Shown here piece by piece: positions 1 through 16,325 of a DNA stretch of 16,325 bases (positions within the stretch are counted from its first letter, which is position 1; each line of letters starts with the position of its first letter). The DNA comes from a virus (Duplodnaviria > Heunggongvirae > Uroviricota > Caudoviricetes). The notes under the pieces were generated by a model that was given only the letters and a program-made list of their open reading frames with translations, did no database searches and was not told where the DNA came from. The translations under genes and the position numbers were made by a program. The DNA lies in the IMG/VR virus record IMGVR_UViG_2529292981_000039, one strand, 5' to 3'.

Positions 1-1236
1 CTACGATAGCCGCGCATTCAACATGGCTACCTGTTCGTCGTTCATATCATCAATCCACATACCGTAAATTTCATACACCATCTGCGCAGTTTCATGCCCC
101 ATCTGGCTGGCTATAAATGCCGGGTTCGCTCCTGCCGTCAACAGCCAGCAGGCAAAAGTATGCCGCGTATGGTACGGATTACGGCGGCGAATACCAGCAC
201 GTTTTACTGCTGCATTCCACCTTGCCCCCAAACTGCTTACCGAGTAATAAGGTTTCTGTTTTCCGTTACACACCCTGGGCATGAAAACAAAATGCAGTTT
301 TTGCTTTTCGGTTCTGCCGTACTCCCGATGATAAAAGGTGATTTCGCTTTTGCGATGATGCCCGGTCAGTTTGTATTGCACCTTCAGTGCTTCAAGAGCA
401 GGCTGCAGTAATGTTACTGTCCGGATCCCGGCATTTGTTTTTGGGGGACCGAACATATCCAGTATCGTCAGGTTTCTTCTGACATTCACAGTTCCCTTCT
501 CGAAATCCACATCCTCCCACGCCAGAGCTGCCAGTTCCCCGTGACGAAGCCCGGAGTAAACGGCAAATTTCCACAAGTTTTGGCTCTGTCCTTTTTCACT
601 TTCCATTAATGCATTGAATTCTGTTTTAGATAACGGGTCAGGCTTTATTCTGTTTCGCTGTAATTTTTTTACTCCTTCAAATGGTTTGGTTGATATAAAT
701 CCCGACTGATACGCAAAACGTAACAGCGAACAGAGCAGGGCGATATAGTTATCAACTGTGCGCACGGTTCTTCCTTTTTTGTTGGATCTTGGATTATCCA
801 GGTAAAGCGTTTCTCCATGCAGCAGTTCATTCCGGTAGTTTAAGATATCGCTATAACGAATATATGATATCGGGGTACTTTCACAAATTATTATTCTGAG
901 TGTTTTTAATTGTGATTTCGTTTTCTTCATTGTGTTTGTTGTTAACTCTGTCTCTTTAATTTTTGTCCAGATATCACAAAGCTCCCCGAACGTTTTTATG
1001 ACTCTCGTTGTCACCATTTTTGCCCCAGTGCTGGACTGGGGAAAACGTCTTAAATACTCAAATTCACCGGAGTTTATTTCATGAACTATCAGCGCTCTTA
1101 AATTTCCGGCCTTTTTAATATTACTGTTTGTAATCTCCCAGCCTTTTAATGTTTCCCGACATCGTTTTCCTCGAAACATGAACCAGATGCGAATGTTTCT
1201 ACCTCTAATCTCGACACCTGTTGGTAATTTAGACAT
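1..1236 (-). CDS. intR: Tyrosine site-specific integrase (Rac-type IntR-like), 411 aa; stop codon at 1-3
   Basis: Full-length ORF whose translation matches my recollection of the Rac prophage integrase almost throughout, including the C-terminal catalytic region (RHTFACWLL...QMGHETAQMVYEIY). Phage-typical position next to an excisionase. Confidence 0.93.
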   Translation of the reverse strand: MSKLPTGVEIRGRNIRIWFMFRGKRCRETLKGWEITNSNIKKAGNLRALIVHEINSGEFEYLRRFPQSSTGAKMVTTRVIKTFGELCDIWTKIKETELTTNTMKKTKSQLKTLRIIICESTPISYIRYSDILNYRNELLHGETLYLDNPRSNKKGRTVRTVDNYIALLCSLLRFAYQSGFISTKPFEGVKKLQRNRIKPDPLSKTEFNALMESEKGQSQNLWKFAVYSGLRHGELAALAWEDVDFEKGTVNVRRNLTILDMFGPPKTNAGIRTVTLLQPALEALKVQYKLTGHHRKSEITFYHREYGRTEKQKLHFVFMPRVCNGKQKPYYSVSSLGARWNAAVKRAGIRRRNPYHTRHTFACWLLTAGANPAFIASQMGHETAQMVYEIYGMWIDDMNDEQVAMLNARLS

Positions 1237-1237
1237 A

Positions 1238-1453
1238 TCATGAGTCTTTGATAAACTGATTTATCTTTGGATAGTTGTACCAGATAATCCCTCGTTTGCT
1301 GTCTGGCTTACCTAAAGGAGATACTCGTTTGAAGTGGAAGCCCTCCACCCAACAGTTCTGGCGGTATGCTTCAATTTGTCTGGCCCCCAGACCAGTGCGA
1401 AGCATCAGGCCGTATTCAACCATCCACTCTTCATTAAAGATTACTTGTGCCAT
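1238..1453 (-). CDS. xisR: Excisionase-like small DNA-binding protein, 71 aa from the internal Met ([10 protein letters not shown]...)
   Basis: Small ORF immediately upstream of and co-oriented with int; the sequence recalls Rac XisR/YdaQ. Start chosen at the second Met; the track ORF extends to 1477. Confidence 0.7.
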
Positions 1454-1552
1454 CGCATCACCTCTGGCAGGCGCCAATGTTAGACTGAAATTGACGCCTG
1501 ATGTTGATTATTAATAATCAGCTATGAAGTTTTAATTTGTATATAATGCAAC

Positions 1553-1741
1553 TCACGAGGACAGAAGTTTCTCGCAATTAAAATTTATCAGCTTTACTTT
1601 CTGCTCTCTGGACACGCCTGCTTCTTTTTTCCCTGAGAGCATTTTTTCGCATTCTGATTTCGTTAATTTAGATTTTGAATATCTTGTCCAGTTAGTAGGA
1701 GTGCCACCTTCTTTTTCAATAGTGGCAGTTATTTTATACAT
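1553..1741 (-). CDS. ydaC: YdaC/RcbA-like small protein, 62 aa from MYKITATIEKEGG...
   Basis: Translation resembles Rac YdaC (DUF1187) as I recall it; sits between xis and ralR as in Rac. Its start overlaps the ralR stop region. Confidence 0.65.
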   Translation of the reverse strand: MYKITATIEKEGGTPTNWTRYSKSKLTKSECEKMLSGKKEAGVSREQKVKLINFNCEKLLSS

Positions 1742-1928
1742 GAACACCTCCATTATTATTTCCAGTAGTTCGTTTATTCCATCTTTCGAGTGCTTCTTTT
1801 TCACTTCCACCATAGCCAGTTCGGGATTCGCATCCGTTGCATTTTGCCCGGTAATATCCTGAAATTGCTTTCACCGTAACAGATGGACAACCACAAAACG
1901 GACATGGTTTAACATCGTCATATCTCAT
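1734..1928 (-). CDS. ralR: RalR/Lar restriction-alleviation protein and type I toxin, 64 aa from MRYDDVKPCPFCG...; an in-frame alternative start (MTKIM) lies at 1940
   Basis: The CPFCG...C..C four-Cys motif and the C-terminus (EALERWNKRTTGNNNGGVHV) match Rac Lar/RalR as I recall it; located directly downstream of recT as in Rac. Confidence 0.85.
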   Translation of the reverse strand: MRYDDVKPCPFCGCPSVTVKAISGYYRAKCNGCESRTGYGGSEKEALERWNKRTTGNNNGGVHV

Positions 1929-1984
1929 AATTTTTGTCATAAAAACTGTCTCGCGTTGGCGGTGCATTACACCGCCAGGCTGAA

Positions 1985-2794
1985 TTATTCTTCTGAATTA
2001 TCGATCACACTGTATTCCCCGGTTAATACAGAGGAGTCTGCCGGATCGATTGTCAGTGGTTCCTTTTCATCCATTGATACTGCACGCTGGATTTCAATTG
2101 AGACAGGCAGGTATTTAAACAGGCGACGAATAGCCGTTTTTTTTGCCATTTCTTCCCAGTGAGTTACCCATGGCCCGTTATTACCAGCCTTACTCTGGCT
2201 GCGCACCAGTTCAATCTGTTTGCGCGTCATAACTTCAAACTGAGTCCCTCCGTCTTTCAGTCTTGCGACAGCATAGACGTGGGTAACCGGGGCATCTTCG
2301 TTTTCTCCCGGGCGGTGTATTAACTTTTCATCAAGGCCAAATTCGAAGCTAAACTCGTCACCTTCACGGACAACACGGGCTGACAGGCTGGCGATTTGAC
2401 CAGAACGGCGAGCCAGATCAATCATGCCGCGATAGCCAATGATTAGCTGAACGTTTTTTTTACCGCTCTTTTCGTTTTTATTACCAAAAGGCAGTAAATA
2501 TGCATGACCGAGAGCGCTACCGGGCTCAAGCCCGAGCTGTGAACACTGTACGATTGCACTGACAAAACTCATAGTGTCACAGTTTCCTAACGCCGGAACT
2601 TTACGAATTTCTGTGGTGGCGATACGGATCATACGTTCAGCCGTCATATGGCGTGGAAGAGCTGCTGCCAGTTGCTCTTTCATTGATGGCTGGTTAATAA
2701 AACTAATCACGTCGTTATTTTTAATTGCTGCTGGTGCACGGTTTCCCTGAGTTTTTTGCAGATCGGCTTTTGCGATTGGTGGTTGCTTAGTCAT
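1985..2794 (-). CDS. recT: RecT single-strand annealing recombinase, 269 aa from [13 protein letters not shown]...
   Basis: Near-identical to Rac RecT along its length as I recall it; overlaps the recE stop by 8 nt (operon coupling). Confidence 0.95.
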
Positions 2795-5456
2795 TTGCAT
2801 ATTCCTTAGCCCAGCGGGGCAGTGATAACGTCTTAATAGCTGGCCATTCATTGGTATTGAGGCAGTCAGCCAGGGTTCGCAGATTGCGGTGATATTCCAG
2901 CTGACCTGCCAGTTTTGCTTCTTCGCCCATCATGAAAATTTCAACCGGATAACGTCCGCATTCAATAGTTGTGCTGGCAACCAGAAAAACGAAAGTTGGC
3001 TGCACTCCAAACTGTGCTTCATAACCGTCACTGTAGAATGCATCCTGAACGTGATAGCGGTAGTCGTAATAAGCGGTTTTGAATCGTTGAATATCCGCCG
3101 TAGTTTTCACGTCCATGATCCAGTGAAATTCAGGGATAATTTTGTCCGGACGGCACCGACACAAAATTCCTGTTTCAGGATCTTCCCAGTAAATTGATGA
3201 TTCAGCGTGTCCGGCGCTTTCAACAAGCCATTGCCCCAGCGGCAAAGCCATAACGCTTTGATACATGAGTTCAATTTTCAGACCTTCTTCCGCAGTGATA
3301 ACCGTTTTTCCTGTGCTTGCGCATTCCATCAGAAACGCTTTCTCTTCTTCTTTTCCGGCGTTTGTACGGCGGTTAAATTCAGGTGCTACGATAAAGCGGT
3401 TACTGAATTCTTCCGGTTCAAGTACCCGGCAGTGGAAAGCGGTTCCTAAATCGAGCGTTTTTGTCTTTGTGTTGTCCACGGGGGCATTTTTACGCCACAA
3501 ATACAGTGCCGGAGTATCAGCAATGTCATCGAGCTGAGACTTACTGACACCGGGACCTACGTGGTAATTCTCATTCGAAATTCCGTAATAAATACCTGGC
3601 TCTATGTCTTCTACGATTACGGGATCTGCGACTTCGCCAGTTTCATCACTGCAATCGCGATGCGGATCGCTGCCAGCATTCTCATTGTGCGGATGTTCAG
3701 CGCCTTCCATTTCCTCCGGATCATTTTCCTTAGCTTCAACCTGATTCTCTTCATCGAATGTTTCCTGGTATGTTGCGTCGCCCATCACCGCGCCACAATC
3801 AGGGCAGTTGCCGCCACTCCTCTGGCCGCAGGCGGTGCAGATCTTTTCCGGTTCCTGTTGCACTACTGGTTCAGGTTGTTTCGTTTCTGGCTCGTTTTGT
3901 TGCGTATTTGGGCTGTTCTGTTCCGCTTTCTGGTCGTTCTGTTCCGTTTCTGGCTGATTCTGGTACACAGAATCGCGGGTCTGGATCCCCTTAATCCATT
4001 TCGGATCATTCGGGTCGCTAATCCCTTCAACAAATTCTCCGCGAGAGGCAGCCAGCAATTTGTCGGCATCGACAGGATTTTTGGGCGGAATGGTTTTCCG
4101 GGCTTCATGGAGTTCTGCCCGCAGTTTCTGATATTTCGCATCAACAGAATTTACCTGTGACTGAGCATCCAGCGGCTGCGTGTCCTGATGATGTTCAGTT
4201 GCATCCGGTTCCACTGTTTCAGCCGTTGCCTGTTTATCTGCCATTGCGCAAGATGGTTGCGGTTTTTCTTCACCATCGTGTTTTCCTTCTTCTGTTACAC
4301 GCTGCGGCATCGGGGCAGAGGAACGACCGCAGGCAATATCCACGATTTCCGGATCAGGGTTGGCATGATCGGTTTCAATCAGCACCTTGTTCAGATATTC
4401 AGTGACATGCGCAGGGATAACCTCGATCCCAATTGGTGCTTCTTTTACGGACGCAACCACGATGGCGCGGGAATAATCCAGCCCGCCAGGCATGGTGATG
4501 AATTTGTCGCGGAAAACAGAAAAGGGCGGTTTATTTTCAGCGATAATTTCCTCGACACGTTTAGCGTGTGCCGGATGAAGGTTATAAATATCCACATCCA
4601 TTGAACGGGCCAGAACGCCGGTGGCTACATCTCGTGCGAGTGATGTCTTATCATGTTTGAATCCTTCACCACGATCGGTAATATTTCCGCCGCCAGCGTT
4701 AGCGCCGGATGGCGTGCGGCTGATGCGTGAAACACGATTTCCTTTCATCCACTCTTTTGTAAGCAGACCGCGATCGGTGTAGTCAGCGCCCAGGTATGCT
4801 TCGATAAAAGAGGTCATCAGTCCCAGGTCCGAATTTACGGGGGCGGGGAAAACTTTGTCAGTGTCTCGCACCAGTTTGTACAAATCCCGAATCTCCAGCG
4901 GTTCGAGTTGCACTGCTTTATTTGAGATGGCCAGCGCGGTAACGGCGGGAAGTTTTTCATCCTGTGCGTTATGTAATGCGCGCAGTTTGTCCAGTGAAAC
5001 GTGCGTGAGCGGTTTTTCGCTGTTGTGTTGCGCCAGCCAGCGAACAGGCAGAATCTGACCTGAAACCGGAAGAAGCATATTCTCCTCAATCTTAGCCATG
5101 TCTTCGCCGTTGACGTTGGTATTGTCAGTACTGGCTGGTTTGTCCGGAACAGAGGGCGCGATAAGTATCATTGTGATACCATCTTCTCCGCCTTTTTCGT
5201 ATCGGTTGCAGAATTCAGTATCAAACACACCTTCCGGTGGAAGGTCATTCACAACGGGTAAATGGACGCGGATGGGTTTTTTAAAATCCTCTTCGTCAAA
5301 TCCGGCATCGTCCATTGCAGCAATGCAGCGTGAAACCGCAACAGAAAGTTTTTTTGCCTCTGTCCAGAAAAAGCCGCCTTTGATGCCGAGGCGTTTTCTG
5401 GTTTTATCATTTTTCGCGTCGCAATACAGAGCGTAATTTTCTTTATCAGTACTCAT
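2787..5456 (-). CDS. recE: RecE exonuclease VIII, 889 aa, with a divergent N-terminus and a low-complexity Q/E/P/N linker
   Basis: The central and C-terminal parts match K-12 RecE as I recall it (e.g. [51 protein letters not shown]); the C-terminal nuclease domain is present. Confidence 0.93.
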
Positions 5457-5536
5457 TGATAAACCTCATAACTATTTTAAGGTTGAGCGAACCCCTGCCA
5501 TTGCTGGCATAAATTCAGTTTCGAATAGTCAGTTAG

Positions 5537-5707
5537 TTAAAGTTCGTGTGCCATCTGGTCTTTTTCGGCACAATTTTCACTACAATATTTTTTCATTTCC
5601 GTCGTTGGGATAACTCCACGCATGAAATGAAGTGGTCTTTTAATACTTTTGCTTTCTTCAATTCCTTTATTGCAAAGGTGGTAAGCACATTTTATTTTCT
5701 TAGTCAT
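5537..5707 (-). CDS. ydaE: YdaE-like small Cys-rich (probably metal-binding) protein, 56 aa ([12 protein letters not shown]...YCSENCAEKDQMAHEL); not in the supplied ORF track because it is under 60 aa
   Basis: Found by translating the minus strand myself. Four Cys in two pairs; the start overlaps the racC stop. Resembles Rac YdaE as I recall it. Confidence 0.6.
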   Translation of the reverse strand: MTKKIKCAYHLCNKGIEESKSIKRPLHFMRGVIPTTEMKKYCSENCAEKDQMAHEL

Positions 5708-5928
5708 CACCATGACTCCGCCTTTACAGGTAAACCATCACGACCGAGGAAGACTTTAATCATGCAGTCAGAAATGCATGTTTTTGTAGTCAGGCTACGA
5801 ATATAAAGTTTTCGCTTTTTAATATTGTTTGCCGAGGCGATATATGTCCGACCTTCATGAAGAACATAATCGCCAGGAGTCACACACTGACGTGGTATTT
5901 CATCAGTTCCGAAGTGATGAGCAATCAT
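5707..5928 (-). CDS. racC: RacC-like protein, 73 aa
   Basis: [29 protein letters not shown]... resembles Rac RacC; lies between recE and ydaE as in Rac. It is shorter than the 91 aa I remember for K-12 RacC, so the C-terminus may differ. Confidence 0.6.
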
Positions 5929-5974
5929 AATTATCTCCTTAATAAATTTCTCGTATTAAGAAAATTCCAGAAAA

Positions 5975-6529
5975 CTATTTAATACTCAGCAACTGCTCGA
6001 CGGTCATATTTTTAATTGCGCTTCGGTTTACAAGAGTCCAGCCCTGTTTCTCCAGATAAAGGCGGAAAGTGTCCAGGGTACAGACGAGAGCGCCATCAGG
6101 AACGGTTTCAGTGAATTCGACGTTGCCGAATTTGTCGAAGCGAACAACCAGAGTGCGCCCATCGCCCGGAATGATTTTGTTTGTGGGAGTGGTATTATTC
6201 TGGCGTAGCTCTGCTTCCATGCGGTCGAACTCAGCGATGTAGGCCTCTTTGAATGCAGCGGCTTTTTTGCCAGTGAAACCCATCACCAGGAAAACGAAGC
6301 CGTTTTTGGTGATTTGGTACATTGGGAGTTTGCGCCCGGTTGAGTCGGTGTATTCACTTGGCTTAAAATTAAGCTCAGTGAATTCTGAGGAACATTCCAG
6401 AGCTTCAATTTTTTGAATGACGTTTTTATGCAGCTTGCGGAAAAACTCTGCAACTGCAACAGACGTAGTGACAGCACGACCATTTTCGATGGTTACGTCA
6501 GGGTGAGAAAGGGTAGGGATAGTAGCCAT
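5975..6529 (-). CDS. Rha-family phage regulatory protein (antirepressor-like), 184 aa from MATIPTLSHPDVTIENGRAVTTS...
   Basis: The N-terminal region has the Phage_pRha signature (GRAVTTSVAVAEFF.K.H.NV...GFVFLVMGFTGKKAAAFKEAYI..F..ME). The track ORF extends in frame to 6823, but that extension is G/P/S/T/R-rich and contains a terminator-like hairpin, so I call the start at 6529. Confidence 0.7.
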   Translation of the reverse strand: MATIPTLSHPDVTIENGRAVTTSVAVAEFFRKLHKNVIQKIEALECSSEFTELNFKPSEYTDSTGRKLPMYQITKNGFVFLVMGFTGKKAAAFKEAYIAEFDRMEAELRQNNTTPTNKIIPGDGRTLVVRFDKFGNVEFTETVPDGALVCTLDTFRLYLEKQGWTLVNRSAIKNMTVEQLLSIK

Positions 6530-6703
6530 GATGGCAGCCTCTAGTGATAAGTTGGTAAACTCACCACCGGAGGTGCAAATCTCATGGGTGGTGAGACGTA
6601 CAGGGTTTGCACTACCGGTCACTAGAGAATCCGGCCCGCCCGAAAACGGCCCCATACGCCCCACCATAATCTGAATGTGGCTGCGCTTTACGCATAAAAA
6701 AAC

Positions 6704-6726
6704 CGCTTTGGCGCGGTTATGCGCTC
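6704..6726 (-). terminator. Candidate Rho-independent terminator on the minus strand (aaccgc-gccaaa-gcggtt followed by T7)
   Basis: 6-bp GC-rich stem, 6-nt loop and a run of seven T on the minus strand, read directly from the sequence. Confidence 0.5.
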
Positions 6727-7234
6727 TAGTGATCATCGGGGTGCAAATCCCGGCACCCGTTTTATGAGGTGCAGGTGCACTATAATTCCACCCGTTCTGG
6801 TTTTCAATAGCTACATCCAACATTTTCTCTCACCTTTCATCACTGAAGTGAACTTTGTTGATGCGGTGCCTGGTGCCTCCAGGTGACGTTAACCAGTTAA
6901 CAATTAACGCCGGATAATCCACCCATAACACTGATGCTTTTAACTGTGCCGCGTGCGCTCAGCCGCATTCACCGCATCACAAAATTCACTTTAAAAAGGG
7001 GCGGCAGGGCAGCCACGGAGTAGAACTGATGCCGCCAAGACTACACACAGCAATGTCGTTATTTACAACCGGAGGCGCACTCCCACCATTTAAATTTAAC
7101 AGACAAGACCGACTCTTTATGGATATCGGAAATGCGCCTTCGTGTTGTGCCCGGTTTTATTTCACCACCTCCGGGCTTTGGTGGCCTCGGCTATACCCCT
7201 ACAGCAAGAATATTGAATTAATCCAATAAATGGT

Positions 7235-7387
7235 TTAGCTGGTATTTTTGGCAAGCCAGCGACGTGCGCCAGCTTCGGTTTTAAACGATTTGCTTTTGGT
7301 ATACGTCATGGCGGTGAATGTGCCGTCCTGATTGGGAAACACGCCACATACCAGAGATTCGTTGTTGCCAAGATCGATAGTATCCAT
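7235..7387 (-). CDS. Small lambdoid early-left protein, 50 aa from MDTIDLGNNESL..., possibly YdaF/YdfA-like (DUF1391)
   Basis: GAGG lies 7 nt upstream of the ATG, and the gene sits downstream of the pL-like promoter. The family assignment is from memory and uncertain. Confidence 0.45.
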   Translation of the reverse strand: MDTIDLGNNESLVCGVFPNQDGTFTAMTYTKSKSFKTEAGARRWLAKNTS

Positions 7388-7567
7388 GTTGACCTCATTT
7401 CCCCTTAACGCCGGGTGGCGGAACGTTTTATCTACTGCGCTTTGTATCAATCAACAACTGCCGTCATGTTCGTATGCCTCAGGCTGGCTACTTAGCCCTG
7501 TTCAGTGGCTGGATAACTCGAGGTATTGTCCTGCCGTTCTCTGGTGGGGCGTTGTTTGGATATGCTT

Positions 7568-7609
7568 ATTAAACACAATGCGTTTTCTTGTGTCAACACG
7601 AAATGTGTT
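7568..7609 (-). promoter_or_regulatory. pL-like sigma70 promoter on the minus strand (-35 TTGACA at 7591-7596, 17-bp spacer, -10 TTTAAT at 7568-7573) with operator palindrome AACACgaaatGTGTT (7595-7609) overlapping the -35
   Basis: Motifs read directly from the sequence; the same AACAC-N5-GTGTT palindrome recurs at 8171-8185 in the cI/cro intergenic region. Confidence 0.55.
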
Positions 7610-7638
7610 TTGTGGTGGGTGTCATATGATGATGGTAC

Positions 7639-7663
7639 AAAAAAAGCCCGCTGATAGCGGGCT
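7639..7663 (-). terminator. Rho-independent terminator downstream of the repressor gene (gcccgc-tgata-gcgggc followed by T7 on the minus strand)
   Basis: Perfect 6-bp GC stem plus T-run on the minus strand, about 30 bp after the repressor stop. Confidence 0.65.
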
Positions 7664-7693
7664 GATTGGCATATTACTGTGATAGCAAGATCA

Positions 7694-8113
7694 TTACTCC
7701 GGTGGGGGATTATCTTTAAGCCTGCCTCTCAAATATTTTTCTACATACTCATCGATTTCTTTTAGCCGGACTTCAAATAGCTCAATCATTCGTTGTTGTT
7801 CTGAGCCCGGTAGCTGGTTAAACAACTCAAGAAGTTTTCGTTGGGATTCATTTAACCACAATTCAGAAGATTCCTGTTCTCCAAAGAGGAGCTCAGGAGG
7901 AGATATGCCAAGTGCCTTTCCCAATACGACAGCGTCATGCACTCCAACATTTCTGCTACCCGCCTCATAGTTACCTATACGCGATTGCGTCCATCCGCAG
8001 ATTTCAGCAAGTTTTCCTTGAGATAAACCAAGCTTCTGCCTGCGCTCTTTAAGACGCATTGCAATTTTGTCATTGAGCCTACTAGCGGCAATTTTTTCGT
8101 TTTCTTTTTCCAT
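7694..8113 (-). CDS. Prophage immunity repressor (CI-like, XRE-family HTH), 139 aa, with no LexA/S24 autopeptidase domain
   Basis: HTH motif (LGLSQGKLAEICGWTQSRIGNYEAG) near the N-terminus; divergent from a cro-like gene; too short, and without a Ser/Lys dyad region, to be a self-cleaving repressor. Confidence 0.85.
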   Translation of the reverse strand: MEKENEKIAASRLNDKIAMRLKERRQKLGLSQGKLAEICGWTQSRIGNYEAGSRNVGVHDAVVLGKALGISPPELLFGEQESSELWLNESQRKLLELFNQLPGSEQQRMIELFEVRLKEIDEYVEKYLRGRLKDNPPPE

Positions 8114-8209
8114 TGCATCCTTGTATCACGAATCGTGATTTACACAAAACACAAAACAGCTTGACCATATAACACAAGATGTGTTTAAAATTGTCATCGG
8201 AGGTTTTCA
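8114..8209. promoter_or_regulatory. Divergent repressor/cro promoter-operator region: perfect 15-bp palindrome ATCACGAATCGTGAT (8125-8139), palindrome AACACaagatGTGTT (8171-8185), candidate rightward -35 TTGACC (8161-8166)
   Basis: Palindromes read directly from the sequence. GGAGG at 8199-8203 precedes the cro ATG at 8210. Confidence 0.6.
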
Positions 8210-8452
8210 ATGAACAAAATTTCAACATATCGAAAACAGCTTGGGCTGTCTCAAAGACAACTTGCTGTTCAGTTAGGGTGGATACAAAGCCGACTGGCAA
8301 ATTACGAAGCAAATTTTCGTACCCCTGGACTAGAGGAGTGCAGAAAAATTGTTTCTACCCTTAATCGGCTTGGCGCTCATTGTGGACTTGACGATGTATT
8401 CCCCCCAGACGGTAAGCATAGCGAAAACAGCATAGGAGCGGTTGATTCATGA
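8210..8452 (+). CDS. Cro-like HTH regulator (YdaS-like), 80 aa
   Basis: HTH (LGLSQRQLAVQLGWIQSRLANYE); good RBS; first gene of the rightward operon, opposite the repressor. Confidence 0.8.
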   Translation: MNKISTYRKQLGLSQRQLAVQLGWIQSRLANYEANFRTPGLEECRKIVSTLNRLGAHCGLDDVFPPDGKHSENSIGAVDS

Positions 8453-8871
8453 AAATCAGGCATGAGCACATCGAATCAGTGCTGTTAGCCCTGGCAGCCG
8501 AAAAAGGGCAGGCGTGGGTCGCTAACGCAATTACTGATGAATATCTGCGCCAGGGGGGCGGCGAATTGCCCCTGGTACCAGGCAAGGACTGGAACAATCA
8601 GCAGAATATCTATCACCGTTGGTTGAAAGGTGAAACGAAAGCGCAAAGGGAAAAAATTCAGAAACTGATCCCTGCGGTTCTGGCAATTCTTCCGCGCGAG
8701 CTGCGTCACCGACTCTGCATCTTCGATACCCTGGAACGCCGTGCATTACTGGCGGCGCAGGAAGCGTTGAGTACGGCAATTGATGCGCATGATGATGCAG
8801 TCCAGGCCGTTTACCGGAAAGCACATTTCAGCGGTGGTGGGTCGCCCGGTGATTCTGTCGTAGTGCATTGA
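8449..8871 (+). CDS. ydaT: YdaT-like protein (CII-like regulator, formerly proposed toxin), 140 aa
   Basis: MKIRHEHIESVLLALAAEKGQAWVANAITDEYLRQGGGELPLVPGKDWNNQQNIYHRWLKG... matches Rac YdaT as I recall it; start overlaps the cro-like stop (ATGA). Confidence 0.8.
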   Translation: MKIRHEHIESVLLALAAEKGQAWVANAITDEYLRQGGGELPLVPGKDWNNQQNIYHRWLKGETKAQREKIQKLIPAVLAILPRELRHRLCIFDTLERRALLAAQEALSTAIDAHDDAVQAVYRKAHFSGGGSPGDSVVVH

Positions 8872-8916
8872 TTGAAATTAATCGTGCCGGATTGTTTTGT
8901 TCGGTATCAGTTAAAT

Positions 8917-9357
8917 GTAACGCTGCGAGCGTTACAAGGTGAAAACAAATGGCTTCAAACTGGATAAAGCTCGAGGTTATTACGCCGGATAAGCCGGAAA
9001 TATTCAGGCTTGCTGAGATTCTGAATATTGATCCAGATGCCGCATTAGGGAAGGTTATTCGCTTCTGGGCATGGGCGGATCAACAAATGATAGACGGTAA
9101 TGCAGATTGTAACGCTCGCGGCGTTACAAAAAGTGCAATAGATCGCATCTCTTTTATGGCTGGTTTTGCTGATGCGTTAATTCAGGTTGGATGGCTGGTC
9201 GAAAATGACGTTGGGCTTTCTCTACCTAACTTTGAACGCCATAACGGAAAAAGCTCTAAAAAACGGGCGGTTACAAACGAGCGAGTTACAAAAATACGTG
9301 AACTGAAACGAAAAGGTAACGCTGCCGGCGTTACACAAACGGATCAAAAAGCGTTAC
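8917..9357. repeat. Iteron-like array: three copies of the 19-bp palindrome GTAACGC-N5-GCGTTAC (8917-8935, 9119-9137, 9316-9334), plus direct GTTACAAA half-sites (9269-9276, 9284-9291) and GCGTTAC at 9351-9357
   Basis: Read directly from the sequence. One copy is just upstream of the ydaU-like ATG and two are inside the gene, where they encode the repeated G/A/R-V-T peptide motif. Confidence 0.6.
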
Positions 9358-9737
9358 CAGAGGAAGAGGAAGAGGAAGATCTAAATACTGATCTCCCCCT
9401 AAATCCCCCTCGCCAAAAACGAGCGTCTAAAAAATTCGAGCCGGAGGCTATTGAGCTGCCCGATTGGTTGCCGGAAACACTCTGGCATGAGTGGGTCCGG
9501 TTCAGACAGGCATTGCGAAAACCGATTCGAACGGAGCAGGGCGCTAACGGGGCGATACGGGAACTGGAAAAATTCCGTCAGCAGGGTTTTACACCTGAGC
9601 TGGTGATTCGAAACAGCATCGCCAATGAATACCAGGGCCTGTTCGCGCCGAAAGGTGTTCGGCCTGAGACGTTGCTCCGACAGGTTAACACCGTCTCGTT
9701 GCCGGACAGTGCGATCCCGCCAGGCTTCAGGGGGTAA
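8949..9737 (+). CDS. ydaU: Replication initiator-like protein (YdaU-like, DUF1376-type, lambda O analogue), 262 aa
   Basis: Sits directly upstream of the DnaC-like loader, as O does relative to P in lambda; contains the internal iterons and an acidic EEEEEED stretch. Family assignment from memory. Confidence 0.7.
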   Translation: MASNWIKLEVITPDKPEIFRLAEILNIDPDAALGKVIRFWAWADQQMIDGNADCNARGVTKSAIDRISFMAGFADALIQVGWLVENDVGLSLPNFERHNGKSSKKRAVTNERVTKIRELKRKGNAAGVTQTDQKALPEEEEEEDLNTDLPLNPPRQKRASKKFEPEAIELPDWLPETLWHEWVRFRQALRKPIRTEQGANGAIRELEKFRQQGFTPELVIRNSIANEYQGLFAPKGVRPETLLRQVNTVSLPDSAIPPGFRG

Positions 9738-9743
9738 CAGACC

Positions 9744-10490
9744 ATGAAAAATATTGCGACAGGAGGCGTTCTGGAGCGTATCCGCAGACTGGCCCCACCA
9801 CATGTAACCGCCCCATTCAGAACGGTTGCGGAGTGGCGCGAGTGGCAACTTGCTGAAGGCCAGAAACGTAGCGAGGAGATCAACCGCCTGAATCGTCAGT
9901 TGCGGGTGGAAAAAATTCTGAATCGCTCAGGCATCCAGCCGTTGCACCGTAAATGCTCGTTTGCGAATTACCAGGTGCAGAACGACGGCCAGCGATACGC
10001 GTTAAGCCAGGCGAAATCCATCGCCGATGAACTGATGACCGGGTGTACAAATTTTGCGTTCAGCGGAAAACCTGGTACCGGGAAGAATCACTTAGCGGCA
10101 GCTATCGGGAATCGCCTGCTGAAAGACGGTCAGACAGTGATTGTGGTTACCGTGGCTGATGTTATGAGCGCCCTGCACGCCAGCTATGACGACGGGCAGT
10201 CAGGCGAAAAATTTTTGCGGGAACTGTGCGAAGTGGATCTGCTGGTTCTTGATGAAATTGGCATTCAGCGCGAGACAAAAAACGAGCAGGTGGTGCTGCA
10301 CCAGATTGTTGATCGCCGGACAGCGTCGATGCGCAGCGTGGGGATGCTGACAAACCTGAACTATGAGGCCATGAAAACATTGCTCGGCGAGAGGATTATG
10401 GATCGCATGACCATGAACGGCGGGCGATGGGTGAATTTTAACTGGGAGAGCTGGCGTCCGAATGTCGTCCAGCCAGGAATTGCGAAGTGA
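9744..10490 (+). CDS. ydaV: DnaC-like replicative helicase loader (IstB-like AAA+ ATPase), 248 aa
   Basis: Walker A ([15 protein letters not shown]) and Walker B (LLVLDEIG) motifs; position after the initiator gene. Confidence 0.9.
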
Positions 10491-10512
10491 TTTTTACCGG
10501 GAGGAAATTTTA

Positions 10513-11274
10513 ATGGAAACCGTTTTTGGTGCACTGAAAGCAATGGGAAAAGCCACGTCGGTAGAACTGGCTGCGCGACTTGATATCAGTCGTGAAGAAG
10601 TGCTGAACGAGCTTTGGGAACTGAAAAAGGCTGGATTCGTTGATAAAAGCGTATACACCTGGCGTGTGGCCGATAACAACGTTCAGCAGGAACAGCCAAT
10701 GCAGGCAGAACTGCCGGAAGAAACCACCACGGCAACAGTAGCGAAAATCTCAGAGTGCGATTTAACCGCGACGATTGAACAACGCGGACCACAAACGGCG
10801 GATGAACTGGCTACGCTGTTCGGTACAACATCCCGCAAAGTTGCTTCAACGCTGGCAATGGCAATCAGCAAAGGACGCCTGATTCGCGTAAACCAGAACG
10901 GTAAATTTCGTTACTGCATACCGGGCGATAATTTACCAGCAGAGCCGAAAGCAGCATCGGTAGCGGAAACTGATGGTAAAGCCTTTCCTCAGCCTGCATG
11001 TGTTGCGTTACCAGTACAGGAGGCTGCAACACAGGAAGATATTAAAACAGAAACTGTGGCGGACATTGTGCAGTCGCTGCCATCGTTTACTGCAACGCGA
11101 TCTGATGATTTGATTTTGTCATCGCTGCATATGGCAAACCGTGAACTGCGTCGGGCGAAAAATCATGTCCAGAAGTGGGAGCGTGTCTGCGCCGCGCTGC
11201 GGGAGCTGAACAAGCATCGGGATATTGTTCGACAGATTACTGATTTTTCCCGCCGTGTTGCATCGGAAAAGTGA
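10513..11274 (+). CDS. Hypothetical lambdoid prophage protein with two tandem winged-helix-like segments (possibly DUF1627), 253 aa from [10 protein letters not shown]...
   Basis: GGGAGGA lies 7 nt upstream of the ATG at 10513. The track ORF starts at 10462 but that start overlaps ydaV and lacks an SD. Confidence 0.55.
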
Positions 11275-11289
11275 TTGCCGGAGGCGCCC

Positions 11290-11712
11290 ATGGCAAAAGT
11301 ATTTACACCAGAAGAGCGGGAAAAAATTAAAGGGCAGGTTGTTGAACTTGTACGTCTGAGCGGCCGCGAGACGTTACGGCAACTGGAAGAGAAAACAGGT
11401 GCGACAAGATATCTGATGAGTGTTCTCGCCAGAGAGCTGGTTGCCAGTGGCGATGTATACAACTCTGGTTACGGGTTATTCCCGTCTGAACAGGCGCGTA
11501 AGGACTGGCAAAACGCCCGCAAAAAACTCTCAAGGGCAAATCTGAAGAAAACATCTGTGGATGATCCGGACCTTATCTGGTCATTACCAGACGGAGAAAT
11601 ACGCCGCTACGACAGGCGTCAGAACATAATCTGTAGCGAGTGCCGGAAGAGCGAAGTTATGCAGCGCGCACTGGCGTTTTATCAGGGTAATTTTCAGGAG
11701 GTGGCACAGTGA
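11290..11712 (+). CDS. Hypothetical protein, 140 aa from MAKVFTPEEREKIKG...
   Basis: GGAGG lies 5 nt upstream of the ATG at 11290; no recognisable motif. Confidence 0.5.
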   Translation: MAKVFTPEEREKIKGQVVELVRLSGRETLRQLEEKTGATRYLMSVLARELVASGDVYNSGYGLFPSEQARKDWQNARKKLSRANLKKTSVDDPDLIWSLPDGEIRRYDRRQNIICSECRKSEVMQRALAFYQGNFQEVAQ

Positions 11713-11939
11713 GCGGGATTGACTACCAGGATTTGGCTGCTGCCAACGCTTTCCTGGCGGATGTGCGGGCAGGGGCGTTTAACGACCTTTGCGCGGCGTT
11801 TGTCAGGCACGCAAAAATTGCAGGACTGGGTGATGGCGACACTGTGACGCTTAAGGAAGCGACTGATGCGCTGCTGCACTGTGCGGAACAACTTCGCGCA
11901 CCTGAAGGCTTGGTAATACTAGCTGAATGCCCACAATAG
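11709..11939 (+). CDS. Hypothetical protein, 76 aa, GTG start
   Basis: AGGAGG lies 7 nt upstream of the GTG; start overlaps the stop of the preceding gene (coupled). Confidence 0.45.
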   Translation: MSGIDYQDLAAANAFLADVRAGAFNDLCAAFVRHAKIAGLGDGDTVTLKEATDALLHCAEQLRAPEGLVILAECPQ

Positions 11940-12034
11940 TGTTAGCGATACACATATCAATGTAGATAAATATGTATTGTGGTTAAAGTTTGTTCGACTG
12001 GTTGACGAATTCGTGAAATCCCCTAAAGATTAGG

Positions 12035-12062
12035 TTTACAAAAATAAAATTTTGCGTAAAGA
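12035..12062 (+). promoter_or_regulatory. Candidate promoter for the cargo operon (-35 TTTACA at 12035-12040, -10 TAAAGA at 12057-12062), with the palindrome ACGAATTCGT (12005-12014) upstream
   Basis: Motifs read from the sequence; the -10 is weak, so the assignment is tentative. Confidence 0.3.
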
Positions 12063-12093
12063 TGAGCGGAGTTTTAAGAGAGAGGGATACCTT

Positions 12094-12744
12094 ATGCCGT
12101 CTGAACAGAATCTCCAACCGTGTTTTGAAATCAATCCTTGTTTGGATGAAAAATCTGTTATCAATCTTCTTCAGCAATTTGCTAACGTACTTGGCGAATT
12201 ATGGTTCCATCGCCATGAGTATGATGATAACTGGATTAATGGATGTAGGGCCTATGGATGGATAAAAAACTTTCTTGTAAAAAATCATAAAAAACTCAAA
12301 GGAGTGGCGATTCTTTCAACACCTCTGAATTTTGTGTTTACCCTGAACAGGGTGCCGTTACAGTTTGTGACCGATAAACTGGATTCACCAAAAAAGAAAC
12401 ATCGCTTATGTAAAAATGATGTTGAGTGTCGTCAGTTATCTCTTTTTGAAGATGATGTTAATTTTGAACATGATGTTACATGGCGTGTTCTGGCTGAAAA
12501 ATTACCATCTGCAAATAAAAAAGATGAAGATATTGAACCTCCAACGTGGCTTTTAGCCCTGATAGGTTTTGATTCATCAAATAATGTAGTGAGTAGATAC
12601 GAATTGGTGTCTAAAGTCCATGCTCCAGTACAAGCAGCTAATACTGACGTATTGCCAGAGGCCGTGGAAACACCACCGCTGAATTTGCAGCGGCGTGTTA
12701 AGAATGCGAAAAAAGCAGATAGTGATAAATATGGAACTATTTGA
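12094..12744 (+). CDS. Unknown 216-aa protein (MPSEQNLQPCFEINPCLDEK...), first gene of the AT-rich cargo operon; no recognisable domain
   Basis: GAGGGA lies 6 nt upstream of the ATG. Visibly AT-rich compared with the flanking phage genes (judged by eye, not computed). Its 3' end overlaps the start of the HTH-peptidase gene by 14 nt. Confidence 0.6.
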   Translation: MPSEQNLQPCFEINPCLDEKSVINLLQQFANVLGELWFHRHEYDDNWINGCRAYGWIKNFLVKNHKKLKGVAILSTPLNFVFTLNRVPLQFVTDKLDSPKKKHRLCKNDVECRQLSLFEDDVNFEHDVTWRVLAEKLPSANKKDEDIEPPTWLLALIGFDSSNNVVSRYELVSKVHAPVQAANTDVLPEAVETPPLNLQRRVKNAKKADSDKYGTI

Positions 12745-13852
12745 TTCTATAGGTAATTATCGTGGTGACTGCTTAAAATTAGCTCGTCAGGCTAAAGGGG
12801 TTACGGGCGAAGAGCTTGCTACTGCTTTGGGGGTGACTCGGCAATTTATAAACAAGTTAGAGCGTGGTTATCCCCCTTCATCTCAGATGTTGACAGCTCT
12901 TGCAGATTATCTGGATGTTAAAGAGTCGTTTTTCTTCACTGGAAGGAAATCACCATTAGACAGCGAGAACTGCCATTTCAGAAGCAAGAGATCAAGGACG
13001 CAGTCCTTAACTAATAGTATTCTGGCTCGAGCTGAAATTTTGGAGCAGTTTGTAAAGTGTTTGGAAACAGAAATAGTTCTTCCAGAATTGAACTTTCCTG
13101 ATACGTCCGGATTACCTTTGAACTCCGATGAAGATATTGAAAGAATTGCCGAGGCCTGTAGAAGGTATTGGGGTTTGGGGCTGGGACCGATATCTTCAAT
13201 GGTTAATTTCGTGGAAAGTATTGGGGTTGTTGTTGCTCATGTATCTGGCGTGGATGATCGTATTGATGCGTTTACTATTAATAGTAAACGCCCATTGATA
13301 ATTAGAAATTCCGCGAAAAAGAGTGTGTGTCGATTTCGCTCAGATCTCGGTCATGAACTGGGGCATCTTGTTTTGCATGAAGGGATTATAACAGGGGATA
13401 AAATTACAGAACATCATGCGGATTATTTTTCGAGCGCATTCCTTGTACCTAGAGTTTCGTTCGTTAATGAATTTCCTAAAATGCGAGGATCGCATCTTGA
13501 CTGGAATGCACTAATTAATTTCAAAGAACGATGGAAAATCAGTCTTCGCATGTGTATTTATCGTGCTACGGTTTTGGGGCTGATTACGCCACAACAAATG
13601 AGAACGGGATTTATCCATCTAAATAAAAGAGGGACGATTAAAGGAGAGATGGGGGATGAGTTAATCCCTGAGGAAAAACCTCGCTTACTTTCCTGTGCAG
13701 TTGAATTGCTGGATATATCTTCTTGGAAGCAGATACTGGATATGTCGGGAGTGAGGGAACGCTTTGTTTCCAAAATGTTTGGAATAAGGCGCACACATGA
13801 TGATATATCGAGTAATATTGTGCCTCTTTATAGATACAAAGACTTTGGTTAA
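12731..13852 (+). CDS. XRE-family HTH fused to an ImmA/IrrE-type (COG2856-like) zinc metallopeptidase, 373 aa; an alternative ATG lies at 12704
   Basis: N-terminal HTH (LKLARQAKGVTGEELATALGVTRQFINKLERG) and HEXXH motif (SDLGHELGHLVLHEG) in a domain of the size and arrangement typical of ImmA/IrrE proteases. Confidence 0.8.
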   Translation: MELFDSIGNYRGDCLKLARQAKGVTGEELATALGVTRQFINKLERGYPPSSQMLTALADYLDVKESFFFTGRKSPLDSENCHFRSKRSRTQSLTNSILARAEILEQFVKCLETEIVLPELNFPDTSGLPLNSDEDIERIAEACRRYWGLGLGPISSMVNFVESIGVVVAHVSGVDDRIDAFTINSKRPLIIRNSAKKSVCRFRSDLGHELGHLVLHEGIITGDKITEHHADYFSSAFLVPRVSFVNEFPKMRGSHLDWNALINFKERWKISLRMCIYRATVLGLITPQQMRTGFIHLNKRGTIKGEMGDELIPEEKPRLLSCAVELLDISSWKQILDMSGVRERFVSKMFGIRRTHDDISSNIVPLYRYKDFG

Positions 13853-14031
13853 AATCATAATGGGTGCTTGAGGCTATCTGCCTCAGGCATGAACACCAAA
13901 AGGCAGATAGAGAAAAGCCCCAGTTAACATTACGCGTCCTGCAAGACGCTTAACATTAATCTGAGGCCCAATCTATGCTTCACAAACGTAGGTTAGCCTC
14001 TTACGTGCCGAAAGGCAAGGAGAAGCAGGCT

Positions 14032-14187
14032 ATGAAGCAGCAAAAGGCGATGTTAGTCGCCCTGATCGTCATCTGTTTAACCGTCATAGTGACGGCACTG
14101 GTAACGAGGAAAGACCTCTGCGAGGTACGAATCCGAACCGGCCAGACGGAGGTCGCTGTCTTCACAGCTTACGAACCTGAGGAGTAA
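14032..14187 (+). CDS. hok: Hok/Gef-family type I toxin (HokD/RelF-like), 51 aa (MKQQKAMLVALIVICLTVIVTALVTRKDLCEVRIRTGQTEVAVFTAYEPEE); the in-frame upstream extension from 13975 may be a mok-like leader
   Basis: Almost identical to chromosomal Hok toxins as I recall them; single transmembrane helix; followed by a terminator hairpin. Confidence 0.88.
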   Translation: MKQQKAMLVALIVICLTVIVTALVTRKDLCEVRIRTGQTEVAVFTAYEPEE

Positions 14188-14255
14188 GAGACCTGGCGGG
14201 GGAGAAATCCCTCGCCACCTCTGATGTGTCAGGCATCCTCAACGCACCCGCACTT

Positions 14256-14277
14256 AACCCGCTTCGGCGGGTTTTTT
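14256..14277 (+). terminator. Rho-independent terminator after hok (aacccgc-ttcg-gcgggtt followed by T4)
   Basis: 7-bp stem with a GC core, a 4-nt loop and a T-run, on the plus strand. Confidence 0.7.
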
Positions 14278-14462
14278 GTTGCGCGCTGAATGCGCAGGGT
14301 GAAAAATAACCATATATTTGATTATATACACAACAAAAAATAAAAGTCATTGTACCTGCACATTAAATAATCAAATATACGGCGTGAAATAAATATTTTT
14401 CAGATTAATATTTTTGTCTCTATGTGGATATAACCGTTTGTACTTATAAACTCGGAGGCATC

Positions 14463-14675
14463 GTGGAAAAAATAAAGAAACTATTTAGTTGCAAATACGC
14501 AGTCATACGTCGTGATGACCTGTCAGTTATAGTCGAAATGGATTACTTCCCTGAAACCCCAAAATCAATGATGTATCGTAATGGTCGAAAGGCAATTTTT
14601 TTACCGATGAGGGTAAGTGACATTATGGGAAATGATAAACTGCTGGATGAATTGCGAGTCAGAGCATCCTGTTAG
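14463..14675 (+). CDS. Hypothetical small protein, 70 aa, GTG start (alternative GTG at 14424)
   Basis: GGAGG lies 4 nt upstream of the GTG at 14463; preceded by an AT-rich promoter-like region; no recognisable motif. Confidence 0.4.
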   Translation: MEKIKKLFSCKYAVIRRDDLSVIVEMDYFPETPKSMMYRNGRKAIFLPMRVSDIMGNDKLLDELRVRASC

Positions 14676-14746
14676 TATTGGCATTAATTCTGGTATACTA
14701 CATAACGGGCTGAACACCCATTCTACTGCGCCAGCGGAGAACTACG

Positions 14747-15346
14747 ATGGCGCATATACAACTGGTCAAACAAACCTCTTCCGGATTACTTCTCCCGGCG
14801 ACGCCGGAGAGTTGCGATTTTTTGCATCAAATCAAAATCGGTGAGTGGATACACGCAGACTTTAAGCGTGTGCGTAACTACGCATTCCACAAGCGTTTTT
14901 TCAAACTCCTGCAACTGGGATTCGATTACTGGACTCCGAACGGTGGGGCGATCACGCCTCGCGAACGAGAACTGGTGTCCGGTTTCGTTGATTTCCTGTG
15001 CGAATCAGTAGGTCGGGAACATACTCCAGCCCTGAGTGATGCCGCAGAGCAATATCTGAATACCGTTGCGACACGCAGAACCCGGGATACGGCATTGCTA
15101 AAGTCGTTTGAGGCTTTCCGCGAGTGGGTAACCATTCAGGCCGGATTTTACACCGAGCATTTTTATCCGGACGGTAGCCGTGGGCGCAGGGCGAAATCCA
15201 TCGCGTTTGCGAATATGGACGAAACCGAGTTTCAGCAGGTTTATAAATCTGTGCTGAATGTACTGTGGAACTGGATCCTGTTCCGTAAATTTTCCTCTCC
15301 GGAACAAGTCGAAAATGTGGCCGCGCAGCTACTGGAGTTTGCGTAA
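14747..15346 (+). CDS. Conserved lambdoid nin-region protein, 199 aa (possibly DUF1367-like); function unknown
   Basis: GGAGA lies 6 nt upstream of the ATG; stop overlaps the start of the YbcO-like gene (TAATG). Family name from memory, low certainty. Confidence 0.55.
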   Translation: MAHIQLVKQTSSGLLLPATPESCDFLHQIKIGEWIHADFKRVRNYAFHKRFFKLLQLGFDYWTPNGGAITPRERELVSGFVDFLCESVGREHTPALSDAAEQYLNTVATRRTRDTALLKSFEAFREWVTIQAGFYTEHFYPDGSRGRRAKSIAFANMDETEFQQVYKSVLNVLWNWILFRKFSSPEQVENVAAQLLEFA

Positions 15347-15636
15347 TGGTGGATTTACGTAAAGCGGCAAAAGGTCAGATGTGTACAGTCAGAATTCCTG
15401 GCTACTGCAATCACAATCCCGAAACGTCCGTGCTGGCGCATTACAGGCTGGCGGGGACGTGTGGAACAGCGACAAAACCACACGATATGCAGGCGGCAAT
15501 TGCCTGTAGCTCGTGCCACGATTTAATCGACGGGCGGGTAAAAACCAGCGATTACACCAAAGAAGAATTGCGCCTGATGCACGCGGAGGGCGTTTTCCGC
15601 ACACAGGAAATCTGGAGGGAGAAAGGCATTCTATGA
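15346..15636 (+). CDS. ybcO: YbcO-like (DUF1364) putative nuclease, 96 aa, Cys/His-rich
   Basis: MVDLRKAAKGQMCTVRIPGYCNHNPETSVLAHYRL...ACSSCHD resembles DLP12 YbcO as I recall it; conserved Cys/His pattern. Confidence 0.65.
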   Translation: MVDLRKAAKGQMCTVRIPGYCNHNPETSVLAHYRLAGTCGTATKPHDMQAAIACSSCHDLIDGRVKTSDYTKEELRLMHAEGVFRTQEIWREKGIL

Positions 15637-15669
15637 TTTACCCAACAAATACCGGAAAAAGCGGAGAAC
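15633..15669 (+). pseudogene. 5' stub of a gene (MIYPTNTGKSGE...) cut after about 12 codons by the IS629-like insertion
   Basis: ATG overlaps the ybcO-like stop (ATGA coupling); the reading frame then runs straight into the IS left terminal repeat at 15670. Confidence 0.45.
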
Positions 15670-15723
15670 TGAACCGCCCCGGAAATCCTGGAGACTAAAC
15701 TCCCTGAGAAAGAGGTAAACAGG

Positions 15724-16050
15724 ATGACTAAAAATACTCGTTTTTCCCCCGAAGTCCGTCAGCGGGCGATTCGTATGGTTCTGGAAAGTCAGGATGAATA
15801 TGACTCACAGTGGGCGGCAATTTGTTCCATTGCCCCAAAGATTGGCTGTACGCCGGAGACTCTGCGTGTCTGGGTTCGCCAGCATGAGCGGGATACCGGG
15901 GGCGGTGATGGTGGGCTCACCAGCGCTGAACGTCAGCGTCTGAAAGAGCTGGAACGTGAAAATCGTGAACTGCGCCGCAGTAACGATATCCTTCGCCAGG
16001 CTTCCGCTTATTTTGCGAAGGCGGAGTTCGACCGCCTCTGGAAAAAATGA
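15724..16050 (+). CDS. IS629-like transposase OrfA (HTH and leucine-zipper part), 108 aa
   Basis: [60 protein letters not shown]... matches IS629 OrfA as I recall it. Confidence 0.9.
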
Positions 16051-16325
16051 TGCCACTGCTGGATAAGCTGCGTGAGCAGTACGGGGTCGGACCGGTATGC
16101 AGCGAACTGCATATTGCCCCGTCAACGTATTACCATTGTCAGCAACAGCGACATCATCCGGATAAACGCAGTGCCCGTGCGCAGCACGACGACTGGCTGA
16201 AGAGAGAGATACAGCGCGTATACGATGAAAATCATCAGGTGTACGGTGTGCGTAAAGTCTGGCGTCAGTTGTTACGGGAAGGAATCAGGGTGGCCAGATG
16301 TACAGTGGCACGTCTCATGGCGGTT
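16047..16325 (+). CDS. IS629-like transposase OrfB (DDE catalytic part), 5' portion only; truncated by the window end
   Basis: Begins [30 protein letters not shown]... in the -1 frame relative to orfA, overlapping the AAAAAA slippery run at the orfA end. Confidence 0.85.

Follow-up and report, generated by a model that had tools for sequence, protein, structure and literature searches.

Predicted left and right operator clusters around a DicA-family repressor gene in the ttcA-integrated prophage of Escherichia coli O157:H7

Genes and proteins of the immunity region

The window, i.e., the whole stretch of 16,325 bp analysed here, represents a prophage of E. coli O157:H7 integrated in ttcA. This is the Rac site, and the RefSeq annotation of an identical O157:H7 record shows recET and kilR in the prophage. 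A repressor gene (positions 7694–8113, minus strand) encodes a protein of 139 aa with accession WP_000410105. It is 96 bp from a divergent gene for a Cro-like protein of 80 aa (WP_001033914; positions 8210–8452, plus strand), and both products are HTH_3 proteins by Pfam. The cro-like gene is followed by ydaT (positions 8449–8871, plus strand; Pfam YdaT_toxin), a functional analogue of CII whose product has 94% aa sequence identity to K-12 YdaT. On the opposite side of the repressor gene, a ydfA/ydaF-like DUF1391 gene (positions 7235–7387, minus strand; RefSeq; Pfam DUF1391, E = 8e-29) is the first gene downstream of a predicted leftward promoter, PL, and DicF is also downstream of PL. An 83 aa ORF at positions 14424–14675 was considered as a Rem-type antirepressor and was rejected, as it has no similarity to Rem.

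The repressor consists of an HTH_3 domain (Pfam, E = 5e-13) and a conserved helical C-terminal domain. Comparison with K-12 DicA by BLASTP shows 29% identity over residues 14–135 (E = 2e-15); the alignment extends across both domains and includes the motif LELFNxLPxSEQ. The protein is classed here as a member of the DicA family and a homolog of DicA. Pfam gives HTH families only for the 139 aa, and an S24 peptidase domain was not found. The AF2 model (pLDDT 85) displays two helices in the C-terminal 50 residues, and the predicted HTH superposes on C.AhdI, P22 c2 and the 434 repressor, with the same five-helix fold (rmsd 1.0–1.2 Å). Identities to the HTH are 30–42% for the C.AhdI and P22 c2 chains and 39% for the DNA-binding domain of the 434 repressor. 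These proteins differ from the window repressor in their oligomerization domains and half-site sequences, and the C proteins control restriction-modification operons, not prophage immunity. A Foldseek search against the PDB matched the HTH domain only and gave no match for the C-terminal domain. The recognition helix is GWTQSRIGNYE. The Cro-like protein has a helix of the same type, GWIQSRLANYE, and 45% identity to the HTH domain of the repressor; its closest solved relative is chain 28tn_A, a 'lambda repressor-like protein'.

The repressor gene is directly followed by an intrinsic terminator (positions 7645–7663, minus strand), and there are no toxin-antitoxin genes at this place. The scan shows an 8 bp stem with six G-C pairs and a T run, and the structure is predicted to end the repressor transcript before the left operator region and PL. 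A hairpin and T run comparable to this one are found 3' of the repressor gene in most related loci. Rfam analysis of the whole window shows no RNA family within positions 7560–8209, and a permissive Rfam search of positions 7380–7700 gave sub-threshold matches only, on the terminator hairpin.

Predicted operator sites and promoters

A first-pass annotation of this DNA had proposed that two matching perfect palindromes flank the repressor gene and that a third one, of a different kind, is found just upstream of the repressor start. The three sequences are present exactly as quoted. Those with the half-sites AACAC-N5-GTGTT are AACACgaaatGTGTT at positions 7595–7609 (OL2) and AACACaagatGTGTT at positions 8171–8185 (OR1). 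The third, ATCACgaatcGTGAT at positions 8125–8139 (OR3), is a 7+1+7 perfect palindrome. Two weaker sites had been missed, AACACaatgcGTTTT at positions 7572–7586 (OL1), a 9/10 match, and AACACaaaacAGCTT at positions 8148–8162 (OR2), a 7/10 match that is the least certain of the five. The sites are given without strand. All have the form xxCAC-N5-GTGxx, and the spacing is regular: OR2 is exactly 23 bp from both OR1 and OR3, which are thus 46 bp (2 × 23) apart, and OL1 and OL2 are exactly 23 bp apart, centre to centre.

The sequence AACAC-N5-GTGTT occurs exactly twice in the 16,325 bp, and A.CAC-N5-GTG.T exactly three times; all occurrences are in the intergenic regions beside the repressor gene. 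A first-order Markov model was used to simulate the two intergenic regions (243 and 96 bp), and in 9 of 40,000 trials both contained a perfect 5-N5-5 palindrome of identical half-site. A further sequence, ACGAATTCGT (positions 12005–12014), had been listed as a related half-site pair. Its arms are GAC-N6-GTG with no CAC-N5-GTG core, and it is one of only 10 perfect 10 bp palindromes in the window, vs about 16 expected; it was discarded as a chance occurrence.

The predicted PL is read from the minus strand as TTGACA (-35, positions 7591–7596), 17 bp, and TTTAAT (-10, positions 7568–7573). The earlier description of a near-consensus leftward promoter is right in its hexamers and spacing, which give an 11/12 match, but 'near-consensus' is optimistic in that the sole mismatch falls on position 2 of the -10 hexamer, where an A is normally conserved. 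Because this A is missing, the promoter scan did not list PL. The last 2 nt of OL2 are the first 2 nt of the -35 hexamer, in line with the overlap that had been noted before, and OL1 covers the spacer and 2 nt of the -10.

On the plus strand, the predicted rightward promoter, PR, has TTGACC as -35 hexamer (positions 8161–8166). Its -10 region (positions 8184–8191) can be read as TTTAAA (positions 8184–8189) at 17 bp or as TAAAAT (positions 8186–8191) at 19 bp. As in PL, position 2 of TTTAAA is not the conserved A; the scan calls neither PR nor PL. OR1 covers the PR spacer and extends 2 nt into the -10, in agreement with the first-pass annotation, and the last 2 nt of OR2 are the first 2 nt of the -35. 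A manual count shows that PL and PR are alike at about 29/50 positions.

OR2 also abuts the presumed -35 of the repressor promoter, PRM. A candidate PRM -10 hexamer, TACAAG (positions 8120–8125, minus strand), is 6 nt before the repressor ATG, and OR3 overlaps both this hexamer and the predicted spacer. With the candidate -10 only 6 nt from the ATG, the geometry suggests a leaderless or near-leaderless repressor transcript. An SD-like AAGGA just before the ATG is equally compatible with a leadered and a leaderless transcript.

Taken with the protein data, positions 7567–8209 can be read with considerable confidence as the immunity cassette of a lambdoid prophage, in which a DicA-family repressor gene is flanked by two operator clusters built on a single 15 bp motif, xxCAC-N5-GTGxx.

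Conservation and co-variation in related loci

A tripartite OR is found in 19 of 21 related loci and in one phage genome, with spacings of 23–25 bp. Exceptions to the full pattern are the Yersinia loci L029 and L030, and L009, which show half-sites only or a different context. The site equivalent to OR3 is 26–27 bp before the repressor ATG in 19 of the 21 loci and has the form AACAC-N5-GTGGT, TTCAC-N5-GTGAT or GCCAC-N5-GTGGT. At the OR2 position the Salmonella locus L024 is identical to the window, and relatives score 5–9/10. In most related loci a TTGAC -35 is surrounded by an OL of two or three sites, and a two-site OL with 23 bp spacing is also present in five of them (L002, L003, L008, L031 and L032). 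Among the relatives, TTGAC follows an OL half-site in all 13 in which the OL region was inspected; in L026 it is upstream of a single OL site. In L005 there is extra DNA between the repressor gene and PL, and OL stays with PL. The equivalents of the PL -10 are TTTAAT, TTTAAA or TTTAAC. Those of the PRM -10 are TAAAAT, TAGAAT, TAAGAT or TAAAAA, at a fixed 6–7 nt before the ATG.

The half-sites vary together with the recognition helix of the repressor. The helix GW[TAV]QSR[IV]GNYE is found with AACAC/GTGTT (10 loci, class A), GWS[GT]xxRxANYE with TTCAC/GTGAA or CTCAC (7 loci and phage pPE4, class B), and GWATASRVGNYE with GACAC/GTGTC (2 loci); the loci are phylogenetically non-independent, and this co-variation rests on about four or five lineages. 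OR and OL have the same half-site class, except in L007, where the contig is cut off, and in L034, where no OL site was found; a perfect equivalent of OL2 is present in the other 8 of the 10 class A loci, window included. As to a third OL site, the position 23 bp upstream of OL2 shows nothing convincing, both in the window and in the other class A loci; a third OL site is present in class B loci. Relatives that have the same C-terminal domain but another HTH show no CAC-N5-GTG cores upstream. They carry different palindromes, e.g., GTAAAC-N5-GTTTAC 26 bp before the ATG in L015 and L017.

Within the ten class A loci the half-sites of OR1 are 100% conserved, compared with a pairwise identity of 44% in the N5 spacer and 51–70% in the flanks, and GTCAA (TTGAC on the cro strand) is invariant at the PR -35 position. 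The half-sites remain invariant across Escherichia, Salmonella, Citrobacter, Serratia, Klebsiella and others while spacer and flanks drift. Such a pattern argues against the view that the palindromes resemble each other by chance, or that a promoter cassette was duplicated and left a functionless relic in a cryptic prophage now in decay. Points in favour of that view are the defective state of many O157:H7 prophages, the imperfect -10 hexamers and the weakness of OR2, and common descent of the two cassettes could account for some of the similarity of PL to PR. However, apart from the simulation result, the same layout is present in an apparently intact phage genome of 47.5 kb, and the exact module is found at coverages of at least 80% in 153 complete E. 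coli genomes. We consider the chance or relic explanation extremely improbable. The prophage may nevertheless be cryptic, and its switch could then be degraded in part.

The identity of the protein that reads the sites is addressed by loci that share a Cro. Cro is identical in the window and pPE4, and likewise in L024 and L026. With Cro constant, a change of the repressor is accompanied by a change from AACAC to CTCAC/TTCAC at both OR1 and OL. The sites also travel with the repressor cassette, which has sharp boundaries at approximately 7566 and 8209. These results oppose a reading in which the palindromes are real but are bound by the Cro-like protein alone or by a host transcription factor and not by the 139 aa repressor. 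The Cro recognition helix, being of the same type as that of the repressor, is compatible with Cro binding, yet the outer half-site bases track the repressor class in both constant-Cro pairs. To our knowledge the motif matches no common E. coli host-factor consensus; that of CRP is TGTGA-N6-TCACA, with the arms in the opposite orientation. This explanation is very improbable.

The recurrence of the layout, the agreement of half-sites with recognition helices and the absence of the sites in relatives with another HTH uphold the proposal that the two AACAC-N5-GTGTT sites are switch operators. These comparisons support the interpretation that the palindromes behave as operators of a repressor/Cro switch. 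The matching palindromes are very probably binding sites of the DicA-type repressor and its Cro partner, in a lambda-like left and right operator layout.

The proposal that OR3 is a palindrome of a different kind is not sustained. Its CAC-N5-GTG core, its 46 bp phasing and its positional equivalents in relatives place it in the same operator family as the other sites; it is possibly tuned to Cro. A stronger version of the earlier proposal is that OR3 serves a second regulator only (Cro-like or YdaT), so that OR would have two repressor sites and one foreign site. OR3 is indeed the only window site with xTCAC on both halves, and the ANYE helix of the window Cro is also that of the class B repressors, whose half-sites are xTCAC. 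In pPE4 and Salmonella L026, which share Cro with the window and L024, respectively, all OR sites are xTCAC, and a weak YdaT-like match with three mismatches, GTGATTtacacaAAACAC, overlaps the edge of OR3. On the other hand, OR3 has the same length as the other sites and is in exact 23 bp phase with OR2 as well as OR1. The equivalent in most class A relatives, AACAC-N5-GTGGT, is one mismatch from the repressor consensus, and L034 keeps an AACAC/ACCAC form of OR3 even with an ANYE Cro. In lambda, P22 and Qin-type switches the repressor and Cro share all sites. The footprinted box of YdaT is a different motif with N6 spacing (PMC11879457). A purely foreign OR3 is unlikely.

A related idea concerns the extent of the cassette and its specificity, and we offer it tentatively, as somewhat doubtful. 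Positions 7567–8209 could be an exchangeable cassette that comprises the repressor and all its operators without cro, with the residue before NYE setting base 2 of the half-site, and the result would be an asymmetric hybrid switch. There is an apparent correspondence of this residue with half-site position 2, the residue/base pairs being G/A, A/T and S/C. By this rule, if it holds, the AACAC sites would be assigned to the repressor, and OR3 (ATCAC/GTGAT) alone would be tuned to the window Cro. If true, specificity would depend on one residue for one base, and immunity could be reprogrammed on this principle.

Relation to known prophage switches

The first-pass annotation regarded the module as Rac-type and its oL/oR arrangement as one not known to be defined for such regions. 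The K-12 Rac prophage does share the chromosomal locus, the flanking intR, recET, kilR, ydaT and ydaU-like genes, the 94% identical YdaT and a tripartite OR, which has been described for RacR (PMC9638921). However, the best local alignment of the window repressor with RacR is not significant (E = 2.0), no similarity to YdaS was found in the window module, and the RacR operator, (T/A)TAGGC-n3-GCCTA(T/A), is absent from the window even when one mismatch is allowed. As judged from these comparisons, the K-12-type Rac immunity cassette is replaced in the window and the Rac-type label is rejected; to Qin DicA, the repressor has 29% identity. Nor is the arrangement new: lambda-like OL/OR layouts are known from Qin dicA/dicC/dicBp (PMC10448788, PMC3441716) and CP-933P (PMC8630535). 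The 5-N5-5 geometry is also found in the C.Csp231I recognition sequence, CTAAG-n5-CTTAG (PMC9638921).

K-12 Qin is similar in having a short DicA-homologous repressor without a RecA-cleavable domain, divergent repressor and cro-like genes, operator clusters on both sides of the repressor gene, and a leftward operon that opens with a DUF1391 gene (ydfA) and contains DicF. The operators are unrelated. DicA Oc is TTGTTAGTCATAACTAACAA (PMC3441716) and the K-12 dicA flanks contain TTGTTAG/CTAACAA-type repeats, in contrast to AACAC-N5-GTGTT in the window, where the DicA operator specificity is not seen. The window differs further in that its Cro-like protein has no detectable similarity to DicC, ydaT comes after cro, and the prophage is at the Rac (ttcA) site with recET and kilR.

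CP-933P of O157:H7 has the same gene order (repressor, divergent Cro-like gene, ydaT) and a similar layout, with OR and OL clusters and identical promoter elements at PR and PL (PMC8630535). CP-933P YdaT binds TTGATT-N6-AATCAA at the ydaS/ydaT junction (PMC9986795). This box is matched in the window by TTGATTcatgaaAATCAG (positions 8442–8459, no strand assigned), a predicted CII-analogue site that spans the ydaT start codon, and K-12 Rac YdaT footprints ATGATTCATGAAAATCAA at the same place (PMC11879457). The window is set apart from CP-933P by operators and gene content: the CP-933P operators are 18 bp repeats with consensus GTTTAGTAA (PMC8630535), its repressor operon contains the paaA2-parE2 toxin-antitoxin genes, which are absent in the window, and the two YdaT proteins are distant (E = 3e-6 to 8bt1).

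The similarities to lambda CI/Cro include a tripartite OR between divergent repressor and cro genes with a spacing of about 23–24 bp, OR1 and OR2 over PR and OR3 over PRM (predicted promoters in the window), a terminator after the repressor gene followed by OL/PL, and a CII analogue downstream of cro. A leaderless repressor mRNA, as in lambda, is plausible in the window; that of CP-933P paaR2 has been shown experimentally to be leaderless (PMC8630535). In contrast to lambda, the window repressor has no S24 autocleavage domain, the predicted operators are 15 bp (5-N5-5) and not 17 bp, there are two clear OL sites and not three, and OL and OR are about 0.57 kb apart instead of 2.3 kb. A literature search on the module found no binding, footprint or transcription-start data, and one for the CP-933R repressor and DicA in O157 found nothing on the present module.

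Proposed mechanism and implications

We infer that repressor dimers would bind the AACAC/GTGTT sites through the helix GWTQSRIGNYE, and that binding is probably cooperative, given the roughly two-turn spacing of the sites. PR and PL are predicted to be controlled alike. At each, the end of one site reaches 2 nt into the -35, and the second site occupies the spacer and extends 2 nt into the -10; this overlap would keep RNA polymerase off both the cro-ydaT operon and the leftward ydfA-dicF-kilR-recET operon. OR3 overlaps the weak repressor promoter and could be filled by repressor in excess or, with greater probability, by the Cro-like protein, which would turn repressor synthesis off. OR2 could allow activation of PRM from its position next to the presumed -35, as DicA and lambda CI do. 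DicA of Qin acts as a repressor of dicC and dicBp and as an activator at its own weak promoter (PMC3441716, PMC10448788). Induction would proceed via an antirepressor or switch noise and not by RecA-mediated cleavage, since the repressor is without an S24 domain.

The module is a solid but unremarkable case of a familiar type of genetic switch, and the understanding of how such switches work is unchanged. It provides an operator map for the Rac-locus prophage switch of E. coli O157:H7 that can be tested base by base. The same map covers DicA-like repressors of a family that is widespread in Salmonella, Klebsiella, Citrobacter, Serratia and others. The genes that these repressors would silence are toxic or concern cell division (kilR, dicF, ydaT) or recombination (recET). 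Homo-immune prophages can be predicted from the three half-site classes, which also offer a simple system for the study of changes in HTH specificity.

The PL leader (positions 7388–7562, minus strand) was considered as a put-like antiterminator. This was dropped, as the folding of the leader is no better than that of shuffled sequence (z = 0.8). The relatives have in common a stretch of conserved noncoding sequence after PL, and the leader upstream of the DUF1391 gene in the window resembles the K-12 Qin ydfA leader.

Probable operator sites flanking the repressor gene

The palindromes at positions 7595–7609, 8171–8185 and 8125–8139 are located exactly where the first-pass annotation placed them. 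The window has two copies of AACAC-N5-GTGTT, one on either side of the repressor gene (7694–8113, minus strand) in the adjoining intergenic regions, and three matches to the looser A.CAC-N5-GTG.T, all confined to these two regions. When the two regions were simulated with a Markov model, only 9 of 40,000 runs gave both of them perfect 5-N5-5 palindromes sharing a half-site. A motif scan reveals two weaker sites that had been overlooked, AACACaatgcGTTTT on the left (7572–7586, 9/10 match) and AACACaaaacAGCTT on the right (8148–8162, 7/10 match). The site centers are at 7579 and 7602 (left operator, OL) and at 8132, 8155 and 8178 (right operator, OR), with all intervals equal to 23 bp. The scan finds sites with three or fewer mismatches at 74 of ~16,300 window positions, which gives a probability of ~0.005 for a site at the exact midpoint; by our own calculation, that of a site with at most one mismatch 23 bp from a perfect site is ~6e-5.

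The predicted leftward promoter (PL) and rightward cro promoter (PR) share the same geometry. In each, one site reaches 2 nt into the -35 and, after a gap of 4 nt, a second one covers what is left of the spacer together with 2 nt of the -10. Together with the exact 23-bp phasing, this indicates that ATCACgaatcGTGAT (8125–8139), earlier regarded as a different element and perhaps the site of a second regulator, is instead the third site of OR (OR3). A tandem 7-mer, ACACAAA ACACAAA (8142–8159), supplies the AACAC half of the middle site, OR2. It also supplies a TACAC 7 bp to the left of that AACAC; this copy is not conserved in a Salmonella locus (L024), which reads TACGC. ACGAATTCGT at 12005, formerly listed as a related half-site pair, is at chance level: its arms are GAC-N6-GTG and not CAC-N5-GTG, and the window contains 10 perfect 10-bp palindromes, this one included, against ~16 expected.

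Conservation in related loci

A protein search places the repressor in a large family in the Enterobacterales. Comparison of 21 loci having a repressor of the same helix-turn-helix (HTH) type, taken from genome contigs or retrieved through exact protein matches, shows a tripartite OR in 19; there OR3 lies 26–27 bp upstream of the repressor ATG and the sites are 23–25 bp apart. A matching OL around a TTGAC -35 is likewise present in most loci. In L005, ~1.1 kb of extra DNA separates the repressor gene from PL, and OL remains beside PL. Three classes of half-sites track the recognition helix: AACAC/GTGTT with GW[TAV]QSR[IV]GNYE (class A, 10 loci), TTCAC/GTGAA with GWS[GT]xxRxANYE (class B, 7 loci) and GACAC/GTGTC with GWATASRVGNYE (2 loci). 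L035 and L036, fetched once the classes were defined, are both in the class predicted by the helix. Across the class A loci OR1 does not vary in its half-sites (100% identity); pairwise identity is 44% in the N5 spacer and 51–70% in the flanks. Eleven further, domain-shuffled loci (L011–L020 and L022; repressor at ~2440–2870) keep the C-terminal helical domain and have an unrelated HTH (ISKADMARIAGVTPQAVNGWF). No CAC-N5-GTG core is present upstream of the repressor in these eleven; other palindromes are found instead, e.g., GTAAAC-N5-GTTTAC in L015 and L017, 26 bp before the ATG, a position equivalent to OR3.

This is the pattern that would be expected of operators read by the HTH of the repressor. 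The palindromes are real and are very probably repressor operators, a reading well supported by their recurrence and co-variation with the helix in relatives. In some relatives (L034, 2925–4082; L009) an HSDR_N-domain gene directly follows the repressor gene, where OL and PL normally lie; L009 also has neither a divergent cro nor a tripartite OR.

Repressor, Cro and cassette exchange

The repressor (139 aa) combines an HTH_3 domain with a conserved helical tail and lacks an S24 peptidase domain. Over both domains it shares 29% identity with Qin DicA. Its best local alignment to RacR is not significant (E = 2.0). The AF2 model (pLDDT 85) displays a five-helix HTH followed by one short and one long helix, and the modeled HTH superposes at ~1.1 A on C.AhdI, operator-bound P22 c2 and 434 repressor. 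The 80-aa Cro-like protein (8210–8452, plus strand) has a recognition helix of the same type as the repressor (GWIQSRLANYE, compared with GWTQSRIGNYE) and is 45% identical to it over the HTH; no similarity to DicC or YdaS is found.

Phage PP818812 (L039, 47.5 kb) encodes a Cro identical to that of the window at 80/80 positions. The two sequences are identical up to ~7566, at the predicted -10 of PL, and identity resumes at the cro start codon (8210). Between these sharp mosaic boundaries (7567–8209 in the window, 1666–2285 in L039) the repressor, terminator and all operators are replaced. The phage repressor shares 64% identity with that of the window and has the helix GWSGSSRIANYE; its operators are of the CTCAC, TTCAC and ATCAC types, another specificity class. 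Similarly, in Salmonella loci L024 and L026 the same 84-aa Cro is paired with a class A and a class B set of repressor and operators, respectively. These swaps imply that the exchangeable unit runs from OL/PL through the terminator and the repressor gene to OR and leaves out cro. They also largely exclude a reading of the AACAC sites solely by Cro or a host factor, as the outer bases of the half-sites change with the repressor and not with Cro.

The residue preceding NYE goes along with the base at half-site position 2, which is A where the residue is G, T where it is A and C where it is S. The helix of the window Cro ends in ANYE, and OR3 is the only window site with xTCAC on both halves. A rule by which this residue specifies the base, with Cro thereby matched to OR3, is a tentative suggestion, drawn from 4–5 independent lineages with L034 as an exception.

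Predicted promoters and leader

The near-consensus leftward promoter proposed earlier is present as TTGACA-17-TTTAAT, but its single mismatch hits the conserved A at -10 position 2, which explains why it was unlisted by the promoter scan. The predicted rightward promoter has TTGACC as its -35 and two candidate -10 hexamers, TTTAAA at a spacing of 17 bp and TAAAAT at 19 bp. In relatives TAAAAT, TAGAAT, TAAGAT or TAAAAA directly follows OR3, with the ATG 6–7 nt further; the window has TACAAG (8125–8120), 6 nt, and the repressor ATG at 8113. This suggests that the -10 of the repressor promoter is weak and that its transcript is leaderless or nearly so. The lambda cI transcript is leaderless. The paaR2 mRNA of CP-933P is of the same kind (PMC8630535). 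An SD-like AAGGA immediately 5' of the repressor ATG would serve only transcripts starting further upstream, e.g., at a YdaT-dependent promoter. YdaT (8449–8871) is 94% identical to that of K-12 Rac, and a YdaT-box-like sequence, TTGATTcatgaaAATCAG (8442–8459), spans its start codon. It differs by one base at each end from the footprinted K-12 Rac YdaT-box ATGATTCATGAAAATCAA and by a single mismatch from the CP-933P site TTGATT-N6-AATCAA. It is probably a site for this CII analogue at a PRE-like promoter.

A 5' leader of ~175 nt (7388–7562, minus strand) separates predicted PL from the DUF1391 gene. Its folding is no better than that of shuffled sequences (z = 0.8) and it has no Rfam match. 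GTCATCAAGGCAGGACGCCCACGAAGTAGCTGCCGGCGGCATACGAA... is highly conserved downstream of OL in eleven loci (L002, L003, L004, L006, L008, L010, L027, L028, L032, L033 and L036); a second version is common to the window and Salmonella L024 and L026. The last part of the leader, 50 nt long, is similar to the ydfA leader of K-12 Qin.

Relation to known systems and source of the window

The operator arrangement is already of a known type. In Qin, dicA is flanked on either side by three operator-like sequences; DicA, which binds Oc (TTGTTAGTCATAACTAACAA), is a repressor of dicC and dicBp and an activator of dicA (PMC3441716, PMC10448788). OR and OL of CP-933P were delimited by footprinting and reporter assays (PMC8630535). 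K-12 Rac has three RacR operators, (T/A)TAGGC-n3-GCCTA(T/A) (PMC9638921), a motif absent from the window. A literature search found nothing on the immunity module of this O157:H7 Rac-locus prophage; the operator consensus and the three half-site classes appear to be undescribed so far.

The 1.6 kb surrounding the palindromes is 100% identical to complete chromosomes of E. coli O157:H7 and related STEC, and 153 of 5,426 complete genomes have this module (coverage of at least 80%). In NZ_CP066753 it is found in a prophage integrated beside ttcA, with the order intR, xisR, ralR, recT, recE, kilR, Rha/Ash protein, DUF1391 protein, HTH repressor, HTH cro-like protein, ydaT and replication genes. 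This position and gene order identify the window as the Rac-locus prophage of O157:H7.

The window has several Rfam hits at gathering level. Those to DicF (6999–7049), isrK (6696–6772) and C4 antisense RNA (6584–6671), all on the minus strand, are in the leftward operon downstream of predicted PL, with the latter two contained in the 5' portion of the annotated Rha/Ash ORF (5975–6823), a candidate antirepressor-type inducer of the non-cleavable repressor. On the plus strand, a hit to RalA antitoxin RNA (1557–1735) adjoins ralR and one to sok antitoxin RNA (13862–14037) adjoins hokD. A hit to the ALIL frameshift pseudoknot (16005–16121, plus strand) implies that the right end of the window holds an IS3-family element.

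What the first reader, a model, noticed from the sequence alone, without database searches (positions are those of the whole stretch)
7694..8113. Immunity repressor lacks an autocleavage domain; induction may depend on an antirepressor (Rha) or on the ImmA-like protease
Seen in the sequence: the CI-like repressor is only 139 aa, with an HTH plus a short helical C-terminus and no LexA/S24 Ser-Lys peptidase region. The same element carries a Rha-family protein (5975-6529) and an HTH-ImmA/IrrE metallopeptidase (12731-13852). Established knowledge: non-cleavable repressors are inactivated either by antirepressors or by dedicated ImmA-type proteases that cleave the repressor. Inference: one of these two genes is the induction switch, and the ImmA-like protein could degrade this repressor as well as, or instead of, regulating its neighbour.
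Basis: inference. Interest (0 to 1): 0.55.

Follow-up and report, generated by a model that had tools for sequence, protein, structure and literature searches.

The report
Short prophage repressor and its antirepressors

Summary
ORF 7694-8113(-) encodes a 139-aa XRE-HTH protein with a two-helix C-terminus and no S24 peptidase domain. Palindromic operators flank it on both sides. It is a DicA/GfoR/GtgR-class short repressor, a class already reported as non-cleavable and inactivated by antirepressors (Lemire 2011; Asadulghani 2009; Ragunathan 2023).

- **ImmA-like gene (12731-13852):** it is RmrA, and the overlapping upstream gene is RmrT, so the pair is a RosmerTA defence/toxin-antitoxin cargo module. 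It occurs in only 31 E. coli genomes, against 153 that carry this immunity region.
- **Rha (5975-6529):** it sits behind its own promoter plus isrK and C4 RNAs. This is the layout that controls the antirepressor-like AnrP of Gifsy-1, so Rha is a plausible SOS-independent switch.
- **Missed gene (14463-14675):** a 70-aa, GUG-start gene lies between hokD and the irsA homologue, where gfoA/gftA and rem lie in other prophages. It accompanies this repressor in about 146 of 153 E. coli genomes. In other genera its homologues follow a perfect LexA box and usually dinI.

The window has no LexA box, so cis induction is predicted to be SOS-independent. This is a new member of a known kind, of modest interest.

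The parts
7694..8113 (-). Immunity repressor, 139 aa: XRE HTH (about residues 14-77) plus a conserved two-helix C-terminal domain (86-133). DicA/GfoR/GtgR class, no S24 domain.
8125..8185 (.). OR-like operator pair (ATCACGAATCGTGAT at 8125-8139; AACACAAGATGTGTT at 8171-8185) between the repressor gene and the cro-like gene. The second site overlaps the spacer of a TTGACC promoter read from the sequence.
7572..7609 (.). OL-like operator pair (AACACGAAATGTGTT at 7595-7609, plus a 2-mismatch copy at 7572-7586) beyond the repressor gene's terminator.
7645..7663 (-). Intrinsic terminator directly after the repressor stop codon, so the repressor gene appears monocistronic.
8210..8452 (+). Cro-like YdaS-type HTH protein, 80 aa, divergent from the repressor.
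8449..8871 (+). YdaT (CII-like), 96% identical to the YdaT of Sakai Sp10.
   Evidence: PMC9986795
14463..14675 (+). 70-aa small protein, GUG start with a GGAGG Shine-Dalgarno; candidate cognate antirepressor. It belongs to phrog_1813 and lies where gfoA/gftA (before the irsA homologue) and K-12 rem (after hokD) lie. An in-frame GTG at 14424 would give 83 aa but has no Shine-Dalgarno.
14256..14273 (+). Terminator at the end of the hok transcript, followed by a 26% GC spacer with no LexA box upstream of the small gene.
14747..15346 (+). DUF1367 protein, 54% identical to Gifsy-2 STM1020 (irsA homologue). It marks the position of the antirepressor slot.
6779..6807 (-). Sigma-70-like promoter TTGAAA-17-TATAGT (10 of 12) directly upstream of isrK.
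6696..6772 (-). isrK-family sRNA with its own terminator (6701-6718).
6584..6671 (-). C4-family antisense RNA between isrK and the Rha start codon.
5975..6529 (-). Rha-family protein, 184 aa: Phage_pRha N-domain plus a variable C-terminal domain with weak similarity to the AnrP C-terminus and to Rem-family antirepressors. Second antirepressor candidate.
12094..12744 (+). RmrT-like toxin of a RosmerTA module (not part of the immunity switch).
12731..13852 (+). RmrA: HTH plus M78 (ImmA/IrrE-type, HELGH) antitoxin/regulator of RosmerTA.

Best explanation
The 139-aa protein is the immunity repressor of a Rac/Sp10-like lambdoid prophage. It belongs to the DicA/GfoR/GtgR class: an XRE helix-turn-helix domain that reads palindromic operators on both sides of its gene, plus a short conserved helical C-terminal domain. 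It has no protease domain, so RecA cannot make it cleave itself.

It is most likely switched off by a protein antirepressor that binds it, not by proteolysis. The element carries two antirepressor-type modules.
1. A 70-aa GUG-start gene at 14463-14675 lies in the slot that gfoA/gftA occupy in Gifsy phages and rem occupies in Qin. It is the partner that stays linked to this repressor family across E. coli, Salmonella, other genera and sequenced phages.
2. The Rha gene at 5975-6529 is transcribed from its own promoter through an isrK sRNA and a C4 antisense RNA. This is the cassette that keeps Gifsy-1 AnrP and P1 Ant translationally silent until a signal arrives.

Neither module has a LexA box here. 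Cis induction is therefore predicted to be SOS-independent, or to depend on antirepressors supplied in trans by co-resident prophages. The HTH-M78 'ImmA-like' protein is RmrA, which regulates its overlapping RmrT toxin in a RosmerTA defence module.

Shown here: domain content, operators, family relations, gene linkage, RNA elements, absence of an SOS box. Inferred: that either protein binds and inactivates this repressor, and what signal triggers it.
For: **Repressor class.** It is HTH-only and helical. It is 29% identical to K-12 DicA over the full length, E 2e-15. It shares the C-terminal domain with Gifsy-2 GtgR and with the repressor of the Gifsy-like phage SPN3UB, at 51% over residues 87-137. 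The C-terminal domain is nearly invariant in the family. Operators occur only at 7572-7609 and 8125-8185.

**Small gene.** It matches phrog_1813 at E 6e-33. All 14 invariant residues of the family alignment are kept. It is followed by a DUF1367 protein 54% identical to the Gifsy-2 irsA homologue and preceded by hokD, as rem is in K-12. From the chimeric-query search (180 genomes, 327 places) I estimate that about 146 of the 153 E. coli genomes with this immunity region also hold it. Three of three inspected prophages with different cargo or integrase have it. Homologues lie near the repressor in 10 of 15 loci from other species, in two Salmonella prophage contexts (three loci) and in the four top phages. 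In eight of those ten loci, and in phages Chris1 and SPN3UB, the homologue follows a perfect LexA box, usually with dinI; two of the ten (L008, L011) show no dinI match, L014's box lacks one, and L013 has a dinI match but no perfect box. The relatives in Chris1 and SPN3UB also hit phrog_340, the family of Rem, the validated antirepressor of DicA (PMC10448788). Gifsy repressors of this class are not cleaved; they are inactivated by small GUG-start antirepressors (PMC3121763).

**Rha.** isrK scores 68.6 bits and C4 78.1 bits, both full length and above the gathering scores. The promoter, the terminator and a start codon that aligns with the anrP start are all present. Gifsy-1 has the same layout, and there IsrK activates AnrP translation and AnrP induces the prophage (PMC4825925). 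isrK-C4 followed by an Ant-like gene also accompanies related repressors in L026, L027, L021 and phage pPE4.

**RmrTA.**
Against: - No experiment exists for this repressor or for either candidate.
- The small protein gives no BLAST alignment with K-12 Rem, and the small-protein profile (A3) shows no detectable similarity to Gifsy-2 GftA. I could not obtain a GfoA sequence, so the link to validated antirepressors rests on gene position and on the bridge through phrog_340.
- The window's copy lacks the C-terminal GY motif and tail of the family.
- It has no LexA box, no dinI and no recognisable promoter on its strand. It could therefore be expressed only after derepression.
- Rha is not a conserved partner: the exact allele is in 47 genomes. 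Prophages with the identical repressor carry ORF6N-type Ant proteins whose C-termini are only about 20% identical to Rha's. The similarity between the Rha C-terminal domain and Rem-family proteins is weak (hhalign probability 62%, E 8e-5; phrog_340 E 8e-5).
- The heteroimmune Sakai Sp10 relative has a different short repressor and is not mitomycin-inducible (PMC2669165).
- DicA and PaaR2 switches can flip without any antirepressor (PMC10448788, PMC8630535).
Confidence: 0.6

Rival explanations
1. The ImmA-like metalloprotease (12731-13852) cleaves the 139-aa repressor, as ImmA cleaves ImmR in ICEBs1 or IrrE cleaves DdrO, and this is the induction switch.
For: The protein has an intact M78 domain with HELGH and an HTH. 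ImmA/IrrE proteases cleave small XRE repressors that have helical C-terminal domains. DdrO appears among the structural matches, over the HTH only.
Against: It is a full-length RmrA (E 5.7e-107) that overlaps an RmrT gene, so the pair is a self-contained RosmerTA module. It lies 4.6 kb from the repressor, beyond the replication genes, in a low-GC cargo slot that holds unrelated genes in sister prophages. It is present in 31 E. coli genomes against 153 with the repressor, and in none of the related loci or phages.
Confidence: 0.04
2. No dedicated inducer acts in cis. The repressor and Cro-like YdaS form a bistable switch that flips stochastically or when the repressor is destabilised (heat, denaturants, stationary phase). 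The small gene and Rha only act after derepression, or on other prophages.
For: DicA/DicC and PaaR2/YdaS switches flip spontaneously, independently of RecA and of Rem (PMC10448788, PMC8630535). The small gene lies behind a terminator with no recognisable promoter or SOS box. [quoted passage not shown] Sakai Sp10 is only spontaneously induced (PMC2669165).
Against: The repressor and the small gene stay tightly linked across mosaic prophages. The isrK promoter is independent of pL. Both points argue that these modules feed into this switch.
Confidence: 0.2
3. Induction is driven in trans. LexA-controlled or CI-controlled antirepressors from co-resident prophages of the STEC host bind the conserved C-terminal domain of this repressor and couple it to the SOS response.
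For: Gifsy antirepressors act on heteroimmune repressors, and Fels-1 FsoA acts on GtgR (PMC3121763). The C-terminal domain is far more conserved than the DNA-reading part of the protein. The host genomes carry many lambdoid prophages. A P22_AR_N antirepressor-like gene lies in this prophage's own lysis cassette.
Against: This was not tested. A DNA-level search for the Gifsy-type LexA-dinI-antirepressor module found a full-length match in only 1 of 5426 E. coli genomes, although the search is insensitive at this divergence. No protein-level search of the host genome was possible.
Confidence: 0.15

Closest known systems
DicA (Qin prophage, E. coli K-12) with its antirepressor Rem
   Same: DicA is 135 aa against 139 aa here, and the two are homologous over the full length (29% identity, E 2e-15), including the LLELFNxLPxSEQ C-terminal helix. 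Both have a divergent Cro-like partner. Both left operons carry a DUF1391 gene and a DicF sRNA. In both, a small gene of about 70-83 aa lies directly after hokD and its terminator.
   Different: The window's small protein gives no BLAST alignment with Rem. It falls in phrog_1813 rather than phrog_340, and its upstream region is unrelated to that of rem. The operators differ and the element is heteroimmune. Nothing has been tested experimentally here.
Gifsy-1/-2/-3 repressors GfoR, GtgR and GfhR with LexA-controlled antirepressors GfoA, GftA and GfhA (Lemire et al. 2011)
   Same: Both have short repressors without a cleavage domain, and the C-terminal domain is shared with GtgR. Both have a small GUG-start gene immediately upstream of the irsA/DUF1367 homologue. 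Relatives of this repressor in other genera keep the LexA box, usually with dinI, ahead of the small gene, as in Gifsy.
   Different: The window has no LexA box and no dinI; hokD and a terminator take their place. The small-protein family shows no detectable similarity to GftA. Homology to GfoA could not be tested directly.
isrK-orf45-anrP locus of Gifsy-1, and the c4-icd-ant immI operon of phage P1
   Same: The order is the same: promoter, isrK sRNA with terminator, C4-type RNA, then the start codon of an Ant-like gene. The RNA region is 77% identical to Gifsy-1's and the start codons align.
   Different: The downstream protein is Rha-family rather than the ORF6N-type AnrP, and only a weak C-terminal resemblance remains. 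The cassette lies in the left operon near pL rather than after the Q gene. The c4 a1/b1 target model scores below its threshold (18.8 against 46.7 bits).
RosmerTA (RmrT/RmrA) anti-phage toxin-antitoxin systems
   Same: There is a full-length RmrA match (HTH plus Zn-peptidase) and an RmrT match. The two genes overlap with the toxin first, and the module is low-GC prophage cargo.
   Different: Neither defence nor toxicity has been tested for this allele. It has no demonstrated relation to the immunity repressor.
Lambda CI, P22 C2 and LexA (S24 autocleaving repressors)
   Same: The N-terminal HTH domain is related; it is up to 58% identical to the N-terminal domain of the cleavable CI of phage mEp213. 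The divergent cI/cro layout with OL and OR is also shared.
   Different: The protein has no S24 domain, no Ser/Lys dyad and no linker cleavage site, and it is about 100 residues shorter.

Membership tests
LexA/CI-type autocleaving repressors (Peptidase S24) | C-terminal S24 peptidase domain with a Ser/Lys dyad | tested here: not met
   Pfam gives HTH families only. The model is all-helical. At 139 aa the protein has no room for the domain.
LexA/CI-type autocleaving repressors (Peptidase S24) | Ala-Gly or Cys-Gly cleavage site in an interdomain linker | tested here: not met
   The only Ala-Gly (A51-G52) lies inside the HTH domain, and the linker at 78-88 has none (sequence).
DicA/GfoR/GtgR-class short non-cleavable prophage repressors | About 125-160 aa, with an N-terminal XRE HTH | tested here: met
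   139 aa, with HTH_3 at E 4.7e-13.
DicA/GfoR/GtgR-class short non-cleavable prophage repressors | Sequence homology to DicA and the Gifsy repressors, including the helical C-terminal domain | tested here: met
   DicA, E 2e-15 over the full length. GtgR C-terminal domain, E 1e-6. SPN3UB repressor C-terminal domain, E 2e-13. The NCBIfam DicA model matches over the full length but below its cut-off (57 against 101 bits).
DicA/GfoR/GtgR-class short non-cleavable prophage repressors | Immunity-region context: divergent cro-like gene and operators flanking the repressor gene | tested here: met
DicA/GfoR/GtgR-class short non-cleavable prophage repressors | Not cleaved on induction; inactivated by antirepressor binding | not testable with these tools
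   This needs a western blot and binding assays.
Gifsy-type antirepressor module (LexA box - dinI - gfoA/gftA - irsA) | Small ORF with a GUG start immediately upstream of the irsA homologue | tested here: met
   GTG at 14463 with a GGAGG Shine-Dalgarno; DUF1367 is 54% identical to STM1020.
Gifsy-type antirepressor module (LexA box - dinI - gfoA/gftA - irsA) | LexA box and dinI homologue upstream | tested here: not met
   There is no CTGT-N8-ACAG in the window, and no 1-mismatch site near the gene. There is no dinI. Relatives in other genera do have them.
Gifsy-type antirepressor module (LexA box - dinI - gfoA/gftA - irsA) | Sequence homology to a validated antirepressor (GfoA, GfhA, GftA) | tested here: inconclusive
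   The small-protein profile shows no similarity to GftA. No GfoA sequence was available. The window protein is homologous to the positional equivalents in SPN3UB and Chris1, which follow a LexA box and dinI.
Rem (antirepressor of DicA) | Small gene directly downstream of hokD in a DicA-type prophage | tested here: met
Rem (antirepressor of DicA) | Sequence homology to K-12 Rem | tested here: inconclusive
   There is no BLAST alignment, and hhalign gives E 0.07. The link is indirect: Chris1 and SPN3UB members of phrog_1813 also hit Rem's phrog_340.
isrK/C4-controlled antirepressor cassette (Gifsy-1 isrK-anrP; P1 immI) | isrK and C4 RNA structures upstream of the Ant-like ORF, with promoter and terminator | tested here: met
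   Both covariance models score above their gathering scores over the full length. The promoter matches 10 of 12 positions and the terminator is present. The region aligns with Gifsy-1.
isrK/C4-controlled antirepressor cassette (Gifsy-1 isrK-anrP; P1 immI) | C4 target sites (a1/b1) | tested here: inconclusive
   RF03163 scores 18.8 bits against a gathering score of 46.7, at the expected place.
isrK/C4-controlled antirepressor cassette (Gifsy-1 isrK-anrP; P1 immI) | The downstream protein is a homologue of AnrP or P1 Ant | tested here: not met
   Rha against AnrP shows only a weak C-terminal resemblance, E 0.14.
ImmR/ImmA repressor-protease pair | Protease gene adjacent to and co-transcribed with the repressor it cleaves | tested here: not met
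   The M78 gene lies 4.6 kb away on the other side of the replication genes and overlaps rmrT.
ImmR/ImmA repressor-protease pair | Co-inheritance of repressor and protease | tested here: not met
   31 against 153 E. coli genomes. The protease is absent from all related loci.
RosmerTA | RmrA (HTH plus Zn-peptidase) and an adjacent RmrT | tested here: met
   RmrA E 5.7e-107 and RmrT E 1.4e-18, both nearly full length, with a 14-nt overlap and HELGH present.
RosmerTA | Toxicity neutralised by RmrA; phage defence | not testable with these tools
   These are experimental phenotypes.

The most novel reading that the evidence does not exclude
In the E. coli/Salmonella Rac-like lineage, the DicA-class repressor would be governed by a two-tier, SOS-independent antirepressor circuit. 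An isrK/C4-riboregulated Ant protein would be the trigger; it has a swappable Rha or ORF6N N-domain and a Rem-like C-terminal repressor-binding module. The hok-linked Rem/GfoA-like small protein has lost its ancestral LexA box and dinI, and would act as amplifier or second input. The same small fold would then serve as a repressor-binding module either on its own or fused to larger proteins. This would answer the open question of what induces Rem-type antirepressors.
Probability: 0.2. Interest if true: 0.55.

Novelty: new member of a known kind. Interest (0 to 1): 0.33.

Why it matters
Most lambdoid prophages of Shiga-toxin-producing E. coli carry short repressors that RecA cannot inactivate. 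What induces them decides how virulence and defence cargo moves between strains. This window offers a clean, testable case. It has an uncharacterised immunity type with a tightly linked Rem/GfoA-like gene that has lost SOS control, and an isrK/C4-controlled Rha gene. The trigger of Rem-type antirepressors is an open question stated in the literature (PMC10448788). The analysis also corrects two likely annotation errors: the 282-aa 'Rha' ORF runs over two RNA genes, and the 'ImmA-like' regulator is a RosmerTA antitoxin.

Tried and rejected
- **LexA box scan.** I scanned the window, the rest of the prophage and its right end. The window has no perfect box. Two perfect boxes lie in the structural genes of L001 and one in the tail genes of L004. 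No 1-mismatch site lies near any candidate promoter.
- **DinI-like gene at the prophage right end.** It has no LexA box and no downstream small ORF.
- **Sakai Sp10 repressor.** It is also 139 aa but unrelated by BLAST. The mitomycin data for Sp10 therefore apply to the class, not to this immunity type.
- **Solved structures and fold search.** Only the HTH domain matches.
- **Direct homology of the small protein.** The profile found nothing against Gifsy-2 GftA, and BLAST found nothing against K-12 Rem.
- **Naming the small protein.** Every source name for the small protein is generic: 'hypothetical protein', apart from two short 'bacteriocin' entries; the cluster of its SPN3UB homologue adds only 'Bacteriophage protein' and some DinI labels.
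- **Region upstream of the small gene.** There is no plus-strand promoter match, no repressor operator, no YdaT-type site and no unusual RNA fold.
- **DNA-level search for a Gifsy-type LexA-dinI-antirepressor module in E. coli.** The search is too insensitive to settle the question of trans-acting antirepressors.
Full report
**What the window is.** The central 9 kb of the window (5400-14400) is 100% identical to a prophage found in a subset of E. coli O157:H7 and other Shiga-toxin-producing strains. The prophage is integrated next to ttcA, the Rac/Sp10 attachment site. Reading left to right, the window holds intR, xisR, ralR/RalA, recT, recE, kilR and a Rha gene. Then come a DUF1391 gene, the repressor, a Cro-like YdaS, YdaT, replication genes, DUF1627 and DUF977. 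The right part holds a two-gene cargo module, hokD/sok, a small gene, DUF1367, DUF1364 and a Q-like DUF1133 gene.

ORF 7694-8113(-) encodes 139 aa and coincides with the RefSeq CDS. Pfam finds only XRE-type HTH families at residues 18-75 and no S24 peptidase. An AlphaFold2 model built from 20 family members (mean pLDDT 87) is entirely helical. It has five HTH helices, a less confident linker at 78-88, then helices 89-99 and 103-133. Solved structures match only the HTH domain. All listed relatives (best 120 of 155 hits) are 91-202 aa, most of them 122-143 aa, so this is not a truncated CI. A 15-bp palindrome (AWCACRARWYGTGWT) occurs only at 7572-7609 and 8125-8185, on either side of the gene. 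The gene has its own terminator at 7645-7663. This is the anatomy of an immunity repressor with OL and OR.

**Which class it belongs to.**
- The protein aligns over its whole length with K-12 DicA (29% identity, E 2e-15).
- Its C-terminal domain (roughly W86-R131, LLELFNQLPGSEQ...RLKEIDEYVEKYLR) is shared with Gifsy-2 GtgR and with the repressor of the Gifsy-like phage SPN3UB (51% identity, E 2e-13).
- Within the family this domain is almost invariant, while the DNA-reading part varies.
- The HTH domain alone is up to 58% identical to the N-terminal domain of cleavable CI proteins such as that of mEp213. The repressor is therefore a mosaic: a common DNA-binding domain joined to a different C-terminus.

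This class is already in the literature. Lemire et al. showed that Gifsy repressors are not cleaved and are inactivated by small antirepressors, and they listed DicA and RacR as members (PMC3121763). Asadulghani et al. noted that the repressors of Sakai Sp4, Sp6, Sp9 and Sp10 lack the peptidase domain and that Sp10 is not mitomycin-inducible (PMC2669165). The Sakai Sp10 repressor is also 139 aa but is unrelated by BLAST to this one. The window is therefore a heteroimmune relative, and those data apply to the class only.

**The ImmA-like gene is a defence module.**
- The HTH-M78 protein (12731-13852, HELGH present) matches the PADLOC RmrA models over its full length (E 5.7e-107). The overlapping upstream gene (12094-12744) matches RmrT (E 1.4e-18).
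- NCBIfam's nearest model is a 'repressor/antitoxin' family.
- RosmerTA is a published anti-phage toxin-antitoxin system in which a Zn-peptidase antitoxin is paired with diverse toxins (bioRxiv 10.1101/2022.05.11.491447; PMC10440598).
- The module has low GC (0.34-0.43). It sits in a slot that holds unrelated cargo in sister prophages: a methylase in Sakai, a doc toxin in APEC O1, and other genes elsewhere.
- It is present in 31 of 5426 complete E. coli genomes, whereas the immunity region is in 153. It is absent from every related locus or phage I examined.
- The features that define an ImmR/ImmA pair, adjacency and co-inheritance, are not met.

I fetched 15 loci from other species that encode relatives of the repressor.
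- In ten of them, a homologue of an 81-aa protein of Citrobacter phage Chris1 lies 5-8 kb away on the cro side. In eight of those ten it follows a perfect LexA box (for example TACTGTATAAACATACAGTA), usually with dinI between the box and the gene. L008 and L011 show no dinI match, L014's box lacks one, and L013 has a dinI match but no perfect box.
- This is the layout that Lemire et al. described for gftA and gfoA. The Gifsy-like phage SPN3UB has it too: LexA box, dinI, a 79-aa gene, then an irsA homologue 98.5% identical to that of Gifsy-2.
- The window holds a homologue at 14463-14675: 70 aa, GUG start, strong Shine-Dalgarno, phrog_1813 at E 6e-33, and all 14 invariant family residues retained.
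- It lies immediately upstream of DUF1367, which is 54% identical to the Gifsy-2 irsA homologue. It lies immediately downstream of hokD and its terminator, exactly where rem lies in K-12 Qin. Rem is the experimentally validated antirepressor of DicA, and its inducing signal is unknown (PMC10448788).
- A chimeric query of the immunity region plus the small gene matched 180 genomes and 327 places. Given 153 genomes with the immunity region, I estimate that about 146 of them also carry the small gene.
- Three inspected prophages with different cargo, and in one case a different integrase and attachment site, all have it.
- Among 50,697 phage records only ten carry the small protein. They include the four phages with the closest full-length relatives of the repressor. 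One of these, pPE4, has a 64%-identical repressor with a near-identical C-terminal domain and a 96%-identical small protein.

There are limits to this evidence. The window protein gives no BLAST alignment with Rem, and the small-protein profile shows no detectable similarity to GftA. The sequence link runs through Chris1 and SPN3UB, whose small proteins hit both phrog_1813 and Rem's phrog_340. I could not obtain a GfoA sequence. In the window and its E. coli and Salmonella relatives, the LexA box and dinI are replaced by hok, a terminator and a 26% GC spacer. That spacer has no recognisable promoter, repressor operator or YdaT-type site.

**Rha is under RNA control.** Rfam finds three RNAs on the minus strand: a DicF-like sRNA (6999-7049), an isrK-family sRNA (6696-7772 is not the range; it is 6696-6772) and a C4 antisense RNA (6584-6671). 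All are full length and above their gathering scores. A TTGAAA-17-TATAGT promoter lies directly upstream of isrK, and isrK ends in its own terminator. The region aligns at 77% with the Gifsy-1 isrK locus, which has the same isrK-C4 order. The ATG at 6529 aligns with the anrP start codon.

The 282-aa RefSeq ORF, whose N-terminus hits Pfam Phage_ASH, runs across two RNA genes. In Gifsy-1, IsrK acting in trans activates translation of orf45-anrP. AnrP expression induces the prophage, and isrK rises in stationary phase, at low Mg and after H2O2 (PMC4825925).

The same isrK-C4 cassette, followed by an ORF6N-type Ant-like gene, lies after the Q-like gene in two E. coli prophages with the identical repressor, in a Salmonella relative and in phage pPE4. 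It was not found within 10 kb of the repressor in seven of the other-species loci, six of which carry a perfect LexA box.

Several points count against Rha as the specific partner of this repressor.
- Rha is not homologous to AnrP apart from a weak C-terminal resemblance.
- The Rha C-terminal domain is weakly similar to the small antirepressors (phrog_340 E 8e-5; hhalign probability 62%, E 8e-5).
- The Rha N-domain is common in Stx phages, with variable C-termini.
- The exact allele occurs in only 47 genomes.

**Most likely mechanism.** The repressor is non-cleavable and is inactivated by a protein antirepressor. The 70-aa gene is the family-linked partner. I put the chance that it acts on this repressor at about 0.5. 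The isrK/C4-controlled Rha is a second input whose expression logic would allow it to fire in a lysogen; I put its chance at about 0.3. The two are not exclusive, since Gifsy-1 has both kinds. With no SOS box in the window, cis induction should be SOS-independent.

The rivals are these:
- a purely bistable YdaS/repressor switch with no dedicated inducer, as seen for DicA/DicC and PaaR2/YdaS (PMC10448788, PMC8630535);
- trans-acting antirepressors from co-resident prophages, which I could not test;
- cleavage by RmrA, which is very unlikely.

**Verdict.** The phenomenon is already described for this class, so this immunity type is a new, uncharacterised member of a known kind. The added value is threefold: the Rem/GfoA-like partner is identified, the isrK/C4 cassette in front of Rha is recognised, and the ImmA-like gene is reassigned to RosmerTA.

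Noticed in passing
window 6530-6823 (-): The N-terminal 98 residues of the RefSeq 282-aa 'Rha family' ORF match Pfam Phage_ASH (PF10554, E 2.6e-15), but the same DNA encodes the isrK and C4 RNAs. The 'Ash' protein match may be a translated RNA locus, and the annotated start is probably wrong.
   Followed up: partly
window 6999-7049 (-): A DicF-family sRNA (54.7 bits) with a terminator lies downstream of the DUF1391 (ydfA-like) gene in the left operon. This mirrors the ydfA...dicF arrangement of Qin. Sister prophages L026 and L027 have it as well.
   Followed up: partly
window 16005-16121 (+): A strong, full-length Rfam match to the ALIL pseudoknot (RF01497, 121.5 bits), an IS3-family frameshift element, lies inside the 3' part of the DUF1133 Q-like gene (15633-16175). 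There is no transposase nearby. Unexplained.
   Followed up: no
window 12094-13852 (+): A RosmerTA (RmrT/RmrA) defence module is carried as low-GC cargo between the replication genes and hokD. It is present in only 31 of 5426 complete E. coli genomes.
   Followed up: yes
window 1557-1735 (+) and 13862-14187 (+): Two type I toxin-antitoxin loci are present: the RalA antitoxin RNA (219 bits) opposite ralR, and sok (120 bits) with hokD.
   Followed up: no
L004 8439-10975 (NZ_CP066753 2757438-2759974), outside the window: [quoted passage not shown] It carries three DUF1076 (NleG-like) genes and a DinI-like gene with no LexA box. This suggests recombination between the prophages at the Rac and Qin sites.
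   Followed up: partly
L001 35128-35697, outside the window: A P22_AR_N/ORF11CD3 antirepressor-like gene lies inside the lysis cassette between the lysozyme and Rz-like genes, as in Sakai Sp10 (ECs_1965). It is a third Ant-type gene of this prophage. It lies in the lysis cassette, so it is probably late-expressed.
   Followed up: no
window 8442-8459, 8868-8885, 1504-1521: Near-matches to the YdaT recognition motif TTGATT-N6-AATCAA (PMC9986795) bracket the ydaT gene, and one more lies near xis. They are not significantly enriched (5 found against 1.7 expected).
   Followed up: no
L005-L016 versus window, L021, L024, L026-L028, L031: Relatives of the repressor fall into two layouts. Most of the other-genus loci and phage Chris1 have a LexA box, usually dinI, and the small gene; no isrK/C4 was found in Chris1 or in the seven other-genus loci scanned (L005-L011). 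The E. coli and Salmonella Rac-like prophages have hok, a terminator and the small gene without a LexA box, and usually an isrK-C4-Ant cassette.
   Followed up: partly

Follow-up and report, generated by a model that had tools for sequence, protein, structure and literature searches.

The palindrome GTAACGC-N5-GCGTTAC, which occurred three times within and just upstream of the replication initiator gene of a Rac-like prophage, probably forms the binding sites of the N-terminal domain (N-domain) of the surrounding initiator and marks the replication origin of the prophage. The origin core likely consists of the third palindrome, an adjoining half-site and a purine tract (9316-9379), and we infer that initiator binding, opening of the tract and the start of replication take place here.

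The window, by which we mean the whole stretch of DNA analysed (16,325 nucleotides), is a Rac-like prophage of E. coli: the 2.1 kb tested showed 100% identity to E. coli strain 2011C-4251, and a segment match covering at least 80% of these 2.1 kb was found in 678 of 5,426 complete E. coli genomes. Its genes were arranged as follows:

First genes, in this order: integrase, recT, recE, rha and repressor (7694-8113, minus strand)
8210-8452: cro-like HTH gene
8449-8871: ydaT/CII-like gene
8949-9737, plus strand: initiator gene (262 aa), between ydaT and ydaV
9744-10490, plus strand: ydaV, DnaC-like (NCBIfam PRK12377, 1e-153; DnaC, 3e-91; Pfam IstB_IS21)
3' of ydaV: DUF1627 and DUF977 genes

The product of ydaV is a DnaC-like helicase loader and the presumed partner of the initiator. 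The longest ORF of DUF1627 (10462-11274 in the window) began 51 nt before the start annotated by RefSeq (5114-5875 in locus L001) and overlapped the end of ydaV. The elements in and around the 5' half of the initiator gene were as follows:

8870-9375, plus strand: mosaic specificity module (spacer, N-domain coding region, palindromes, third half-site and purine tract)
8917-8935: site 0, GTAACGC-TGCGA-GCGTTAC, non-coding, 13 nt upstream of the ATG and abutting the Shine-Dalgarno sequence AAGGTGA
9097-9103: degenerate half-site GTAATGC, 12 nt upstream of site 1, in a lineage-specific 12-nt insertion
9109-9127: site 1, GTAACGC-TCGCG-GCGTTAC, in the N-domain coding region (codons C-N-A-R-G-V-T)
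9270-9277 and 9285-9292, plus strand: GTTACAAA pair, weakly half-site-like
9316-9334: site 2, GTAACGC-TGCCG-GCGTTAC, in the interdomain linker
9351-9358, plus strand: third half-site GCGTTACC, direct repeat of the right arm of site 2
9359-9379, plus strand: purine run AGAGGAAGAGGAAGAGGAAGA, 21 nt, all purine, starting 1 nt past the third half-site
9378-9393: GATC-N8-GATC pair at the module junction, also found in K-12 Rac

An exact search of the window returned exactly three copies of the palindrome, and no further copy was found in the whole window when up to two mismatches were allowed; 0.06 copies were expected from 200 dinucleotide shuffles, none of which reached three. Two of the copies had 8-bp arms (TGTAACGC...GCGTTACA). 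Seven of the eight GCGTTAC heptamers in the window fell within 8917-9357, against 1.6 expected for the whole window, and half-sites with at most one mismatch numbered 10 in 8872-9375, against 1.6 expected from the window density. An earlier note on this DNA had listed the same three palindromes; the copies were real and the coordinates of the outer two were right, but the middle one, placed at 9119-9137, was wrong by 10 and lies at 9109-9127. Its additional GCGTTAC at 9351-9357 was confirmed, and the purine-rich tract that it mentioned proved to be an uninterrupted 21-nt run. On the other hand, the direct half-sites that it placed at 9269-9291, although present as the GTTACAAA pair, were 1 nt off and matched weakly at 5-6 of 7 positions (6 of 7 for GAGTTAC at 9283); the V-T codons of this pair were not conserved in more distant relatives in the protein alignment. 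Nor are the sites, which the note called iteron-like, a tandem iteron array: they are split into two or three stations at distances of ~190-210 bp (192 and 207 bp in the window).

Site 0 lies between the ydaT stop codon and the Shine-Dalgarno sequence of the initiator gene, and sites 1 and 2 were in the same reading frame here, both encoding xNAxGVT (G-N-A-x-G-V-T at site 2). At 9097-9120, this lineage carried a 12-nt (4-codon) insertion relative to the other members of the N-domain family, which looks like a tandem duplication of half-site plus spacer (GGTAATGCAGAT and TGTAACGCTCGC). In many insertion-bearing relatives, GTAACGC was perfect in both copies, including the counterpart of the degenerate half-site at 9097-9103, giving three half-sites at a 12-bp phase.

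Relatives of the N-terminal ~115 residues were gathered from GenBank phages, IMG/VR and GTDB (one genome per species), and gave a set of about 140 distinct N-domain sequences or loci (141 or 140 by count). Their hosts were Enterobacterales, Pseudomonas, Xanthomonas, Ralstonia and other Burkholderiales, and Vibrio, together with metagenome-assembled genomes (MAGs) labelled Planctomycetota, Verrucomicrobiota and others. At protein identities as low as ~45% (45-57%), the same palindrome recurred inside the gene at two positions that were homologous between loci, one at +149 and the other at about +347 to +385 relative to the ATG; the sites of this lineage are at +161 and +368 because of the 12-nt insertion. 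Site 1 was present in 127-130 and site 2 in 114 of the about 140 distinct loci, at a site-to-site distance of 189-264 bp without strict helical phasing. Site 0, at -31 to -43, was confined to one Enterobacterales subclade (E. coli/Shigella, Erwinia, Mixta, Serratia, Winslowiella and Pantoea), in which the arms were fixed and the spacer variable; most relatives had no intergenic spacer at all and kept the in-gene sites alone. In complete genomes, the palindromes were confined to the initiator gene (TL-2011b, 2 of 2; epsilon15, 2 of 2), and are therefore not the regulon of a general regulator.

The earlier note had asked for conservation of the repeats in homologous prophages beyond coding constraint, and this was found. 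In the N-domain alignment, two codons with their third positions inside the arms of site 1 ended in T almost throughout (Gly in 97% and Val in 93% of sequences), whereas the commonest base of the other 22 conserved four-fold columns reached only 29-70%. The arms carried ~2 bits of information per position, against 0.2-0.7 bits at the centre of the spacer. Furthermore, site 2 was used in all three reading frames (71, 34 and 9 loci), and encoded V-T-x-x-A-L in Klebsiella phage ST11-OXA245phi3.2, Enterobacter phage BUCT554 and E. coli phage TL-2011b. These comparisons indicated that the palindromes are under selection at the DNA level and are not a by-product of coding.

Both sites of one genome had identical arms in 96 of 111 loci, and where the arms varied, all sites of one genome usually changed in step. 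The variants were GTCACGC...GCGTGAC in 13 loci that seem to belong to several lineages; GTTGCGC...GCGCAAC at locus L120, which had four half-sites; CTAACGC...GCGTTAG at locus L182; and GTCCGC-N7-GCGGAC in the more distant group of epsilon15, SPN1S and BUCT711. A second IMG/VR scan, which also added variants, revealed mixed arms (one deviant arm) in a few loci. Since the gene neighbours varied (48 upstream and 37 downstream clusters) and the C-terminal domain itself fell into 15 clusters, the N-domain was the only constant companion of the sites. The pattern points to one sequence-specific reader per element, and this reader is most likely the N-domain of the initiator.

Among the protein columns, only the residue that site 1 itself encodes separated GTCACGC-type from GTAACGC-type loci. 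The co-variation between protein and site seen within the close family thus comes from site 1 alone, and, given also the few mixed-arm loci, we do not claim a recognition code. GTCACGC arms turn the site 1 codon from AAC (Asn) into CAC (His), and the GTGACGC arms of locus L213 make it GAC (Asp); arm and codon variants of site 1 were found at L010, L122, L154, L161, L167, L168, L173, L177-L180, L184, L204 and L213. Since this codon lies inside the site, a change of the site 1 arm changes the protein as well. One possibility is that the Asn/His/Asp residue is a specificity determinant, in which case one base would alter both site and reader.

In epsilon15 gp42 (L176, 35233-35285 and 35512-35552), each station consisted of four GTCCGC/GCGGAC half-sites. 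Those of site 2, two forward and two reverse, were evenly spaced by 11-13 bp, whereas the last half-site of site 1 stood 22 bp further on; the place of site 1 in the N-domain was +66, compared with +149 in the GTAACGC group. The GenBank record of epsilon15 annotates repressor, IHF and RNase III sites, and nothing at the palindrome stations.

The DNA past site 2 was conserved as well. The third half-site, in direct orientation and 4, 5 or 16 nt past site 2, was found in 104 of 114 loci, and changed with the arms in variant lineages (L120 and epsilon15). The purine run that follows it was often (GAGAA)n and had a median length of 21 nt in the family, whereas the runs of control 90-nt windows had a median of 5 nt and reached 15 nt at the 99th percentile. 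When loci were aligned on site 2, positions +30 to +70 showed an AT content of 0.61-0.66 and a purine content of 0.80-0.85 in low-GC and high-GC hosts alike; in high-GC hosts, the AT content of the tract was 0.61 against a background of 0.40. Arginine in the tract was encoded by AGA/AGG in 90% of cases in high-GC loci, compared with 12% elsewhere in the same genes (p = 3.5e-45), and in 70% versus 26% in low-GC loci; the corresponding test on Glu/Lys codons was only marginal. These results indicated that the purine tract is held at the DNA level throughout the family. An argument from reading frame was dropped, since (GAGAA)n is translated into E/K/R residues whichever frame is read. At site 2 of epsilon15, the order was GTCCGC, GTCCGC, GCGGAC and GCGGACC, followed by AGAGAAGAGAAGAGAAGAGAAGA; as epsilon15 shares this layout in spite of a different half-site, the purine tract is independent of arm specificity.

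The purine run at 9359-9379 is a candidate unwinding, single-strand-binding or R-loop element. It was not classed as a classic AT-rich unwinding element at this locus: the tract in the window had an AT content of 0.55-0.57, and its 40-nt duplex energy was about one standard deviation above the mean, with no pronounced minimum in the stability profile. The least stable 40-mer of the initiator gene was at 8998-9037, away from the tract.

The 262-aa initiator is labelled 'hypothetical' in RefSeq. It matched PHROG 2509 (phrog_2509), 'replication initiation protein', with an E value of 4.2e-87 (residues 1-262 on profile positions 1-277), a name that is an annotation and not a tested function. No Pfam match (E <= 1) was obtained for the protein or for the N-domains of 10 relatives. 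The protein is composed of a DNA-binding-type N-domain (~aa 1-100), a linker whose DNA contains the putative origin core, and a DnaT-like domain (~aa 170-262). An AF2 model of the initiator showed a topology of HTH plus β-hairpin, with weak winged-helix matches. In a phmmer search against PDB, residues ~170-262 aligned with residues 92-179 of E. coli DnaT (2ru8, E 4.9e-5; 9zbt, E 1.3e-4), including the terminal VNTVSxPDSxIPPGFRG; the Pfam model of the DnaT C-terminal domain (PF17948) was below threshold for the window protein and matched 5 of 11 relatives. By these alignments, the C-terminal ~90 residues are homologous to the single-strand-binding C-terminal domain of E. coli DnaT.

Compared with K-12-type Rac (L002) by blastn, homology to the window stopped at 8869 and resumed at 9376, with 92-93% identity on both sides. 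The limits of the swap are the end of ydaT and the end of the purine tract; the whole module at 8870-9375 is missing from K-12 Rac, where the DNA of the ydaU N-domain is found instead. In lambdoid O genes, likewise, the N-domain and its sites are exchanged as a unit before a common C-terminal domain. The slot ydaT-initiator-ydaV is the same in both prophages and the C-terminal ~165 residues are 63% identical, whereas the N-terminal ~95 residues are unrelated (DUF1376 in YdaU) and the repeats differ in sequence and layout. BLASTP with K-12 YdaU aligned residues 96-262 only (63% identity over 179 aligned residues). When a profile of the N-domain was compared with the N-terminus of YdaU by hhalign, the probability was 0.2%, and no Pfam match to DUF1376 was found in the N-terminus of the initiator. 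The term 'YdaU-like', which the earlier note had applied to the DNA-reading part, is therefore appropriate only for residues ~96-262, the N-domain having no similarity to DUF1376.

At the same linker position, K-12 ydaU had repeats of its own: TGTTCAAACA at 2334 and 2367, and inverted TGTTTGAACA at 2389 (L002). A degenerate copy of the repeat was seen at 2298, and an A-rich stretch and GATC-N-GATC followed the repeats (2298-2400). These linker repeats are likely the iterons of an oriJ-type origin. Rac has been reported to carry an active origin, oriJ (PMC3945230); its position at the sequence level was not found in the literature searched.

A close parallel is the origin of lambda, where O binds iterons that are imperfect inverted repeats, and where a pair of them with the AT-rich tract is enough for unwinding (PMC7466680). 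Direct reading of the lambda O gene showed four 18-bp iterons and, ~20 nt beyond them, a purine run of 18 nt, likewise on the sense strand. As in lambda, the putative origin lies within the initiator gene, in the linker between a site-reading N-domain and a recruiting C-terminal domain; ~19-bp inverted repeats in the gene are followed by an AT-biased tract (purine run of 18 nt in lambda and 21 nt here); and the N-domain and its sites move jointly as a swappable module. The tract beside the last site is AT-rich and purine-asymmetric in both, its AT content being modest in the window. On the other hand, the N-domain here is unrelated to that of O and has no Phage_rep_O (PF04492), one station lies within the coding sequence of the DNA-binding domain itself, and a DnaT-like C-terminal domain with a DnaC-like loader stands in place of the lambda partner P. 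Lambdoid iterons vary from one close phage to the next, but the arms here are nearly constant across phyla. One argument against an origin is the dispersal of the sites: known lambdoid origins have tandem iterons, four in lambda, while two to three stations ~200 bp apart were found here, an array of three to six adjacent iterons was absent, and only site 2 had an adjoining third half-site.

Iteron-plasmid Reps (RepA of pPS10, RepE of F and π of R6K) use inverted and direct half-sites about one helical turn apart, and distant sites may cooperate via looping. The initiator here resembles them in its inverted and direct half-sites and possibly in a winged-helix reader, to judge from the weak fold matches. 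It differs in that no sequence relationship was detected, the sites are inside the gene instead of beside it, and DnaA boxes did not occur nearby (none in 8500-9800 with at most one mismatch). E. coli DnaT, to which the C-terminal ~90 residues are similar, acts at abandoned forks and lacks a domain for sequence-specific duplex binding, whereas here a DnaT-like domain is fused to a putatively site-specific N-domain. The C-terminal domain of DnaT binds single-stranded DNA in the preprimosome (PMC13377028).

The earlier note had proposed an origin bound by a YdaU-like initiator, as in lambda. Except that the N-domain is not YdaU-like, this is the best-supported reading, on the grounds of DNA-level selection, co-inheritance with the N-domain, concerted arms and the purine tract. 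In the mechanism that we propose, dimers of the initiator would occupy the palindromes, whose two half-sites are 12 bp apart centre to centre. Site 1 and, in this lineage, site 0 would be auxiliary stations that raise the local initiator concentration or assist looping or wrapping, and the site 2 station, extended by the third half-site, would destabilise or expose the purine tract. The purine/AT-biased tract beside the last half-site would open, the DnaT-like C-terminal domain would bind the single strand and, together with the DnaC-like YdaV, host DnaB would be delivered. GC skew, which tracks transcription direction in temperate phages, says little about where an origin lies. No experimental demonstration of binding or origin activity was found for any family member in the open-access literature searched.

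A more specific proposal, conceivable but doubtful, is that the family is a 'sequence-specific DnaT', whose N-domain tethers the DnaT-like, single-strand filament-forming domain beside the purine tract. The tract is kept all-purine on the transcribed-sense strand, and transcription from the early promoter would therefore yield a purine-rich RNA. Either this RNA would form a stable R-loop or the tract would open without one; the displaced strand would then be coated by the DnaT-like domain, and DnaB would be handed over via the DnaC-like loader. Firing would then reuse the logic of the restart primosome instead of that of DnaA or lambda O-P.

The palindromes might also serve autoregulation only, the initiator or another repressor limiting transcription of its own gene while replication starts elsewhere. 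Site 0, in a short intergenic spacer against the ribosome-binding site, is suitably placed for this; dimeric Reps of iteron plasmids repress their own genes through inverted repeats of this type; and confinement to the initiator gene fits self-regulation as well as an origin. However, no sigma-70-like promoter was found near site 0, the sole one in 8100-9800 being a PR-like site at 8191-8220, and most relatives, without the intergenic spacer, kept only the in-gene sites. Autoregulation alone would furthermore leave the DNA-level conservation of the third half-site and purine tract, and the parallel with the lambda origin, unexplained. As the sole function it therefore seems unlikely, whereas autoregulation in general, alone or alongside origin function, is possible.

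It is very unlikely that the palindromes act as hairpins in RNA or single-stranded DNA (in mRNA stability, translation control, or primosome assembly and single-strand initiation) and not as duplex sites. Each would fold into a 7-bp stem closed by a loop of 5 nt, site 0 lies directly against the Shine-Dalgarno sequence, the initiator has a DnaT-like C-terminal domain, and primosomes assemble at hairpins; a consensus scan also called site 2 terminator-like on the minus strand (9334-9316, stem plus CTTTTCGTTT). An element selected for structure only would keep its pairing, but here the arm sequence itself was near-invariant across phyla and switched in concert, and unpaired half-sites at an 11-12-bp phase accompany the palindromes. 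No Rfam match was found in 8000-10000 (E <= 1), and no T-run followed the stems on the sense strand. The minus-strand terminator is probably a chance call, since its T-rich tail is lineage-specific coding sequence.

That some other host or phage protein binds the sites, their link with the initiator gene being incidental, is similarly improbable. Binding by the initiator is an assignment made from comparative data, with no independent specificity-determining residue found, which leaves room for such a factor; the hosts, however, span several phyla, the flanking genes and even the C-terminal domain vary, and a conserved host factor would not allow element-specific arm variants. Finally, the explanation that a repeated peptide N-A-x-G-V-T happens to give the palindrome, which could appeal to the shared frame and peptide of both in-gene copies and to the place of site 1 within a conserved G-N-A-x-x-V-T-K motif, is refuted by frame usage and synonymous-site data and has a negligible chance of being right: site 0 encodes no protein, all three frames are used at site 2 (with V-T-x-x-A-L in Klebsiella, Enterobacter and TL-2011b phages), synonymous arm positions are fixed, and epsilon15-like relatives have site 1 elsewhere in the domain.

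An origin within the initiator gene is already classical. What appears to be new is an initiator family without a Pfam model, the layout of two stations, one of which is inside the coding sequence of the DNA-binding domain, near-identical arms across phyla, the conserved junction of half-site and (GAGAA)n, and the DnaT-like fusion. No published description of these sites was found in open-access text, including a search with the motif string (which returned unrelated papers), nor under YdaU, oriJ, epsilon15, the replication regions of non-lambdoid Stx phages or Bcep22-like phages. If confirmed, the proposal would define both the origin and the recognition code for a family of phage and prophage initiators that is very widespread and extends over about an eighth of complete E. 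coli genomes, epsilon15-like and CP2-like phages, many phages of Pseudomonas and Burkholderiales, and MAGs of Planctomycetota and Verrucomicrobiota. The signature of two in-gene palindromes ~200 bp apart, followed by a half-site and purine run, would allow the origin to be located by inspection, the cis/trans pair would be compact enough for phage-derived replicons, and origin-specific initiation would be linked to the DnaT/restart machinery. The sites also provide an unusually clean overlap of protein-coding and DNA-binding-site constraints, with natural specificity variants.

Two further features were seen around the module junction. GATC occurred six times in 8872-9420, which is in the top 2% of 550-nt windows, and two of these flank AT-rich 9380-9390; the cluster may be relevant to Dam/SeqA control. 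Both GATC-N-GATC and a C-tract lie past the junction in K-12 Rac as well. In the window, a C5-TAAAT-C5 motif, CCCCCTAAATCCCCC (9398-9412), was located just 3' of the GATC pair and codes for P-L-N-P-P where the shared C-terminal module begins; its counterparts were CCCCCCCTAAATCCCCCCC in K-12 ydaU (L002, 2463-2480) and CCCCCCTAACCCCCC in Klebsiella-type relatives.

Follow-up and report, generated by a model that had tools for sequence, protein, structure and literature searches.

RosmerTA pairs a zinc-peptidase antitoxin, RmrA, with a toxin of unknown function, RmrT; it defends Escherichia coli, and its ΔrmrA version could not be transformed (Millman 2022). The RmrT toxins are diverse by the definition of the family, and the RmrTA pair of Gordonia phage Kita countered two BASEL phages in E. 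coli (Ernits et al. 2023), while RosmerTA homologues from S. thermophilus gave weak protection. In Pectobacteriaceae, Tn-seq found rmrA and clpX to be essential only in carriers of RosmerTA, and in E. coli E101 a prophage toxin–antitoxin pair, later cited as RmrT-type, makes clpP essential (Rousset 2021). RipAB (Spr1630/Spr1629) of Streptococcus pneumoniae is likewise a Rosmer toxin–antitoxin system, linked to competence and not to phage. RipA is toxic and is neutralised in trans by RipB, ripB and clpX are essential only where ripA is present, and suppressors that fall in the DnaN pocket remove the toxicity of RipA as well as the yeast two-hybrid interaction.

The window analysed here, a stretch of 16,325 nucleotides, comes from a lambdoid prophage of the Rac-like kind in Shiga-toxigenic E. 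coli and holds an insert with two co-oriented genes. Taking the best explanation as a whole, we consider it probable that this insert is a RosmerTA-type two-gene toxin–antitoxin module, of a known family and of a subtype other than the verified one. The first gene, rmrT (12094–12744, plus strand), starts with ATG and encodes a predicted toxin of 216 amino acids; a Shine–Dalgarno-like GAGAGGG (12080–12086, plus strand), read from the sequence, lies 7 nt upstream of its start codon. The second, rmrA (12731–13852, plus strand), also starts with ATG and encodes 373 amino acids, in which an XRE helix-turn-helix (HTH) is joined to a zinc peptidase of the ImmA/IrrE (M78) type and a C-terminal helical region. 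The two reading frames overlap by 14 nt, and the PGAP annotation (NCBI) of E. coli O157:H7 ECP19-598 contains identical coding sequences for both, as WP_001138877.1 ("hypothetical protein") and WP_000418464.1 ("helix-turn-helix domain-containing protein").

In RmrA, the XRE-type HTH domain spans residues 15–67 (12773–12931, plus strand; Pfam HTH_3, E = 5.8e-13) and the Peptidase_M78 domain residues 162–279 (13214–13567, plus strand; Pfam, E = 5.6e-13). The latter contains the motif HELGH (residues 208–212; 13352–13366, plus strand), which is kept in all five lineages compared, followed downstream by Glu227; across 60 homologues, H208, E209, H212 and E227 never vary. The AF2 model of RmrA has a pLDDT of 88.8, with the linker between HTH and peptidase as the lowest-scoring part of the folded protein. 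Foldseek returned CapP (7t5t, E = 3.9e-5) and IrrE (3dti) as neighbours of the model, and CapH, ImmR and SinR as neighbours of the HTH domain. The invariance of the active-site residues, together with these fold neighbours, suggests that the RmrA peptidase is probably active.

Against the RosmerTA models of PADLOC-DB v2 (published 2022–2023), RmrA matched the RmrA model PDLC03943 with E = 5.7e-107, as well as 13 further RmrA models. It shares 30% identity over 296 residues (E = 2e-36) with the verified RmrA of E. coli OLC-716, the sequences of which were taken from Table S2 of Millman 2022. The product of rmrT matched the RmrT model PDLC03929 moderately (E = 1.4e-18, 65 bits, residues 12–212 of 216) and phrog_5786 of PHROGs with 6.6e-72, and PDLC03929 was matched by all 64 wider relatives of the gene, at best with 3e-72. 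Pfam and NCBIfam assigned this protein to no family, with no Pfam match even at E ≤ 1; no PDB sequence was matched in a profile search, and Foldseek of its AF2 model (pLDDT 77, pTM 0.70) gave no PDB match at E < 0.001. The locus combines an RmrA profile match and the M78/HTH architecture with an intact HEXXH and downstream Glu ligand and an adjacent, co-oriented small gene of an RmrT cluster. Homology of the toxin to a verified RmrT was not found, which the family definition, given the diversity of the toxins, does not demand.

These results bear on an earlier note on this DNA, made from the letters alone. The two overlapping genes that it had placed at 12094–12744 and 12731–13852 are the same open reading frames as ours and agree with PGAP, and its description of the second as an XRE HTH joined to a HELGH peptidase is borne out by Pfam. 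Its statement that the first gene carries no motif placeable in any family holds for Pfam and NCBIfam but not for PADLOC and PHROGs. The functional logic that it proposed, an upstream effector or toxin controlled by the HTH-peptidase in an AT-rich cargo operon, is that of the RosmerTA scheme. Its further view, that the pair was a candidate undescribed module and could not be matched to any characterised system, did not survive: the PADLOC run on both proteins that it had itself suggested returned RmrT and RmrA models, RmrA resembles a verified RmrA, and the pair falls within a known system, RosmerTA, an outcome of the kind that the note had named as refuting it. An undescribed defence or toxin–antitoxin system outside any characterised family, to which the lack of a Pfam or NCBIfam family for the first gene and its GenBank label of "hypothetical protein" would point, is scarcely credible now that both proteins and all relatives examined match RosmerTA models.

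The closest verified system, RosmerTA of E. coli OLC-716, stems from the same host species and is likewise made of two co-oriented genes, for a toxin of about 220 residues without Pfam domain and a 370-residue XRE-HTH and M78 antitoxin in which HELGHLVLH is conserved; its antitoxin is placed after or before the toxin. It differs in PADLOC subtype (RmrT 03935 and RmrA 03949, against 03929 and 03943 in the window) and in its toxin, which has no detectable homology to that of the window (BLASTP E = 1.9; hhalign probability 0.1–0.4% in two profile comparisons). The RmrTA of phage Kita resembles the window pair in being phage-borne and in its ImmA-type antitoxin (node D25); it defends E. coli narrowly. 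Its toxin, however, has transmembrane segments and depolarises the membrane, whereas the window RmrT lacks a transmembrane segment (maximum 19-residue Kyte–Doolittle hydropathy of 1.2).

More distant systems share parts of this architecture. The E. coli defence system PD-lambda-2 (Vassallo et al. 2022) also sets an Xre-HTH/peptidase fusion beside a toxin-like gene, but it comprises three genes, one of which encodes a HigB-like toxin while the third resembles a P4 antitoxin, and its HTH-peptidase is itself toxic. The window has two genes, with no HigB/RelE signal from Pfam in the first and hok/sok next downstream. CapP/CapH, ImmA/ImmR of ICEBs1 and IrrE/DdrO of Deinococcus likewise combine an M78 zinc peptidase, with HEXXH and Glu kept, with an XRE HTH; in these, however, protease and repressor are separate proteins that switch a downstream regulon or element, whereas here they are fused and the partner is a predicted toxin. 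Matches to the PADLOC capP and capH models are weak (1e-11 and 1.6e-3) and fall far short of those to RmrA; the annotation shows no CBASS genes for 13 kb to either side, and no ICE or repair genes are adjacent. SocB of Caulobacter crescentus is reportedly restrained by ClpXP with its antitoxin acting as adaptor, as Aakre et al. are said to have found in 2013. This restraint of SocB recalls the reliance of Rosmer toxins on ClpX/ClpP, but SocAB, a type VI system, has no reported sequence or structural relation to Rosmer proteins, and SocA is not known to have an HTH or a peptidase domain.

The insert, comprising promoter region, rmrT and rmrA, spans 11907–13861 (about 1.95 kb, no strand assigned), as delimited by a dip in GC content and by homology of the flanks. 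On the left, other prophages remain homologous as far as 11894–11906; on the right, homology to Rac-type phages and to sok resumes at 13862. The left flank carries the remnant of a truncated ead/Ea22-like gene outside the module (11709–11939, plus strand; phrog_27745; "incomplete; missing N-terminus" in PGAP), to which DNA homology stops at about 11906 and which marks a recombination scar at the left edge of the insert. The right flank, also outside the module, is a hok/sok type I toxin–antitoxin locus (13862–14187, plus strand; Rfam sok 13862–14037, hokD coding sequence 14032–14187). GC content is 0.36–0.44 across 11800–13800 and 0.49–0.53 on both sides; GC and GC3 are 0.379 and 0.290 for rmrT and 0.410 and 0.350 for rmrA, compared with about 0.50 and 0.46–0.55 for the adjoining phage genes. 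The AT-rich island described by the earlier note is thus real in both measures, and its site is as stated there, with O-like, YdaV, DUF1627 and DUF977 genes of the replication module to the left and hokD/sok and nin-type genes to the right.

The same note had proposed to check the presence or absence of the island in related prophages; most prophages that are otherwise homologous lack the module. A 100% identical insert was found in 31 of 5426 complete E. coli genomes, many of them Shiga-toxigenic strains, compared with flanks in more than 1000. A second E. coli allele (WP_001004956.1/WP_000401168.1), 41% identical, is present in 237 complete genomes, so that the two alleles together reach about 5% of the 5426. 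Among 50,697 sequenced phage genomes, megablast and tblastn detected no copy of the insert and no homologue of its first gene, and a literature search by accession and PHROG identifier gave no mention of the window proteins or their PHROGs. rmrT and rmrA are paired in all 79 IMG/VR loci (viral contigs) and in seven further lineages. Toxin precedes antitoxin with an overlap of 14 or 20 nt in five Enterobacterales lineages and likewise in Pseudomonas and Acinetobacter; toxin identities (40–71%) and antitoxin identities (57–84%) co-vary. In other prophages the slot between DUF977 and hokD holds QueH, methyltransferase or Ea22/DUF551 genes instead. The module itself occupies other slots in Proteus, in Serratia and in the second E. 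coli allele, and the Pseudomonas copy lies between IS elements outside a prophage; it moves between different prophage slots and is also found outside prophages.

Such swappable cargo, in a hotspot that exchanges accessory genes, is typical of prophage-encoded defence. It argues against a plain addiction or stabilisation system, or a stress switch like RipAB, that would keep the prophage or modulate the host without a meaningful anti-phage role, as does the discovery and verification of RosmerTA as an E. coli defence system, with a phage-borne member that also defends. The essentiality of the antitoxin and the dependence on ClpX/ClpP were, on the other hand, found in phage-free settings, RipAB is tied to competence, some RosmerTA homologues protect poorly, and the module adjoins another stabilising toxin system, hok/sok. 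We regard a role restricted to addiction, stabilisation or stress response as unlikely; addiction and defence are in any case not mutually exclusive.

Upstream of rmrT lie two tandem 33-nt promoter-like units (12000–12063, plus strand), recognised by their sequence pattern and their conservation across lineages. Box 1, GGTTGAC (12000–12006, plus strand), overlaps a −35 element TTGACG (12002–12007), which is followed by a −10-like TAAAGAT (12024–12030). Box 2, GGTTTAC (12033–12039, plus strand), lies near the predicted +1 and doubles as the −35 element TTTACA of the second unit, with its own TAAAGAT at 12057–12063. The spacing of the two GGTTGAC-type boxes is 33 nt, and the window contains a single instance of the pattern GGTTKAC-N26-GGTTKAC, where 0.00 would be expected. 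It is kept 5′ of rmrT in Proteus, Serratia, Xenorhabdus, the second E. coli allele, Pseudomonas and Acinetobacter, and in 69 of 78 IMG/VR loci, compared with one match in 865 kb elsewhere in those loci. We infer that this region is the module's own promoter and operator. A generic promoter scan had missed this conserved promoter, which cross-lineage comparison alone revealed; no intrinsic terminator was found 3′ of rmrA in the window.

The pair could also be read as a prophage induction switch of the ImmA/ImmR kind, in which the HTH-peptidase would govern the choice between lysis and lysogeny, with the first gene as an accessory regulator and not a toxin. ImmA/ImmR, IrrE/DdrO and Rir/Crh are indeed M78/XRE regulatory pairs on mobile elements, and the HTH of RmrA resembles the DNA-binding domains of ImmR and CapH. 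The prophage, however, already carries its own divergent repressor/Cro pair at 7694–8452, the operator-like boxes stand solely in front of the module itself, and the module is missing from most homologous prophages, sits in different slots in others and has a Pseudomonas copy outside any prophage. An induction switch is therefore very improbable, and a toxin–antitoxin module of the RosmerTA type remains the preferred reading.

Within the flexible, basic linker between HTH and peptidase, RmrA carries the motif C81-H82-F83-R84 (12971–12982, plus strand), which is a candidate site for autoproteolysis or latency. All 60 of 60 homologues have F83 and R84, while H82 is kept in 58 and C81 in 53 of the 60. 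IrrE cuts DdrO at L106|R107, and ImmA cuts ImmR at F95|M96 (PMC6868357), in both cases within a loop of the HTH protein; by analogy, CHFR may be a self-cleavage site of RmrA. In its HTH and ImmA-like architecture RmrA also resembles RipB, and its best NCBIfam match is the spr1629 (RipB) equivalog NF052239. Since the score of 162.3 bits lies below the 335-bit cutoff of this equivalog, RmrA is not a RipB orthologue, and the transfer to RmrA of the ClpX dependence shown in the RipAB system, and of the DnaN results, is therefore by analogy only.

As for the toxin, residues 114–118 of RmrT read QLSLF (codons 12433–12447, plus strand), which matches the consensus for binding to the β sliding clamp and is followed by an acidic, variable loop. 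The clamp-binding consensus is QLxLF/QLSLF, with QLSLF described as the "full consensus" (PMC4549789). Of the close relatives, 26 of 26 carry the motif at the aligned site, as do 34 of 64 wider ones, compared with 3.5 ± 2.0 anywhere in shuffled sequences, and E111, Q114 and L117 are among just 20 positions conserved to at least 60% across the wide RmrT family. In a distant branch the motif is degenerate ([QD]LF followed by acidic residues, or QS[ML]SLF), strict QLxLF being limited to the window's own branch. RmrT might accordingly be suspected of poisoning DNA replication by inserting QLSLF into the hydrophobic cleft of the β sliding clamp, DnaN; we put this forward tentatively, with more doubt than conviction. 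It would give the toxin a possible target in common with RipA, as a protein with a consensus clamp-binding motif would fit DnaN. Partial placement of QLSLF inside a predicted helix of the AF2 model counts against the clamp reading, and the motif could instead be structural; at least one RmrT, moreover, has membranes and not replication as its site of action. A different proposal, which we think rather improbable, would make RmrT a DNA-degrading enzyme, a nuclease of degenerate PD-(D/E)xK type, and not a clamp binder.

Two candidate observations on the toxins were discarded. QLKLDL in the verified RmrT was set aside as support for clamp binding, because a motif of this kind turns up in 12% of shuffled sequences, and D79N in the window toxin was rejected as a sign of inactivation, because position 79 is not conserved across the wider family.

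The following scheme would accommodate these features. RmrT, by comparison with its characterised relatives, would be a growth-arresting toxin that RmrA neutralises post-translationally, probably depending on host ClpX(P) as in the analogous RipB. The HTH of RmrA would bind the two boxes, covering −35 and +1, and so repress the operon. Phage infection might perturb RmrA or its ClpXP-dependent control, either through self-cleavage at F83|R84 or through competition for ClpXP, and the freed RmrT would then stop the cell before the phage is completed, protecting the lysogen population by abortive infection. A more specific version, speculative though worth stating, would have RmrT dock QLSLF in the DnaN cleft and halt host and phage replication alike, with RmrA as sensor and switch on two GGTTGAC operators, to be inactivated by cutting itself at F83|R84 once infection is sensed.

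Classification alone matters little, as a standard PADLOC or DefenseFinder run labels the locus Rosmer. Its value lies in a subtype that is common in E. coli, to which the locus offers three handles: the clamp-binding motif in the toxin, the conserved two-box promoter/operator and, in the linker of the antitoxin, the invariant CHFR. Were RmrT to prove a clamp poison, a prophage defence module of E. coli would be tied to RipA, the toxin aimed at DnaN, and the essentiality of ClpX/ClpP in Rosmer carriers would be explained; together with RipA and the recurring ClpX/ClpP dependence, clamp targeting with protease-gated release could then be a general Rosmer mechanism.

The clpP-dependent system of E. 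coli E101 (WP_001179380.1/WP_000481765.1) was considered as a possible copy of the window pair or of the second allele and rejected, since the accessions differ. At residue 46 the verified OLC-716 toxin has T where that of the window has N, and the E101 suppressor mutation is T46S; our guess is therefore that the E101 system is more likely of the OLC-716 type.

The plus-strand genes rmrT (12094-12744; 216 aa) and rmrA (12731-13852; 373 aa), which would encode a toxin and its antitoxin, both start with ATG and overlap by 14 nt, and a Shine-Dalgarno-like GAGAGGG lies 7 nt 5' of the rmrT start on the same strand. The NCBI pipeline calls the same two CDS in 100%-identical copies from E. coli O157:H7 and other Shiga-toxigenic strains, labeling them "hypothetical protein" and "helix-turn-helix domain-containing protein", respectively. 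The GC content is 0.38 for rmrT and 0.41 for rmrA versus ~0.50 in neighboring genes, and GC3 is 0.29 and 0.35 versus 0.46-0.55. The earlier note, made from the sequence alone, had placed two overlapping genes at exactly these positions, had seen an island more AT-rich than its flanks, and had read the second gene as an XRE HTH joined to an HEXXH peptidase; all of this was borne out, the last by Pfam matches to HTH_3 (RmrA residues 15-67) and Peptidase_M78 (residues 162-279), with HELGH at residues 208-212.

The same note had found the pair unplaceable and proposed an undescribed system. This is refuted, and we leave it virtually no weight, as RosmerTA models in PADLOC-DB match both proteins: RmrT matches PDLC03929 (E 1.4e-18, covering residues 12-212), and RmrA matches PDLC03943 (E 5.7e-107) ahead of 13 other RmrA models. 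In the description by Millman et al. (2022), RosmerTA pairs a Zn-peptidase antitoxin with a toxin of unknown function and guards E. coli against phages, and its antitoxin could not be deleted; Ernits et al. (2023) described one ImmA-type antitoxin hub with many unrelated toxin partners. Compared with the verified system of E. coli OLC-716 (sequences from Millman Table S2), the window RmrA shows 30% identity over 296 residues (E 2e-36), HELGHLVLH being common to both, whereas BLASTP and profile comparison detected no similarity between the two toxins. The verified pair also falls in other PADLOC sub-models (RmrT 03935, RmrA 03949). Together, these matches, the differing sub-models and the unrelated toxin place the window pair, as far as sequence classification goes, in a catalogued RosmerTA subtype apart from the verified one. 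Every defining feature of RosmerTA that can be tested on sequence is present, and we are highly confident that this is a Rosmer-type toxin-antitoxin module, which would work as other RosmerTA pairs do. Three other identities were tried and rejected, namely the RipB equivalog (162 bits for the window RmrA versus a cutoff of 335), PD-lambda-2, and a CBASS regulator. As a classification this is routine, but the subtype is common in E. coli, and three specific handles for testing the mechanism of the family emerged from the analysis.

All relatives of RmrT are about 200 aa long; they fall into ~30 close clusters within Enterobacterales, and an exhaustive search gave 126 representative clusters. 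PDLC03929 matched all 64 family members scanned. The toxin gene precedes the antitoxin gene and overlaps it by 14 or 20 nt in Proteus, Xenorhabdus, Serratia, and a second E. coli allele, as well as in Pseudomonas and Acinetobacter. Among the IMG/VR viral contigs retrieved by an RmrA alignment, the RmrT profile matches the upstream co-oriented ORF in 79 out of 79. The identities of the two partners co-vary (toxin 40-71%, antitoxin 57-84%).

The window covers the early region of a Rac-like lambdoid prophage that has integrated beside ttcA. It runs from intR, xisR, ralR/RalA, recT, recE, kilR, a repressor/Cro pair, ydaT, and replication genes to DUF1627, DUF977, the AT-rich insert with promoter region, rmrT and rmrA, hokD/sok, and nin-type DUF1367/DUF1364/DUF1133 genes. 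On the left, DNA-level homology with other E. coli prophages is lost just past the DUF977 gene or, in a subset of prophages, at ~11906 inside a truncated Ea22-like remnant; on the right, it restarts at 13862, where the sok RNA match begins. Other prophages carry QueH, SAM-methyltransferase, or Ea22/DUF551 genes in this slot. Of 5426 complete E. coli genomes, only 31 contain the complete insert, and >1000 contain its flanks. This makes the insert swappable cargo at a hotspot, as the earlier note had supposed of the AT-rich pair. The ead/Ea22-like remnant directly to its left (11709-11939; phrog_27745; a PGAP pseudogene without N-terminus) looks like a scar of the recombination that delivered the module. 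The second E. coli allele (WP_001004956.1/WP_000401168.1; toxin 41-42% and antitoxin 57% identical to the window pair) is present in 237 of 5426 complete genomes. It belongs to the same RosmerTA subtype and, in E. coli 118UI (L011:5001-6735, L019:1602-3336), is inserted just after hokD; as the module lies 3' of hok in that allele and 5' of hok in the window, the two alleles flank the same hok/sok locus. Elsewhere, the module lies before DUF1367 (Proteus and Xenorhabdus), between the Q antiterminator and holin (Serratia), or between IS elements (Pseudomonas). An ImmA/ImmR-like switch for prophage induction would also pair an HTH with such a peptidase; it appears very unlikely here, as the prophage has an immunity region of its own and carries the module as a mobile, self-contained unit. 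A tblastn search of 50,697 deposited INPHARED phage genomes returned no rmrT homologue. The gene does have a PHROGs family (phrog_5786, E 6.6e-72) and many prophage-derived IMG/VR copies, and the module appears to be limited to integrated or defective prophages and to be missing from isolated phages.

Several further elements were observed in the window. The hok/sok type I TA locus (13862-14187; Rfam sok, 120 bits; hokD CDS) starts at the first base past the insert, and the RalR/RalA type I pair of Rac (1553-1813 and 1557-1735), in which the RalA sRNA (219 bits) is antisense to the ralR endonuclease toxin gene, makes a third toxin system within 16 kb. Close to the immunity genes, a minus-strand small-RNA trio (6584-7049) comprises C4 antisense RNA (6584-6671), isrK (6696-6772), and DicF (6999-7049); a Rha-family gene spans 5975-6823. 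Ahead of the replication genes lies a ydaS/ydaT-type pair (8210-8871), in which a "toxin YdaT family" gene comes after a Cro-like HTH gene; the module-carrying Proteus and Xenorhabdus prophages have the same pair ahead of theirs. An Rfam ALIL pseudoknot matches strongly and at full length (16005-16121, 121 bits) inside the Q-antiterminator-like DUF1133 gene (15633-16175).

Comparison of upstream regions across lineages revealed a conserved promoter for rmrT, which a generic promoter scan had missed. It consists of two tandem units of ~33 nt, each beginning with GGTTGAC. In the window, box 1 is GGTTGAC at 12000 and box 2 is GGTTTAC at 12033. Box 1 coincides with a consensus -35 (TTGACA), box 2 lies at about +1, and a -10-like AAATAT, CAATAT or TAAAGAT follows 17 nt 3' of the box 1 -35. 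The layout, with a chance expectation of 0.00, is present in all seven lineages examined and in 69 of 78 IMG/VR loci (29 distinct sequence variants), versus a single match in the remaining 865 kb of the same loci. We infer an autonomous sigma-70 promoter in which two operator half-sites, spaced by three helical turns and bound by the RmrA HTH, would cover the -35 and the start site. Such an arrangement would give autorepression, which we consider fairly probable, and would allow the lysogen to express the module whatever the state of the prophage repressor. As no terminator was found 3' of rmrA in the window, transcripts of the module may reach the hok/sok control region by read-through.

The AF2 model of RmrA is confident (pLDDT 88.8), and its closest solved folds are CapP (7t5t, E 3.9e-5) and IrrE (3dti); the N-terminal domain matches the HTH domains of CapH, ImmR, SinR, and C-protein, and the PDB copy searched held no Rosmer structure. 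RmrA resembles CapP/CapH, ImmA/ImmR, and IrrE/DdrO mechanistically, but has both parts fused into one protein. Across 60 homologues, H208, E209, H212, and E227 never vary, which makes an active peptidase probable. The linker between HTH and peptidase has the lowest model confidence within the folded part and holds an invariant C81-H82-F83-R84 followed by basic residues. IrrE cleaves DdrO at L106|R107, within a basic loop, and ImmA cleaves ImmR at F95|M96 (PMC6868357). By analogy with these sites, we propose F83|R84 as a candidate, if doubtful, self-cleavage site, at which the HTH would part from the rest of RmrA. The linker Cys-His pair C81-H82 (12971-12976) is near-invariant (53/60 and 58/60) and, speculatively, might serve as a latency "switch" by binding the catalytic zinc, or might respond to redox state or zinc, as has been reported for IrrE.

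Rosmer toxins are toxic, and in RipA/RipB, the Rosmer pair of Streptococcus pneumoniae, the HTH-peptidase neutralizes in trans from heterologous promoters, so that its effect is post-transcriptional. There, it is ripA alone that makes ripB and clpX essential; in Pectobacteriaceae, rmrA and clpX are essential only in Rosmer-positive strains; and in E. coli E101, clpP is made essential by a prophage-encoded TA pair cited by later work as RmrT-type. In the mechanism that we propose for the window pair, RmrA would repress the operon at the two boxes and, with ClpX(P), hold RmrT inactive; infection would upset this control, and the freed RmrT would arrest the cell. The trigger could be signal-activated self-cleavage of RmrA or phage proteins that saturate or inhibit ClpXP, of which lambda O and MuA are substrates. 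We lean slightly toward a real anti-phage function; a pure addiction or stress TA pair with no defense role would fit much of the data and seems distinctly unlikely to us, the two roles not being mutually exclusive.

The model of RmrT (pLDDT 77, pTM 0.70) shows a soluble alpha/beta protein whose basic C-terminal tail is disordered. RmrT contains no hydrophobic segment, unlike the membrane-active toxin of phage Kita. Conserved polar residues are few in the family, with D44 alone near-invariant, which argues weakly against an enzyme. Residues 114-118, QLSLF, form a "full consensus" beta-sliding-clamp-binding motif (PMC4549789), followed by an acidic, indel-rich loop. Counting Q[LIMFY]x[LIMF]F or Q[LIMFY]x[LIMF]x[LF], a clamp-type motif occurs at the aligned site in 26/26 close and 34/64 wider relatives, versus 3.5±2.0 anywhere in shuffles, and in no other protein of the window; only 20 positions reach 60% conservation or more across the whole family, E111, Q114, and L117 being three of them. 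In S. pneumoniae, mutations in the hydrophobic pocket of DnaN suppress RipA toxicity and abolish the RipA-DnaN two-hybrid interaction. DnaN, engaged through QLSLF, is our preferred, albeit tentative, guess for the RmrT target, which would possibly make RmrT a clamp toxin similar to SocB and RipA. In a distant branch, the motif is reduced to [QD]LF plus acidic residues or QS[ML]SLF, and part of QLSLF is predicted to be helical; it may therefore be purely structural. The tail itself (residues 192-216, 12667-12744; pLDDT <50, pI 9.8) conserves L198-x-R-R and a C-terminal G-T-[VI] in the Enterobacterales subfamily, and the rmrA start overlaps the stretch encoding it; it could be a degron or an antitoxin-binding peptide.
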